A stretch of DNA of 43,547 nt from Thermoanaerobaculia bacterium (lineage in GTDB: Bacteria > Acidobacteriota > Thermoanaerobaculia > Gp7-AA8). Each line of letters opens with the position of its first letter. Position 1 is the first letter of the stretch. Location: the NCBI GenBank assembly GCA_023700825.1, contig JAMPYE010000001.1, positions 1 to 43,547 on the forward strand, read 5' to 3'. Below, piece after piece: positions 1 to 43,547 of this stretch. The translations under genes and the position numbers were made by a program. A model generated the notes under the pieces. It searched no databases, was not told where the DNA came from, and saw only the letters and a list, made by a program, of their open reading frames with translations.

Positions 1-60
1 ATACCATATCGATTGTCGCTTTGCGGGTGGCGCTCCGCCCCTCGCGAAATCCGCGGACAA

Positions 61-106
61 ACAAAAAGTCCTCCGGCGCAGACGCGCCGGAGGACTCGGG
101 TTTTTC
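61..106 (-). terminator. Rho-independent terminator after tsf (hairpin usable in both directions)
   Basis: Perfect 12-bp stem gtcctccggcgc (68-79) / gcgccggaggac (84-95) with a 4-nt loop. It is flanked by A5 (63-67, a T-tract on the minus strand) and T5 (101-105), and lies just past the tsf stop at 114-116. Confidence 0.8.
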
Positions 107-113
107 TACAGGG

Positions 114-1043
114 CTAGTTGCCGGAAGCCTGGGCCATGACTTCGGCGACGAAGTCGTTGGCCTTCTTCTCGATTCCCTCGCCGAGCTTGAAGCGGCTGAA
201 GCGCGACACGTCGAACTTCGCACCCACTTCCTTCCCGCGCTGGTCGACGAGCTTCTGCACCGACATCTTGTCGTCGCGAATGTAGGGCTGCTCGAGCAGA
301 ACCGTCTCGGCGTAGTACTTCTCCATCTTGCCGGCCACGATCTTCTCGACGACAGCCTCGGGCTTGCCGGCCTTGATTGCCTGCTCGCGCGCCACTTCCT
401 TCTCGGTGTCGAGGTCCTTCGTCGTGACCTCGTCGCGATGCAGGAAACGCGGCTCGGCGGCGGCGACGTGCATCGCCAGTTCCTTTGCGAGCGCCTCGGC
501 CGCGGCGGTCGCCTCGGCCTTGTCGACCTTGACCTCGACGATCACGCCGATCTTGCCGTTGCCGTGGATGTAGCTGCTCAGCGCTGCGCCGGAGGCGTCG
601 TAGCGCAGGAAACGGCGAACCGCGATGTTCTCGCCGATCTTGGCGATCTTGCCCGAGATGTGCTGCGCGACGGTGTGCCCTTCGGCATCGCCGGGCCAGC
701 TAAGTGCGAGCAACTGCTCGACACCAGCGGGGTTCTCCGAGCGAACCAGTCCCGCGATTCCGGCGACCAGCGCCTTGAAGTCGTCGGTCTGCGCCACGAA
801 GTCGGTCTCGCAGTTCACTTCGATGAGGATGCCGGAAGCTCCCTCGATCGACGCGTAAACGATTCCTTCCGAAGCGATGCGCCCCGCCTTCTTGCCGGCG
901 GCGGCCAGCCCCTTCTTGCGAAGGACCTTCACCGCCTCCTCGATGTTCCCGTTCGATTCCGTCAGCGCGGCCTTGCAATCCATCATGCCCGCGCCGGTCT
1001 TCTCGCGGAGCTCTTTGACGAGCGCTGCGTCGATCTGTGCCAT
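114..1043 (-). CDS. tsf: Translation elongation factor Ts
   Basis: ORF 114..1133 trimmed to the internal ATG at 1041-1043. The N-terminus MAQIDAALVKELREKTGAGMMDCKAAL is the canonical EF-Ts start. The gene sits directly downstream of rpsB, as in the conserved rpsB-tsf operon. Confidence 0.95.
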   Translation of the reverse strand: MAQIDAALVKELREKTGAGMMDCKAALTESNGNIEEAVKVLRKKGLAAAGKKAGRIASEGIVYASIEGASGILIEVNCETDFVAQTDDFKALVAGIAGLVRSENPAGVEQLLALSWPGDAEGHTVAQHISGKIAKIGENIAVRRFLRYDASGAALSSYIHGNGKIGVIVEVKVDKAEATAAAEALAKELAMHVAAAEPRFLHRDEVTTKDLDTEKEVAREQAIKAGKPEAVVEKIVAGKMEKYYAETVLLEQPYIRDDKMSVQKLVDQRGKEVGAKFDVSRFSRFKLGEGIEKKANDFVAEVMAQASGN

Positions 1044-1185
1044 GGTTTTCTCCGAACAGTCTGGGGGTCGTGTCCCGGGGCCCCGGAGCACGGTGTCGGC
1101 GCCGGACGTTTCCGCCCGGCGCCGGTCAAACACTCATGTGGGCGCGTCCCGCTTGCGCGGGTCGCGAGCATCGAGATGCGCCGCC

Positions 1186-1971
1186 CTACGAAACTGGGGC
1201 AGGCACGACGCCCGAAGGCGCCACCTGCGGCGGCATCTCTCCCTCGGCCATCTCGGGCTTGTCCTCGGCGGAGATGTACATCTCCTGCGCGACGTTGTAG
1301 CCCTCGAGCACCGAGTCGGCGATCTTTTGCGTAAAGAGCCGGATCGCGCGGATGGCGTCGTCGTTGCCGGGAATCACCTTGTCGATGTCGTCGGGATCGC
1401 AATTCGTGTCGACGATCGCGACGACCGGGATTCCAAGCTTCTTCGCCTCCTTCACGGCGATGTACTCCTTCTTTGGATCGATGACGAACATCGCGTCCGG
1501 AAGGGAGTCCATCTCGCGGATTCCGACGAGATTCTTCTCGAGCTTCTGCCGTTCACGGTCGAGCGCGGCGCGCTCTTTCTTGGAGATTTCCTTCTCCGCG
1601 TCGCCGAGCGTCGACTCGAGCTCCTTGAGGCGCTCGATCGATTTCCGGACCGTGACGAAGTTGGTGAGGGTGCCGCCCAGCCAACGGCTGTTCACGTAGA
1701 ACATGCCGCAGCGATTGGCCTCCTCCATGATGGCGTCCTGCGCCTGTCGCTTGGTGCCGACGAACAGGACCCGTTTACCCTGCAGACTGAGCTCGGTGAC
1801 AAAAGCGGAAGCTTCCTTGAAGAGCTTGAGCGTCTTCTGGAGATCGATGATGTAGATCCCGTTGCGCTTTCCGAAGATGTACTTCTTCATCTTCGGATTC
1901 CAGCGCTTGGTCTGATGACCAAAATGGACGCCAGCTTCCAACAGCTCTTTCATTGTGATTGAAACTGCCAA
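1186..1971 (-). CDS. rpsB: 30S ribosomal protein S2
   Basis: 261-aa ORF; [22 protein letters not shown] and IIDLQKT are typical S2 motifs. The acidic C-terminal tail is common in high-GC taxa. Confidence 0.95.
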
Positions 1972-2004
1972 ACCGTCCTCCTCGTTCTACGTTCGTTCCT
2001 GTGG

Positions 2005-2039
2005 ACAAAAAAGGACAGGAGCCTTGCGACCCCTGTCCC
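2005..2039 (-). terminator. Rho-independent terminator after rplM-rpsI
   Basis: Stem ggacagg (2013-2019) / cctgtcc (2032-2038). On the minus strand it is followed by a T6 tract (plus-strand aaaaaa at 2006-2012), about 40 nt past the rpsI stop. Confidence 0.65.
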
Positions 2040-2078
2040 GTGCTGACTACCTGAAACTCGGATACATCACGGCAACCA

Positions 2079-2465
2079 CTAGCGCTTCGAGAACTGGAAG
2101 CGCGCGCGTGCGCCCTTCTGTCCGTACTTCTTGCGCTCTTTCATACGGGGATCGCGCGTGAGGAGGCCCGCCTTCTTGAGCTTCTTCCGAAGCTCGGCGT
2201 TGTAAACCTCCAGGGCGCGGGAGATGCCGTGGCGAATCGCCCCGGCCTGACCCGTGGGTCCGCCGCCGTCGACATTGACGAGAATGTCGAAGTGCTCGAC
2301 CGTCTCAGTCAGAGACAGCGGCTGCCTGATGATCATCTTGAGGACTTCATTCGGGAAGTAGTCATCGAACGTGCGGTGATTGACCGTGATCTGCCCGCTG
2401 CCCTGGCGCAGCCACACGCGCGCCGTCGACGACTTCCTGCGACCGGTTCCGTAATATTCGACCAA
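2079..2465 (-). CDS. rpsI: 30S ribosomal protein S9
   Basis: 128 aa; [12 protein letters not shown] near the N-terminus and the C-terminal [17 protein letters not shown] are the S9 hallmarks. It follows rplM. Confidence 0.95.
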
Positions 2466-2488
2466 AGCTGAACCCTTTCCTTTGCTAC

Positions 2489-2920
2489 CTACGAAATCTT
2501 GACCGACTCAGGCTGCTGAGCCTGATGCGGGTGCTGGGTCCCGCGGTAAACTTTGAGCTTCTTGAGCATCTTGCGGCCGATGCGGTTCTTGGGGAGCATG
2601 CCCGCCACCGCCCGCTCGATCATCGACTCCGGCTTGTCCACACGGACGAAGCGCGCGCTCGACTCCCTGAGCCCCCCGGGATATCCGCTGTGGTGACGGT
2701 ACATCTTCTGCGTCTCCTTGCGGCCCGTGAGCACGACCTTCTCGGCGTTCAGGATGATCACGTGATCGCCCGTGTCGAGAAACGGCGTGTAGGTTGGCTT
2801 GTTCTTGCCGGCGATGATGCTGGCCACCGCGGACGACAGGCGGCCCAGAACCATGCCGTCGGCGTCGATGATGAACCACCGGGGTTCGATGTCGCCCTTC
2901 TTCGGAAAATACGTGCGCAT
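2489..2920 (-). CDS. rplM: 50S ribosomal protein L13
   Basis: 143 aa; [32 protein letters not shown] is the L13 core. Conserved rplM-rpsI order. Confidence 0.95.
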
Positions 2921-3124
2921 TTCTTAGATTCCTATAGGTGTTTCACGAGCTGCTTACCGCGCGGCCCGGAACTGTCCGAGAGGCGCTGCAGAGGCTTACT
3001 ACGGGCACTCCGCACCCGACCCCTCCAGAAAGGGGCTGAACGGTAACATCGCTTAACCGCCGGTGTCAAGACGTACATTCCCGGACCCCTTGTCTACTGC
3101 GCCGCAGAGTGGTAGAAGCCCCGC

Positions 3125-3814
3125 GTGCTCGACAAGGACCCGCGTCAGATCCGTCGGATGTTCGCCAGCGTATCCCATCGCTACGACATCGCCAACAGAG
3201 TTCTTTCGATGCGCTTCGACGTGGCCTGGCGTAAACGCGTCGCAAGCCAGCTTCTGCCGGCAGCGGGAGGCCTCGTTCTCGACCTCGCCGCCGGCACCGG
3301 CGACCTGACCGTCGACCTCGAGCGGTTCGGCCGCCACCGGGTCGTCTCCGCTGACTTCACCTTCGAGATGCTCGCCCACGGCCGCGAGAAGCTCCGGAAC
3401 CGGGCTCCAGGCTCGATCCAGGTGACCGCCGACGCCCTCGCTCTCCCGTTCCGCTCCGCGGCGTTCGACGGCGTTTCCGTCGCGTTTGGAGTGCGGAACT
3501 TCCAAGATCCCGGCCACGGGCTGCGCGAGATCCGGCGTGTGCTGCGGTCCGGCGGCCGGCTTGGCGTGCTCGAGTTCTCGAAGCCGCGCCAGCCCCTTCG
3601 CTTCTTTTACGGCCTCTACTCCAGACACATCCTTCCCGCGGTCGGAGGCCTGATCACCGGCACGCGGAGCCCGTACGAGTACCTTCCCGCGTCGGTTCAG
3701 GCGTTTCCGGAGGGCGCAGCCTTTCTCGACCTGATGAGGGACGCGGGCTTCAAGAACAGCACGGCCGCGCGGCTGAGCGGCGGAATCGTCACTTTCTATC
3801 GAGGTGAGGCGTGA
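3125..3814 (+). CDS. ubiE: Demethylmenaquinone/ubiquinone C-methyltransferase (UbiE/MenG family)
   Basis: 229 aa. [28 protein letters not shown] matches the UbiE/MenG N-terminal signature. [11 protein letters not shown] is SAM motif I. The end [11 protein letters not shown] is family-typical. GTG start; TTGTCT-N17-TAGAAG lies immediately upstream, so the mRNA may have a short leader or none. Confidence 0.85.
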
Positions 3815-4722
3815 GCGCAAAACTGATCGACGGCAAGCAGATCGCATCCGAGGTCGAGGCAGAGGTCCGGGCCGAGTGCGAGGCTCTCGCGAAGCGGGGG
3901 GTGATTCCGGGGCTCGTCGCAATCCGGGTCGGTGACGACCCCGCATCGGAAGTCTATGTGCGCAACAAGGCGAGAAAGGCGACGGAGCTCGGGCTCCGCG
4001 GCACGCAGCGGCATCTCGACGCAGCGACTTCGCAGGCCGAGCTCGAGGCCGAGATCGACCGCCTCAACGCCGACGACGAAGTGGACGGCATCCTGCTTCA
4101 GCTTCCACTTCCTTCACATCTCGACTCCAAGGCGCTGCTCGACCGGATCGACCCGCGCAAGGACGTCGACGGATTTCATCCGATGAACGTCGGACGCCTC
4201 CAGCAGGGCCGCCCCTGCCTCGTGCCCTGCACGCCGATGGGCGTGATCCGGCTGCTCGACTCGAGCGGAATCGCGATCGGAGGCTGCCGCGCCGTCGTCG
4301 TGGGACGGAGCGACATCGTCGGCAAGCCGGTCGCGGCGCTCCTTCTCCACCGTCACGCGACGGTGACGATTGCGCACTCGAAGACTCCCGACCTGCCGGG
4401 GCTCGTACGCGAGGCCGATATCGTCGTCGCAGCTATCGGCCGCCCTATGATGATCACCGGCGAGATGATCAAGCCGGGCGCCGCGGTCATCGACGTCGGC
4501 ATCAACCGGATCGAGCCCGATTTCGCGAAGCTCGGCGTGCTGAGCGAGGCGAAGCGGAACGTGGTGCTGTCGAAGGGATCGGCGCTGGTCGGAGACGTCG
4601 AGTTCGAGTCTGCGAGCCGCGTCGCGGGCTGGATCACGCCGGTGCCCGGCGGAGTCGGCCCGATGACGATCGCCTACCTGTTGAAGAACACGGTGCAAGC
4701 CGCGAAGGACAGACGCGCGTGA
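3811..4722 (+). CDS. folD: Bifunctional methylenetetrahydrofolate dehydrogenase/cyclohydrolase
   Basis: 303 aa; [40 protein letters not shown] and [11 protein letters not shown] are FolD motifs. GTGA overlap with the ubiE stop. Confidence 0.95.
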
Positions 4723-5330
4723 TCCTTCGCGTCGGGCTGACCGGCGGGATCGCCTCAGGGAAGTCGACAGTCGCGTCGATCCTGGGCGAGCTCGGCTGCG
4801 TCGTCATCGACGCCGACGGGGTCGTCCGCGATCTCTACCGGCCAGGCATGGCCGGCCATCGTGCGCTGGTGGGCCGGTACGGCGACGCGGTGCTTCGCGA
4901 CGACGGAGAGATCGACCGGCCCAGGCTCTCGGCAATCGCGCTCGCCACACCGGAGGGCGCCTCCGAGCTCAATGCGTTGATCCACCCGCTGGTGATCGAG
5001 GAGCAGGAGCGGCGCATCCGCGCGGCCGACATCGGACGGGACACGATCGTCGTCGTCGAGGCGACGCTCTTGCTCGAGTCCGGCGGGAGACAGCGCTTCG
5101 ACCGGATCGTCGTCGTCGATCTCGATCCCGAAGAGCAGGTGCGCCGCGGCACGGCGCGAGGCATGAGCGAAGAGGAAGTGCGTCTCCGCATGTCGCGCCA
5201 GATGCCTCGGGAATGGCGCGCGGCGCAGGCCGACTACGTGCTCTCGTCGGCCGGGACGATCCACGAGACGCGCGCGCGCACCGAGGCGCTCTTCGACTCG
5301 CTGCTCGCCGATCTCGAGCGCAAAAAATAA
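4719..5330 (+). CDS. coaE: Dephospho-CoA kinase
   Basis: 203 aa; [14 protein letters not shown]-loop at the N-terminus and CoaE-like length and layout. GTGA overlap with the folD stop. Confidence 0.9.
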
Positions 5331-5366
5331 ACGCGCCCCGCCGGAGCGGGGCGCGTTCGTTTTCGA
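5321..5366. terminator. Bidirectional rho-independent terminator between coaE and the convergent lipoprotein gene
   Basis: Perfect 11-bp GC stem acgcgccccgc (5331-5341) / gcggggcgcgt (5346-5356) with loop cgga. A-rich run 5321-5330 on one side and tcgttttcg on the other. Confidence 0.85.
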
Positions 5367-5378
5367 TCTTTCGATCGG

Positions 5379-5639
5379 TTACTTCGTGGCCGGAGCGGCG
5401 GCCGTGTCGGTCGTGGCCGGCGCGGTCGAGGTGCTCATCGTGGTCATTTCCGTCATCGTCGTCTCGGTCGTGGCGGCGGTGTCGGTGGTCATCGCGGTGT
5501 CAACGGCCGGGGCGGCCTCAACGGCGGCCGGGGCGGCTTCGGTCGTGGTCTCCGGGGCGGCCTCTTCCTTCTTGCAGCCGACGGCGAAGATCGAGAGGGC
5601 GAACACGGCGATGAGGGCGAAAACGAGGGACTTCTTCAT
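5379..5639 (-). CDS. Small Thr/Ala/Met-rich lipoprotein (paralog A)
   Basis: 86 aa. The signal peptide carries a lipobox (ALSIFAVGC). The mature part is almost only T, A, E, M, D, S, V and P. An SD (AGGAGAT) lies 9 nt upstream of the ATG. Confidence 0.7.
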   Translation of the reverse strand: MKKSLVFALIAVFALSIFAVGCKKEEAAPETTTEAAPAAVEAAPAVDTAMTTDTAATTETTMTEMTTMSTSTAPATTDTAAAPATK

Positions 5640-5677
5640 TGGGTGAATCTCCTAGTTGGTTGGTTGTTGTTGTTAAC
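5640..5677 (-). promoter_or_regulatory. CA-rich 5' leader module (CAACAACAACCAACC-N-AGGAGAT-N9-ATG)
   Basis: The minus strand reads GTTAACAACAACAACCAACCAACTAGGAGATTCACCCA followed by ATG. The 15-mer (plus-strand ggttggttgttgttg, 5658-5672) recurs identically at 22030-22044 upstream of comEA. Confidence 0.5.
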
Positions 5678-5716
5678 TTTGAACTCTGATTGGTTCAAAA
5701 CTCTTGTATCGCGAAA

Positions 5717-5980
5717 TTACTTGGTGGCCGGAGCGGCCGCGGTGTCGGTCGTCGCCGGAGCGGCGGTGTCGGTGCTGACCGTCGTCATGGCGGTCGTCAT
5801 CGTGTCCGTCGTGGCGGCGGCGGTGTCGGTCGACACGGCCGTCTCGGTCATCACGACTTCGGAGGCCGTCGTCTCAGTCACGGCGGTGTCGGTCGTGGCG
5901 GCCTCTTCCTTCTTGCAGCCGACCGCGAAGATCGACAGCGCGAAGAGGACGACCAGGGCGAGGCTAAGGGACTTTTTCAT
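5717..5980 (-). CDS. Small Thr/Ala/Met-rich lipoprotein (paralog B)
   Basis: ORF 5717..6049 trimmed to the ATG at 5978-5980 (MKKSLSLALVVLFALSIFAVGCKKEEAA). The signal/lipobox and the C-terminal TDTAAAPATK match paralog A. AAGGAGAG SD upstream. Confidence 0.7.
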   Translation of the reverse strand: MKKSLSLALVVLFALSIFAVGCKKEEAATTDTAVTETTASEVVMTETAVSTDTAAATTDTMTTAMTTVSTDTAAPATTDTAAAPATK

Positions 5981-6202
5981 GAAATCTCTCCTTGCAGCTC
6001 GTGCGCTGCAGATTAGTTTTGAATTCGAGAATTGGAACAACCGGATCAACTCTTTGTCGTTTTGAAGTCGCGCTTGCCGGCGCTTTCCTCCCTGTGTAAA
6101 GCACTCCAGGGTTGACAGAGCGAACCGTCGCTCAGTTCACGTTGAAGTGGTCGGAGAGCGCTTCAGGCACACGATCACCAACAGGTACTTCAACGGCCCG
6201 TT

Positions 6203-6994
6203 ATGATAGACGGGTTGGCCAGAATGTCAAGTCCGCACGCGAGGACAGGAGTCCCCGTCAGCGCCCTCCGAACGACTTCGGTCGACGGCACTGCGCTCGT
6301 GTTCGACCTGTACCCTGCCCCCGGCGGCACCGCGGTACTGATCGTTCCCGGATTCTGGCGAACCCGGCGGCACCCGGCCCTTCTTGAGGCCGCACGACAC
6401 ATCGCTCGAAGCTGCGGATCCTGCGCCATCATGGATTGCCGGGGGCACGGCGACAGCGGCGGAGTCTTCGAGTTCGACCGGCACGAGCATTTCGACGTTG
6501 CGGCGGTCGCCCGGGCACTGCTCGAGGAAACCGGCGCCGAACGCCTGGTACTTCTCGGATTGTCGGCCGGAGGCGCGATCGCCATCTCGGCCGCCGCGCG
6601 CCATCGCGATCTTCCGATCGCCGGGCTCGCCCTGATCTCGTCGGTTTGCGACTTCCGCCAGGTGATCCCTCGTCCCAATCCGTTCACGATCCATCGCCAT
6701 CTCTCGCTCGGCGAGGCGATGAAGACTCCCCGCTTTCGCTGGCCCGGCGACGACCGGCTCTCCCCGTCCGTCGACATTCGTGACATCGAGGCACCTGTCT
6801 GCCTGATTCACGCACGGAACGACTGGCTGGTCAGCCACCGCCACTCGGAGGTGCTCCACCGGAACGCGGGCGACGCGGAACTGCACATCCTCGAGATTTC
6901 CGGCCGCTATCACGCCGACAAGCTCTTTTCGGTCGCACCGGAACTCGTGTGGCCCCCGCTCGAGAGCTTCATTCGACGCGTCAGCCACTCGTGA
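6203..6994 (+). CDS. Alpha/beta hydrolase fold protein
   Basis: 263 aa. GLSAGG is a nucleophile elbow (GxSxG). CRGHGDSGG is typical of the region after strand 4. Late Asp/His segments (ARNDWLV, YHAD) follow. The start codon is uncertain. Confidence 0.7.
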   Translation: MIDGLARMSSPHARTGVPVSALRTTSVDGTALVFDLYPAPGGTAVLIVPGFWRTRRHPALLEAARHIARSCGSCAIMDCRGHGDSGGVFEFDRHEHFDVAAVARALLEETGAERLVLLGLSAGGAIAISAAARHRDLPIAGLALISSVCDFRQVIPRPNPFTIHRHLSLGEAMKTPRFRWPGDDRLSPSVDIRDIEAPVCLIHARNDWLVSHRHSEVLHRNAGDAELHILEISGRYHADKLFSVAPELVWPPLESFIRRVSHS

Positions 6995-7030
6995 CGCGAA
7001 CCCGATTCGCGCGGAAGTGGTGGCCGGGCC

Positions 7031-7591
7031 TCAGGCGCGCTCTTCCAGGTACCGCGTGAGCAGCCCGAGGGCACGACCTCGATGAGAGATCTCGTCCTTC
7101 TCGGGGCCGCTCATCTCGGCATAGGTCTTCTCCGAGCCGAGAGGAAGGAACCAGGCATCCCAGCCGAAGCCGGCGCTTCCGCGCGGCTCGGTGAGAATCT
7201 CCCCCGCGGTCTCGCCGACGAAGAGGCTGGTCACCCGTCCGTCCCAGAGCGCGAGAGCACACCTTGCCGAAGCGCGGCGACTCTCGAGGGCGCGCGCAAT
7301 CGAGGCAAGCCCCGCGCCACCCGCGGCCTCGAGCAGCCACTTCACGTAGGGACCGGGGAAGCCGCCAAGCGCGTCGAAACCGAGCGATACGTCTTCGACG
7401 AGAAAGGGAGGGTCGAACGATTCGCGGGCCCGCTGGAGCTTCGCCGCGACGATCTCCTCGAGCGTGGCCGCCTGGATCTCTTCCACCGCGAGATGGACCG
7501 GCTCGACGGCGACGCCGAGCAGCCGGCGCGCCTCCTCGGCCTTGTTCGCGTTGGAGGTGACGAAGCGGATCAGTGCATGCTCCGCGGTCAG
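7031..7591 (-). CDS. Non-canonical purine NTP pyrophosphatase (ITPA/HAM1 type)
   Basis: FLVEDVSLGFDALGGFPGPYVKW and GFGWDAWF resemble eukaryote-type ITPA. The conserved N-terminal IRFVTSNANKAEEA lies upstream of the first canonical start (GTG at 7484-7486). The 5' end is placed provisionally at the CTG at 7589-7591, which overlaps the anti-sigma TGA. Confidence 0.75.
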   Translation of the reverse strand: MTAEHALIRFVTSNANKAEEARRLLGVAVEPVHLAVEEIQAATLEEIVAAKLQRARESFDPPFLVEDVSLGFDALGGFPGPYVKWLLEAAGGAGLASIARALESRRASARCALALWDGRVTSLFVGETAGEILTEPRGSAGFGWDAWFLPLGSEKTYAEMSGPEKDEISHRGRALGLLTRYLEERA

Positions 7592-7812
7592 GAATGCACG
7601 ACAGCGTCGTGAATCCGCTCGCGAAGGCTGTCAGGGGCGCAACGCGGCCGGAGCCGGCTCCGGAGGAAGCGCCGCAGGCGCTGTTCGACTCCGACGTATC
7701 GCTGACAGCTCTCGCAGACGTCGAGGTGTGAACGGAATTCGTCGGCCTTCAGCTGGCCGACGGTGCCATCGAGGTAGAAGTAAACGAGATGCTTAACGTC
7801 GCCACAGACCAC
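7588..7812 (-). CDS. Zinc-binding anti-sigma factor (ZAS, RsrA-like, cytoplasmic)
   Basis: 74 aa with no TM segment. HLDVCESC fits the ZAS motif H-x3-C-x2-C, and there is an extra N-terminal Cys (MVCGD). It lies immediately downstream of the ECF sigma gene. Confidence 0.75.
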   Translation of the reverse strand: MVCGDVKHLVYFYLDGTVGQLKADEFRSHLDVCESCQRYVGVEQRLRRFLRSRLRPRCAPDSLRERIHDAVVHS

Positions 7813-7861
7813 CGCTGGCTCCTGTCATGCTCGTATTGACGGCTCAGCGGGGAGAACTGGT

Positions 7862-8647
7862 CTACTCGAGGTCGAATTCCTCTTCCGGTTCCTCTTCGAT
7901 CTCGAACTCGAAGTCTTCGGCATCACCCGCCAGCAGCACGAGCTCGTCGTCTTCGGTCGGTTCCTTCTCCTCCGCTTCGTCCTCGGGCAGGCCGGAGTCG
8001 GGCTTCTTCTTCTTGACCTCGTCCTTGCGCGAGCGCATCTTCGCCGGCTCGCCGGAACGAATGTAGCCGTACTTGCGGGCGTACTCGAGAAGGGTCCGCT
8101 CGAGCATCTTGCGGCCGCGGTAGAGCCGCGACATCACCGTGCCGACGGGGCAGTCGAGAATTTCTGCAATCTCTTTGTAAGAAAAGCCCTCGAGGTCGGC
8201 GAGCAGCACGACCATTTTGTAGTCGTGGGGGAGCGAGTCGAGGGCGCGCTTGACGTCCTCGTCCATCATGTCCTGGAAGATGTCGGTCTCCGGGTCCTTG
8301 ATCAGGTCCGGGGCGTTCTTCTGGATGACGCGCTCGTACGACTCTTCGATCTCCGAGAAGTCGATCTTGTGAGGGGTGAGCTTCTTCTTCCGGTAGTTGT
8401 TGATGAACGTGTTCTTCATGATCTTGAAGAGCCACGCCTTGAAGTTCGTACCCTCTTCGAACTTGTCGTAGTACTTGTATGCCTTGAGGTAGGTTTCCTG
8501 CACCAGGTCCTCGGCATCTTCCGAGTTCCGGGTCATGCGATATGCGGTGTTGTAGAGCGAGTCGACGTACGGCATCGCCGCCTTCTCGAAGTCCCACCCT
8601 CGCTCATGATCCTGCGGCGCTTCAGCGCTTTTCATAGGAGTCTCCAT
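7862..8647 (-). CDS. ECF-type RNA polymerase sigma factor with long acidic C-terminal extension
   Basis: 261 aa. Region 2 is DAEDLVQETYLKAYKYYDKF...FKAWLFKIMKNTFIN. Region 4 is FSYKEIAEILDCPVGTVMSRLYRGRKML. After about residue 195 comes a lysine patch, then a D/E-rich tail ending EEEPEEEFDLE. Confidence 0.85.
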   Translation of the reverse strand: METPMKSAEAPQDHERGWDFEKAAMPYVDSLYNTAYRMTRNSEDAEDLVQETYLKAYKYYDKFEEGTNFKAWLFKIMKNTFINNYRKKKLTPHKIDFSEIEESYERVIQKNAPDLIKDPETDIFQDMMDEDVKRALDSLPHDYKMVVLLADLEGFSYKEIAEILDCPVGTVMSRLYRGRKMLERTLLEYARKYGYIRSGEPAKMRSRKDEVKKKKPDSGLPEDEAEEKEPTEDDELVLLAGDAEDFEFEIEEEPEEEFDLE

Positions 8648-8919
8648 TTGCTTCCCCTGCCTGTCCCGGGATTCACGTCCCGTGCCGCTTTCTCCAGCGG
8701 GGTGTCTCTAATGTCTGACACCGTCCGATCCCTGGGCGAAACCGCCCTGGATGCGGAGATTTGCAGCCTTTCTATCGCTGTATTGTCGCGAGACGGACCG
8801 AACTGCCCGACCTGTCGGCCGGACACCGCTGGATCTTTTTCGGACACTGGTGTCCTCGATCGGCTGCGGTTGTAAGGACTACGAATGACGGAGGGAAATG
8901 GTTCGGTAGAATCGCTGCA

Positions 8920-8945
8920 AACAACCGGTAAACGACACAAATTCC
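8920..8945 (-). promoter_or_regulatory. Candidate SigR/SigH-type ECF promoter (GGAAT-N18-GTT)
   Basis: The minus strand reads GGAATTTGTGTCGTTTACCGGTTGTT. GGAAT is plus 8941-8945, the spacer is exactly 18 nt, and GTT is plus 8920-8922. It sits about 275 nt upstream of the sigma start. Confidence 0.45.
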
Positions 8946-8985
8946 GTCACTACCGGCTACACCTTACCACGGACCCGGGAATAAT

Positions 8986-9714
8986 TCAATCCGTACTGTG
9001 CTCGGCGAGCAGCTCTTCGTAGGCGCGCGTCACGGCGCGGAATCGCTCGGCTGCGGCAGTGCGCTCCTCGGCCGACGATTCGTGAAACTTGTCCGGGTGG
9101 CACTCCAGCGCGAGATGCCGGTAGGCTGCCACGATCTCGTGCCGTCCCGCTCCCTGCGCGAGCCCCAACGCTGCGAGGTTCGCGGCAGCGTCCTGCCCGC
9201 GCGCGGCGTCGAAAAGAGGCGTCGCACCCCCGCCGCGGTCCGCGCCCCGCGGCCGCCCGTGCTTGGCCCAGTCGACGTACTCGAACCGGTGCTTCTGCCG
9301 CAGCCGCGCGAGCGCGTCGCTGTGGAACCCGAGGCCGAACGTCAGTTCGACAAGCGCGTCGTACTGCGGAAGCGCGATCGTCGTTCCCGACTCCATCGCC
9401 ACGAGCACAGCGCTCTCCAGTAAAGCCTCGCGCCTCTCGCGCGGAGCGAGCCGGACGTACTGCTCGATCCAGCTCGCCATGTCGATCCGTCCCCGCCTCC
9501 CGCACTCCGCGTCGACGAATTTCCGCACGACGCCGATCGCCTCGTCACCCGTGAGCGAACCGCGGAGCGCGAGCTCAAGCAGGAGCTCCGCCTCGATTCT
9601 CTCCACCGTGACCGGTCCCTGCTGCGCGGCTTCGCGCGACGAGCGCACGACGATCAGCCCGACCACGGTGCTGGCGACGAGCGCGGCTGCGATGACGATT
9701 GCGATGGGAAGCAC
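8986..9714 (-). CDS. DjlA-like membrane-anchored J-domain co-chaperone
   Basis: 242 aa. It has an N-terminal TM helix (LPIAIVIAAALVASTVVGLIVV), a central helical domain, and a C-terminal J domain with HPD (YRHLALECHPDKF). Confidence 0.75.
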   Translation of the reverse strand: MLPIAIVIAAALVASTVVGLIVVRSSREAAQQGPVTVERIEAELLLELALRGSLTGDEAIGVVRKFVDAECGRRGRIDMASWIEQYVRLAPRERREALLESAVLVAMESGTTIALPQYDALVELTFGLGFHSDALARLRQKHRFEYVDWAKHGRPRGADRGGGATPLFDAARGQDAAANLAALGLAQGAGRHEIVAAYRHLALECHPDKFHESSAEERTAAAERFRAVTRAYEELLAEHSTD

Positions 9715-9750
9715 GTTCGATCCTCGGTCCGTCCCGACTCGTCCCGTCGC

Positions 9751-10143
9751 TCAGCCCGCCGGCTCGAAGCGAACCGAGTTCGTCGGCCCTTCCCAGACGA
9801 CGATCGCGGCAACGCGAGTTGTGTCGGCTCCGAGCGCGGCGCGAAGCTCGTCGTGGAACCAGCGCGCGATATTCTCGGCCGAAGGATTGATGCCGTCGAA
9901 CGGCGGCACGTTGTTGATGCAGCCGTAGTCGAGCAGTTTCGCGAGCCGCTCGAGCTCGCGCTTCGACGCGACGAAGTCGATCGCCAGATCGTCCTCGTCC
10001 AGCCCTCCGTTCGGCGCGCTGAGCTCCGCCTCGACCAGATAGGAGTGTCCGTGCAGCGGCTCACAGATTCCGCGGTACTGCCGCAGAAAATGGGCCGCTT
10101 CGAACCGCGCCTGAATCTTCACCACGTATCGATCGTCACTCAT
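9751..10143 (-). CDS. queD: 6-carboxy-5,6,7,8-tetrahydropterin synthase
   Basis: ORF 9751..10332 trimmed to the ATG at 10141-10143. FEAAHFL...CEPLHGHSY carries the PTPS/QueD zinc-ligand motifs. 130 aa. Confidence 0.85.
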   Translation of the reverse strand: MSDDRYVVKIQARFEAAHFLRQYRGICEPLHGHSYLVEAELSAPNGGLDEDDLAIDFVASKRELERLAKLLDYGCINNVPPFDGINPSAENIARWFHDELRAALGADTTRVAAIVVWEGPTNSVRFEPAG

Positions 10144-10321
10144 TCGAAGGCCACAACCTCTCGAGGACCACCGGATCGACGCCGATCGCCTCGAGCTCTT
10201 CCCTGCTCGACTGTGACCGGAGCAGCCGCTCCGCCATCGCTCCGTCATAACACGGCACGGGGTCGTCAGCCATCGCCAGATCGACCAGGGCCTCGAGCGT
10301 ACTGCGGCGATTGTCGTCCAT
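10136..10321 (-). CDS. Hypothetical small protein, translationally coupled to queD
   Basis: 61-aa ORF whose TGA (10136-10138) overlaps the queD ATG region by 8 nt. The composition is acidic and protein-like. I recognise no family. Confidence 0.35.
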   Translation of the reverse strand: MDDNRRSTLEALVDLAMADDPVPCYDGAMAERLLRSQSSREELEAIGVDPVVLERLWPSNE

Positions 10322-10453
10322 CCGAGCCGCATTCTCTCATCGGCAATCGCTCCCGGGGAAGCTGCATCGCCTCGTGCTGCGCGGTCCGGCTACCCTCCAC
10401 CGAAGGTGCCCGGCATGCAGGCCGGGCCCGATCGTGTGTACAATGCCGCCCCG

Positions 10454-11122
10454 ATGCCGCTGCCCAGAAGCCTGACGTGCACCGCCTGCAAGCATACCTA
10501 CCCCGAGGGATGGTGCCGCTGCCCGTACTGCGGCTACGACGCCGAGCGGGAGAAGCGCGACAAGCAGGTGGAGCGAGTTCTCTCGAAGAAGTTCCCGCGC
10601 TACGCGGAAGCGATGCAGCGATTCCGTCAGCGATCGAGCAGGCCGGGACGCGACCAGCAGCGCCCTGGGACCGGGCAGCCGCAACCGCAGCAGCAACAGC
10701 AGGGAGCGGCGAATCAGCAGCAGGGCGACGCCAGGAAGCGGGGGCGTCGTCGTCGCGGCCGTCGTCGCGGCCCGGGAAGCGAAGGCCAGCCCGTGCGCGC
10801 CGAGGGGGCGCCTCGCGAGAATCAGGGGCAGCAGAACGCCCAGCGCGAGAACGCGCCTCGTGAAAACGCGCAGCGCGAGAATCAGCCGCGACGCGAGCCG
10901 CGTCCCCCGCAGCAGCCGCGCCCGCCGCGGCCTCCACAACAGGGGCAACAGCCGCAGCAGCAGAACCGGCCGCCACGCCCTCCCGAACAGCAGGGTGCAC
11001 CGGGTGAACGGGCTGAAGGGGGCGACGCCGCGCGGCGGCGGCGGCGCAGGGTCCGCCGTCGGCGCCCGCGCCCCGAAGTCGGCGGTGCGCCTCCGTCCAG
11101 CGGCACGCCTCCGCAGGAGTAG
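10454..11122 (+). CDS. Zinc-ribbon protein with long Arg/Gln/Pro-rich disordered tail
   Basis: The N-terminal Cys cluster is CTAC-x8-CRCPYC. The rest is low complexity with RENAQ/RENAP/RENQP repeats and poly-R runs. The start could also be 10406 or 10415. TACAAT at 10438-10443 lies 10 nt upstream of the chosen ATG. Confidence 0.55.
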   Translation: MPLPRSLTCTACKHTYPEGWCRCPYCGYDAEREKRDKQVERVLSKKFPRYAEAMQRFRQRSSRPGRDQQRPGTGQPQPQQQQQGAANQQQGDARKRGRRRRGRRRGPGSEGQPVRAEGAPRENQGQQNAQRENAPRENAQRENQPRREPRPPQQPRPPRPPQQGQQPQQQNRPPRPPEQQGAPGERAEGGDAARRRRRRVRRRRPRPEVGGAPPSSGTPPQE

Positions 11123-11123
11123 C

Positions 11124-12002
11124 TCAGCCCTTCGCTTCGTCGCCGCTCGCTGAGGGCTCGTTCAGCTTCAGGTAGCGGACGGAGCACTCCGCGAAGCCTT
11201 CGCAACGGACGCAGTATCGGTCCTCGTTCTCAGGCTTGTAATCGGCGGGCGGGCAGATGTTGACTCCCGGCTTGATCTCCCGCGCGATCGCTTCGGCAAG
11301 CTTGCGCCGGTCTTCCGCCGAGCCTTCCGCCAGCGCGCGTTTCATCACCGCGAATCGGGTGAGGTTCTTTTCTCCAAGCCCCTCGTTCCCTTCGCTGATC
11401 GGTGCGGGCCGGAAGGCGGAGGGAGCCTGGCGGGGGATGATCCGCGCGGGACCGTGGCGGAACCAGTAGTAGGCCATGGCCACGACCACGCCTCCCAGCG
11501 CCGCGACGCTCGTCGGGCTGCGCATCACGATCCCGATCGCCAGCAATCCTGCGGCGAACCACGCGATCCACTTCACCTTCACCGGGAGTACGAAGAAGAT
11601 CAGGAACGTCTGCTCCGGAAACGTGTGCGCGTAGGCGAAGAGCAGCGAGTAGGTCAGGAAGTACGCGCCCATGAGCGGGTAGTTCAGGAGCAGCCCGACC
11701 GCGGCGGAGCCCGCCAGCGAGAGGAAGTAGAAGGCGAGGAAGTCCCACGTCCCCCAGAGCTCCTCGAGCACCGCGCCCATGATGTAGAGCACAAGAAGAT
11801 CGAAGAAGAGCGCGATCGCGCCCGTCTGGATGAACTGGTAGGTGAAAAGCCGCCAGAGCTGTCCCTCGAAGATCGCCACACGATCCAGGGAGAAGAGCCC
11901 GACGTACTTTTCGAGATCCTGCGTCTGGAAAACGTAGAAGGCGACGTTGAGAAAGAGCAGGACGTAGATCGAATGGATGTTGTCTCTGCCTCGTGCGCGC
12001 AT
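11124..12002 (-). CDS. Rhomboid-family membrane protein with Cys-rich C-terminal domain
   Basis: ORF trimmed to the ATG at 12000-12002. QLWRLFTYQF resembles the rhomboid WR motif. LSLAGSAAVG aligns with the GxSG segment. AALGGVVVAMAYY aligns with the TM6 (A)HxxGxxxG segment. The C-terminus has CPPADYKPENEDRYCVRCEGFAEC. Confidence 0.6.
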   Translation of the reverse strand: MRARGRDNIHSIYVLLFLNVAFYVFQTQDLEKYVGLFSLDRVAIFEGQLWRLFTYQFIQTGAIALFFDLLVLYIMGAVLEELWGTWDFLAFYFLSLAGSAAVGLLLNYPLMGAYFLTYSLLFAYAHTFPEQTFLIFFVLPVKVKWIAWFAAGLLAIGIVMRSPTSVAALGGVVVAMAYYWFRHGPARIIPRQAPSAFRPAPISEGNEGLGEKNLTRFAVMKRALAEGSAEDRRKLAEAIAREIKPGVNICPPADYKPENEDRYCVRCEGFAECSVRYLKLNEPSASGDEAKG

Positions 12003-12024
12003 GTCCGAATCGCTGAGAACGGAC

Positions 12025-12537
12025 TCAGCGGGCGACGATATTCTCGAGCCCCTCGAAGACGAGCCTGTCGCCGACTCCGAGGCCTCGCGCCGCTGCCTGC
12101 CCCGCTGCCAGCTCCAGCACGTAGCGTGCCGCCGCCTTCGGCGGATACGACGGGCACGGGTCTGCCTTGCAGGGCGGCACGTCACGCGCAATGTCGACGA
12201 TCGAGCCGGTCTTGTCGATCCAGATGATGTCGAGCGGGATGAGGGTATTCTTCATCCAGAACGGATAGACCGCGCTCTCCCGAAAGACGAAGAGCATGCC
12301 GCGGTCGTCTCCGAGGCTGGAGCGGAACATCAGCCCCTGGGCGCGCGTGAGCTCGTCGCTCGCCACCTCGACGGCGATCCTCGATCCCCCGGGAAGCACG
12401 ACCACCGGCGACGGCGCGGAGGAACCGCCTGCAGTGGCCATCCCCGTCGATTCGCTGCGCGCCCCGTCGCGGGCTCCGCACGAGATCCCGATCGAGAGAA
12501 CGACGAGAAGCACCGGGACTGCGATCGCCAGCCTCAC
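12025..12537 (-). CDS. DUF192 family protein (lipoprotein signal)
   Basis: Only the last 170 codons of the 671-aa ORF look real. The GTG at 12535-12537 overlaps the ntrC-like TGA (GTGA). The signal is LLVVLSIGISCG. The DUF192 core is RAQGLMFR...GMLFVF...FWMKNTLIPLDIIWID. Confidence 0.75.
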   Translation of the reverse strand: MRLAIAVPVLLVVLSIGISCGARDGARSESTGMATAGGSSAPSPVVVLPGGSRIAVEVASDELTRAQGLMFRSSLGDDRGMLFVFRESAVYPFWMKNTLIPLDIIWIDKTGSIVDIARDVPPCKADPCPSYPPKAAARYVLELAAGQAAARGLGVGDRLVFEGLENIVAR

Positions 12538-13922
12538 TCTTCCTCGTCCTTTCCAACGCCGACGATGCCGTGCTTCTTCGCGTAGTAACGGAACGAGCGG
12601 AACGACATCTGAAGGATCTCGGCGGCGGCCTTCTGCACGCCGTTGCTCCGCTCGAGCGCCTGCATCATCAAGCTTCGGACCACCGACTCCACGTGCTTTT
12701 CGAGGTTGATCCCCGCGACGGGAAGCTCGTACGGGCCTGCGGCGGAGCTCTCGCCGAACAGAACGCTTTCGGGGAGCGAACGGGTCATGAGAACTTCCGA
12801 GGTCTCGAGCGCGACCGCGCGCTCGATGACGTTCTCGAGCTCGCGGACGTTGCCCGGCCACGCGTATTTCTCGAGCGCGCGCATCGCATCGACCGAGATC
12901 CGCCTCGGCGGAGTCGCCATCTGCGCCGAGAACTTCGAGATGAAGTGGTCGGCGAGCAGCGGGATGTCTTCCTTGCGCTGTCGCAGCGGGGGGAGCGTGA
13001 TCGGGATGACGTTGATCCGGTAGAAGAGATCCTCCCGGAACGACCCCTTCTGTATCGACTCGCCGAGGTCGCGATTCGTGGCGGCGATGACCCGGACGTC
13101 CACAGGCACTTCTTCGTTGCCTCCGACCCGGCGGATGACCCGATCCTGCAGGACGCGGAGGAGCTTCACCTGCATCGCGGGCGTCATCTCGGTGATTTCG
13201 TCGAGGAAGATCGTCCCCTTCTCCGCCTCCTGGAAGAGCCCTTTTTTGTCGCGGATCGCCCCGGTGAACGCTCCCCGCTCGTGCCCGAATAGCTCCGACT
13301 CGAGCAGCGCCTCGGGGAGCGCGCCACAGTTGATCGAGACGAACTTGCCGGTGCGGCGCGAGTGGTAGTGGATCGCGCGCGCGATGAGCTCCTTGCCCGT
13401 GCCCGACTCGCCCGTGATGAGCACGGTCGAGTGCGTCGGCGCGATGCGGGACACCACGCCGAAGATCTGCTGCATCTTCGGGCTCTTCCCGATGATGTTC
13501 GCGAAAGTGAAGCGCTCCTCGAGCGCGGTGCGAAGGTGGACGTTCTCCGTCTCGAGCTCGCGACGCTCCACCGCCTTGCGGACGATGATCTTGAGCTCTT
13601 CGATGTCGAACGGCTTGGCGATGTAGTCGTACGCTCCCGCCTTGAGCGCGCTCACGGCCGACTGCGTCGAGGTGTACGCCGTGATCATGATCACCGGCAC
13701 CGCCTCGTTCTGCGCCTTCATCTCGCGGAGAAAATCGAGCCCCGAGCCGTCGGGCATCATCAGGTCGCACAGAACCAGGTCGGGCTCGCTCTCGTGCAGG
13801 CGCTCGCGCGCCTCGTGCAGCGAGGCGGCCGCGCGGACGTTCCACCCTTCGTCCTCGAAGACGATCGACAGGAAGTCGCGCAGTGACCCTTCGTCGTCGA
13901 CGATCAACAGGTTCAGCGGCAT
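12534..13922 (-). CDS. Sigma-54-dependent response regulator (NtrC/AtoC family)
   Basis: 462 aa. The REC domain is LLIVDDE...LVLCDLMMPDGSG. The AAA+ domain has GESGTGKE, the GAFTGA loop and ESELFGHERGAFTGA. A Fis-type HTH lies at the C-terminus. No histidine kinase gene is present in the window. Confidence 0.9.
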   Translation of the reverse strand: MPLNLLIVDDEGSLRDFLSIVFEDEGWNVRAAASLHEARERLHESEPDLVLCDLMMPDGSGLDFLREMKAQNEAVPVIMITAYTSTQSAVSALKAGAYDYIAKPFDIEELKIIVRKAVERRELETENVHLRTALEERFTFANIIGKSPKMQQIFGVVSRIAPTHSTVLITGESGTGKELIARAIHYHSRRTGKFVSINCGALPEALLESELFGHERGAFTGAIRDKKGLFQEAEKGTIFLDEITEMTPAMQVKLLRVLQDRVIRRVGGNEEVPVDVRVIAATNRDLGESIQKGSFREDLFYRINVIPITLPPLRQRKEDIPLLADHFISKFSAQMATPPRRISVDAMRALEKYAWPGNVRELENVIERAVALETSEVLMTRSLPESVLFGESSAAGPYELPVAGINLEKHVESVVRSLMMQALERSNGVQKAAAEILQMSFRSFRYYAKKHGIVGVGKDEEE

Positions 13923-13930
13923 GCGCGGCG

Positions 13931-13936
13931 ATTATA
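13931..13936 (-). promoter_or_regulatory. Perfect TATAAT hexamer 8 nt upstream of the NtrC-like ATG
   Basis: The minus strand reads TGA-cgccgcggcggaTATAATcgccgcgc-ATG in the 26-nt gap between the helicase stop and the regulator start. This could be an internal promoter giving a leaderless or near-leaderless mRNA. Confidence 0.3.
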
Positions 13937-13948
13937 TCCGCCGCGGCG

Positions 13949-16024
13949 TCATCGACGGCGCCGCCGGCGAAGGAGCGTCGACGATCGAACCCAGCTCCCG
14001 GTAACGACGCAGCCGCGTACGGAGGCTTCGAACGCGGCACGTTCGGGCGCCTCGGCGCGCAGCGCTCGAATCAACGCCTCGATCGAGCAGCCGTCGACCG
14101 GCGCCGCGACCGTCTCGGCGATCAGGGTCTCCGCGCCGGCCCGGTACCGGCGCGAAAGCGCTTCGACGAGATCCCGCGTCGCTCCGCCGCTTCGTTCCGC
14201 GGCGTCGAGCAGTCTCGCCTGCGCGGACGAGACCGTGACATGAGCCGGCTGCAACTCGCGCGAGCGAACCAGCGCCCGATACCGCTCGACAGCAAGGACA
14301 ACCTCCGCGATCGCATTTCGCGTCGCGGGGGCGAGTCCCGTCGTCGCCGGAACTGCCTCGCGCCCCCCGCGTACCGGGCCGGCCGATCCGTCGCACTCGA
14401 CCACGCGCGTCGCGAATCCCTCGCGGCCTCCTCGCCGCTCGAGCAGATCGACGACACACAGCTCCGCGCCGCCGCCTGCCACGCTCATGCGGTCGATCCG
14501 CGCGGAGCCGCGCGTGCATCCTTCACCCGAGCGTGCCGTCATGAGCCTCTTCCGCTCCCCGAGCTTCCGCTCGATGGCATCGGCCACCGGGCTGCGCTCG
14601 GCCACCAGCACGACGTCGTCCACGCTCTCCGCGGTCTGCCCGATACGGCTCACACGCCCGATCCGCTGCTCCAGCTTCGACGGATTCCACGGCAGGTCGG
14701 CGTGAACGACCCAGGTCGCATCCTGGAGGTTCAACCCCTCGCAGCCCACGTCGGTGGCGACGACGACGTCGAGCAGGTCGCGTTGCAACAGCTCGAAGAC
14801 GATGCCGGCCGTCGCGGCCTCTCCGTCGTGGCGCCGGCACCCGGCCCCCGTGACCAGGGCGCATCGCAGCGTTAGGCGCAGCGACGACCAGATCGCCCGT
14901 GCCGTGTCCCTGCTCTGCGCGAAGACGAGCCCGCGTCTTCCCGGAAAGCCCGCGACGACACTCGCGACGAGCTCGACCTTCGGGTCGTCAGCGAAGCCGT
15001 TCGACAGAAACCGCAGCGCGGCCTCGAGCGCGGAGAGCTCCCGTCGCAGCGCCCCCGCATCCGCGGGCGCCACCCCGCCACCGAGCCCCCACAACTCCGG
15101 GAAGAGAAGATCCTGAAACAAGGGTGCGTCGCGGTCGCCAAACGCTGCGCGATAGGTCGCCCCCGTCATCGCGACACCGCGGAGTGCGCACTCGAGAGCG
15201 CGCGCGTGCAGCCTCCGCAACCGCTCGAGCGTCGACCGCAGGGCTGAGAGGCTCGACTCGAGCCGCCGCCAGAGAAACGCCCGCAGAAGCCCCGCTCCAC
15301 TCCGCGCCACGAGTGGAAACTCCAGGCAGCGAAGAACCGCGGCGAGCTCGCGCTCGAGCATCCCCGCCGGGCGGTACGGCACCTCGATCCGGTTCGCCCG
15401 CGTGAACCGCAGCGCCCTGGGGAGCACGCCGCCGTCACGGCGTACGGCGATCTCCCCGATCACCTCCCGAAGTTGCGGCTCGGAGCGGAGGCGGAACGCC
15501 TCGTCGAGCGACGGAACTCCGCGATCCGCCAGCGCGTCGTCCGCGAGGAACAGCCCGAGCAGCGCGCGAAGGTCGTCGGGCGTGTTGCACACCGGGGTCG
15601 CAGTGACCAGCAGTACCGCAGCGCCACGCGCTCGCAGCGCCATCGCGCGATAGCGCGCGGTTCGCGGATTCCGCAGTCGGTGAGCCTCGTCGACGATCAA
15701 CAGCCTCTCGCGCAGTCCCGCGGGCGCTGCACGGGCAGCGAGCGAGTCGTGAGAAACGACCGCCGAGGCCAGACCGAACTGCTCGGCGACTTGCCGCCAC
15801 TGGGCGAGAAGGGGCGCAGGCACGACGATCTCCGAACTCCCGCCGCGGTCTTCCCACACGCGCGCGACTGCGGCCGCGACCCACGACTTGCCCAGCCCGA
15901 CCTCGTCGGCGAGCAGAGCCCCGCCACGCAGCGCGAGCAAATCGAGAATCCACTCCACCGCCTCCTCCTGGTACTGCGCGAGCAACGGGGAGGCAGGCAC
16001 GGCCGCGCCGGGGAAAAGGCTCAT
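13949..16024 (-). CDS. SNF2-family (DEAH) helicase/translocase, compact form with unassigned C-terminal domain
   Basis: ORF 13949..16549 trimmed to the ATG at 16022-16024, which overlaps the methyltransferase TGA (ATGA). Walker A ADEVGLGKS (GLGKS at nt 15884-15898). DEAH at nt 15680-15691 (LIVDEAHRLRN). Motif III LLVTATPVCN. Motif VI QRIGRVSRIGQ. The last ~170 aa have no motif I recognise. Confidence 0.85.
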   Translation of the reverse strand: MSLFPGAAVPASPLLAQYQEEAVEWILDLLALRGGALLADEVGLGKSWVAAAVARVWEDRGGSSEIVVPAPLLAQWRQVAEQFGLASAVVSHDSLAARAAPAGLRERLLIVDEAHRLRNPRTARYRAMALRARGAAVLLVTATPVCNTPDDLRALLGLFLADDALADRGVPSLDEAFRLRSEPQLREVIGEIAVRRDGGVLPRALRFTRANRIEVPYRPAGMLERELAAVLRCLEFPLVARSGAGLLRAFLWRRLESSLSALRSTLERLRRLHARALECALRGVAMTGATYRAAFGDRDAPLFQDLLFPELWGLGGGVAPADAGALRRELSALEAALRFLSNGFADDPKVELVASVVAGFPGRRGLVFAQSRDTARAIWSSLRLTLRCALVTGAGCRRHDGEAATAGIVFELLQRDLLDVVVATDVGCEGLNLQDATWVVHADLPWNPSKLEQRIGRVSRIGQTAESVDDVVLVAERSPVADAIERKLGERKRLMTARSGEGCTRGSARIDRMSVAGGGAELCVVDLLERRGGREGFATRVVECDGSAGPVRGGREAVPATTGLAPATRNAIAEVVLAVERYRALVRSRELQPAHVTVSSAQARLLDAAERSGGATRDLVEALSRRYRAGAETLIAETVAAPVDGCSIEALIRALRAEAPERAAFEASVRGCVVTGSWVRSSTLLRRRRRR

Positions 16025-19000
16025 GCGCGCCGCGCCCCTCTTCGCCGAAACGCAAAACGGGCGAGCGTGGCGAGCTCCCTCTCGTCGATTCCGAAGAGCG
16101 ACGCGACCAGCGCGTCCAGCTCGGCGTCGACCTGCTCGCCCGCCTGACCGCGGGCGGCGAGTTTCGCGAGCGCACGCTCCTCGCGCGAGCCCGCCTTCAC
16201 CGGCGGCACCGGCGTGGCGGCGACCGTCGCGGCGAGGAGCCGGAAGTGGTCGTCCTTCGCGCGCTCGGCAACGTCCAGGCAAAGCGCGTCGATCACGGTC
16301 GAGTTCAGCAACGCGCAAAGCGCGAGGGCCTCGTCGTCTCGCGACGCGTCGATCGAGTAGACCGTCTGATTCGGCACGACCGCGAACTCGCGCCCCGCGA
16401 CCGTCGTCGATGCCGGCAGCACCGCCGCCTCGAACCCGCGCGAGAGATCCCTCCACACGACCTTCAGCCCGAGGTGTTCTGCCCTGAGGTAGTCGAGGCG
16501 AATCGCGGATGGGGCTACGCAGAGGGCGAGGGCGACGCGCTCGATCCACACGTCGTCATCGGGACGTCTCCTGGCTGGTGGACAGAGCATCCAGGTGGAG
16601 TCGGTCGCCGACCATCGCCGCACGTCGCGACCCCGGACACATCGCACGACCGCCCGATCGGGAAGCCGCACTCCGTTCGAGCGAAGGACGACGCCATCCT
16701 CGGCAACGTCGACGTCGTCGAGAAAGAAGGTCGAGTTCGCACCCGTCTTCACCCCCATCACCGGCATGCGTCCGAGCGCGATCGAGAGAGGAGGAAACGC
16801 CTCGCGCAGGCGGGAGATGACCGCGCGGCATTCGGGCTCGGCGAGCGACCACGCGGATCCCGCGCCCGACGAGGCGATCGACTGCTGGCTCACTTCCCAT
16901 CTCGCGTCCGATTCGGTGATCTCGAGCGACGCCGCGCTGTGACGCTCGTTGCGGACGACGAGTCCGAGCGGAAAGACGTCCGCGCCGAAGAGCCGCTTGC
17001 CCTCGCGCGACCAGTCGCGGAGCGCCACGAGCTCATGCAGCTTCACGATCTCGCGCCGCATCGTCGCGGCGTATTCGGCCGTCAGCACCTTCGACGGCAA
17101 TAGTTGCGCGAAGACGCCGCCGGGCTCGAGCAGCGACAGCGACCTTTCTACGAATGCGACCGCGAGCTCGGACTGTGCGAAGCCGCCTGCGCCGCGGCGG
17201 CGGAAGAACCGGTACCGCTCGGCGCAGGCGCGCCGCAACCCCGGCTCGATGCGGCTCGAGCGCACCCAGGGAGGATTGCCGATCGCGACGCTGAAGCCCC
17301 CCGTGGCGAGGATGCCGGCGAAGTGAACGTCGAACGCGAAGAACTCGAGGTCGCCCCTGGCGACTCGCGCGAGCGTTCGTGCCGTCGTGGCGATCCTCTC
17401 GCGCAGAGCCTCGGGCGACTCTTCTCCGATCGTGGCGCGTTCCGTGCCGAACAGGTCCTTCACCGGCGTCTCCAATCGCGCGAGCTCCGTCCGATCGGCA
17501 TCGAGCGACTTCTCGAGCATCGTCGAGCTCAGTGCGAGGTCGGACTCCCGCAGAGCTCGCGCCAGGGCGTCGCGCCGCCCCCACGGCGCGTGCTTGTAGC
17601 GCGTCACGAGGTCCTCGCGGTCCCGGAGCGCACGCGACCACTCGCGATAGATCCCCGCGCGCGCGCCGCCGAGAAAGTCGAGCGGTCCCGCGAGCGAGTT
17701 CCCCTGCAGCACGTTTCTGTCGAGGTTAGGCAGAGGCGGAACGCTCGCAGCGTCGTGCTCCGACGCGGACACGATCGCGAGCCAGAGGCGAAGCTCGCAA
17801 AGGCGCACCGCCTCGCTCTTCAGGTCGACGCCGAAGATCGAGCGCTCGACGATCCTCGCGCGCAGGTCGGCTTCCACCGGCTCGCCCGCCGCCTCGGCCC
17901 CCCGGCGCGTGAGCGTTTCGACCACGCGCATCGCCGAGAGCAGGAACGCTCCCGAGCCGCATGCGGGGTCGATCACCGTGATCGAGCGCAGCTTCGACAG
18001 CAGCGTTCCCGCTTCCGTCTCGGACAACCGTACATCCCCTCCCTCGAGCGTGCTGCGCATCGCTCCCGAGAGCGAGCGATCCCGTCCCGCCACCCACTCG
18101 ACGACTGCGTCCGTCGCAAGCCGGTCGACGAGGCTCCTCGGCGTGTAGAACGTCCCGCTCTCGGCCCGCTCGTCAGTCTCCATCAGCGACTCGAACACGC
18201 GCCCGAGCATCTCGGGATCGATGTGCACTCCCTGCTCGTCGTCCTCGTTGGCACAGAAGGAGAACCGCTCGAACGTGTCGTCGAGCACCTCGCGCCACAA
18301 GGCGTCGGAGAGAGCGAGCGTCGGATTGCGCTGCTCGAACGCCGAGCGCGCGAAGAGGCCCCCGTTCAGGTAGGGAATCAGGCCGAGAGCGAGTGCCGAT
18401 GCGCTCCGACGCGCGCGCGGCGTGCTCAAGCAGTCGAAAAAGAGCGGCGCGAGCACCCGCGAGTGAAAACCACTCTTCCCGTTCGCGGCCCGCTCGAACG
18501 ACGAGCGGATGAATCGATGCGATCCGTCGAGCCACCCTTTCTGCTGAAGGAAGTAGAGAAAGAGAAGCCGCGACAGAAGCAGCAGGGCGTAATCGCGCCG
18601 GGCACGCGGCGTTTCCGCCGGCAGCGCCGCCGCGATCGCCAGGTCGATCGTGCGCAGCGCCCTGCGAAACCGCTCGAAGAAGCGGCGACCGGCGGATTCG
18701 CGGTCGAGCGCATTCCGGAAGAGCGCCCGCGCGTCCACTGTCGCGGCCGTTCGCGACAGGTCGAGCGACGCGATCCGATCGACCGCGTCGGCCGACGGCG
18801 TGTCGAGCGTGACGTCGAGCCTTCGCGTGCCACGGCAACCGAAGAGAGACATCGAATCGCGCGACGGCGAGAACCAGACGACCGAGGGCTCGAGAATCCT
18901 GTTCCAACGCGAAAGCCCGCTGAGAAACGGAATGACGGCGCTGCGCGAACTTTCCTCTCGCGCCTCGAAGGCGTAGAGGTCGACCCCTCCGTGACGGATC

Positions 19001-19158
19001 AAATGCCATGCGTCGACGCCGTCGACGCGCGCACCGTCGACCGACGACCACTCGCCGGTATCGACGCGGTTCGGCGAAGCGGGCCACCCGAGGCGCGAGA
19101 AGAGCGCCGAGGCGTCGCGCGCCGATCGGCAACTGCGGAGATCGGCCGCGGTGATCAT
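16021..19158 (-). CDS. Large gamma-class N6-adenine DNA methyltransferase (Eco57I/MmeI/PglX-like architecture)
   Basis: 1045 aa. The helical region has LFLYFLQQKGWL and IPYLNGGLF. GTFYTPR is at aa 335-341. Motif I is VIDPACGSGAFL (DPACGSG at nt 17950-17970). QGNSL follows, then a ~120-aa insertion. FDVHF..GGFSVAIGNPPW carries NPPW at nt 17266-17277. A ~400-aa C-terminal putative target-recognition region completes the protein. I saw no clear nuclease motif. Confidence 0.85.
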   Translation of the reverse strand: MITAADLRSCRSARDASALFSRLGWPASPNRVDTGEWSSVDGARVDGVDAWHLIRHGGVDLYAFEAREESSRSAVIPFLSGLSRWNRILEPSVVWFSPSRDSMSLFGCRGTRRLDVTLDTPSADAVDRIASLDLSRTAATVDARALFRNALDRESAGRRFFERFRRALRTIDLAIAAALPAETPRARRDYALLLLSRLLFLYFLQQKGWLDGSHRFIRSSFERAANGKSGFHSRVLAPLFFDCLSTPRARRSASALALGLIPYLNGGLFARSAFEQRNPTLALSDALWREVLDDTFERFSFCANEDDEQGVHIDPEMLGRVFESLMETDERAESGTFYTPRSLVDRLATDAVVEWVAGRDRSLSGAMRSTLEGGDVRLSETEAGTLLSKLRSITVIDPACGSGAFLLSAMRVVETLTRRGAEAAGEPVEADLRARIVERSIFGVDLKSEAVRLCELRLWLAIVSASEHDAASVPPLPNLDRNVLQGNSLAGPLDFLGGARAGIYREWSRALRDREDLVTRYKHAPWGRRDALARALRESDLALSSTMLEKSLDADRTELARLETPVKDLFGTERATIGEESPEALRERIATTARTLARVARGDLEFFAFDVHFAGILATGGFSVAIGNPPWVRSSRIEPGLRRACAERYRFFRRRGAGGFAQSELAVAFVERSLSLLEPGGVFAQLLPSKVLTAEYAATMRREIVKLHELVALRDWSREGKRLFGADVFPLGLVVRNERHSAASLEITESDARWEVSQQSIASSGAGSAWSLAEPECRAVISRLREAFPPLSIALGRMPVMGVKTGANSTFFLDDVDVAEDGVVLRSNGVRLPDRAVVRCVRGRDVRRWSATDSTWMLCPPARRRPDDDVWIERVALALCVAPSAIRLDYLRAEHLGLKVVWRDLSRGFEAAVLPASTTVAGREFAVVPNQTVYSIDASRDDEALALCALLNSTVIDALCLDVAERAKDDHFRLLAATVAATPVPPVKAGSREERALAKLAARGQAGEQVDAELDALVASLFGIDERELATLARFAFRRRGARRA

Positions 19159-19232
19159 TCGCCAATCCCCCGTGACGCGACCCTCCGCCCCAATGCGATT
19201 AGACTAGTCAGGCCACTCGGGCACCCATTCGC

Positions 19233-20936
19233 ATGAAGCTTCGTCCCGGCTACCTCAAACGCATTCTCGGCGGCGCGGTCTTCGGCCTCTACATCGGCCA
19301 CCTCGTCCTCTTTCTGAACCCGCAGATCGCCGCGCGGCCGGGAGTCGTCGCGCCCGCCGTCATCGCCTACGCGCTGCTCTGGGGCTTCCTCTTCGGGTCG
19401 CTTCTCTGGCTGCTTCGCGTCGTGCGCGTGCGCGTCTTCGGGCGCAGTGACGGAGAGTTCCGTCCGCACGGCTTCGGGTACGTGGTCGTTGCCGCGTTCT
19501 TCGCCGCTGCAATCTACTGGGTCCACCTCGCCCTGTTGCGGATCTACCTCCCTCCCGGCGCAGTCCGCGTCCTCTCGAAGGCCTCGATCCTCGTCGCGAT
19601 CACCGCCTTCGTTCTGTTCGCGCTCTGGCTCGTCGAGCGCAACGCCAAGGCTCGAGCGTCGACCGGCATCGTGCTCTGCGCCCTGGGCGTGGTCGTCACC
19701 TCGTCTCTGCTTCTCTACCAGCGGCGCGCTCTCTACGCCGAGAGACCGAGCCCGCCGCGGCCCGCTCCCGTCGTCGCGACACCCGTCGCGCGAGTCACGA
19801 TCATCACCGTCCGGGCGCTTTCCTACGACTGGCTCGTCACCGCCGACGGCGAGGGAACGACACCGTTCCTCCAGGAGCTCCGCGCGCACTCGTATTTCAC
19901 CCGGATGCAGCCGTTCAACTCGTCGAGCTCGCGCGCGCTCTGGGCGTCGCTCGCGACGGGCAAGCTTCCGAACCGACATGGCGTCACGGGGCGGTACTCG
20001 TACAGAACGCTTCTCAACCGCAACGATCCGTGGCTCAACATCCCGATCGGCGTCGGCTTTCCGACGTGGGGCCTGTTGCCGCCGGTCGAGAAGATCGCCG
20101 CGCCGCTCCCGTCGGGCAACTCGCTCCCCGTCTGGTCGATGCTGCGGCGGTCGGGCGCAGCCACCGTCGTCGTCAACTGGCCGGCATCCCAGGGAAGCCT
20201 CGGCGGCGGCATTCGCGGAGCCTCCGATCAGATCTGTCGCGGCAAGGCGTTCGCGCAGCCTGCCGACGAAGCGCTGCTTCGGAAGGCGTGCGCCGACGCC
20301 GCGGTCGCGGCAACCGTCGCCGACGCGAGACTCGCCGGGCTCGACGAGCGCGCGCGCAACCGGATCCGCGACGCATCCATGGCCGACCGGGCCTCGGCAA
20401 CTGTCGCCCTCGAGCTCGCGCGGGGAACCGGCGCGTCGCTCGCGATCATCTCGTTCAACCAGCTCGACGAGGCCGCGCGCGCGATCGGGCACGAGGGCAA
20501 CTCGCTTCCAGCGTCCGCCTCCCCCTCCGGGGACGCGCTTCGCGTGGCGCTCGAGCGCATCGACGCTCTCGTTCGCGAGATCGATCGCGGAATCGACGAC
20601 GACATCCTGGTCGTGGTGTCGCCCTCGAGCTTCGACCCGCCTCAGATTCCGTCGAGTCCGATGTCGGCCCTCAGGCTCCTCGCGTCGGGCTTTCTCGCGC
20701 CCGGCAGCGACGAAGGGTTCCTGCTCGTCGTGGCCCCGCGCAAGGAGTCGCCCGCGAATCCGGAGCCCGCTCAGGTCGTCGATCTCGTGCCCACGGTTCT
20801 TTACGCCGCCGGCATGCCGGTCGCTCGCGACCTCGACGGCAGGGTTCTCCCCGAGGCACTCGGCGACGAGATCCCTGTCGACCGCAGCGCCCAGTACATC
20901 CAGACCTACGAGCTCGGCCCAGCTGAGCAGCCCTGA
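19233..20936 (+). CDS. Membrane-anchored alkaline-phosphatase-superfamily (nucleotide pyrophosphatase/phosphodiesterase-like) protein
   Basis: 567 aa with about 5 N-terminal TM helices. SLATGKLPNRHGV and DLVPTVLYAAGMPVARDLDGRVL resemble type I phosphodiesterase/AlkP-family motifs. It is divergent from the methyltransferase gene. Confidence 0.6.
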   Translation: MKLRPGYLKRILGGAVFGLYIGHLVLFLNPQIAARPGVVAPAVIAYALLWGFLFGSLLWLLRVVRVRVFGRSDGEFRPHGFGYVVVAAFFAAAIYWVHLALLRIYLPPGAVRVLSKASILVAITAFVLFALWLVERNAKARASTGIVLCALGVVVTSSLLLYQRRALYAERPSPPRPAPVVATPVARVTIITVRALSYDWLVTADGEGTTPFLQELRAHSYFTRMQPFNSSSSRALWASLATGKLPNRHGVTGRYSYRTLLNRNDPWLNIPIGVGFPTWGLLPPVEKIAAPLPSGNSLPVWSMLRRSGAATVVVNWPASQGSLGGGIRGASDQICRGKAFAQPADEALLRKACADAAVAATVADARLAGLDERARNRIRDASMADRASATVALELARGTGASLAIISFNQLDEAARAIGHEGNSLPASASPSGDALRVALERIDALVREIDRGIDDDILVVVSPSSFDPPQIPSSPMSALRLLASGFLAPGSDEGFLLVVAPRKESPANPEPAQVVDLVPTVLYAAGMPVARDLDGRVLPEALGDEIPVDRSAQYIQTYELGPAEQP

Positions 20937-20953
20937 CTTCGGCTCGCGGTCGC

Positions 20954-21547
20954 TCATCGCGCCTCCGCGACCACTCGCGCGAGCATCTTCAGGCGGACCT
21001 TGCCCGTCGTTCCATAGACGACCACGACGGCCGCCCCGTCTGCTCCGTCCGTCAGGTAGATCGACCCGGGCGTGCTGCTGCCGTTCGGGGAAAACGAACA
21101 GAGCGTCGAGCGGTTGAATCGGACGGGGGACGCGTCGGGCTCGATCCTCTCTTCGCGCTCCGCGTCCCACAGGGCGATCCCGGGAAGGCCGATGCGAACC
21201 TTGCCCGTGCTTCCGAACACTTCCCGGTACGGGCGGGTCATCGGGTCGACGCCGCTGAGGATGTCCTCGTTGCGCACCCCGTCGCCGTCGCCATCGTCGA
21301 AGAAGCCGTAGTGCCAGACCTCTCCGATCATGCGGAACTTCACCGCGGAGTTCGCGCCGCGGGCGACGCTTCGCATCCGGATCTCACGGAAGATCGAGCG
21401 CAACTCGGCGGCGGCCCCTCTCAGTTCACGCTTCCGGGATATCTGCGTCAGCGACGGGACCGAGATCGCAGCGAGGAGACCGATGATCGCGACGGAGACC
21501 AGAAGCTCGATCAACGACACGCCGCGGGCTGAGGAATTCGATTCCAT
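20954..21547 (-). CDS. Prepilin-type N-terminal cleavage/methylation domain protein (GspH/FimT-like pseudopilin)
   Basis: 197 aa. RGVSLIELLVSVAIIGLLAAI is the class III signal/methylation motif with Glu at +5. Confidence 0.8.
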   Translation of the reverse strand: MESNSSARGVSLIELLVSVAIIGLLAAISVPSLTQISRKRELRGAAAELRSIFREIRMRSVARGANSAVKFRMIGEVWHYGFFDDGDGDGVRNEDILSGVDPMTRPYREVFGSTGKVRIGLPGIALWDAEREERIEPDASPVRFNRSTLCSFSPNGSSTPGSIYLTDGADGAAVVVVYGTTGKVRLKMLARVVAEAR

Positions 21548-21631
21548 GGTGATTTCTCCTTTCGTTGTTTCGGGGTTTGGAAATGGAGGGGGCCGCTCCC
21601 TTGCGGGAGCGGCCCGTGGGGCGGGCGGCGG

Positions 21632-22009
21632 CTAGTGCGCCGTGGTGGAGGGCTGTGCGGCGGTCGACGACTTCTTCGCGCGAGGCGCCTTCTGCTTGGC
21701 CGAGAGGGTCGTCTTCCCCTCGAGCACGACGTAGGGAGCGACGAGGTCGAACGTCTTGTCGCTGATTCCCTTGACCTGCATGAGGTCGGTGGCCTTCTTG
21801 AACTGGCCGTTCTCTTTGCGCCAGGCGACGACGCGATCGGCCGTCTTCTCTCCGATTCGCGGCAGGTACGCGATCTGCGACGCGTCGGCCGAGTTGATGT
21901 TGACGACGCCGGCAACCTTCGCCGGGGCGGACTCCTCGGCGGCGAACGCGCCGAGGGCACCGAAGATCATGACGACGACCGTGACGATGTTGATGAGGGA
22001 CTTACGCAA
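21632..22009 (-). CDS. comEA: ComEA-family helix-hairpin-helix DNA-binding protein
   Basis: 125 aa with a signal peptide. NINSADASQIAYLPRIGEKTADRVVAWRKENGQFKKATDLMQVKGISDKTFD is the ComEA HhH core. TTG start with a GGAG SD. Confidence 0.8.
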   Translation of the reverse strand: MRKSLINIVTVVVMIFGALGAFAAEESAPAKVAGVVNINSADASQIAYLPRIGEKTADRVVAWRKENGQFKKATDLMQVKGISDKTFDLVAPYVVLEGKTTLSAKQKAPRAKKSSTAAQPSTTAH

Positions 22010-22011
22010 GG

Positions 22012-22044
22012 TCTTATCTCCTTTTTTCAGGTTGGTTGTTGTTG
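22012..22044 (-). promoter_or_regulatory. CA-rich 5' leader module, second copy
   Basis: The minus strand reads GGAACCAACAACAACCAACCTGAAAAAAGGAGATAAGACC followed by TTG. The 15-mer CAACAACAACCAACC (plus 22030-22044) and AGGAGAT are identical to the leader at 5640-5677. Confidence 0.5.
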
Positions 22045-22500
22045 GTTCCGTTCAAACTTCCACTCGTGTTCACTGGGGTCACACACACACCGTGTCGTGC
22101 TTCTTTCTCTGTTTTTCTTTTCTCTCTCCTCCAACTCACCTCCTTTCGCGGCTCTGTAAGTTCAAGAGCGGCGCCAGGTGGCATGGAACGATAAGTATCT
22201 GAAACTAAAAGCGTTGTTCCGTTGGTCCGACAGGAAGGGCGTCAAATTATTTTGCGAGTTCCGGGGACTGCAAGCTGGCTTTGACAAAACGCCCCGTACA
22301 CAAGGCGTCCCGCCTTGCTCGCTCCGCCTGAATCGCCCGATCCGCGTGGTTCGGCAAAGGCCCGAGGCCTTCGCTACGTGCCTTCGCGACCAGCCCGACT
22401 TGCTCACACCTCGACCAAGTCCTTCCTACGCCCCGCGCTCTCTCGTAAACTCACAGGCGCGCAACGGGGGCCTCCCGGAGGCGCGTGGCTCCGGAGGGTC

Positions 22501-23130
22501 ATGACTGAAGCGAACGGAAAGCGGCTGATCGTCGGAATCTCGGGCGCCTCGGGGATCGCGCTCGCGGTCCGGCTCCTCGAGATTGCCGCCGCGCACCATC
22601 GCGTCTCGGAGCTGCACGTCGTCGTCAGCAACAGCTCGCTCCGCGTCGCGAGCTCCGAGCTCGTCCCCCCGGCATCGACTCCGGCCGCGATCCTCGAGCG
22701 CTGCCGGCTCGACGCCGCGTCGCGCGCGAAACTCTCGGTTCATCCGAACGCCGACATCGGCGCGGTCATCGCGTCGGGGTCCTACGTGACCGACGGGATG
22801 GTGATCGTCCCTTGTTCGGCGGGCACGCTGGCGTCGATCGCGCACGGAATCTCGCGCGACCTGATCCAGCGCGCAGCGGACCTCACCCTCAAGGAAAGGC
22901 GGCGCCTCGTCATCGCGCTGCGCGAGACCCCGCTCTCCCTGGTTCACGCGGAGAACATCGTCACGGCCACGCGGGCCGGCGCCATCGTGATGCCGCCCGT
23001 TCCCTCCTTCTACGCCGGCCAGAGCTGGGACTCGTACCTCGATCACTTCGCGATGCGCGTGCTCGACCTGTTCGGCATCGACATCGGACGCGACGACCTG
23101 CGCTGGAAAGGAGCGCGCGGCGACGAATGA
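22501..23130 (+). CDS. ubiX: Flavin prenyltransferase UbiX
   Basis: ORF trimmed to the ATG at 22501. KRLIVGISGASGIALAVRLLE, MVIVPCSAGTLASIAHGIS and ERRRLVIALRETPLS are UbiX/Pad1 motifs. Confidence 0.9.
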   Translation: MTEANGKRLIVGISGASGIALAVRLLEIAAAHHRVSELHVVVSNSSLRVASSELVPPASTPAAILERCRLDAASRAKLSVHPNADIGAVIASGSYVTDGMVIVPCSAGTLASIAHGISRDLIQRAADLTLKERRRLVIALRETPLSLVHAENIVTATRAGAIVMPPVPSFYAGQSWDSYLDHFAMRVLDLFGIDIGRDDLRWKGARGDE

Positions 23131-23177
23131 GGAGCGCGGACGCGCGAAGGCGCGCCTCGGTCCGGCCGCCAACGCAA

Positions 23178-24035
23178 ATGACTTCGATCGGTATCTGCGC
23201 CAAGATCGGCTCGAAGCGAGCGCTGGAAGCCGCAGCCTCGACCGCGCGGTCGATGATCAGGCGCGGCTTCCAGGTGAACTTCGACCTGAGCACCGCGCAC
23301 GCACTCCACCTCGACGACGCGCGCGAATTCACCAAGCCCGAGCTCGCCCCGAACTCCGACTACCTCATCGTCTTCGGCGGCGACGGCACGCTGCTTTCCG
23401 TCGCCCGCCACGCGCCGCCACACGTTCCGGTGATCGGCGTGAACATGGGAACGCTCGGCTTCATCACCGAGATCCGCGCGAAGGAGTTCGAGACCGTTCT
23501 CGAGAACGTCCTCGCCGGCGACTACGCCTCCGAGGATCGCGTCACGCTCGACGTGTCGGTCTCGGGGCCCAACGGCGAGCTGCGCTACCGTGTGCTCAAC
23601 GACGCCGTCATCAACAAGGGAGCGCTCGCCAGGATCGTCACGATGACGGTCGAGGTCGGCGGCCATTTCGTCTCGACCTTCCGCTCCGACGGGCTGATCG
23701 TCTGCACCCCGACCGGCTCCACCGCCTACAACCTCTCCGCCGGCGGCCCGATCATCTACCCGACGATGAAGGCCGTCGTCATCACGCCGATCTGCCCGCA
23801 CATGCTCACCAACCGGCCGATCGTCCTCTCCGACGACCAGCCGATCGACATCAGGCTCGTCGCCCCGGTGCGCGAGGTGTTCCTCACGCTCGACGGGCAG
23901 GAAGGCATCGCGCTTCACGGCTCGGAGCGGATCCACATCACGAAGGCGGCGACGACGATTCGCATCGTGCAGTCGCCCGACAAGAACTACTTCGACGTCC
24001 TGCGCAACAAACTGAAATGGGGCGAGGGAAAGTGA
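23178..24035 (+). CDS. nadK: NAD kinase
   Basis: ORF trimmed to the ATG at 23178. YLIVFGGDGTLL, NMGTLGFIT and TPTGSTAYNLSAGGPI are NAD kinase motifs. 285 aa. Confidence 0.9.
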   Translation: MTSIGICAKIGSKRALEAAASTARSMIRRGFQVNFDLSTAHALHLDDAREFTKPELAPNSDYLIVFGGDGTLLSVARHAPPHVPVIGVNMGTLGFITEIRAKEFETVLENVLAGDYASEDRVTLDVSVSGPNGELRYRVLNDAVINKGALARIVTMTVEVGGHFVSTFRSDGLIVCTPTGSTAYNLSAGGPIIYPTMKAVVITPICPHMLTNRPIVLSDDQPIDIRLVAPVREVFLTLDGQEGIALHGSERIHITKAATTIRIVQSPDKNYFDVLRNKLKWGEGK

Positions 24036-24095
24036 CGCGCCCTTCCGAGCCATCCCTCCGCGCCGCAACTCCAGTCTGAACAGATTCCCGCTCCG

Positions 24096-25775
24096 ATGAT
24101 GAATCGATTCGCTCTCGCACTTTCCATTCTGCTGATCGCCGCCTGCACGAATCCCCCGGCGCAACCCGGCGCGGCCACGACCTCCGACACACTGCTGATT
24201 CACGGTGGCATCGCGTGGATCGGGCCCGATCAGCGACCGTCACCCGGCAGCGCGATCGTCGTTCGTAAAGGACGGATCGACTTCGTCGGCCCGCTCGCCG
24301 AAGCCGAGCGCCGCGCGCCCGGAGCCCGAAGGCTCGACGCGGCGGGAATGACGGTCCTCCCCGGTCTCGTCGACTCGCACGCGCACGTCGACGGACTCGG
24401 CACGGTGCTCGACACGGTCGACCTGACGGGAACCAAGTCGGTCGACGAGGTGATCGCACGCATCGCGGAGTACGCGAAGACCGTGCCGGCCGGATCGTGG
24501 ATCACCGGCCGCGGCTGGGACCAGAACGATTGGCCGGTGCGTGAGTATCCGACTGCTGCGCTCCTCGACGCCGCGGTCCCCGATCATCCCGTCTGCGTTT
24601 CCCGCGTCGACGGCCACGCCTCGCTCGCGAACAGTGCGGCGATGAAACTCGCGGGCATCGACGCGACGACGAAGGATCCCGAGGGAGGCAGAATTCTCCG
24701 CGACGCGTCGGGCGCTCCGAGCGGCGTGTTCATCGACAACGCGGAAGGGCTCGTCGAACGCGTCATCTCCGAGCCCTCGCGCGAGGTCCGTAAGGCGCGG
24801 CTGCGAAAGGCGCTCGAGAACCTCGCTTCACACGGGCTCACCGGAGCGCACGAGGCGGGCTCCCGCGGCCCCGACGAGTTGATCGCGCTCTATCGCGAGC
24901 TCATCGACGAAGGCGCGATGCCGACTCGCGTCTACTACATGCTCCCGGCCGACGACGCGCTGCTCGACACCTGGATCGCGAGCGGCCCGCTCGTCGACTT
25001 CGGCTACAAACTGACGGTCCGCTCCGTGAAGATCTACGCCGACGGCGCCCTTGGAAGCCGCGGCGCGGCGATGCTCGAGCCTTACTCCGACGAGCCGTCG
25101 AGGAAAGGCCTGCTGGTCACGCAACCCGAGCAGGTCGAAACGATCGCGAAGCGCGCAGCCGACGCCGGATTCCAGGTCGCGACACACGCCATCGGCGACC
25201 GCGGCGTGCGAATCGCCCTCGACGCGTACGCCAAGGCCGGCGCGAAGGCCGAAGACCGCTTCCGCATCGAGCACTTCCAGGTCGCGGCGCTCGATGACAT
25301 CGACCGCCTCGCGAAGATGGGCGTGATCGCCGCGATGCAGCCGACACACGCGACCTCCGACATGCCGTGGGCCGAGGAGCGCGTCGGCCCCGAGCGCATC
25401 AAGGGCGCGTACGCGTGGCGGAAGGTCCTCGACGCAGGGGGGCGCCTCGCCCTCGGCTCGGACTTTCCCGTCGAGCACGTCAATCCGTTCTACGGAATCC
25501 ACTCGGCCGTCACCCGCCAGGATCACGACGGCCATCCGCCGGGCGGATGGACTCCTTCCGAGAAGCTCTCGCTCGCCGAAGCCGTCCGCGGCTTCACGCT
25601 CGACCCCGCCTTCGCCGCCTTCGAGGACGAGACGCGCGGCACGATCGAAGCGGGCAAGTGGGCCGACTTCACGATCGTCGACGGCGACTTCGCGAATGCG
25701 CCCGCGAGCGAGATCTGGAAGACCAAGGTTCGTTACACCATCGTCAACGGCGAGATCGCGTACAAGGGGAAGTGA
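24096..25775 (+). CDS. Amidohydrolase-family metallohydrolase (Amidohydro_3-like), lipoprotein
   Basis: 559 aa with a lipobox (LLIAAC). LPGLVDSHAHVDG carries the HxH metal motif. Late HATSD and GSDFPVE segments follow. The substrate is unknown. Confidence 0.75.
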   Translation: MMNRFALALSILLIAACTNPPAQPGAATTSDTLLIHGGIAWIGPDQRPSPGSAIVVRKGRIDFVGPLAEAERRAPGARRLDAAGMTVLPGLVDSHAHVDGLGTVLDTVDLTGTKSVDEVIARIAEYAKTVPAGSWITGRGWDQNDWPVREYPTAALLDAAVPDHPVCVSRVDGHASLANSAAMKLAGIDATTKDPEGGRILRDASGAPSGVFIDNAEGLVERVISEPSREVRKARLRKALENLASHGLTGAHEAGSRGPDELIALYRELIDEGAMPTRVYYMLPADDALLDTWIASGPLVDFGYKLTVRSVKIYADGALGSRGAAMLEPYSDEPSRKGLLVTQPEQVETIAKRAADAGFQVATHAIGDRGVRIALDAYAKAGAKAEDRFRIEHFQVAALDDIDRLAKMGVIAAMQPTHATSDMPWAEERVGPERIKGAYAWRKVLDAGGRLALGSDFPVEHVNPFYGIHSAVTRQDHDGHPPGGWTPSEKLSLAEAVRGFTLDPAFAAFEDETRGTIEAGKWADFTIVDGDFANAPASEIWKTKVRYTIVNGEIAYKGK

Positions 25776-25839
25776 GGGGGCGGTCGAGCCGGACGGCCTA
25801 ACGCGCGAGCGGAGCATTACACGAAAACCGGTGCGTGTG

Positions 25840-25861
25840 GCGCAGGCACTCTTGCCTGCGC
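25840..25861. repeat. REP-like GC hairpin, copy 1
   Basis: gcgcaggca-ctct-tgcctgcgc: a perfect 9-bp stem in the convergent intergenic region. Confidence 0.6.
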
Positions 25862-25922
25862 GTCGCCGACGGCGGCCCTCAAACTCCGGATTGGTGCGTC
25901 GACAGGGGGGCTTTGCGCCGCG

Positions 25923-25942
25923 CGCAGGCAAGCGTGCCTGCG
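25923..25942. repeat. REP-like GC hairpin, copy 2
   Basis: cgcaggca-agcg-tgcctgcg: the same stem sequence as copy 1, about 80 bp away in the same orientation. Confidence 0.6.
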
Positions 25943-25969
25943 GCACATGAAAGCCCGCGGCGACACCCG

Positions 25970-26377
25970 CTACCGCACCAGCGCCGCGACGGTCGTCACC
26001 GCGAGCTGCGCGACGACCACCCATGCCTGCGACACCAGAAGCCGCCGCGCTCCGCGGCATCGGTCGGCGATGCTCCGCGCGACCCCTCCCGCCTTCCCGC
26101 CCGTGATCGAGCGCAACGCGGCGTCGAGGTCCGCGACCTCGAGGCGGCCCTCGGCGAGATCATCGAACAGTCGGCGATCGAGCCCCACGCGAAAACCGAA
26201 GTACCTCCCGACGAGCCCGAGCGCCAGAGTCGCAATCGAAGCCGGCTGCCATCCGAAACCGAATAGCAATGCCGCGGCCGCAAGCCCCGTGAGCCCCGCC
26301 GAGATCAGGTCGGTCCGGCCGCCGGCGCCTAACATCTCCGCGGTAACCCTCGCTTCCGCCCGTTCCTCGGGAGTCAC
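25970..26377 (-). CDS. Hypothetical small membrane protein (last gene of the lipid operon)
   Basis: 135 aa with about 3 hydrophobic helices. The GTG start overlaps the upstream TGA (GTGA at 26374-26377). Confidence 0.5.
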   Translation of the reverse strand: MTPEERAEARVTAEMLGAGGRTDLISAGLTGLAAAALLFGFGWQPASIATLALGLVGRYFGFRVGLDRRLFDDLAEGRLEVADLDAALRSITGGKAGGVARSIADRCRGARRLLVSQAWVVVAQLAVTTVAALVR

Positions 26378-27687
26378 GTCAACTCCTCGAGGGCGGAGCG
26401 GAGCCCGGGGTAGACGACGAGCGCGGGCCGCGCCTCACGAACCATCCGGATCGCGGCGTCGACGTCTGCCGCGCGCCCGGTCGCGACGAGCCATGCGACG
26501 ACCGCCGAGGCGCTGCGCGAGAGGCCGACGGCGCAGCACACGAGCACGGGGCCCTGCGCCCGCGCCTCTTCGATCGCGGCGACCGCATCGCGGAGCTTCT
26601 CCGATGGCGGCACGGTGAGATCGAGCACCGGGATCGAGCGATAGCGCTGACCCTTCGCAACGGCGAAAGGCAGTTCGGCCGACAGATCGACGATTGCGGC
26701 GAAGCTTTCACGATCGCCGTCGAGCGGGCCGCGAATGCGTCCGACGGAGACACCGTCGGCCACGATGCCGGACTTCGGACGCCAGGCGTTGCGAATTCGC
26801 GAGTTCATCCAGGCGCCGAAGAAGTACGGCGCGAGCAATCCCCACGCGCCCACGCTCATCGTGCCGCGCGGAGTCTTCTGGAATCCGCGCTCACCGATCG
26901 CGAGATAGTTGAGCGCGACCACGTACAGAGAGCCGGCCGGCCAGAACATCCAGAGCCAGGAGCCTCCGAGGAGGGACGGAATGGCCACCACCACGGCGCC
27001 GAGCGCGTAGATCGCGGCGAGACGTTTCCTCTGCGCGTCGCTCGCGACCGACATTCCCGCGAGCGGCGAGCGCGTCCCCTCCGGGAGCGCCCAGAGAATC
27101 GCGAAGCCGACCGCGAGTCCCGTCGGGATGTCGATGAAGTGATGCTGGTAGGTGGTCAGGACCGACACCCCGACGAGGAGCATCCAGACGTGCAGCACGA
27201 CGCGCAGCCACATCGGCCGCGTGTGAGCCGCGAGGCGGACCCAGATCAGGACGAGCAGACTGATGTGGAGCGACGGCGCCTGGTTGAACGGCTTGTCGAA
27301 GCTGCCTAACGCCGTAAAGAGCGCGCCGTAGATGCCGTCGGCCGCTGGGCGATCGAACGAGAACCGAAGGGGAAACGCGATGAAGCAGGCGACCGAGATC
27401 AGCTGCGCGGCGAGGAGGCGCTGCGCGTGCCGGTCGAGCTCGCGGCGCGTCGCGCAGATCAGCAGCGAGAGCCCGTAGAAGAGATCGATCGACCAGTAGG
27501 GAACGATCGTCCAGGGGACGAACGGAATCGCATGCTCCCAGCCGTACGCAATCGACCCAACGCCGAGCCTCCGGCTCGCGAGCGTGTTCGCGAGACCGTA
27601 GCTCGCGAAGAAGAAGGGCCCGAGCAGCGCGAGCCATCCAAGCGCGCGAAGCAGGGGCCGCTTTTCTGCTGCGCCGCCGTCGCTCAT
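26374..27687 (-). CDS. PAP2-like phosphatase / dual-specificity (Cys-based) phosphatase fusion protein
   Basis: ORF trimmed to the ATG at 27685-27687 (ATGA overlap). The N-terminal polytopic domain has PSLH and HHFID (PAP2 motifs 2 and 3). The C-terminal domain has VCCAVGLSRS, a CX5R(S) P-loop. Confidence 0.75.
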   Translation of the reverse strand: MSDGGAAEKRPLLRALGWLALLGPFFFASYGLANTLASRRLGVGSIAYGWEHAIPFVPWTIVPYWSIDLFYGLSLLICATRRELDRHAQRLLAAQLISVACFIAFPLRFSFDRPAADGIYGALFTALGSFDKPFNQAPSLHISLLVLIWVRLAAHTRPMWLRVVLHVWMLLVGVSVLTTYQHHFIDIPTGLAVGFAILWALPEGTRSPLAGMSVASDAQRKRLAAIYALGAVVVAIPSLLGGSWLWMFWPAGSLYVVALNYLAIGERGFQKTPRGTMSVGAWGLLAPYFFGAWMNSRIRNAWRPKSGIVADGVSVGRIRGPLDGDRESFAAIVDLSAELPFAVAKGQRYRSIPVLDLTVPPSEKLRDAVAAIEEARAQGPVLVCCAVGLSRSASAVVAWLVATGRAADVDAAIRMVREARPALVVYPGLRSALEELT

Positions 27688-29435
27688 GCCTTCCGAACCG
27701 CCAGCGAGACGGTGAAGATCCCCCACTCGTCGATTCGCTGCGCGACTTTTCGGAATCCCGCGCGCTCGACGAGCTGGTCCATCTCCGCCTGCGTCCTTCG
27801 CCGCATCACCCACGCCGCGCCACCGCGATGGCTGGTCAGCGCTCTCGCGATGAGTTCGAGCTGCGGATGCCACGGCTGCCCCGTATAGACGAGCATTCCC
27901 CCCTCGGGGACCGCGTCGGCGATGCCGGCGAGCGAGCGGCCGACCATCTCGTTGTCGGGGAAGAGCTCGTAAAGGCCCGAGACAATCGCGAGCGTCGGAC
28001 GCGGGTCGACCGACGCCAGGCTCGCGCGATCGAACGCGTCGCCCTTTACGAAGCGTGCGATGTCGCCGAGCCCCTTCTCCTTGATGAGTTTCGCTCCGGC
28101 TTCGACGTTGATGTCGCTGTAGTCGCGCAGCAGGATCGAGTCGGGACGGACCTCGCCCGAATCGATCGCCTCGAGCGCGTAGCGTCCGTGCCCGGCCGCG
28201 ACGTCCATCACGCGGACCGGCTTTCCTTCCTCGCGAAGACGCCGCGTCGCGATGCGCAGCAGCTCCTCCACGTGGATCTTTCTCTGGCGGATGCCGCGCC
28301 ATCCGATCGAGTTGAGGTAGTTGCGGTCGATGAGCCTGCCGATCGGCCCGATGCCCGCCGGCCTGTTCCGGTACACGTAGTCGAGCGTGCTGCCGGAGTC
28401 GAAGCCCGTCTCGTGTCCGAGCTTCACGCCTTCGGAGAGCGCGCCGCCGAGCTTCATCGACGCGCGCGTCGCGCTCCAGTAAAGCCCGCGCGGCGAGAGC
28501 GGCGAGAGGGGCGCCGCGAGCCTGTCCGACTCTTCTTTCGTCGCGCCCGAAAGATGCGCGTTCGTCAAGTCGACGAACTTCCGCGGCTCCGCGAAGCGCG
28601 CCGTCACGAACGCGCGGATCTTCTCGACCACCGGCGCGCGGTCGCGCTCGCCGAGCGTGTCGTGGAAGAAGCCCGGGATGACGTGCCTCTCCTTCACCGG
28701 GCTCCCGAGCTTGTCGAAAAACTCGTGCTGCGGGCCGTGATGGACGACCCAGTCGGCGCCCGAGACGAGCAACTGCACGGGAACGGTAATCGCGTTCGCA
28801 TCGGCGACGATCCGCTCCGCCGTCTCGTAGAGCGCGACGAGGATGTTGACCGAGATCGGGCGGGAGATCAGCGGGTCGCTCTCGTACGACGCGATGCGCT
28901 CCGGATCGTGCGTGAGGAACTTCGCCTTCACATAGCTGTTGACGTAGAAGTTCCCTCGCAGCTTCTGCATCAGCGCGAGGCCCGGCCGCGCGAACGGAAC
29001 GTAGAGCTTCACCTTGAACGCCGGCGACGCGAGCACCGCGCAGCGGATGCGCGGTGCGTAGTCGTGGAGCCAGGTCGAGACGAGCACGGCGCCGACGCTC
29101 TGCGCGATGACCGCCACGTCCTCGACCGCGCAGCCCGCCTGCGCCGCCGCGTGCTCGACGAAGTCGTTCACGTCGCGCACCGACGTGCCGAGGCTCGGGC
29201 TGAATCCTCTCGGACCCGGGGATCGGCCGTGGCCGCGCGCGTCCCAGGCGAAAAACTCGAACTCGCCCAACCCGAGCTCGTCGACGAGATGCATCATCCG
29301 ACCCGAATGCTCGTGACCGCGATGGAAGAGGACGATCGCCCCCGCCTTCCGCGTTCCCGGCTCGACCGGCCAGTGACGATAGAAGAGCTCGACGCCGTCG
29401 AACGTGCGGAAGCTCCGCTCCTCGACCCGCCTCAT
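27684..29435 (-). CDS. Alpha/beta hydrolase (lysophospholipase-like) / class I SAM methyltransferase fusion protein
   Basis: ORF trimmed to the ATG at 29433-29435 (ATGA overlap). FHRGHEHSGRM and the IAQSVGA elbow sit in the N-terminal half. VRVMDVAAGHGRY (SAM motif I) sits in the C-terminal half. Confidence 0.75.
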   Translation of the reverse strand: MRRVEERSFRTFDGVELFYRHWPVEPGTRKAGAIVLFHRGHEHSGRMMHLVDELGLGEFEFFAWDARGHGRSPGPRGFSPSLGTSVRDVNDFVEHAAAQAGCAVEDVAVIAQSVGAVLVSTWLHDYAPRIRCAVLASPAFKVKLYVPFARPGLALMQKLRGNFYVNSYVKAKFLTHDPERIASYESDPLISRPISVNILVALYETAERIVADANAITVPVQLLVSGADWVVHHGPQHEFFDKLGSPVKERHVIPGFFHDTLGERDRAPVVEKIRAFVTARFAEPRKFVDLTNAHLSGATKEESDRLAAPLSPLSPRGLYWSATRASMKLGGALSEGVKLGHETGFDSGSTLDYVYRNRPAGIGPIGRLIDRNYLNSIGWRGIRQRKIHVEELLRIATRRLREEGKPVRVMDVAAGHGRYALEAIDSGEVRPDSILLRDYSDINVEAGAKLIKEKGLGDIARFVKGDAFDRASLASVDPRPTLAIVSGLYELFPDNEMVGRSLAGIADAVPEGGMLVYTGQPWHPQLELIARALTSHRGGAAWVMRRRTQAEMDQLVERAGFRKVAQRIDEWGIFTVSLAVRKA

Positions 29436-30061
29436 CGAACCTCCGGCCCGGCAGCGCCGGCCTTGTCTGCGAGTTCCTTCAACCCGTTCTTCACGCGATT
29501 CACCGACGTGAGCGCCGCCAGCCCGGCGATCGCCCAGACGATCCAGTGCGCCCACTCCGGAAGTACGGTCGTCACGGCGATCCAGATTGCGAGCAGCGAG
29601 AAAACGAACGCGCGGTCGCTCTTGCCCATCGGACCGTCGTAGCGCCGCGACGCGCCCGTCATCACCGCGACGGTCCCGGTCATCTCCGAGAGCGCCGACG
29701 CGAAGATCGCTGCACAGATGGGGCGCCAGTCGAGCGGCGCGACGAAGGCGAACGGAAGGTAGAGCGCGGCGTCGGAGACGACGTCGGAGAGCTCGTTTAG
29801 GTACGCACCGAGCGACGACTTCTGACCGAACTCGCGCGCCAGCATGCCGTCGACGGCGTTGAGCGCCATCCGCAACAGCATCCAGACCGGGATCGCCGCG
29901 AACCAGACGCGCGGCCCGCCGATCAGCGCCAGGCCGATCGAAACCGACACGACCCACGCGGTCACCGTCACCTGGTTCGCCGTGACCCCGGCGCCGTACA
30001 GCCGCCGGACGATCGGCCGGAGGATGGCCTGGAAGCGGGACTTGAGGGCGTAGATCGTCAT
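29432..30061 (-). CDS. CDP-alcohol phosphatidyltransferase family protein
   Basis: 209 aa, polytopic. DGMLAREFGQKSSLGAYLNELSDVVSD fits D-G-x2-A-R-x8-G-x3-D-x3-D. Confidence 0.85.
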   Translation of the reverse strand: MTIYALKSRFQAILRPIVRRLYGAGVTANQVTVTAWVVSVSIGLALIGGPRVWFAAIPVWMLLRMALNAVDGMLAREFGQKSSLGAYLNELSDVVSDAALYLPFAFVAPLDWRPICAAIFASALSEMTGTVAVMTGASRRYDGPMGKSDRAFVFSLLAIWIAVTTVLPEWAHWIVWAIAGLAALTSVNRVKNGLKELADKAGAAGPEVR

Positions 30062-30238
30062 GGGGAGTTGTTAGTTGTTAGTTGTTAGACGGTTTGCGCG
30101 CGAAGTCCGCTGTTCGCAATTGCCGCCAGAACCTCGATGCGCAACTGGGACCCTAATTCGTTTCGTCAATGTTGCCGGTCGCGATGCCTGTCTAACAACT
30201 AAAAACTAACAACTAACAACTCCCAACTAACAACTGCC
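30062..30238. repeat. Low-GC intercistronic element bounded by inverted heptad arrays (TTGTTAG)n / (CTAACAA)n
   Basis: The left arm at 30062-30090 is ggggagttgttagttgttagttgttagac. The right arm at 30190-30224 is gtctaacaactaaaaactaacaactaacaactccc. It equals the reverse complement of the left arm apart from one extra 7-nt unit. An unrelated ~99-nt core separates them. Confidence 0.8.
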
Positions 30239-31189
30239 TCATCCGAAGTAAAACCGCGTCACGTGAAAAAACACCGGCCCGGCGAAGCAGAGCGAGTCGA
30301 TCCGGTCGAGGACGCCTCCGTGCCCTTCGATGAGCGCACCGAAGTCCTTCACGCCGCTGTCGCGCTTGATCGCGGACATCGTCAGCCCTCCGGCGAACCC
30401 GAGGATCGTGATGAGCAGCGACATCCCCGCGGCCTGCAGCGGAGTGAACGGGGTGATCCACCAGAGTCCCGCGCCGAGCGCCGTCGCCGACAGCACGCCG
30501 CCGATCAGCCCCTCCCAGGTCTTGCTCGGGCTGATCGTGGGCGCGACCTTGTGCCGGCCGAAGAGCTTCCCCCAGACGTACTGCAGCACGTCGCTCATCT
30601 GGACGACGATCACGAGAAAGAGCAGGAGCCCCGCGTTGTTCGTGTAGCCCTTCAAGTCGAGCATGAGGAGCGCCGGCACGTGGCTCACGCAATAGACGCA
30701 GATCATCAGCGCGAACTGAATCTTCGCGGCGCGTTCGAGGAAGCGCTCCGGGTCGCCCGAAACCGCGATTCGAGCCGGGAGGAACAGGAAGGCCCAGACG
30801 GGGATGAAGATGCTGAAGAGGCCGTACCACTGGATTGCGACGAGCAAGTACTGGAACGGCACGACGATGAAGAAGATCCAGGAGAGCGCCATGTGGTCGC
30901 CGCGGCGCGTCGGCGTGAGCGTGACGAACTCGCGCAGCGCGAGGAACGAGAGAAGCGCGAAGAGCACGGTCGCGCCGATCACCCCCGTCGCGACGGCGGC
31001 CCCGAAGACCGCGACCATCATCCACCAGGCGCGGATCCGGGCGTTCAGGTTTGCGATCGTCGCGCGGCCGGCGTCGGTCGACGTCCGCTTCGAAAGCACG
31101 AAGCCGATCAGCGACGCGATCACCAGGAGCGCGCCGACACCGCCAAGCAGGTACGCCGTTTCTCTCGACAACGAAAATGCGAGACTCAT
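30239..31189 (-). CDS. cdsA: Phosphatidate cytidylyltransferase
   Basis: 316 aa, polytopic. SAIKRDSGVKDFGALIEGHGGVLDRIDS is the CdsA signature. ATGA overlap with plsC. Confidence 0.9.
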   Translation of the reverse strand: MSLAFSLSRETAYLLGGVGALLVIASLIGFVLSKRTSTDAGRATIANLNARIRAWWMMVAVFGAAVATGVIGATVLFALLSFLALREFVTLTPTRRGDHMALSWIFFIVVPFQYLLVAIQWYGLFSIFIPVWAFLFLPARIAVSGDPERFLERAAKIQFALMICVYCVSHVPALLMLDLKGYTNNAGLLLFLVIVVQMSDVLQYVWGKLFGRHKVAPTISPSKTWEGLIGGVLSATALGAGLWWITPFTPLQAAGMSLLITILGFAGGLTMSAIKRDSGVKDFGALIEGHGGVLDRIDSLCFAGPVFFHVTRFYFG

Positions 31190-31794
31190 CCCAGACGCTC
31201 CAGTTCTCCGCGAAGCCGCGCGAGGAAGTCTTCCTTCGTTTCACCCGTCCCGAGCCGAAGCGGCGGACCGAGCGTGATCGAGCTGAGCAGCGGAACCGGA
31301 ACGATCTCCCCTTTCGGAAGGATTCTGTTCAGGTTCTCGATCATCACCGGGACGAGGTCGACCTGCGGCTTTTTCGACGCCACGTGGAAGATGCCGCTCT
31401 TGAACGGCGCGATCGCCGTCCCGTCGCCCCGCGTCCCTTCGGGGAAGATGATCAGCGAGTCGCCCGCCTCGAGCGCGGCGACCATGTCGTCGACCGGGCT
31501 CCGTTCGCGGTTCTGCCCCGTCCTGTCGACGAGCACCGCGCGGAAGACCTCGCGCGCCAGGAAACGCCGAACCGCCGACTTGTCCCAGTAGTCCGATCCC
31601 GCGACCGGACGGGTCTTCGCGCGCTCGGCCGACGGAAGCGCCGACCAGAGCACGACGAAATCGAGATGGCTCGAGTGGTTTGCGAAGTAGACGCGCTGGC
31701 CCGCGGCGGGCTCGTACCCGGCGTAGCGCACGGTCGCGCCCGCGAGAAGGCGCGCGACACCCGCGATGAAGCCGGCGAGGATCCCGCCGCTCAA
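31186..31794 (-). CDS. plsC: 1-acyl-sn-glycerol-3-phosphate (lysophospholipid) acyltransferase
   Basis: 202 aa with NHSSHLD (HX4D) and FPEGTRG motifs. The TTG start directly abuts the PfkB TGA. Confidence 0.8.
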   Translation of the reverse strand: MSGGILAGFIAGVARLLAGATVRYAGYEPAAGQRVYFANHSSHLDFVVLWSALPSAERAKTRPVAGSDYWDKSAVRRFLAREVFRAVLVDRTGQNRERSPVDDMVAALEAGDSLIIFPEGTRGDGTAIAPFKSGIFHVASKKPQVDLVPVMIENLNRILPKGEIVPVPLLSSITLGPPLRLGTGETKEDFLARLRGELERLG

Positions 31795-32718
31795 TCAGGC
31801 CTCGAGCTCGAAGTCTTCGAAGTGAGTGAGCGCGCGGAACTCCCGGTACCGCGACTCGATGTCGTCGCGACTGATCGCGCGAAGGCGGTCGAGCGAGAAC
31901 GCCTCGACGTTGTACGACGCGACGACGCTTCCGAACACGATCGCCCGCCGCATCTCCACCTCGGTCAGGTGCTTCCGCGACGCGAGGTACCCGAGGAAGC
32001 CGCCGGCGAAGGTGTCGCCCGCGCCGGTCGGATCGAACACGCTCTCGAGCGGGTACGCCGGGGCCGCGAAGATCCGGTCGTCGTGGAACATGAGCACGCC
32101 GTACTCTCCCCGCTTGACGACGAGCGTGTCGATCCCGATGTCGAGGATCGCCCTCGCCCCCTTGATCAGGTTGGCTTCGCCGCTGAACTGCCGCACTTCG
32201 GCCTCGTTGATCAGCATCAGGTCGATCGAGCGCATCACCTTCTCGAGCGACGCCTTCTTCGAGTCGATCCAGTAGTTCATCGTGTCGAGCGCGACGAGCT
32301 TCGGCCGCCCCGCCTGCTGCAGCACTTCGTACTGAAGGTCGGGGTCGATGTTCGCGAGGAACAGGACGTTCGGGTCGCGATGCACGGCGCCGAGCTTCGG
32401 CTTGAAGTCGGCGAACACATTGAGCTGCGTGTCTTTCGTCTGCGCGACGTTCAGGTCGTAGCCGTACTCGCCGCGCCAGAAGAAGGTCTTCGCGCCGGGG
32501 ACGCGTTCGATCCCCGAGGTGTCGATGGTGCGGCCGGCGAAGATCTTCATCTCCTCGGCGCCGAAATCGTCACCGACGACGCCGACGACGCTGACGGGGG
32601 TGAAGAACGACGCCGCGACGGAGAAGTACGTCGCCGCTCCGCCGATCGCCTTCTCGACGCTTCCGAACGGGGTCTGAATCGCGTCGAATGCGACGCTGCC
32701 TACGACGGTAATGGACAC
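31795..32718 (-). CDS. PfkB-family carbohydrate/nucleoside kinase
   Basis: 307 aa. DPTGAGDTFAGGFLGYL is PfkB signature 2, and the N-terminal region is GG-containing. The substrate is unknown. Confidence 0.8.
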   Translation of the reverse strand: MSITVVGSVAFDAIQTPFGSVEKAIGGAATYFSVAASFFTPVSVVGVVGDDFGAEEMKIFAGRTIDTSGIERVPGAKTFFWRGEYGYDLNVAQTKDTQLNVFADFKPKLGAVHRDPNVLFLANIDPDLQYEVLQQAGRPKLVALDTMNYWIDSKKASLEKVMRSIDLMLINEAEVRQFSGEANLIKGARAILDIGIDTLVVKRGEYGVLMFHDDRIFAAPAYPLESVFDPTGAGDTFAGGFLGYLASRKHLTEVEMRRAIVFGSVVASYNVEAFSLDRLRAISRDDIESRYREFRALTHFEDFELEA

Positions 32719-32758
32719 GCTGGGCCTCCCTGTGTGCGCCGCTCCCGCGGCGCGACGG

Positions 32759-33625
32759 CTAGTTCAGATACCTTCCGACGATCGGAGCGAGGTCGCGCTT
32801 CACCGCCGCCGGAACCCGCGCCGGATCGCTGAGAAGCGCAAACCGGAGCGCCGACTCGCAGGCGCACTGCCTCTCGCGCTTCGCCACCTTCGACACGGCG
32901 TCGCGGATGATCTTCGTCGCCGTCTTCGCGTTCTTGTGCAGATACTCGACGACCGTCTCGACGCTCACGGCCTCTTCGGTCTCGTGCCAGCAGTCGTAGT
33001 CGGTGACCAGGGCCATCGTCGCGTAGCAGATCTCCGCCTCGCGCGCGAGCTTCGCTTCCTGGAGATTCGTCATGCCGATGACGTCGACGCCCCAGGAGCG
33101 GTAGAGCAGCGACTCCGCGCGCGTCGAGAACTGCGGCCCTTCCATGCAGAGGTAGGTGCCGCCGCGGTGCGTCCGCGCGCCGACCGCTTCCGAGGAATCG
33201 GCCAGGATGTCCGAGAGTTCGTTGCAGATCGGATCGGCGAAGGAGACGTGCCCCACGAGACCGTTGCCGAAGAAGGTGTCGGGCCGGTGCCGCGTGCGGT
33301 CGATGAACTGCTTCGGAAAGACGATGTCGGTCGGGTGGCAGTCTTCCTTCATCGACCCGACGGCCGACGCCGACAGGATCATCTCGACGCCGAGCGCCTT
33401 GAGCCCGTAGATGTTCGCGCGGAAGTTGATCTCGCTCGGCATGAAGCGATGCCCTTTGCCGTGGCGCGCGAGGAAGACGACGCGCACGCCGTCGACTTCA
33501 CCGACGACGTACGGGTCCGACGGCTCGCCGAACGGCGTCGCCACGACCTTCTCGTGGAGGAGCTTCAGCCCCTCCATTTCGTACAGCCCCGATCCGCCGA
33601 TGATCCCGATCCGCGCTTCGCTCAA
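32759..33625 (-). CDS. mtnP: S-methyl-5'-thioadenosine phosphorylase
   Basis: 288 aa. IGIIGGSGLY, FLARHGKGH, PSEINFRANI, CMEGPQFSTRAES and GMTNLQEAKLAREAEICYA match the MTAP family. Confidence 0.9.
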   Translation of the reverse strand: MSEARIGIIGGSGLYEMEGLKLLHEKVVATPFGEPSDPYVVGEVDGVRVVFLARHGKGHRFMPSEINFRANIYGLKALGVEMILSASAVGSMKEDCHPTDIVFPKQFIDRTRHRPDTFFGNGLVGHVSFADPICNELSDILADSSEAVGARTHRGGTYLCMEGPQFSTRAESLLYRSWGVDVIGMTNLQEAKLAREAEICYATMALVTDYDCWHETEEAVSVETVVEYLHKNAKTATKIIRDAVSKVAKRERQCACESALRFALLSDPARVPAAVKRDLAPIVGRYLN

Positions 33626-33664
33626 GCGTGCCTCCCTCGATTGCTACGGTTTCCGGCCCTGCGC

Positions 33665-34627
33665 TCAGTGTGCGAATTTCGCGAGCGACGCGTCGATCTT
33701 CTCGCGCACGCGAAGCGCGAGCTCGATCGCCGCGAGACCTTCGCGCGCGCCGACGAGCGGCGCCTCGCGCGTCCGAACCACCTTCGCGAACGCCTCGAGC
33801 TCCGCCCGCAGCGGCTCTTTCTTCTCGACGACGATCGCCAACGGCTCGATCGCCGACTGCTCTTCGCGGTGGATGAGTCGCGCGCCCTTCGCGTCCTGCT
33901 CCTTCGTGTCGACCGAGACGTAGCAGTCGGGGCCGAAGACGCGGAACTTGCGGACGCGGTCGGTGGAGACTCGGCTCGCCGTCAGGTTCGCGACGCAGCC
34001 GCTCTCGAACTCGATGCGGACGTTCGCCATGTCCACCTGACGCGTGAGCACCGGCACGCCGACTGCCTGCACGTCGCGCACCGGAGAATCGACGAACGAG
34101 AGCACGAGATTGAGGTCGTGGATCATCAGGTCGAGCAGCACGTCGATGTCGAGCGAGCGGCCCGAGAAGACTCCGATGCGCTCCGCCTCGATGTAGCGCG
34201 GCGAGCCGAGAAACGGCGCGGCGGCGACGATCGCCGGGTTGTAGCGCTCCACGTGGCCCACCTGGATGATCCGCCCCTGCGACTTCGCGAGCTCGATCAG
34301 CATCCGCGCGTCGTCGACGGTCGACGTGATCGGCTTCTCGATCATCACGTCGCAACCCGCCTCGAGAAGGCTCTTCGCAACCTCATAGTGCTTGTCGGTC
34401 GTCGTCGCGACGACCGCGCACTCGACGTGCTCCTCGAGCTCGTCGACGGTCGCGAACCGGCGAAGCTTCAGGTTGGACTCGACCTCGGCTGCAACCGCGT
34501 CGCGAGGCTCGACGAATCCGACCACCTCGACCCCCGGCATCTCCGTGAGCACGCGCGCGTGCAACCTGCCGAGGTAACCGGTTCCGACGACGCCGATGCG
34601 CACCTTGTCCATCGCCCCTCCCGCCAT
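33665..34627 (-). CDS. Gfo/Idh/MocA-family NAD(P)-dependent oxidoreductase (possible UDP-GlcNAc 3-dehydrogenase GnnA-like)
   Basis: 320 aa with the Rossmann motif VRIGVVGTGYLGRLHA. Its ATG overlaps the lpxA TGA by 1 nt. The GnnA idea is based on context only. Confidence 0.7.
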   Translation of the reverse strand: MAGGAMDKVRIGVVGTGYLGRLHARVLTEMPGVEVVGFVEPRDAVAAEVESNLKLRRFATVDELEEHVECAVVATTTDKHYEVAKSLLEAGCDVMIEKPITSTVDDARMLIELAKSQGRIIQVGHVERYNPAIVAAAPFLGSPRYIEAERIGVFSGRSLDIDVLLDLMIHDLNLVLSFVDSPVRDVQAVGVPVLTRQVDMANVRIEFESGCVANLTASRVSTDRVRKFRVFGPDCYVSVDTKEQDAKGARLIHREEQSAIEPLAIVVEKKEPLRAELEAFAKVVRTREAPLVGAREGLAAIELALRVREKIDASLAKFAH

Positions 34628-35409
34628 CAGCGGACGACCCCGCGCTTCGACGCGCTCTTGATGAACTCCGAGAAGTAGCGCACCTCGGGAATGTCCCCGA
34701 GCTCGGCGTCGATCCGCTCGAGCGCTTCCTGCTGCAGCAGCTTCGAGCGCGTGAGCAGCTTGTAGGCCTTGCGCAGCGCCTCGATCGACTCGGCGGAGAA
34801 ACCCTTCCGCTGCAGGCCGATGTGGTTGATCCCGTACGTCTTCGCCGGCCGCGAGCCGACCGTCTTCACGAACGGCAGCGCGTCCTGCGTGACGATCGTG
34901 TCGCCGCCGAGGAACGCGTGATTGCCGACCCGGCAGAACTGGTGGACCGCGGTGAACGCGCCGATCGTCGCGAAGTCGCCCACCTCGACGTGACCCGCGA
35001 GCGTTCCGCAGTTCGCGAAGATCACGCTCGAGCCGACGTGGCAGTCGTGCGCGACGTGCGAGTACGCCATGAAGAGGTTGTTCGAGCCGATCGTCGTGAC
35101 GCCTCCGCCGCCAATCGTGCCGCGGTTGACCGTGACGAACTCGCGGAAGAGGTTGTCGTCGCCGATCTCGAGCCGCGTCTTCTCCCCGCCGAACTTGAGG
35201 TCCTGCGGATCGGTACCGAACGACGCGTTGCCAGTTAGGCGGTTCCGCTTGCCGAGCTTGGTCGGGCCCATGATCCGGACGTGCGGGCCGATCTCGGTGC
35301 CGTCGCCGATTTCGACGCCGGCCTCGATGACGGCGTACGGCCCGATCTCGACATCGCTTCCAATGATTGCGGTGGGATCGACGATCGCGGTTGGATGAAT
35401 TTTCGACAT
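34627..35409 (-). CDS. lpxA: Acyl-ACP--UDP-N-acetylglucosamine O-acyltransferase
   Basis: ORF trimmed to the ATG at 35407-35409. MSKIHPTAIVDP, hexapeptide repeats, SHVAHDCHVG and GINHIGLQRKGFS are typical of LpxA. Confidence 0.9.
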   Translation of the reverse strand: MSKIHPTAIVDPTAIIGSDVEIGPYAVIEAGVEIGDGTEIGPHVRIMGPTKLGKRNRLTGNASFGTDPQDLKFGGEKTRLEIGDDNLFREFVTVNRGTIGGGGVTTIGSNNLFMAYSHVAHDCHVGSSVIFANCGTLAGHVEVGDFATIGAFTAVHQFCRVGNHAFLGGDTIVTQDALPFVKTVGSRPAKTYGINHIGLQRKGFSAESIEALRKAYKLLTRSKLLQQEALERIDAELGDIPEVRYFSEFIKSASKRGVVR

Positions 35410-35414
35410 GCGCT

Positions 35415-35852
35415 CTACTCCGGCCTCGCGGCCATCACACTCAGGATCTCCGCCTCGGCGACGACCTTGCCGTCGACCGTGGCGACCCCGCGAACGCGCG
35501 CCGAGTTCGACCGGCGCTGGATGCACTCGGCGTCGATGATCAGCTGATCGCCAGGCACGACCGGCCTCCGGAAACGCGCCTTGTCGACACCTCCGAACAG
35601 GAAGAGCTTCGAGTCGCGGTCCTCGAGATCCAGGAGAAACATCAGCGCGCCGCACTGCGCCATGCTCTCGAGAATCAGCACCCCGGGCATGATCGGCGCA
35701 CCGGGAAAGTGCCCCGTGAAGTGCGGCTCGTTCGCCGTCACGTTCTTGATCGCCTTCACGCGCTTCCCCGGCTCGAGCTCCAGCACCCGGTCGACCAGCA
35801 GCAGCGGGTAGCGGTGAGGCAGCAGTTTCATGATCTCCTGGATCGTCAGCAT
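35415..35852 (-). CDS. fabZ: 3-hydroxyacyl-ACP dehydratase
   Basis: 145 aa; LPHRYPLLLVDRV and FTGHFPGAPIMPGVLILESMAQ are FabZ signatures. Confidence 0.95.
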   Translation of the reverse strand: MLTIQEIMKLLPHRYPLLLVDRVLELEPGKRVKAIKNVTANEPHFTGHFPGAPIMPGVLILESMAQCGALMFLLDLEDRDSKLFLFGGVDKARFRRPVVPGDQLIIDAECIQRRSNSARVRGVATVDGKVVAEAEILSVMAARPE

Positions 35853-35859
35853 GCGAGTG

Positions 35860-36906
35860 TCATTCCCCTTTGTCCGCGAGTTTGCGCTCGAGCTCGGCGA
35901 CGCGGCGCTCGAGCTCCTTCACCCGGGCGAGCTGCTTCGGCATCCGCGCAATCGTCGCGTCGCTGCGCAGCTTCTCCCCGAGCGGGCGAGCCGGTGAACC
36001 CGAAAGCTGGATCGGCCCTTCCCAGTCCTTCGTCACGGCCGCCTGCGCCGTCACGACGACCTGGTTGCCGAGCTTGATGTGCCCGACGAGCCCCGCCTGC
36101 CCCGCCAGGACGCAGTAGTCACCCAGCTCCGAGGAGCCGGCGATGCCCGACAGCGAGACGAGAAGGCAGTGCTTGCCGACGCGGACGTTGTGCCCGATCT
36201 GCACGAGGTTGTCGATCTTCGTCCCGTCGCCGATAACCGTCTCGCCGAGCGCGGCGCGGTCGATCGTCGTCGAGGCACCGATCTCCACGTCGTCGCCGAC
36301 GCGCACGATGCCGATCTGCGGGATCTTCATGTGCCGGCCGCGCGTGGTCGCGAAGCCGTAGCCGTCCGAGCCGATCACCGCGCCGGCATGGACGATGTTC
36401 CGCTCGCCGAGGATGCAGCCGTGGTAGATCGTCACGTTCGGATAGAGCAGCGAGCCACGGCCGACGCGAGCGTTCGCGCCGATCGAGCAGCCGTCGAAAA
36501 TCACGCAGTCGTCGCCGACCTCGGCGTTCTCGCCAACAGTGACGAACGGGCCGATCGCGACGCCGCTGCCGAGGCGCGCGGTCGGCGCGACTGAGGCCAG
36601 CGGCGATACGCCGATCGCGGGTCCCGGTACGGCGGCGAACCACTTCGTGAGGATCGTCGCGAGGGCGACGTACGGGTCGTCGACACGGACGAGCCGGGGG
36701 GACTCTCCCGTGTGCTTCCGTGAGACGAGGATCGCCCCGGCGGCCGAGGAGGCGACCTGCGCATCGTACTTCGGGTTCCCGAGGAACGAAATATCCGACG
36801 GGCGGGCGTCCGCCAGGGTCTTCACCCCGGTGATTTCGAGCCCGGAGTCGCCCGAAAATGCCCCTCCGACGAGCTCGACGATGTCACATAGACGAACGGC
36901 CACCAT
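35860..36906 (-). CDS. lpxD: UDP-3-O-acylglucosamine N-acyltransferase
   Basis: ORF trimmed to the ATG at 36904-36906. ISFLGNPKY, a long hexapeptide-repeat domain and a C-terminal coiled coil fit LpxD, as does the lpxD-fabZ-lpxA order. Confidence 0.9.
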   Translation of the reverse strand: MVAVRLCDIVELVGGAFSGDSGLEITGVKTLADARPSDISFLGNPKYDAQVASSAAGAILVSRKHTGESPRLVRVDDPYVALATILTKWFAAVPGPAIGVSPLASVAPTARLGSGVAIGPFVTVGENAEVGDDCVIFDGCSIGANARVGRGSLLYPNVTIYHGCILGERNIVHAGAVIGSDGYGFATTRGRHMKIPQIGIVRVGDDVEIGASTTIDRAALGETVIGDGTKIDNLVQIGHNVRVGKHCLLVSLSGIAGSSELGDYCVLAGQAGLVGHIKLGNQVVVTAQAAVTKDWEGPIQLSGSPARPLGEKLRSDATIARMPKQLARVKELERRVAELERKLADKGE

Positions 36907-37168
36907 CGGCCGCGCATTGTAGCAGCAGAGGCTCTGGCAGGACGCAAAGCTGCCCGAAAAGCCGATACTTCGGATCGGTGAGTGGAAGCTGGCCCGCCGC
37001 CAGCCTGGCCGAAAGCCCGGCTCAGTTCTGTCGAGAGCTTCGCTCCAGTTCCTGGAGACGATGCTCGAGCTGCTGCACCCGAGACTTGAGCTGGTCGAGC
37101 TCGCGATCAAAATCCGCCCGATTCAACGAGCGGGTCTCGAGTTTCGCGACCGCGGCGACGAGCGCCTT

Positions 37169-37357
37169 CTACTCATCCTCGAGCCGGTCGAATCGAACGT
37201 ATACCGAGTCGAAATGAGTCAAGGCCTCGCGGCGGGCTCCCGTTACCTCGTCCTGCAGGCTGGACACCTGCGTGCGAAGTCCGTCGATTCCGGTCTCGAT
37301 CTGCGACGCGATGTCGCGGCGAACCTGGTCGAGCAGCTTGAGAATCTCTTCAGACAT
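37169..37357 (-). CDS. Small coiled-coil protein (62 aa to an in-frame TAG; the frame stays open 48 more codons to 37022)
   Basis: MSEEILKLLDQVRRDIASQIETGIDGLRTQVSSLQDEV... has heptad-like periodicity. After the TAG at 37169-37171 the same frame reads KALVAAVAKLETRSLNRADFDRELDQLKSRVQQLEHRLQELERSSRQN, then TGA. Confidence 0.5.
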   Translation of the reverse strand: MSEEILKLLDQVRRDIASQIETGIDGLRTQVSSLQDEVTGARREALTHFDSVYVRFDRLEDE

Positions 37358-37383
37358 CGTATGAATCGTAGAATGGACCCGGA

Positions 37384-38409
37384 CTAGAACCAGTCGGTCA
37401 CGAGAAACCCGGCCCCGATCGTCGTCTGCTTGTGGTCGTAGTCGATCATCGACTCGCCGTAGCCGTCGAAGATCTGCACGTAGCCTCTCAGTTTCGCAGC
37501 AACGGGGAACGCCCAGTCGAGCTCCACGGCTCCTTTGCCGGTGTCGAAGTTGTGCCTCACCAGCGCGCTCCAGCGGTTCCTTCCGTGCTGATACGACGCA
37601 AGGACATCGCCGTTGCCCATGTAGTCTTCGATGTCCGGATTGTTGTCGTCCTCGGCGTCTTCCTCGAGCCGGTGCCACACGCGCCCGAGCAGCGCGAAGT
37701 TGCCGCGCTCGAGCCCCGTCTGCACGTAGACCCGGTTCCAGCTGCGCGAGAGCGGATCCGAGCGCCCGTTCGACTGATGCACCACGCCGAAGCTCACGAA
37801 TCGCCCCTCGATCCCGAACAGCTCCCAGGGTGTGCGAAACACGAGCATCGCCTCCGGCTCGTAATTCGTCTCGCGGAACGGGCTCGAGATGTCTTTGTTG
37901 TAGACCTGCCAGTGGCTCTGCTGGGTGTAGCCGACCCACACGTCACCGTGGTCGCCGAACAGGCCGTCCACCGCCTTGAGCTTGAGGCTCAGCTGGAACT
38001 TCGCCTCGATCTCGTCGATGCTCTCGGACGGGTCGTCGGGGTCGAGTTGCAGGTACGGAGCGCTGTTCGGGGCGTCGCTGTATCGCGCCGGCAGGACGTA
38101 GGTCGGGTGGTGAGGCTTCACCGTGAAGAGCGTCCGCCGGGAGGTCTGGACCAGCTCCCAGCGCTCCTGCATCGGCGACGGGGCCTCGACAGGCGCGCTC
38201 GTCGCCTCGGCCAGCGCGGGCAGCACGCCCGGCTCGGTGGCCTTCTGCGAGAGCTCGTCGTAGCAGCGAAGGCGCTCCGCGTCGTTTTCGATCGCCGCAC
38301 ACCTGGGCAGGTTCGGGGCATCCGCGCCGGACGCTGCCGGCGCGGCGAGAAGGAGCAGACCCGTTGCGAGCATCGCAAGCAGACGGGTCGGCGCAGAAAT
38401 CGTCATCAT
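37384..38409 (-). CDS. pldA: Outer-membrane phospholipase A (OMPLA)
   Basis: The start is set at the MM pair (38404-38409). After a signal peptide come YTQQSHWQVYN, GVVHQSNG (catalytic His-x-Ser) and a C-terminal aromatic residue (DWF). Confidence 0.85.
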   Translation of the reverse strand: MMTISAPTRLLAMLATGLLLLAAPAASGADAPNLPRCAAIENDAERLRCYDELSQKATEPGVLPALAEATSAPVEAPSPMQERWELVQTSRRTLFTVKPHHPTYVLPARYSDAPNSAPYLQLDPDDPSESIDEIEAKFQLSLKLKAVDGLFGDHGDVWVGYTQQSHWQVYNKDISSPFRETNYEPEAMLVFRTPWELFGIEGRFVSFGVVHQSNGRSDPLSRSWNRVYVQTGLERGNFALLGRVWHRLEEDAEDDNNPDIEDYMGNGDVLASYQHGRNRWSALVRHNFDTGKGAVELDWAFPVAAKLRGYVQIFDGYGESMIDYDHKQTTIGAGFLVTDWF

Positions 38410-38467
38410 ATTCACCGGCGCATTAGACCCGTCGCCGCGCGGTGGCGCATCCGTAGGAAACACCCGG

Positions 38468-38929
38468 TCAGGCGGATTCGGGATCCCCTGCGCCTGTCGC
38501 TGCCCCCCGAAAGCCGAAGAGAAGCAGGACTGATGCCACGATCATGGCCAGCGCGACGCTGACGAAGCCGACCGCAACAATGCCTTCCTGCCAGGCAACC
38601 CCCTCGTGCGCCCCGGACGCCAGCGGTGTCATCGCCGCCGTGCCGAACACGGCCGCGGCGGTCGTCGTCAGCCAGTTGGCGTAGGTTCCGTACAGAGCCG
38701 TACCGAACGCCACCGAGGCGGCGCGCTCGGACAGCCGCACGTGTTTCCATGCAGCGCCTACCGCGAGGAGAAACGTCCCGTTCATGATGCCCTCGAGATG
38801 CGCCGAGAGCCCCATGCGGGGATTCGTGAAGCTCTGAGAGACGAGACCCGTCAACAGGCCGAGAACGAACAGGAGCATGCCGTGCCAGAGCAGCCGGCGA
38901 CCTCGAGAATTCATCGATTCCTCCTCCAC
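38468..38929 (-). CDS. Hypothetical 4-TM membrane protein
   Basis: 153 aa with four hydrophobic helices. From memory, the N-terminal RRLLWHGMLLFVLGLLTG...NPRMGLSAHLEG resembles small proteins annotated as hydroxylaminobenzene mutase or 'hydrogenase'. This is unverified. Confidence 0.5.
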   Translation of the reverse strand: MEEESMNSRGRRLLWHGMLLFVLGLLTGLVSQSFTNPRMGLSAHLEGIMNGTFLLAVGAAWKHVRLSERAASVAFGTALYGTYANWLTTTAAAVFGTAAMTPLASGAHEGVAWQEGIVAVGFVSVALAMIVASVLLLFGFRGAATGAGDPESA

Positions 38930-39199
38930 GATCCAGAGTGCGCCCGGCAGCGACGACCACCGCCGGAGGGACTGGCGCGGCCGCTGCTGGCCCTTGACGC
39001 ATGTCAGCTCACGCGTGAGCCCGGTGGTCGTACTGTCTGCTCAGGTGCGATCCGGATTCTTCTCAATCTTGATCACGATCTTCCCGCAATCCGGAGTTAA
39101 CGGGAGATCGAGCGAATCGTTGACGGCCGCTCGAGCGCGCCGGGCGACGCGCTCCTTGCGACCCTGCTGACGGGAGCGACTACGCGATGACTTCCCACC

Positions 39200-39550
39200 C
39201 TACTTCCGGAGAATCTTCTCCATCGCCTTTCCCTTGGCGAGCTCATCGATGAGCTTGTCCATGTAGCGTACTTTCTGCATCAGCGGATCTTCGATCTCTT
39301 CCACGCGAATGCCGCAGACCACCCCTTTGATCAGCGAGCTGTTCGGATGAAGTGCAGGTGCCTGGGCAAAGAACGTTTCCAGATCGCTTCCCTGCTCGAT
39401 CTGCCGCTCCAGTCCGGCACGGCTATAGCCGGTCAGCCAGCAGATGACCTGGTCGACTTCCTCTTTCGTACGGTTCTTACGCTCCGCCTTCTGGACGTAG
39501 AGCGGATAGACACTTGCGAACTTCAGGGCGAAGACTCGATTCTGAGGCAT
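39200..39550 (-). CDS. DUF2200 domain protein
   Basis: ORF trimmed to the ATG at 39548-39550. [32 protein letters not shown] and the end [16 protein letters not shown] match my recollection of DUF2200. Confidence 0.7.
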
Positions 39551-39721
39551 TGCGATTCCTCCCGTGGACGGCCCATCGCAGGCAGCCCGTTCTCGGCGCG
39601 ATAACGTTCGTGGCTCAGCCGCGCCGGCGCGCACTCACGAAACGAACCAGCATCAAAGCGTGGTTTCGCGCGTTGGCATCGGCTGCCACCGCCATGCTTC
39701 ACCGCGGTGGCCACCTCCCGG

Positions 39722-39991
39722 TCACCTGCTGGGATCGACGACTTGAAGCCGCATCATGAAAATCAGCGAGAGCCAGACGGCTGCCGTAACCAACTGGGTC
39801 CAGACCGAACCCCCGTTCGCGACATCCCAAATCGCCAGGGCTATCGAAGCAACGAGCGCGGTCCCTGCGATCGCCCATCTCGTGGCCCTGCTCACTCGGG
39901 TCATCTCACCGAGACGGTAGAGAGCAAAAAGCACTCCCACGAGCGCGATGGGAACCAGAAGGGCGATCAGGCCAAGGTACGTCAACGTCAT
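39722..39991 (-). CDS. Hypothetical small membrane protein
   Basis: 89 aa with three hydrophobic segments. I recognise no family. Confidence 0.45.
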   Translation of the reverse strand: MTLTYLGLIALLVPIALVGVLFALYRLGEMTRVSRATRWAIAGTALVASIALAIWDVANGGSVWTQLVTAAVWLSLIFMMRLQVVDPSR

Positions 39992-40118
39992 TGGGGTCCT
40001 CCGCGGTCCAACGGATGGCGCTCGGCATCGACGACGCGACCGTGCTGCACGAACGGCCTGCAGGAACTTTGCGCGGCGCGTCGAAGTCCGCTCGAGCGCG
40101 GGTTGTACCTTGCTGCAC

Positions 40119-40928
40119 CTACTCTGGTGTTCTCGTCTCCAGATAGCGCCCTTGAATTGCGGACTCCTCGGCGCTAAGTTCCTGTCGATTCATGGCGCGA
40201 TACTCGAAGAACCTTTCCAGCGCCTCTCTTGCGTATGTTGAGAAGATACTCCGCGGGAACCGATCCAGGAAAGACGCCATGGAGCGCACGGCAGCCGATT
40301 CCGTCTCGCGCATGCCGTTTCCCCGTTCTTCCCCCTGGACGAGAGCGCACGTCAATGGCTGTTTCCAGGCGATCAGAGCGGGACGCTCGACGGCTGGCGG
40401 AGCAACCACCTCGATCCGCAGTACGTTCGACGCGAGGTCACATTCGGGAGCCCTCCGACCGGGATGGCACCGCATTCGGAGCTGGATGAAATAGGTGCCG
40501 GGCGATCGCAGAAGCAAGTCGGCAGCGCCGGCGTCGAAGACCAGCCAGTAACTCTCGATGACCTCTTCGCCGCGGCGAAACGACTCGTTCGACACCGCGA
40601 CGCACTGCGTCTTCCGGCGATGGCGAGCCTCGAAGAAGGTCACGAATCGGCGATAGCGATGCCATGCGCGTCGATAGTACAGCTCCGTCTCCAGGTCGAA
40701 GATGAAGGGATCGGGCTTGTAGTCGAGGGCACGAGAGGAGACGTTCACCAGACTTTGTGTAAGGCGGAGAGGCTCTCCAACCAGGTAGGTGCTCTTCTCC
40801 GCGGTAATCTGGAGCCGCACTGCTTCGAGAGGCGGAAACTTTGACTGGCAGGGGTAACGCGCGGCCCCGGCCGTCAGTGACGCGAGCGAGATCACGAACG
40901 ATACGATCACCTGGTGCCCATGCATCAC
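40119..40928 (-). CDS. Hypothetical secreted protein
   Basis: 269 aa. A strong SD (AGGAGGG) lies about 10 nt upstream of the ATG, and a signal peptide is present. I recognise no motif. G+C is visibly lower than in the core genes. Confidence 0.55.
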   Translation of the reverse strand: MMHGHQVIVSFVISLASLTAGAARYPCQSKFPPLEAVRLQITAEKSTYLVGEPLRLTQSLVNVSSRALDYKPDPFIFDLETELYYRRAWHRYRRFVTFFEARHRRKTQCVAVSNESFRRGEEVIESYWLVFDAGAADLLLRSPGTYFIQLRMRCHPGRRAPECDLASNVLRIEVVAPPAVERPALIAWKQPLTCALVQGEERGNGMRETESAAVRSMASFLDRFPRSIFSTYAREALERFFEYRAMNRQELSAEESAIQGRYLETRTPE

Positions 40929-41108
40929 TGACGTTTCCCTCCTGAAGGCTCAACGCAGTTCGGGTGCGCGCCGCCGAATGGTTGCCGCCCAGCCGCTACG
41001 ACGGGGTTGCGTTGCAGGAAGAGCTTGCGAGACTCCGAGTGCCGTGCCGGCGTCGGCAGCGACCTGTCAGACGGTCGCGGCGCACGCTCGAACCTCCCCT
41101 CTTGCGGC

Positions 41109-41276
41109 TCAGAACGCGGCATCGCCTCGCTCCGAGATGGGTTTCGCGGGCGTCGACAGAATGTGCGAGCGTAGCCTTCGGCAAAGTGTAACGACTTGCC
41201 GCGGGGAGATCTCGTCAGCCAGATTGTCCGATGCACCTTCGGGGTCTGCCGCGAGCGCATCGACGAGCGACAGCAT
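41109..41276 (-). CDS. Candidate mini-ORF (55 aa), hypothetical
   Basis: It is not in the supplied track, presumably because it is short. Hand translation gives MLSLVDALAADPEGASDNLADEISPRQVVTLCRRLRSHILSTPAKPISERGDAAF. GC3 is high, and it starts 6 nt after the stop of the preceding mini-ORF. Confidence 0.2.
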   Translation of the reverse strand: MLSLVDALAADPEGASDNLADEISPRQVVTLCRRLRSHILSTPAKPISERGDAAF

Positions 41277-41282
41277 GCGCCG

Positions 41283-41408
41283 CTAGAACTCGTCCTCGGT
41301 CTTCGTCTTCGCTCCGGATACGGCCAGTTGTGCGCCGAGCAGCGGCGACGCCTCTCGAGCGAGCACGATCGCCCGGTACGCTTCCTCGGTCAGGTAGTCC
41401 GTGTCCAT
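41283..41408 (-). CDS. Candidate mini-ORF (41 aa), hypothetical
   Basis: Hand translation gives MDTDYLTEEAYRAIVLAREASPLLGAQLAVSGAKTKTEDEF. The SD is weak and support is low. Confidence 0.2.
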   Translation of the reverse strand: MDTDYLTEEAYRAIVLAREASPLLGAQLAVSGAKTKTEDEF

Positions 41409-41554
41409 GAGGCGCCTAACGGTCAGAACTCATGTCACTTGGGGTCAGACCCGAAAAATGAAGTCATTGCCGTCACTGGTCAATGTGTCGCCCGCTCCGA
41501 ACGCTCCGTACTTCAGATCTGTCCCAATGGCCCGGCCCTCTTCCGGGTGAGGAA

Positions 41555-42175
41555 TCAGCGCCGGGGGACGTTTGGCGTGAACAGCGTGAGCTGACTCGGG
41601 TCGGAGGCGGGGTCCGTCGAGGCCACTGAATCGGCCGCGCGCTCGCCGCGCCGCACCGAGAGAACCGCCGCCACGGCGGAGTTGATCCACCGGTTGCGCG
41701 GGACGCCCGCCAGGTCGCGATACGGGACCCTCTTCCTGGCGAGGAGCTCCGCAAGTCGCTCGTCGATGGCGACCTGGAAGTCGTGGTCGGTATCACGTAC
41801 GCCGTCCGACGATGGAAGCCCCGCGCGCGGGACCCTGAGAAGGAGACTGTAGGTCGAGATCCAATCGTCGACGATCCGCTCGGCTGCCGCATTCGGCCCG
41901 GCGGCCTGGTAGAGGTAGGCGTAGTTGTCGAGGACGCTCCGGTCGCAAACCGTGACCGCATGACGCGCCTCGACCTCGAGCTCCTTCGCGATCTGCGTAT
42001 GGAGGATCCAGAGCTGCGCCTTGAGGCTCGTCTCCCGGTTGATCGGGAGCGGACACGCGCGAGCCACCTCCATCACGACCTCGACGTCGAGCCCCTGCTT
42101 CTTGAGCAGCGCCGCGAGTTCGTAGCAGAGCGTCGTCTTCCCGACGCCGTGAGTCCCGATGAACGCGATCTTCAC
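41555..42175 (-). CDS. P-loop NTPase (AAA_28/NadR-kinase-like small ATPase)
   Basis: 206 aa with a GTG start. The Walker A is FIGTHGVGKTT, and a Walker B-like VTVCDRSVLD follows. The C-terminal ~40 aa are low complexity. Confidence 0.6.
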   Translation of the reverse strand: MKIAFIGTHGVGKTTLCYELAALLKKQGLDVEVVMEVARACPLPINRETSLKAQLWILHTQIAKELEVEARHAVTVCDRSVLDNYAYLYQAAGPNAAAERIVDDWISTYSLLLRVPRAGLPSSDGVRDTDHDFQVAIDERLAELLARKRVPYRDLAGVPRNRWINSAVAAVLSVRRGERAADSVASTDPASDPSQLTLFTPNVPRR

Positions 42176-42243
42176 GGCGCGAAGGATATCAGAACTGACG
42201 TTCCCCCGACCTGGGGCAATGCGCTAAGTTAGGCCGCTCGCGC

Positions 42244-42777
42244 TCACTGCGTTTCGCGGGGCCACGGTGTCCGCGGTTCGGCGCAGATGATTCGCTCGTC
42301 TGCGGTTCGGAGGCCTGGCGATTCGATTGCCTCCATGAGCGTGTTCCAAAGCTCGACCGACGATCTCGCCGTAGGCAGGTCGTAGCAAGCAAGCTCCCGG
42401 TCGAACCCGAAGACGAGCCGCTTCACGCCTTTCGGGTCCTGCACTTGGATTCGGTTCTCCCACGTGTCCGTCATCACTGCCAGCCAGACCTCATTTCCGT
42501 GTTTGCGCACGATGTCCGCGACTGCCGCTTCGAGCCCTTCACACTCGGCACGCGAAAGGTATGCGCGATACTCCTCGCTGAGCTGGCCTTTCTCGTAGAT
42601 TCTGAACTGAATAGCGCCCGATCTGGAAATCGTGCCGAAGTAAGCTCCATCCACAGCGACCATTCCCGACGAGCTAAACCGAATCCAATCGGCATCCCGT
42701 GCTGATTGACTCGCGCAGGAAAGGCAAGCGAGTGCGAGGGATGTTGCAACGACGAATGCGCGAGAGAACTTAATCAT
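42244..42777 (-). CDS. Hypothetical lipoprotein
   Basis: 177 aa with a lipobox (LACLSC). ATGA overlap with the upstream lipoprotein gene. Confidence 0.55.
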   Translation of the reverse strand: MIKFSRAFVVATSLALACLSCASQSARDADWIRFSSSGMVAVDGAYFGTISRSGAIQFRIYEKGQLSEEYRAYLSRAECEGLEAAVADIVRKHGNEVWLAVMTDTWENRIQVQDPKGVKRLVFGFDRELACYDLPTARSSVELWNTLMEAIESPGLRTADERIICAEPRTPWPRETQ

Positions 42778-43298
42778 GGCGACCTAACGCCTGGCGCCCA
42801 GCCGGCGCGGCGCGCTTCGCTGATGATACAACCCACGGATACCGTGGCGCGCGCCGGGATCGGCTGCAGCGCCATTGTTAGACGGCCCCAATTTCGCGTT
42901 TCACGGTTTGCACTCACCGGCTTCGGCGGACCTTTGGGGCGGTAGTGATAGTCGCCACCAAGGAAGGACTTCGGCCCTTCGGCGTAACCCTCATGGGTCA
43001 GGAAGTACGCTGGTGTCTCGAGCTCCATGCTGAGCTTCTCGCCTTTGACGAACTGTCGCGGTGGCAGACCTTCCGACGGTACCTTCTGCGTGTAGCCTGC
43101 CGGAACGACTCCGTAGTCGATACGCTCCATCGCGACCGGCGCGCCCTCCGGAGCGACCTGCCAAAGCGTGCTCCCACTGCTATCCAAGACACAAAAATCA
43201 ACGACAGCCGTGGGTTCGGAAACGGTGAGTACATTCTGCTTGTCATGACAAGCAGAGATGAGCAGGATGGCGACGAGCCAGAACGGAGACCGTTTCAT
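42774..43298 (-). CDS. Hypothetical lipoprotein
   Basis: The start is set at the ATG at 43296-43298 (MKRSPFWLVAILLISAC lipobox). I recognise no family. Confidence 0.5.
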   Translation of the reverse strand: MKRSPFWLVAILLISACHDKQNVLTVSEPTAVVDFCVLDSSGSTLWQVAPEGAPVAMERIDYGVVPAGYTQKVPSEGLPPRQFVKGEKLSMELETPAYFLTHEGYAEGPKSFLGGDYHYRPKGPPKPVSANRETRNWGRLTMALQPIPARATVSVGCIISEARRAGWAPGVRSP

Positions 43299-43365
43299 GA
43301 AGTTGTTGGCCAGCACTTGCCGAACGTGAACGATAGATTTTCCGGGTCGCCTAACGTCTGCTGCT

Positions 43366-43436
43366 AAGCGGTTTCTACGCGCCCGCGCAGCTGTGACAGC
43401 CTACAAAAGATTTGAGCGGCGCGTAGAAATCCGCTT
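43366..43436. repeat. Imperfect 18/19-nt inverted repeat (stem-loop) in low-GC non-coding DNA
   Basis: aagcggtttctacgcgcc (43366-43383) pairs with ggcgcgtagaaatccgctt (43418-43436), with one bulged base and a 34-nt loop. Confidence 0.6.
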
Positions 43437-43547
43437 GATCGTACTCTTAGGTGAATCGTAATTGTTAGGGCGAAAATGTAGTGGGGCTCCTCGTCTTCGC
43501 TGTATGGAGCAGCGTCGTCGTTAACTCGAAAGGAGCCCGTCCAAACG

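What the first reader, a model, noticed from the sequence alone, without database searches (positions are those of the whole stretch)
13949..19158. Stand-alone two-gene module: nuclease-less PglX/MmeI-class N6-adenine methyltransferase translationally coupled to a compact SNF2 helicase
Seen in sequence:
- A 1045-aa protein carries, in order, the helical LFLYFLQQKGWL/IPYLNGGLF region, GTFYTPR, motif I VIDPACGSGAFL, QGNSL and a ~120-aa insertion. It continues with FDVHF..GGFSVAIGNPPW and a ~400-aa C-terminal region.
- Its TGA overlaps (ATGA, 16021-16024) the ATG of a 691-aa SNF2 protein with GLGKS, DEAH, TATPVCN and QRIGRVSRIGQ.

Established knowledge: this methyltransferase architecture is that of type IIG/IIL enzymes (MmeI, Eco57I) and BREX PglX. 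Such methylases are paired with helicases in DISARM class 1 (DrmMI plus SNF2 DrmD), BREX type 3, Hma and type ISP enzymes.

What is odd here:
- None of the expected partners is adjacent (PglZ, BrxC/BrxL, DrmA/DrmB/DrmC, PLD or Mrr/PD-(D/E)xK nuclease, extra ATPase).
- The flanks are a sigma-54 regulator on one side and an AlkP-like membrane protein on the other.
- By eye, G+C and codon usage match the surrounding core genes, and no integrase, tRNA or transposase marks an island.

Inference: this is either a minimal, undescribed methylation-plus-translocase defence system or a domesticated epigenetic/chromatin-remodelling pair.
Basis: partly seen in the sequence, partly recalled or inferred. 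Interest (0 to 1): 0.8.

Follow-up and report, generated by a model that had tools for sequence, protein, structure and literature searches.

The report
Core-genome nuclease-free methylase–Snf2 motor operon
Two overlapping genes encode a DNA adenine methylase and a Snf2 DNA motor with no nuclease; the pair has been inherited vertically in two soil bacterial phyla, so it looks like a restriction-type module converted to a host function rather than a mobile anti-phage system.

Summary
On the minus strand, a 1045-aa Eco57I/MmeI/PglX-class N6-adenine methyltransferase (16021-19158) overlaps by ATGA a 691-aa Snf2 ATPase (13949-16024). No nuclease motif or domain was found in either protein.

- **Conservation.** The pair is fixed in Thermoanaerobaculia. 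In a metagenome sample anchored on the neighbouring gene, 62 of 63 loci carry the methylase and 49 of 50 carry the Snf2 gene.
- **Vertical descent.** It co-diverges with flanking housekeeping genes (Spearman 0.82-0.94). A second clade sits in a different conserved housekeeping neighbourhood in Gemmatimonadota, with the same 4-nt overlap seen in one checked locus.
- **Specificity.** The target-recognition domain is about as conserved as the catalytic domain (identity ratio ~0.87). In distant defence-type relatives the ratio is ~0.55-0.60.
- **Origin.** In nine such distant loci examined the methylase neighbourhood holds a ~1100-aa Snf2 protein, and in the three tested it carries a PLD/HKD nuclease domain. 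The pair is therefore probably a nuclease-free descendant of a two-gene restriction-like module.
- **Mobility.** No full-length homologue was found on any plasmid or phage record. No other defence gene, tRNA or mobile-element gene was seen among the window ORFs examined.

Most likely function: Snf2-assisted, fixed-specificity adenine methylation serving the host. A BREX-like, nuclease-free defence role remains possible. I found no published description.

The parts
16021..19158 (-). Gene for the 1045-aa gamma-class N6-adenine DNA methyltransferase with its own target-recognition domain (stop codon 16021-16023)
   Evidence: ORF and translation. Pfam Eco57I 5e-17, N6_Mtase and MmeI_Mtase. AF2 model pLDDT 80.6; Foldseek top hits are CamA, BrxX/PglX, MmeI, M.BseCI and M.TaqI.
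18739..19158 (-). N-terminal alpha/beta domain (residues 1-140). Conserved 'L..LG(Y/W)', D60, N86, R112-R113 and R128, but no (D/E)xK. Function unknown; not a recognisable nuclease.
   Evidence: Conservation in A1 and A3. A profile search against PDB found nothing (best E 0.7). The domain is homologous across the family, including defence-type relatives, and none shows a D..ExK triad. No HxK motif anywhere in the protein.
18169..18738 (-). Helical spacer region (residues 141-330) with LFLYFLQQKGWL and IPYLNGGLF, equivalent to the MmeI 'helicase spacer' domain
   Evidence: Weak Pfam MmeI_hel hit over 194-269. phmmer alignment to MmeI 5hr4, residues 194-461. 45 of 190 residues are invariant in the Thermoanaerobaculia clade.
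17689..18168 (-). Methyltransferase N-lobe (residues 331-490). SAM-binding motif I, DPACGSGAF, lies at 17944-17970.
   Evidence: Motif I is invariant in 24 orthologues and across 43 sequences from both phyla.
17344..17688 (-). About 115-aa helical (coiled-coil-like) insertion between motif I and motif IV (residues 491-605). Candidate partner-binding surface (inference only).
   Evidence: The Pfam Eco57I match spans 440-716 of the protein against a 171-position profile. AF2 predicts helices at 501-512, 515-522, 526-563 and 582-600. The insertion is present in all orthologues.
16999..17343 (-). Methyltransferase catalytic lobe (residues 606-720). Motif IV, NPPW, lies at 17266-17277.
   Evidence: G627, N628, P629, P630 and W631 are invariant in both clades.
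16204..16998 (-). Target-recognition domain (residues 721-985). Unusually well conserved, with MGVKTG.N, VRGRDVRRW, VPNQT.Y, LLNS and AERAKD blocks.
   Evidence: 43 of 265 residues are invariant within the clade. The TRD/catalytic identity ratio is ~0.87 in both core clades and 0.55-0.60 in defence-type relatives.
16024..16203 (-). C-terminal helical tail of the methylase (residues 986-1045)
   Evidence: AF2 predicts helices at 992-1005, 1011-1022 and 1026-1040. Sequence conservation is lower.
16021..16024 (-). ATGA overlap: the methylase stop TGA and the Snf2 start ATG share bases, implying translational coupling
   Evidence: Read directly from the sequence. The same 4-nt overlap occurs in L001 (Thermoanaerobaculia) and in L165 (a Gemmatimonadota-clade locus). 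The genes are adjacent or overlapping in most related loci.
13949..16024 (-). Gene for the 691-aa Snf2-family ATPase/dsDNA translocase with no nuclease domain (stop codon 13949-13951)
   Evidence: Translation. Pfam SNF2-rel_dom and Helicase_C. AF2 model pLDDT 83.2; Foldseek top hits are ISWI, Chd1, SMARCAD1, CSB and RapA. No HxK motif.
14555..16024 (-). Snf2 ATPase core (residues 1-490). GLGKS at 15884-15898, DEAH at 15680-15691, QRIGRVSRIGQ at 14636-14668. Only about 15 residues precede the Q motif, so there is no room for an N-terminal HKD or Tudor domain.
   Evidence: All ATPase motifs are invariant in 27 homologues. The ~1100-aa partners of three distant relatives carry an N-terminal PLD/HKD domain.
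13952..14554 (-). Snf2 C-terminal region (residues 491-691). It holds an insertion of roughly 100 aa that most Thermoanaerobaculia homologues lack, then a helical tail conserved in all homologues ('SPQ ... RRYRAG.E.LI').
   Evidence: Alignment A2. AF2 secondary structure. No Pfam or PADLOC domain matches this region.
19159..19232 (.). 74-bp divergent intergenic region between the methylase and the PF01663 gene. Presumed to hold both promoters (not tested).
   Evidence: Sequence. The head-to-head arrangement is kept in 62 of 63 related loci.
19233..20936 (+). Conserved neighbour in Thermoanaerobaculia only: a 567-aa AlkP-superfamily protein (PF01663), divergently transcribed. Context only; not shown to be part of the module.
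   Evidence: Pfam. No PADLOC or PglZ hit. Adjacent to the methylase. Absent from the Gemmatimonadota loci.
12534..13922 (-). Sigma-54 response regulator starting 26 nt after the Snf2 stop. Conserved downstream neighbour in many Thermoanaerobaculia loci, at variable distance. Context only.

Best explanation
**Shown.** This is a two-gene, translationally coupled operon. It encodes an apparently active gamma-class N6-adenine DNA methyltransferase with a built-in recognition domain, and an apparently active Snf2 dsDNA-translocase ATPase. No nuclease motif or domain was detected in either protein. The pair is a fixed, vertically inherited chromosomal feature of a large Thermoanaerobaculia lineage. 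A sister clade is fixed in a different housekeeping neighbourhood in Gemmatimonadota. Its recognition domain is conserved, unlike that of its defence-type relatives.

**Inferred origin.** It descends from a two-gene restriction-like module made of a PLD/HKD-nuclease-Snf2 fusion plus a type IIG-like methylase. The motor protein lost its nuclease.

**Inferred mechanism.**
- The two proteins are made in fixed proportion and act as a complex.
- The methylase recognises one fixed, probably short and asymmetric, sequence and methylates one adenine. This is how MmeI, PglX and CamA-class enzymes behave.
- The Snf2 motor uses ATP either to load or activate the methylase on duplex DNA or to clear DNA-bound proteins for it. 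Dnmt5's SNF2 domain and the MANTIS MtsA/B ATPases play comparable roles for their methylases.
- The resulting mark serves a host function such as gene regulation, replication or repair bookkeeping, or self-marking. It does not drive classical restriction.
For: **Active enzymes.** Motif I (DPACGSGAF) and motif IV (NPPW) are invariant across 43 sequences from two phyla. GLGKS, DEAH, TATP and QR.GR..R.GQ are invariant in 27 Snf2 homologues. Folds are confirmed by Foldseek: the top methylase match is CamA, an adenine methyltransferase, followed by BrxX and MmeI; the Snf2 model matches ISWI, Chd1 and CSB.

**No nuclease detected.** No HxK motif in either protein. The only (D/E)xK triplets lie inside the methylase and helicase cores. 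The methylase N-terminal domain has no conserved Lys or Glu and matches nothing in PDB by profile. The Snf2 protein starts about 15 residues before its Q motif.

**Fixed and vertically inherited.**
- Same synteny in 10 Thermoanaerobaculia loci at 44-83% identity.
- In a sample anchored on the neighbour gene, 62 of 63 loci have the methylase and 49 of 50 have Snf2.
- Pairwise identities of the methylase, Snf2, the PF01663 gene and the sigma-54 regulator correlate across 9 genomes (Spearman 0.82-0.94).
- The Gemmatimonadota clade sits in a conserved Nramp-NUDIX-LD-carboxypeptidase-GT2 neighbourhood, with a 4-nt overlap in the one professionally called locus checked.
- GC3 matches the neighbours.

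**Not mobile.** No place covering 80% or more of the methylase on 72,556 plasmid records or 50,697 phage records. The single full-length IMG/VR hit carries the same host synteny. No tRNA, and no defence partner among the window ORFs examined.

**Conserved specificity.** The TRD/catalytic identity ratio is ~0.87 in both core clades and 0.55-0.60 in distant relatives at equal catalytic identity.

**Origin.** Nine distant loci examined (24-29% identity) hold a 1076-1141-aa Snf2 homologue near the methylase gene. In the three tested, that protein matches PADLOC 'HKD+Snf2' at 1e-41 to 1e-64, and one also hits Pfam PLDc_2 and RE_NgoFVII. No DUF499 was found among the neighbours tested.

**ATPase-dependent methylation has precedent.** Dnmt5 (bioRxiv 10.1101/2020.01.05.895227) and MANTIS (bioRxiv 10.64898/2026.09.23.753747).
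Against: - No functional data exist. Methylation, the recognition motif, complex formation and any dependence of methylation on the ATPase are all inferred.
- The known conserved orphan methylases I can name (Dam, CcrM, CamA; from memory) work without a motor, so the need for one here is unexplained.
- BREX shows that methylase-containing systems can defend without an obvious nuclease.
- Prevalence was measured only among genomes that carry the orthologous PF01663 neighbour, and in a capped sample of Gemmatimonadota. It was not measured across all genomes of the two taxa.
- A nuclease encoded elsewhere in the genome cannot be excluded from a 43.5-kb window.
Confidence: 0.55

Rival explanations
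1. A minimal, nuclease-independent defence system, BREX-like in logic. The methylase marks self DNA. The Snf2 motor, triggered at unmethylated sites on incoming DNA, blocks replication or transcription by translocation or by evicting proteins, without cutting.
For: The closest profile matches are all defence components: type IIG methylases, DrmMI and PglX for the methylase, and DpdE, DrmD, BrxH and HmaA for Snf2. Relatives at 24-29% identity sit beside other defence genes such as Schlafen/AlbA, ORC-CDC6-like, OLD-like AAA_15 and BstA-like. Both enzymes are under strong purifying selection. BREX and related systems act with a PglX-type methylase and ATPases (PMC12839542).
Against: - The pair is fixed and syntenic across deep divergence: 62 of 63 loci, with co-divergence with housekeeping genes.
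- Its recognition domain is conserved instead of diversifying.
- It is absent from plasmids and phages.
- It is not in a defence island.
- A single invariant target motif held for this long should be easy for phages to escape. That last point is an argument from general principles, not a test.
Confidence: 0.25
2. Still a true restriction system. [quoted passage not shown]
For: The methylase N-terminal domain (strand-helix order from AF2) has a topology compatible with a PD-(D/E)xK-like core, with one near-invariant Asp (D60). About 200 residues of the Snf2 C-terminus have no assignment. In BREX-related systems some taxa lack the helicase-nuclease fusion and encode auxiliary nucleases instead (PMC12839542).
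Against: - No conserved Lys or second acidic residue in the N-terminal domain, in any clade, including the relatives whose partner carries the nuclease.
- No HKD motif.
- Most Thermoanaerobaculia Snf2 homologues (530-560 aa) lack most of the C-terminal insertion.
- No nuclease gene within ±10 kb in loci with professional gene calls.
- The conserved specificity domain and vertical inheritance argue against restriction-type arms-race dynamics.
Confidence: 0.1
3. A three-gene unit with the divergently transcribed PF01663 AlkP-superfamily protein, which would act as a PglZ-like partner.
For: The PF01663 gene is head-to-head with the methylase in 62 of 63 loci. PglZ belongs to the AlkP superfamily (from memory).
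Against: The PF01663 protein has no PADLOC hit at all, and so none to PglZ. It is absent next to the pair in Gemmatimonadota, where a GT2 glycosyltransferase occupies that position. The adjacency is as expected from plain conserved synteny, which also extends to ComEA-like, pseudopilin and sigma-54 regulator genes.
Confidence: 0.05

Closest known systems
Two-gene PLD/HKD-nuclease-Snf2 plus type IIG-like methylase modules (PADLOC 'C3a139 HKD+Snf2' with 'REase_MTase_IIG'). Seen here in Anabaena, Tenacibaculum and Thermoflexibacter loci, with similar ~1100-aa Snf2 partners in other distant loci.
   Same: Both proteins are homologous. The methylase is 24-29% identical, in several loci over almost its whole length including the N-terminal domain. 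The Snf2 core is 22-27% identical. The two genes lie close together.
   Different: The relatives' Snf2 protein is about 1100 aa, and in the three tested it has an N-terminal PLD/HKD nuclease; the window's is 691 aa and starts at the ATPase core. The relatives' recognition domains diverge fast (identity ratio 0.55-0.60 against 0.87). Several sit among other defence genes, and gene order varies. The window pair is fixed in housekeeping synteny.
BREX-related (BR) / Hma systems, especially Type-2 BR (DUF499 ATPase + N6-methylase + HKD-Snf2 helicase + DUF3780; PMC12839542)
   Same: A PglX/BrxXI-like N6-adenine methylase is combined with a Swi2/Snf2 helicase. HmaA is among the Snf2 profile hits (4.5e-19).
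   Different: No DUF499 ATPase and no nuclease were found among the window ORFs examined or in related loci. DUF3780 was not searched for specifically.
DISARM class 1 (DrmD Snf2 helicase + DrmMI adenine methylase + DrmA/B/C)
   Same: Profile similarity to DrmMI (3e-24) and DrmD (1e-26), and the pairing of an adenine methylase with a Snf2 helicase.
   Different: NCBIfam DrmD scores are 113.6 and 93.2 against cut-offs of 610 and 950. DrmA, DrmB and DrmC are not in the locus.
Type IIL/IIG restriction-modification enzymes (MmeI, Eco57I) and BREX PglX/BrxX
   Same: Same order of helical spacer, gamma-class methylase and C-terminal recognition domain. There is sequence similarity to MmeI (5hr4) and structural similarity to MmeI and BrxX.
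   Different: No D-x9-ExK nuclease. About 115 aa are inserted between motifs I and IV. NCBIfam PglX scores are 35-48 against cut-offs of 400-900. No PglZ, BrxC or BrxL.
CamA of Clostridioides difficile, an adenine methyltransferase I recall as a species-conserved orphan enzyme
   Same: Best structural match for the methylase plus recognition-domain part (Foldseek E 1.6e-16, target TM 0.71). As I recall, CamA is a lineage-conserved methylase with no cognate nuclease.
   Different: The CamA chains matched are about 540-576 residues and 12-13% identical in the structural alignment. As far as I know it has no motor partner.
Eukaryotic SNF2-coupled DNA methylation (Dnmt5 SNF2 domain; DDM1/HELLS with DNMTs)
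   Same: An analogy for how it may work: an SNF2 ATPase is functionally tied to a DNA methyltransferase. For Dnmt5, ATP hydrolysis is required for methylation independently of nucleosomes (bioRxiv 10.1101/2020.01.05.895227; PMC10538959).
   Different: Those are cytosine-5 methyltransferases, fused or acting in trans, and eukaryotic. No homology beyond the Snf2 core is claimed. The coupling here is untested.

Membership tests
Type IIL/IIG RM enzyme (MmeI/Eco57I family) | N-terminal PD-(D/E)xK endonuclease (D-x9-ExK in MmeI) | tested here: not met
   N-terminal residues 1-140 have one conserved Asp (D60) and no conserved Lys or Glu. The type IIG profiles align only from about residue 142. A profile search against PDB gave nothing.
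Type IIL/IIG RM enzyme (MmeI/Eco57I family) | Helical spacer, gamma-class N6A methylase (motifs I and IV) and C-terminal recognition domain in one chain | tested here: met
   Pfam Eco57I, MmeI_Mtase and a weak MmeI_hel hit. Alignment to MmeI. Foldseek hits to MmeI, BrxX, CamA and M.TaqI.
BREX (PglX-containing systems) | PglZ and BrxC, plus BrxL or other subtype genes, in the locus | tested here: not met
   No such genes in the flanks or among the larger window ORFs. The PF01663 neighbour has no PglZ hit. NCBIfam PglX scores are 35-48 against cut-offs of 400-900.
DISARM class 1 | DrmA, DrmB and DrmC alongside DrmD and DrmMI | tested here: not met
   Absent from the window ORFs examined and from syntenic loci with gene calls. 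DrmD scores are 113.6 and 93.2 against cut-offs of 610 and 950.
BR / Hma systems (PMC12839542) | DUF499 AAA+ ATPase next to the methylase and the helicase | tested here: not met
   The only other ORF in the window of 700 aa or more is a hydrolase-Methyltransf_20 fusion. No DUF499 in the related loci examined.
BR / Hma systems (PMC12839542) | Helicase fused to a nuclease (C-terminal REase or N-terminal HKD) | tested here: not met
   The Snf2 protein starts at its ATPase core. No HxK motif and no Pfam nuclease domain.
Type ISP RM enzymes (LlaGI/LlaBIII) | Single polypeptide with Mrr nuclease, SF2 motor, methylase and recognition domain | tested here: not met
   Two separate genes, methylase first, and no nuclease.
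Snf2 family dsDNA translocases | Two RecA-like lobes with Snf2-type motifs I, II (DEAH), III and VI, and an Snf2 fold | tested here: met
   Pfam SNF2-rel_dom and Helicase_C. Motifs invariant. Foldseek hits to ISWI, Chd1 and CSB at E ~1e-17.
Lineage-conserved orphan DNA methyltransferase (Dam/CcrM/CamA kind) | No cognate nuclease, vertical inheritance in a clade, and conserved specificity domain | tested here: met
   Absence of a nuclease elsewhere in the genome is not testable from one window.
Lineage-conserved orphan DNA methyltransferase (Dam/CcrM/CamA kind) | Demonstrated genome-wide methylation of one motif with a regulatory role | not testable with these tools
   Needs a methylome and genetics. 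The only lead is the asymmetric m6A motif ATGCAC in Gemmatirosa kalamazoonensis (PMC3974934), and I could not check whether that genome carries the pair.

The most novel reading that the evidence does not exclude
Bacteria of two phyla carry a core-genome, ATP-dependent DNA-adenine methylation machine. In it, a Snf2 motor is an obligate cofactor of an orphan, fixed-specificity methyltransferase. That would be a prokaryotic counterpart of SNF2-coupled methylation in eukaryotes (Dnmt5, DDM1/HELLS), derived by domestication of a restriction-like module through loss of its nuclease.
Probability: 0.35. Interest if true: 0.8.

Novelty: new variant of a known kind. Interest (0 to 1): 0.62.

Why it matters
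The conserved orphan methylases I know of (Dam, CcrM, CamA) are single proteins. Methylase-plus-Snf2 combinations in bacteria have been described only as mobile defence systems (DISARM, BREX type 3, Hma/BR).

This is a methylase-Snf2 operon in which no nuclease was found. It keeps one recognition domain and has been inherited vertically in large parts of two abundant soil phyla. If it works as proposed, that would mean:
- A defence module can be converted into a host epigenetic or genome-maintenance device.
- There would be a bacterial case in which a chromatin-remodeller-type motor is tied to DNA methylation.

It is directly testable. Gemmatimonadota have cultured members, long-read soil metagenomes can reveal the motif, and both proteins can be expressed in E. 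coli.

Tried and rejected
- **PglZ-like neighbour.** I suspected the PF01663 AlkP-like neighbour might be PglZ-like. It has no PADLOC hit and is absent in the Gemmatimonadota clade. Rejected.
- **ORF 19155-21170(-).** It abuts the methylase start and looked like a possible third gene. Its translation is Arg/Asp/Gly-rich antisense of the PF01663 gene. Rejected.
- **Cryptic nuclease.** A profile of the N-terminal domain against PDB gave nothing. A regex search found no HKD motif and no (D/E)xK outside the enzyme cores.
- **Phage or plasmid carriage.** Only partial matches (at most 50% of the query, under 30% identity) in PLSDB and INPHARED. One full-length hit in IMG/VR turned out to carry the same host synteny.
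- **Cultured carriers.** I spent the third homologue search on a Gemmatimonas-like methylase to find a cultured carrier. Only metagenome or MAG proteins appeared in the top 120. The link to the Gemmatirosa methylome motif ATGCAC therefore stays a lead.
- **Literature.** Seven searches found no description of this pair, and the BREX-related survey does not mention these phyla.
- **Locus L141.** This is the single locus lacking the pair. The methylase is cut after about 55 codons, and the sequence upstream is unrelated to its 97%-identical sibling L138. I could not tell whether this is a chimeric assembly or a real deletion.
- **My own ORF caller.** It sometimes picked antisense ORFs in high-GC loci. 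Synteny claims therefore rest on tblastn and on loci with deposited gene calls.

Full report

Yes. Both genes lie on the minus strand.
- From the ATG at 16024, a 691-aa protein follows with GLGKS, DEAH, TATPVCN and QRIGRVSRIGQ.
- The two share the bases ATGA at 16021-16024.
- The mechanical Snf2 ORF runs on to a GTG at 16549. That stretch overlaps the methylase 3' end, is Arg-rich, and is not matched by homologues, which align from the ATG.
- Pfam gives Eco57I, N6_Mtase and MmeI_Mtase (plus a weak MmeI_hel hit) for the first protein, and SNF2-rel_dom and Helicase_C for the second.
- The flanks are a sigma-54 response regulator (12534-13922, minus) and a PF01663 AlkP-superfamily protein (19233-20936, plus).
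- The 671-aa ORF 19155-21170(-) that touches the methylase start is antisense noise of the PF01663 gene.

**2. What the two proteins are.**

*Methylase.*
- The AF2 model has pLDDT 80.6. Foldseek places the methylase plus recognition-domain part closest to CamA (E 1.6e-16, target TM 0.71), followed by BrxX/PglX, MmeI, M.BseCI, BpuSI and M.TaqI.
- phmmer against PDB finds MmeI and PglX.
- In 24 orthologues, motif I (DPACGSGAFL) and motif IV (GNPPW) are invariant. They remain so when 19 Gemmatimonadota sequences are added.
- A helical insertion of about 115 aa separates the two halves of the catalytic domain.

*Snf2 protein.*
- The AF2 model has pLDDT 83.2. It matches ISWI, Chd1, SMARCAD1, CSB and RapA at E ~1e-17.
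- All ATPase motifs are invariant in 27 homologues.

Both proteins therefore look like working enzymes under purifying selection.

**3. Is there a nuclease?**

None was found.
- The type IIG profiles in PADLOC align only from about residue 142 of the methylase.
- Methylase residues 1-140 form an alpha/beta domain. Its only well-conserved residues are L19, L23, G24, R55, D60, N86, R112, R113, P121, D127 and R128, with no conserved Lys or second acid.
- A profile of this domain finds nothing in PDB (best E 0.7).
- The same domain is recognisable in all relatives, including the defence-type ones, and none shows a D..ExK triad.
- Neither protein contains any HxK. The few (D/E)xK triplets lie inside the methylase and helicase cores.
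- The Snf2 protein starts about 15 residues before its Q motif, leaving no room for an N-terminal domain.
- Its C-terminal 200 residues hold an insertion that most Thermoanaerobaculia homologues (530-560 aa) lack, followed by a short helical tail, 'RRYRAG.E.LI', conserved in all.

**4. Is the pairing conserved, and how is it inherited?**

This is the main result.

*Thermoanaerobaculia.*
- Homologue searches returned thousands of matches. The top 120 methylase hits are full-length proteins of about 1040 aa from Acidobacteriota and Thermoanaerobaculia, and several sit on the same contigs as Snf2 hits.
- Ten Thermoanaerobaculia loci (methylase 44-83% identical) show the same order: PF01663 gene (divergent), methylase, Snf2. 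The PF01663 gene is seen in all loci that extend far enough. A sigma-54 regulator lies downstream in most, often with DUF192, and ComEA-like and pseudopilin genes lie upstream in some.

*Prevalence without selecting on the methylase.*
- I scanned metagenomes with an alignment of the PF01663 neighbour.
- Of 63 loci with at least 1.5 kb upstream of that gene, 62 have the methylase head-to-head. Of 50 loci with at least 4.5 kb, 49 have the Snf2 gene directly after it.
- The one exception, L141, is 97% identical to an intact locus up to a breakpoint about 55 codons into the methylase. It may be a chimeric assembly.

*Co-divergence.* Across nine syntenic genomes, pairwise identities of the methylase, Snf2, the PF01663 protein and the regulator rise and fall together. 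Spearman is 0.82-0.87 between the pair and its neighbours, and 0.94 between the methylase and Snf2.

*Gemmatimonadota.*
- A second clade (methylase 32-36% identical, Snf2 730-830 aa) lies in a different but equally conserved housekeeping neighbourhood: Nramp, NUDIX, hydrolase, LD-carboxypeptidase, GT2, then the methylase and Snf2.
- On a 4.03-Mb contig with deposited gene calls, the two genes again overlap by 4 nt.
- A search with a Gemmatimonas-like methylase returns a smooth gradient from 98% to 53% identity, with lengths mostly close to 1060 aa.

*Composition.* GC3 of the two window genes (0.85 and 0.83) lies within the neighbours' range of 0.80-0.90.

**5. Is it mobile or in a defence island?**

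No.
- The window has no tRNA.
- Its flanks are housekeeping genes: LpxD, PTPS/QueD-like, a DnaJ-domain protein, an ECF sigma factor, a rhomboid protease, a flavoprotein, an amidohydrolase and UbiE.
- Ten further ORFs give no PADLOC hit apart from a generic methyltransferase match on UbiE.
- No plasmid in PLSDB and no phage in INPHARED has a place covering 80% or more of the methylase.
- Among 2.9 million IMG/VR contigs, one carries an orthologue, and it has the same host synteny (PF01663 gene, methylase, Snf2, regulator) at the contig end.

**6. Where did it come from?**

- Nine loci examined whose methylase is 24-29% identical (cyanobacteria, Bacteroidota, Chloroflexota and others) also have an Snf2 homologue within a few kb, and there it is 1076-1141 aa long.
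- In the three tested (Thermoflexibacter, Tenacibaculum, Anabaena), it matches PADLOC 'HKD+Snf2' at 2.4e-41 to 8.2e-64. The Thermoflexibacter protein also hits Pfam PLDc_2 and RE_NgoFVII at its N-terminus.
- The Thermoflexibacter and Tenacibaculum methylases score 784 and 489 bits on a type IIG profile.
- The neighbours tested are unrelated housekeeping genes or other defence genes, and none is a DUF499 ATPase.
- These are therefore two-gene restriction-like modules: a motor-nuclease plus a methylase. They are related to, but simpler than, the Type-2 BREX-related/Hma systems described in PMC12839542.
- The window pair is best read as a descendant in which the motor protein lost its HKD nuclease. 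This is an inference from domain comparison; no tree was built.

**7. Specificity domain.**

- Within Thermoanaerobaculia, the recognition domain (721-985) has 43 of 265 invariant residues. Its mean conservation is 0.64, close to the 0.68 of the catalytic domain.
- As a control, I compared pairwise identity in the recognition domain with that in the catalytic domain. The ratio is 0.86-0.91 in Thermoanaerobaculia and 0.86-0.95 in Gemmatimonadota, against 0.45-0.60 among the defence-type relatives at the same catalytic identity.
- Alignment quality in the divergent group may exaggerate the gap. The direction is still what a fixed target sequence in the core clades and diversifying targets in the defence relatives would produce.
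- Only 10 recognition-domain residues are invariant between the two phyla, so the two clades may recognise different sequences.

**8. How it most likely works.**

*Shown:* two apparently active enzymes, translationally coupled, no nuclease detected, fixed and vertically inherited, and a conserved recognition domain.

*Inferred:*
- The proteins form a complex.
- The methylase marks one adenine in a fixed, probably asymmetric site, as MmeI, PglX and CamA-class enzymes do.
- The Snf2 motor spends ATP to load or activate the methylase, or to clear its DNA substrate.

Precedents for ATPase-dependent methylation are Dnmt5, whose SNF2 domain's ATP hydrolysis is required for methylation independently of nucleosomes (bioRxiv 10.1101/2020.01.05.895227), and MANTIS, whose methylase needs a AAA+ ATPase and a co-regulator (bioRxiv 10.64898/2026.09.23.753747).

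I put about 0.55 on a host (non-restriction) methylation role. I put 0.25 on a BREX-like nuclease-free defence role, 0.1 on restriction with a hidden or trans nuclease, and 0.05 on a functional triad with the PF01663 protein. The PF01663 protein has no PglZ similarity and is missing in Gemmatimonadota.

**9. Comparison with known systems.**

The pair fails the membership tests for all of the following:
- MmeI-type RM enzymes: no nuclease.
- BREX: no PglZ or BrxC; PglX scores are 35-48 against cut-offs of 400-900.
- DISARM class 1: no DrmA, DrmB or DrmC; DrmD scores are 113.6 and 93.2 against cut-offs of 610 and 950.
- BR/Hma: no DUF499 and no helicase-nuclease fusion.
- Type ISP: split into two genes and no nuclease.

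It meets the sequence-level criteria of an Snf2 translocase and of a lineage-conserved orphan methylase. Seven literature searches and a check of the BREX-related survey found no description of this pair.

**10. Limits.**

- There are no functional data.
- Prevalence was sampled, not censused.
- The rest of the genome is unseen.
- The two unassigned domains could not be fold-searched separately.
- The window organism is an uncultured Thermoanaerobaculia bacterium. Its closest relatives are P0001 (94% identity) and GCA_051305935.1 (83% identity).
- The Gemmatirosa kalamazoonensis methylome contains an asymmetric m6A motif, ATGCAC, of the kind this enzyme class makes (PMC3974934). I could not check whether that genome carries the pair.

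**Verdict.** It is a new variant of a known kind, of moderate-to-high interest, and readily testable.

Noticed in passing
window 19155-21170 (-): A 671-aa ORF abuts and overlaps the methylase start by 4 nt and could be mistaken for a third operon gene. Its translation is Arg/Asp/Gly-rich. It is antisense to the well-supported PF01663 gene at 19233-20936(+), so it is a high-GC artefact.
   Followed up: yes
window 19233-20936 (+); L001 15175-17193 (-): The PF01663 AlkP-superfamily protein is head-to-head with the methylase in 62 of 63 related metagenome loci. One close relative (L001) has a second 672-aa PF01663 paralogue inserted between the Snf2 gene and the sigma-54 regulator. Neither copy has a PADLOC or PglZ hit. 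Why this adjacency is so stable is unexplained.
   Followed up: partly
window 20954-22051 (-): A GspH-like pseudopilin (N_methyl + GspH) and a ComEA-like HHH_3 protein lie just beyond the PF01663 gene. The HHH_3 gene recurs in L001-L003 and the pseudopilin in L001 and L003. A DNA-uptake-related neighbourhood next to a DNA methylase could be coincidence or a link to transformation. It is not seen in Gemmatimonadota.
   Followed up: no
window 13923-13951: The sigma-54 response regulator ATG (13922) lies only 26 nt after the Snf2 stop on the same strand, so the three genes may be co-transcribed in this genome. In other genomes the gap ranges from about 170 nt to more than 1 kb.
   Followed up: partly
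L141 7802 (breakpoint); compare L138: This is the only PF01663-anchored locus lacking the pair. It is 97% identical to L138 through the PF01663 gene and the first ~55 codons of the methylase, then switches to unrelated sequence encoding a thermolysin-like protease. It is either a chimeric assembly or a natural deletion of the pair within one population.
   Followed up: partly
window 14200-14550 (Snf2 residues ~500-600): The window's Snf2 protein and its closest relatives carry a beta-rich insertion of roughly 100 aa that most other Thermoanaerobaculia homologues (530-560 aa) lack. Gemmatimonadota homologues have a longer C-terminal extension (730-830 aa in total). None of these regions has an assigned function.
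   Followed up: partly
window 27684-30077 (-): A 797-aa protein fuses an alpha/beta hydrolase (Hydrolase_4, 5e-68) to a Methyltransf_20 domain (1e-152). It is an unusual fusion and appears unrelated to the finding.
   Followed up: no
L048 13259-16751 (Anabaena sp. UHCC 0451): In this distant relative, a BstA-like protein (4e-27) and an MzaA-like protein (7e-48) sit between the methylase and the HKD-Snf2 gene. This suggests a composite defence locus built around the two-gene module.
   Followed up: no
PMC3974934 (Gemmatirosa kalamazoonensis methylome): That cultured Gemmatimonadota strain methylates the asymmetric motif ATGCAC (m6A, over 99% of sites), a pattern typical of MmeI/PglX-class enzymes.
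   Followed up: partly
L166 (IMGVR_UViG_3300003315_000001, contig positions 26641-37209): A contig filed as viral in IMG/VR ends in the ordinary host arrangement: PF01663 gene, methylase, Snf2, sigma-54 regulator. Either a prophage sits next to this locus or the contig is misclassified.
   Followed up: partly

Follow-up and report, generated by a model that had tools for sequence, protein, structure and literature searches.

Which lipid is made by a compact set of six lipid-enzyme genes in an Acidobacteriota (Thermoanaerobaculia) MAG, and does this set serve bulk phospholipid synthesis or a separate branch of metabolism? The genes lie within a 43,547-nt stretch of DNA (hereafter the window, equal to the whole contig), and a first, sequence-only reading had described them as co-directional and joined by 4-nt overlaps or direct abutment. 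An ORF check of the window bears out all six genes, co-directional on the minus strand (31794..25970; see the table). Four of the five internal junctions are indeed 4-nt overlaps (three ATGA, one of which joins the YnbB-type start to the PlsC-like stop, and one GTGA), but the fifth, between the CdsA-like and transferase genes, is a 177-nt spacer (30238..30062), and no internal junction is an abutment. Direct abutment is seen only at the upstream border of the set, where the pfkB stop (31795) is followed immediately by the TTG with which the PlsC-like gene starts, so the exact start of the PlsC-like gene is uncertain. Pfam confirmed every domain assignment, and the motifs HSSHLD, FPEGTRG and GHGGVLDRIDS and the CX5R loop (CCAVGLSR) are all present. 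The cluster adjoins lipid A genes (lpxD-fabZ-lpxA) and pldA.

Table. Features of the six-gene locus and its non-coding regions (window coordinates)
Feature	Position	Strand	Length	Pfam or other property
PlsC-like lysophospholipid acyltransferase	31186..31794	-	202 aa	PF01553
YnbB-type CdsA paralogue, CDP-diacylglycerol synthase	30239..31189	-	316 aa	PF01148
Spacer	30062..30238		177 nt	inverted repeat
YnbA-type CDP-alcohol phosphatidyltransferase	29432..30061	-	209 aa	PF01066
YnbC-type hydrolase-SAM methyltransferase fusion	27684..29435	-	583 aa	PF12146 + PF12147
YnbD-type PAP2-DSP fusion	26374..27687	-	437 aa	PF01569 + PF00782
Small membrane protein	25970..26377	-	135 aa	two to three TM helices
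Convergent intergenic region past operon end	25836..25947			44-nt inverted repeat

The locus is the Acidobacteria version of Escherichia coli ynbABCD with two additional genes, and a real, widely conserved operon. YnbA, YnbB, YnbC and YnbD of E. coli K-12 are full-length orthologues of four of the six window proteins (41% identity, 42% over residues 47-313, 58% and 39%, respectively), and an experimental literature, missed by the sequence-only reading, is therefore available. A relative of YnbC is encoded in more than 500 species genomes. Of the 80 related loci fetched, about 70 contain the complete six-gene set as a cluster. They span several phyla (carriers include Variovorax, Pseudomonas, Burkholderia, Shinella and other Thermoanaerobaculia), and the order of the genes is permuted while the membership is kept, which places the gene arrangement far beyond chance. 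No further gene in the flanks of these loci is conserved across genera, and the catalytic residues of the operon proteins are invariant among 50-81 homologues. Similar clusters under generic names, which the sequence-only reading had expected in other Gram-negative genomes, are indeed found among the fetched loci and in Pseudomonas protegens PBL3, whose cluster goes by the name 'membrane phospholipid remodelling/biogenesis module' with its product undefined (PMC13541209).

The PlsC-like and CdsA-paralogue genes belong to the same cluster in about 70 loci and are adjacent in nearly all of them. The PlsC-like protein (PF01553, E 3e-21) has an N-terminal membrane anchor and the motifs H40-x4-D45 and F117-P-E-G-T121, invariant among 50 homologues; it scores 57 bits against NCBIfam TIGR00530 (cut-off 103) and is therefore a superfamily member, not a PlsC equivalog. 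The YnbB-type protein (PF01148, E 6e-66) matches the CdsA equivalog PRK11624 in its C-terminal half only (residues 154-308; 106 bits, cut-off 385), as described for E. coli YnbB (PMC7018664). The absence of a second cdsA, plsC or pgsA homologue from the 43.5-kb window, together with the neighbouring lipid A genes and pldA, would fit housekeeping genes supplying bulk PG, cardiolipin and PE precursors. We consider this highly improbable, since the CdsA, PlsC and PgsA equivalog scores fall short of their cut-offs by a factor of three to six, two canonical Asp residues are missing from the transferase, and the distribution is patchy and at times plasmid-borne. In Pseudomonas and Burkholderia, too, the cluster is additional to the housekeeping genes, which counts against such a role. 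In E. coli it likewise exists besides them (PMC6362211), and the orthologous YnbB, which makes CDP-DAG in vitro, can neither substitute for CdsA nor sustain bulk phospholipid synthesis (PMC6362211, PMC7018664).

The earlier proposal of an accessory pathway, distinct from bulk PE/PG synthesis, is supported by this failure and by NCBIfam scores far below the CdsA, PlsC, PgsA and PssA cut-offs. Accessory status is further backed by two features of the distribution: among complete E. coli genomes, no more than 88% have the ynb operon, and in Shinella, Rhizobium and Sinorhizobium the cluster is carried by chromids or plasmids. We therefore favour, with a probability of roughly 55%, the view that a ynbABCD-type operon, an acyltransferase and a small membrane protein form an accessory, self-contained CDP-DAG branch leading to a minor specialised membrane lipid. 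The literature search on ynb operons found no report of a lipid product, which counts against this view, and no function assigned to YnbA or YnbC. The dephosphorylated, methylated and possibly deacylated lipid suggested in the sequence-only reading is accordingly a hypothetical product.

The YnbA-type transferase is the most informative member with respect to the acceptor molecule. Its best structural and sequence relative, aligned end to end, is the phosphatidylinositol-phosphate (PIP) synthase of Mycobacterium tuberculosis (PgsA1, PDB 6H53; profile E 3.6e-12). Among the NCBIfam models it scores highest against archaetidylinositol-phosphate synthase (70 bits) and PIP synthase (53 bits), without reaching either cut-off, while PgsA and PssA reach about 20 bits. 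The signature differs from the canonical G-x3-D-x3-D given in the sequence-only reading; it reads N68-x2-D71-G-x2-A-R-x8-G85-x3-N89-x3-D93-x3-D97. N68, D71, N89 and D93 are identical in 80 of 80 aligned sequences (the 81st is gapped there), and D97, R139, K147, D149, R150 and R189 in all 81. In the YnbA family, Asn thus replaces two of the four metal-binding Asp residues, which could mean altered chemistry or weak activity and weighs against the favoured view. The family also keeps the phosphate-binding Arg pair of PIP synthase, R150 and R189 being invariant counterparts of PgsA1 R155 and R195 (PMC6506517), without the inositol-phosphate-specific Arg.

Such an Arg pair and a less negative metal site might, speculatively, suit a phosphate nucleophile, and with it an operon for the synthesis or recycling of an MPIase-type glycolipid linked to diacylglycerol pyrophosphate. 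YnbB would provide CDP-DAG, YnbA would combine it with a sugar-1-phosphate, via the phosphate of the latter, to give DAG-PP-sugar ('compound I'), and the periplasmic PAP2 domain of YnbD would recycle DAG-PP in the way that undecaprenyl carriers are recycled by C55-PP phosphatases; lipid pyrophosphates are common PAP2 substrates, established for PgpB, YbjG and LpxT (PMC7413402). In E. coli, MPIase levels rise when YnbB is over-produced and are likewise restored by it on CdsA depletion (PMC6362211, PMC7018664, PMC11413397), and a Tn-seq interaction of ynbB was detected in a strain making ECA-PG only (PMC8609368). Deletion of ynbB, however, leaves both MPIase and phospholipids unaltered (PMC6362211), a result that also counts against the accessory branch, and the MPIase papers name CdsA and YnbB as the enzymes that make compound I, without mention of YnbA. 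The comparison of flanks across genera revealed no glycosyltransferase or flippase gene conserved with the cluster, and the hydrolase-methyltransferase, the DSP and the acyltransferase would be left without a role. Moreover, the cluster is carried by Pseudomonas, Variovorax and Acidobacteria, which are not known to produce ECA-type sugars. A glycolipid product of this kind is therefore unlikely.

The YnbC-type protein (PF12146, E 3e-68; PF12147, E 6e-153) combines an N-terminal monoacylglycerol-lipase-like alpha/beta hydrolase (triad S113-D228-H258) with a class I SAM methyltransferase at its C-terminus (family PF12147). In its AlphaFold model (pLDDT 80.7) the hydrolase half superposes on the M. 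tuberculosis and human monoglyceride lipases (TM 0.8-0.85), while generic small-molecule methyltransferases are the only structural matches of the other half, for which no solved sequence relative was found. Neither the triad nor the SAM motifs vary among 79 sequences, and YnbC is by far the most conserved member of the set, with identities of 58-74% across phyla where the other proteins have 39-64%. A lipase- or lysophospholipase-like hydrolase of this conservation, fused to a methyltransferase and accompanied by a dedicated acyltransferase, could instead act on existing phospholipids without making a new head group, either in a Lands-type cycle of deacylation and reacylation or by releasing a methylated product, for instance a fatty-acid methyl ester or a methylated head group, that serves in signalling or in the response to stress. 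The regulation of the E. coli genes fits such turnover, as ynbA responds to the envelope-stress regulators BglJ-RcsB (PMC3950696) and ynbB is cold-induced (PMC11413397). Yet a CDP-DAG synthase and a CDP-alcohol transferase would be needless for it, and both belong invariably to the set and have intact active sites. In addition, natural YnbA-YnbC fusions exist: three proteins (P0089, P0252 and P0319) unite a CDP-alcohol transferase with the hydrolase and the methyltransferase in a single polypeptide. We thus regard pure remodelling as rather improbable.

The YnbD-type protein (PF01569, 27.4 bits with a cut-off of 27.2; PF00782, E 6e-14; AlphaFold pLDDT 90) consists of a PAP2-like 6-TM domain, two further TM helices and a Cys-based DSP (D356, C385-x5-R391). 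From hydropathy and the positive-inside rule, the PAP2 site is predicted to be periplasmic and the DSP site cytoplasmic. The PAP2 motifs C2 (P-S-L-H141) and C3 (S175...H182-H-x2-D186) are invariant among homologues, while the C1 basic residues show no conservation across them. This pattern is typical of the PAP2 transferase branch, e.g. sphingomyelin synthases. Without a conserved C1 and with its predicted periplasmic orientation, the PAP2 domain may act in another compartment than the remaining enzymes. The lipid phosphatases PTEN and PTPMT1 have basic P-loop residues, which are absent from the YnbD DSP (CCAxGxSR), and this argues against the lipid branch. So does the finding that over-expression of YnbD, counted as the fourth E. 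coli PAP2 protein, rescues neither PGP-phosphatase (pgpABC) nor C55-PP-phosphatase mutants, in a study silent on YnbD activity (PMC7413402). The suggested analogy with the mitochondrial PGP phosphatase PTPMT1 holds for the DSP fold (TM 0.70-0.72), but is weakened by the lack of pgpABC complementation.

The small membrane protein has no Pfam or NCBIfam match. In about 70 loci its homologues, with phmmer E-values as low as 6e-15 in Proteobacteria, are encoded directly 3' of the YnbD-type gene; they share the motifs R-x3-D-x3-F and R-x4-R-x2-G-x3-L. The spacer contains a 26-nt inverted repeat made of 7-nt tandem units (GTTGTTA/TAACAAC), occurring once in the window, whose arms (30063-30088 and 30199-30224) are 96% complementary and whose 3' arm reaches the ATG of the transferase gene. 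The spacer has a computed RNA folding energy of -71 kcal/mol (z = -5.3) and gave no match in Rfam. The same repeat architecture occupies this junction in two other loci, one similar (L002) and one different (L001) in sequence. In the convergent intergenic region past the operon (25836..25947), a consensus scan found no T-tract terminator; a 44-nt inverted repeat there, which contains two GCAGGCA-N4-TGCCTGC palindromes, may act as a bidirectional terminator.

The accessory CDP-DAG branch that we favour could operate as follows. The PlsC-like enzyme would supply or re-form phosphatidic acid from a lyso-lipid, and the YnbB-type enzyme would convert it with CTP into a private CDP-DAG pool, an activity shown for E. 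coli YnbB. The YnbA type would couple the phosphatidyl group to an anionic acceptor, suggested by the conserved Arg residues and probably not inositol phosphate but another phosphorylated alcohol, after which the cytoplasmic DSP domain of the YnbD type might strip the extra phosphate. The cytoplasmic YnbC type, placed physically beside YnbA by analogy with the natural fusions, would deacylate and methylate the lipid or head group. Finally, the lipid would flip, and the periplasm-facing PAP2 domain without conserved C1 might dephosphorylate it or transfer a phospho-head group.

The YnbA type shares D71, D93, D97 and the Arg counterparts with PgsA1, but differs from the (archaetidyl)inositol-phosphate synthases in the metal ligands (D68 and D89 replaced by Asn) and in the inositol-phosphate pocket, where R94 (Val in the YnbA type), K135, S132 and R137 are not kept (PMC6506517); the window cluster also contains no inositol-phosphate synthase gene. 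The YnbD DSP has the fold, CX5R loop and general-acid Asp of PTPMT1 and is likewise membrane-tethered beside a CDP-alcohol transferase pathway, but is structurally nearer to archaeal Tk-PTP and small DUSPs (TM 0.75-0.8), and no basic residue is present in its P-loop. With PAP2 enzymes of the PgpB, LpxT and sphingomyelin synthase type YnbD shares the 6-TM core and invariant C2 (PSxH) and C3 (S-x6-H-x3-D), and differs in C1 and in its fusion to a second, cytoplasmic phosphatase. E. coli ynbABCD and the window have identical domain architectures, both fusions included, and the same variant YnbA signature, but the E. coli operon (A-B-C-D, against PlsC-B-A-C-D-TM) is without the PlsC-like acyltransferase, the small membrane protein and the structured spacer that sets B and A apart. 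The proteobacterial six-gene form (Variovorax, Pseudomonas fluorescens group, Burkholderia ambifaria, Shinella, Reyranella, Zoogloea) comprises the same six families, in which the YnbC-type proteins are 69-74% identical to their window counterpart and the other proteins 44-64% to theirs, in the order A-C-D-TM-PlsC-B or as divergent pairs, whereas the PlsC-B pair leads in the window.

All six reading frames named in the sequence-only reading, which had proposed a phospholipid head-group operon, were confirmed on the minus strand, and Pfam backs each of its domain assignments. Their third-position G+C content (0.80-0.91) shows that they are coding. The close packing it described was found at four of the five internal junctions, which are 4-nt overlaps (ATGA in three cases, GTGA in one), but the genes of the CdsA-like protein and the transferase are separated by a 177-nt spacer. 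The direct abutment it reported does exist, but with the upstream pfkB gene, i.e. outside the six genes, where the pfkB stop codon directly adjoins the TTG start codon of the PlsC-like gene. Recent horizontal transfer of the cluster was considered and set aside, its G+C content (0.63-0.70) being the same as that of the window.

Genes of the ynbABCD-type operon and neighbouring features of the window
Feature	Length	Position	Strand or orientation	Pfam family	Remark
PlsC-like acyltransferase	202 aa	31794..31186	minus	PF01553	
CdsA-like protein (YnbB-type)	316 aa	31189..30239	minus	PF01148	
CDP-alcohol phosphatidyltransferase (YnbA-type)	209 aa	30061..29432	minus	PF01066	
Hydrolase-methyltransferase fusion (YnbC-type)	583 aa	29435..27684	minus	PF12146 + PF12147	
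PAP2-phosphatase fusion (YnbD-type)	437 aa	27687..26374	minus	PF01569 + PF00782	
Small membrane protein	135 aa	26377..25970	minus		
Outer-membrane phospholipase A (pldA)		38463..37384	minus	PF02253	upstream of the operon
PfkB-family sugar kinase		31795-33625	minus		range includes the preceding MTA phosphorylase gene
Amidohydrolase			convergent		downstream of the operon

Using the YnbC-type protein as a tblastn query against annotated plasmid and chromid records, we found ynbC of Escherichia coli, with 58% identity over the full length. The E. coli locus (L083) is annotated as encoding a CDP-alcohol transferase (ynbA), a phosphatidate cytidylyltransferase (ynbB), a bifunctional hydrolase-methyltransferase (ynbC) and a PAP2/dual-specificity phosphatase (ynbD). 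The window proteins share 41, 42, 58 and 39% identity with E. coli YnbA, YnbB, YnbC and YnbD, respectively, over essentially their whole length, and the four corresponding genes are all clustered and co-directional. The YnbB-type protein matches the CdsA equivalog model PRK11624 at residues 154-308 only (106 bits, cut-off 385), just as E. coli YnbB resembles CdsA in its C-terminal half only (PMC6362211, PMC7018664). Taking these matches together with the YnbB-like restriction of the CdsA similarity, we assign the locus to the ynbABCD type of operon.

A role of the YnbB-type protein as the housekeeping CdsA was rejected, because this C-terminal-half match lies below the cut-off and the gene, with pfkB and the plsC-like gene upstream, lacks the uppS-cdsA-rseP-bamA context. 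E. coli YnbB produces CDP-DAG in vitro, and its over-production raises or restores the level of the glycolipid MPIase; it is unable to replace CdsA for bulk phospholipid, and deletion of ynbB has no lipid phenotype (PMC6362211, PMC7018664). A contribution to MPIase synthesis has been reported for the E. coli protein only (PMC6362211). The E. coli gene is also cold-induced (PMC11413397), and in a strain producing only ECA-PG, insertions into this gene are disfavoured (PMC8609368). The PlsC-like protein carries the motifs H40-SSHL-D45 and F117-PEGT-R122, of which H40, D45 and F117-T121 do not vary among 50 homologues. It scores 57.3 against TIGR00530 (cut-off 103) and 30.7 against PRK15018 (cut-off 501), which allows assignment to the acyltransferase superfamily only. 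No second cdsA, plsC or pgsA gene is present in the window, which is the entire contig. The view that the operon performs housekeeping lipid synthesis is opposed by the model scores, by the E. coli genetics and by the patchy distribution of the genes.

A scan of one genome per species identified a YnbC relative encoded in at least 517 genomes. Among the 80 loci fetched, nearly all of those with enough flanking sequence contain the whole gene set. The operon type extends over more than 500 species of at least two phyla, with intact active sites. The catalytic residues are kept throughout, including H-x4-D and FPEGT of the acyltransferase, PSLH and H-x3-D of the PAP2 domain, and the triad and SAM motifs of the YnbC-type protein. 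The window belongs to a metagenome-assembled genome of the Acidobacteriota (Thermoanaerobaculia), and the closest loci are in genomes of this kind (88-92% identity of the YnbC-type protein). The usual proteobacterial order (YnbA, YnbC, YnbD, small membrane protein, PlsC-like, YnbB) was seen in Variovorax, the Pseudomonas fluorescens group, Reyranella, Zoogloea, Xenophilus and others, and differs from that of the window, where the PlsC-YnbB pair leads; the same six genes occur as divergent versions in Burkholderia ambifaria and Shinella. The four-gene E. coli operon is present in 4769 of 5426 complete genomes. Usually the operon type is accompanied by two further genes, for the PlsC-like and the small membrane protein. 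The latter is a true member of the conserved set, since in about 70 loci a homologue with common conserved motifs comes directly after the YnbD-type gene. Chance juxtaposition of the six genes is excluded. No further neighbour conserved across genera (for example, an inositol-phosphate synthase, glycosyltransferase or regulator) was found in the flanks of the relatives. In two other Thermoanaerobaculia loci, L003 (8001-11349) and L005 (3863-7223), the genes of the YnbC-type, YnbD-type and small membrane proteins are the only ones that lie side by side, with no YnbA, YnbB or PlsC-like gene within the available flanks; these three genes therefore seem to form the tightest sub-module.

The best NCBIfam match of the YnbA-type transferase is the archaetidylinositol-phosphate synthase model NF040950 (70.4 bits, cut-off 180); it scores 52.6 bits against the PIP synthase model NF045883 (cut-off 170), 17.5 against pgsA TIGR00560 (cut-off 109) and 23.4 against pssA TIGR00473 (cut-off 107). 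The last two values lie far under the cut-offs, and identity as PgsA (PGP synthase) or PssA was rejected. A profile of 13 family members found its best solved relative in PgsA1, the PIP synthase of Mycobacterium tuberculosis, with an end-to-end alignment (E 3.6e-12). In PgsA1 the di-metal site consists of D68, D71, D89 and D93, R155 and R195 bind the phosphate group of inositol phosphate, and R94 is typical of inositol-phosphate users (PMC6506517). The four metal ligands correspond to N68, D71, N89 and D93 of the window protein, each identical in 80 of 80 aligned YnbA-family sequences, including E. coli YnbA. R94 is replaced by V94, a position that is always hydrophobic in the family, and the phosphate-binding arginines are retained as the invariant R150 and R189, the pairing of R150 with R155 assuming that a loop not ordered in the crystal structure differs in length by one residue.

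Thus, the canonical G-x3-D-x3-D motif attributed to the transferase by the sequence-only reading is absent, its place being taken by G-x3-N-x3-D-x3-D. The window protein carries the whole family-specific signature, N-x2-DG-x2-AR-x8-G-x3-N-x3-D-x3-D, which was defined in this analysis and is not a literature feature; it is identical in all 80 sequences covering the motif, E. coli YnbA among them. The altered metal site marks the YnbA type as a distinct subfamily. A function as PIP or archaetidylinositol-phosphate synthase was rejected on the scores below the equivalog cut-offs and the loss of two of the four Asp ligands and of R94. We infer that the acceptor bears a phosphate or similar anion and is not inositol phosphate, which agrees with the fact that E. 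coli is not known to make inositol phosphate de novo.

The N-terminal half of the YnbC-type protein (PF12146, E 3e-68) has monoacylglycerol lipases as its best PDB matches (E 2e-18) and, in a model of pLDDT 80.7, can be superposed (TM 0.8-0.85) on monoglyceride lipases from mycobacteria and human. With this fold, including the cap, and the Ser-Asp-His triad S113, D228 and H258, invariant in 79 sequences, it has the features of a monoacylglycerol lipase/lysophospholipase-type alpha/beta hydrolase. The C-terminal half (PF12147, E 6e-153, full length) has the glycine-rich SAM motif and the acidic ribose-binding residue of class I SAM-dependent methyltransferases (D411-x-A-A-G415-x-G417, D438 and D466, all invariant). 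Its fold matches only generic small-molecule methyltransferases (Coq5, MitM and RdmB-type), and PDB sequence and profile searches found no informative relative: no close one that is characterised, and none by sequence that is solved. PF12147 is a small family (961 clusters at 50% identity), represented mostly in proteins of about 580 aa with the YnbC architecture; literature searches under the family names (PF12147, Methyltransf_20) and the PGAP product names retrieved nothing. A possible role in anti-phage defence was dismissed, as the single weak PADLOC methyltransferase match (mad2, E 2e-5) is regarded as generic. In one strain background of E. coli, polyphosphate accumulated when ynbC was interrupted by a transposon, presumably because of stress (PMC2435150).

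In three divergent lineages, a YnbA-type transferase and the hydrolase-methyltransferase are joined in a single chain (P0089, P0252 of 807 aa and P0319 of 927 aa, whose identity to the YnbC-type protein of the window is 75, 55 and 40%, respectively). P0319, from a low-G+C organism, keeps the N...N...D...D signature. These natural fusions are strong evidence that the two enzymes act jointly at the cytoplasmic face. Were the operon a remodelling or signalling system, as an alternative view would have it, its dedicated CDP-DAG synthase and transferase would remain unexplained.

In the model of the YnbD-type protein (pLDDT 90), a phosphatase domain comes after eight transmembrane helices. This domain (PF00782, E 6e-14) superposes on Tk-PTP and small DUSPs (TM 0.75-0.80) and on PTPMT1 (TM 0.70-0.72), the likeness to PTPMT1 being one of fold only. 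C385, R391 and D356 are kept in 74 of 75 sequences, and the domain thus has the fold, the C-x5-R P-loop and the upstream general-acid Asp of Cys-based dual-specificity phosphatases. NCBIfam PRK12361, a 546-aa 'hypothetical protein' model, matches residues 223-421 (27021..26425) with its N-terminal part; this match to the module of two transmembrane helices and phosphatase indicates that a membrane-tethered phosphatase module has been reused in another architecture. The PAP2 domain scores just above the PF01569 cut-off (27.4 versus 27.2), and the fold search, dominated by phosphatase matches, returned nothing on this half. Compared with the reference motifs (C1 K-x6-RP, C2 PSGH, C3 SR-x5-H-x3-D), C2 (P138-S-L-H141) and S175, H182 and D186 of C3 are invariant, the C3 Arg is Val, and P114 is the single invariant residue of C1, whose basic positions are occupied by R, H, Q or T. 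Non-conserved C1 basic residues are seen in the phosphotransferase branch of the PAP2 superfamily. From loop charges, the PAP2 motifs are predicted to be periplasmic and the Cys-based phosphatase cytoplasmic. YnbD is described as the fourth PAP2 protein of E. coli, without an assigned function, and complements neither C55-PP-phosphatase nor PGP-phosphatase (pgpABC, thermosensitive) mutants (PMC7413402). An MPIase-type cycle, involving a DAG-pyrophosphate glycolipid or carrier, would fit both the YnbB data and PAP2 chemistry, but it leaves YnbC and the broad taxonomic spread unexplained.

The best-supported reading is that the locus constitutes an accessory, self-contained CDP-DAG branch. The acyltransferase and YnbB would supply a private CDP-DAG pool, which YnbA would join to an anionic acceptor; the extra phosphate would then be taken off by the cytoplasmic phosphatase domain of YnbD, YnbC would deacylate and methylate, and the periplasmic PAP2 domain of YnbD would act once the lipid had been flipped. 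Only the YnbB step of this model is based on experiment; the others are inferred from folds, conserved residues, fusions and gene clustering. A more specific, and in our estimation improbable, proposal is that of a new class of envelope lipid made in three stages. YnbA, with its remodelled metal site (Asn68, Asn89), would attach phosphatidate to a phosphorylated acceptor other than inositol phosphate; the dual-specificity phosphatase domain and the YnbA-associated hydrolase-methyltransferase would trim and methylate the product on the cytoplasmic face; and the periplasm-facing PAP2 domain, in which C1 is not conserved, would move the phospho-head-group to a periplasmic or outer-membrane acceptor, or recycle a DAG-pyrophosphate carrier. 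If so, YnbD would combine two active sites in one chain, one on either side of the inner membrane, and the lipid pathway would be conserved from E. coli to Acidobacteria.

The YnbB/YnbA spacer (30062-30238) contains a 26-nt inverted repeat, unique in the window, whose arms are 96% complementary, lie 110 nt apart and consist of tandem 7-nt units (GTTGTTA / TAACAAC), the 3' arm ending at the start codon; the predicted RNA fold has an energy of -71 kcal/mol (z = -5.3). Of the two closest relatives, L002 has similar arms (7180-7370), and L001 carries at the same junction (7207-7330) an inverted repeat of unrelated sequence, also of 7-nt periodic units (GCGAAAG...). The repeat may act as a hairpin in attenuation or translational coupling, or represent a small palindromic element that is mobile; Rfam gave no match for the spacer or the whole window. 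Past the operon, the convergent intergenic region 25836-25947 holds a 44-nt imperfect inverted repeat that contains two identical palindromes, GCAGGCA-N4-TGCCTGC (25842-25859 and 25924-25941), where chance would give none; it possibly serves as a terminator in both directions, though one lacking a T-tract. A consensus scan for promoters and terminators did not exceed the shuffled background.

Upstream on the same strand (33665-38463), pldA, lpxD, fabZ, lpxA and a Gfo/Idh/MocA oxidoreductase gene follow one another in the direction of transcription, and then the MTA phosphorylase and PfkB kinase genes. The latter two accompany the cluster only in L001 and L002 and are therefore not counted in it; the kinase, considered as a possible supplier of sugar or inositol phosphate to the pathway, was set aside as improbable for the same reason. 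The oxidoreductase best matches UDP-GlcNAc 3-dehydrogenase (179 bits, below the cut-off), which hints at a GlcN3N-type lipid A; no aminotransferase partner was seen. Elsewhere in the window, the minus strand encodes (16021-19158) a protein of 1045 aa that resembles single-chain type IIG/IIL restriction-modification enzymes, combining N6-adenine methyltransferase domains of the Eco57I and MmeI types with the helicase-spacer domain of MmeI.

The general view of the sequence-only reading, i.e. an accessory lipid pathway of undefined product with similar clusters elsewhere, proved right, and the cluster itself is already on record. A literature search on the combined enzyme names retrieved only a gene list of Pseudomonas protegens, where the cluster is listed generically (PMC13541209), and none of the papers found assigns a product to the ynb operon; the ynbA promoter is activated by BglJ-RcsB (PMC3950696). 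Few E. coli operons resemble ynbABCD in clearly encoding lipid-metabolising enzymes without a known product; YnbB, the only one of its proteins to have been studied, has been linked to the debated glycolipid MPIase. Identifying the product would close a gap in the biochemistry of bacterial membrane lipids and could confirm or undercut the MPIase link. With the six-gene form as a complete cassette, the operon is now a well-defined target for lipidomics, and the Asn substitutions of YnbA and the two-faced YnbD allow precise mutational tests. Our analysis adds the connection to ynbABCD and its literature, the definition of a six-gene conserved unit, the Asn-Asn signature of YnbA with kept phosphate-binding Arg residues, the YnbA-YnbC fusions and the predicted two-sided YnbD. 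In E. coli, the ynbABCD type was recognised decades ago, and it is still a functional orphan. The locus described here is an extended member of this type and not a new kind of system: the E. coli operon comprises the four-gene core only, whereas that of the window encodes a PlsC-like acyltransferase and a small membrane protein besides.
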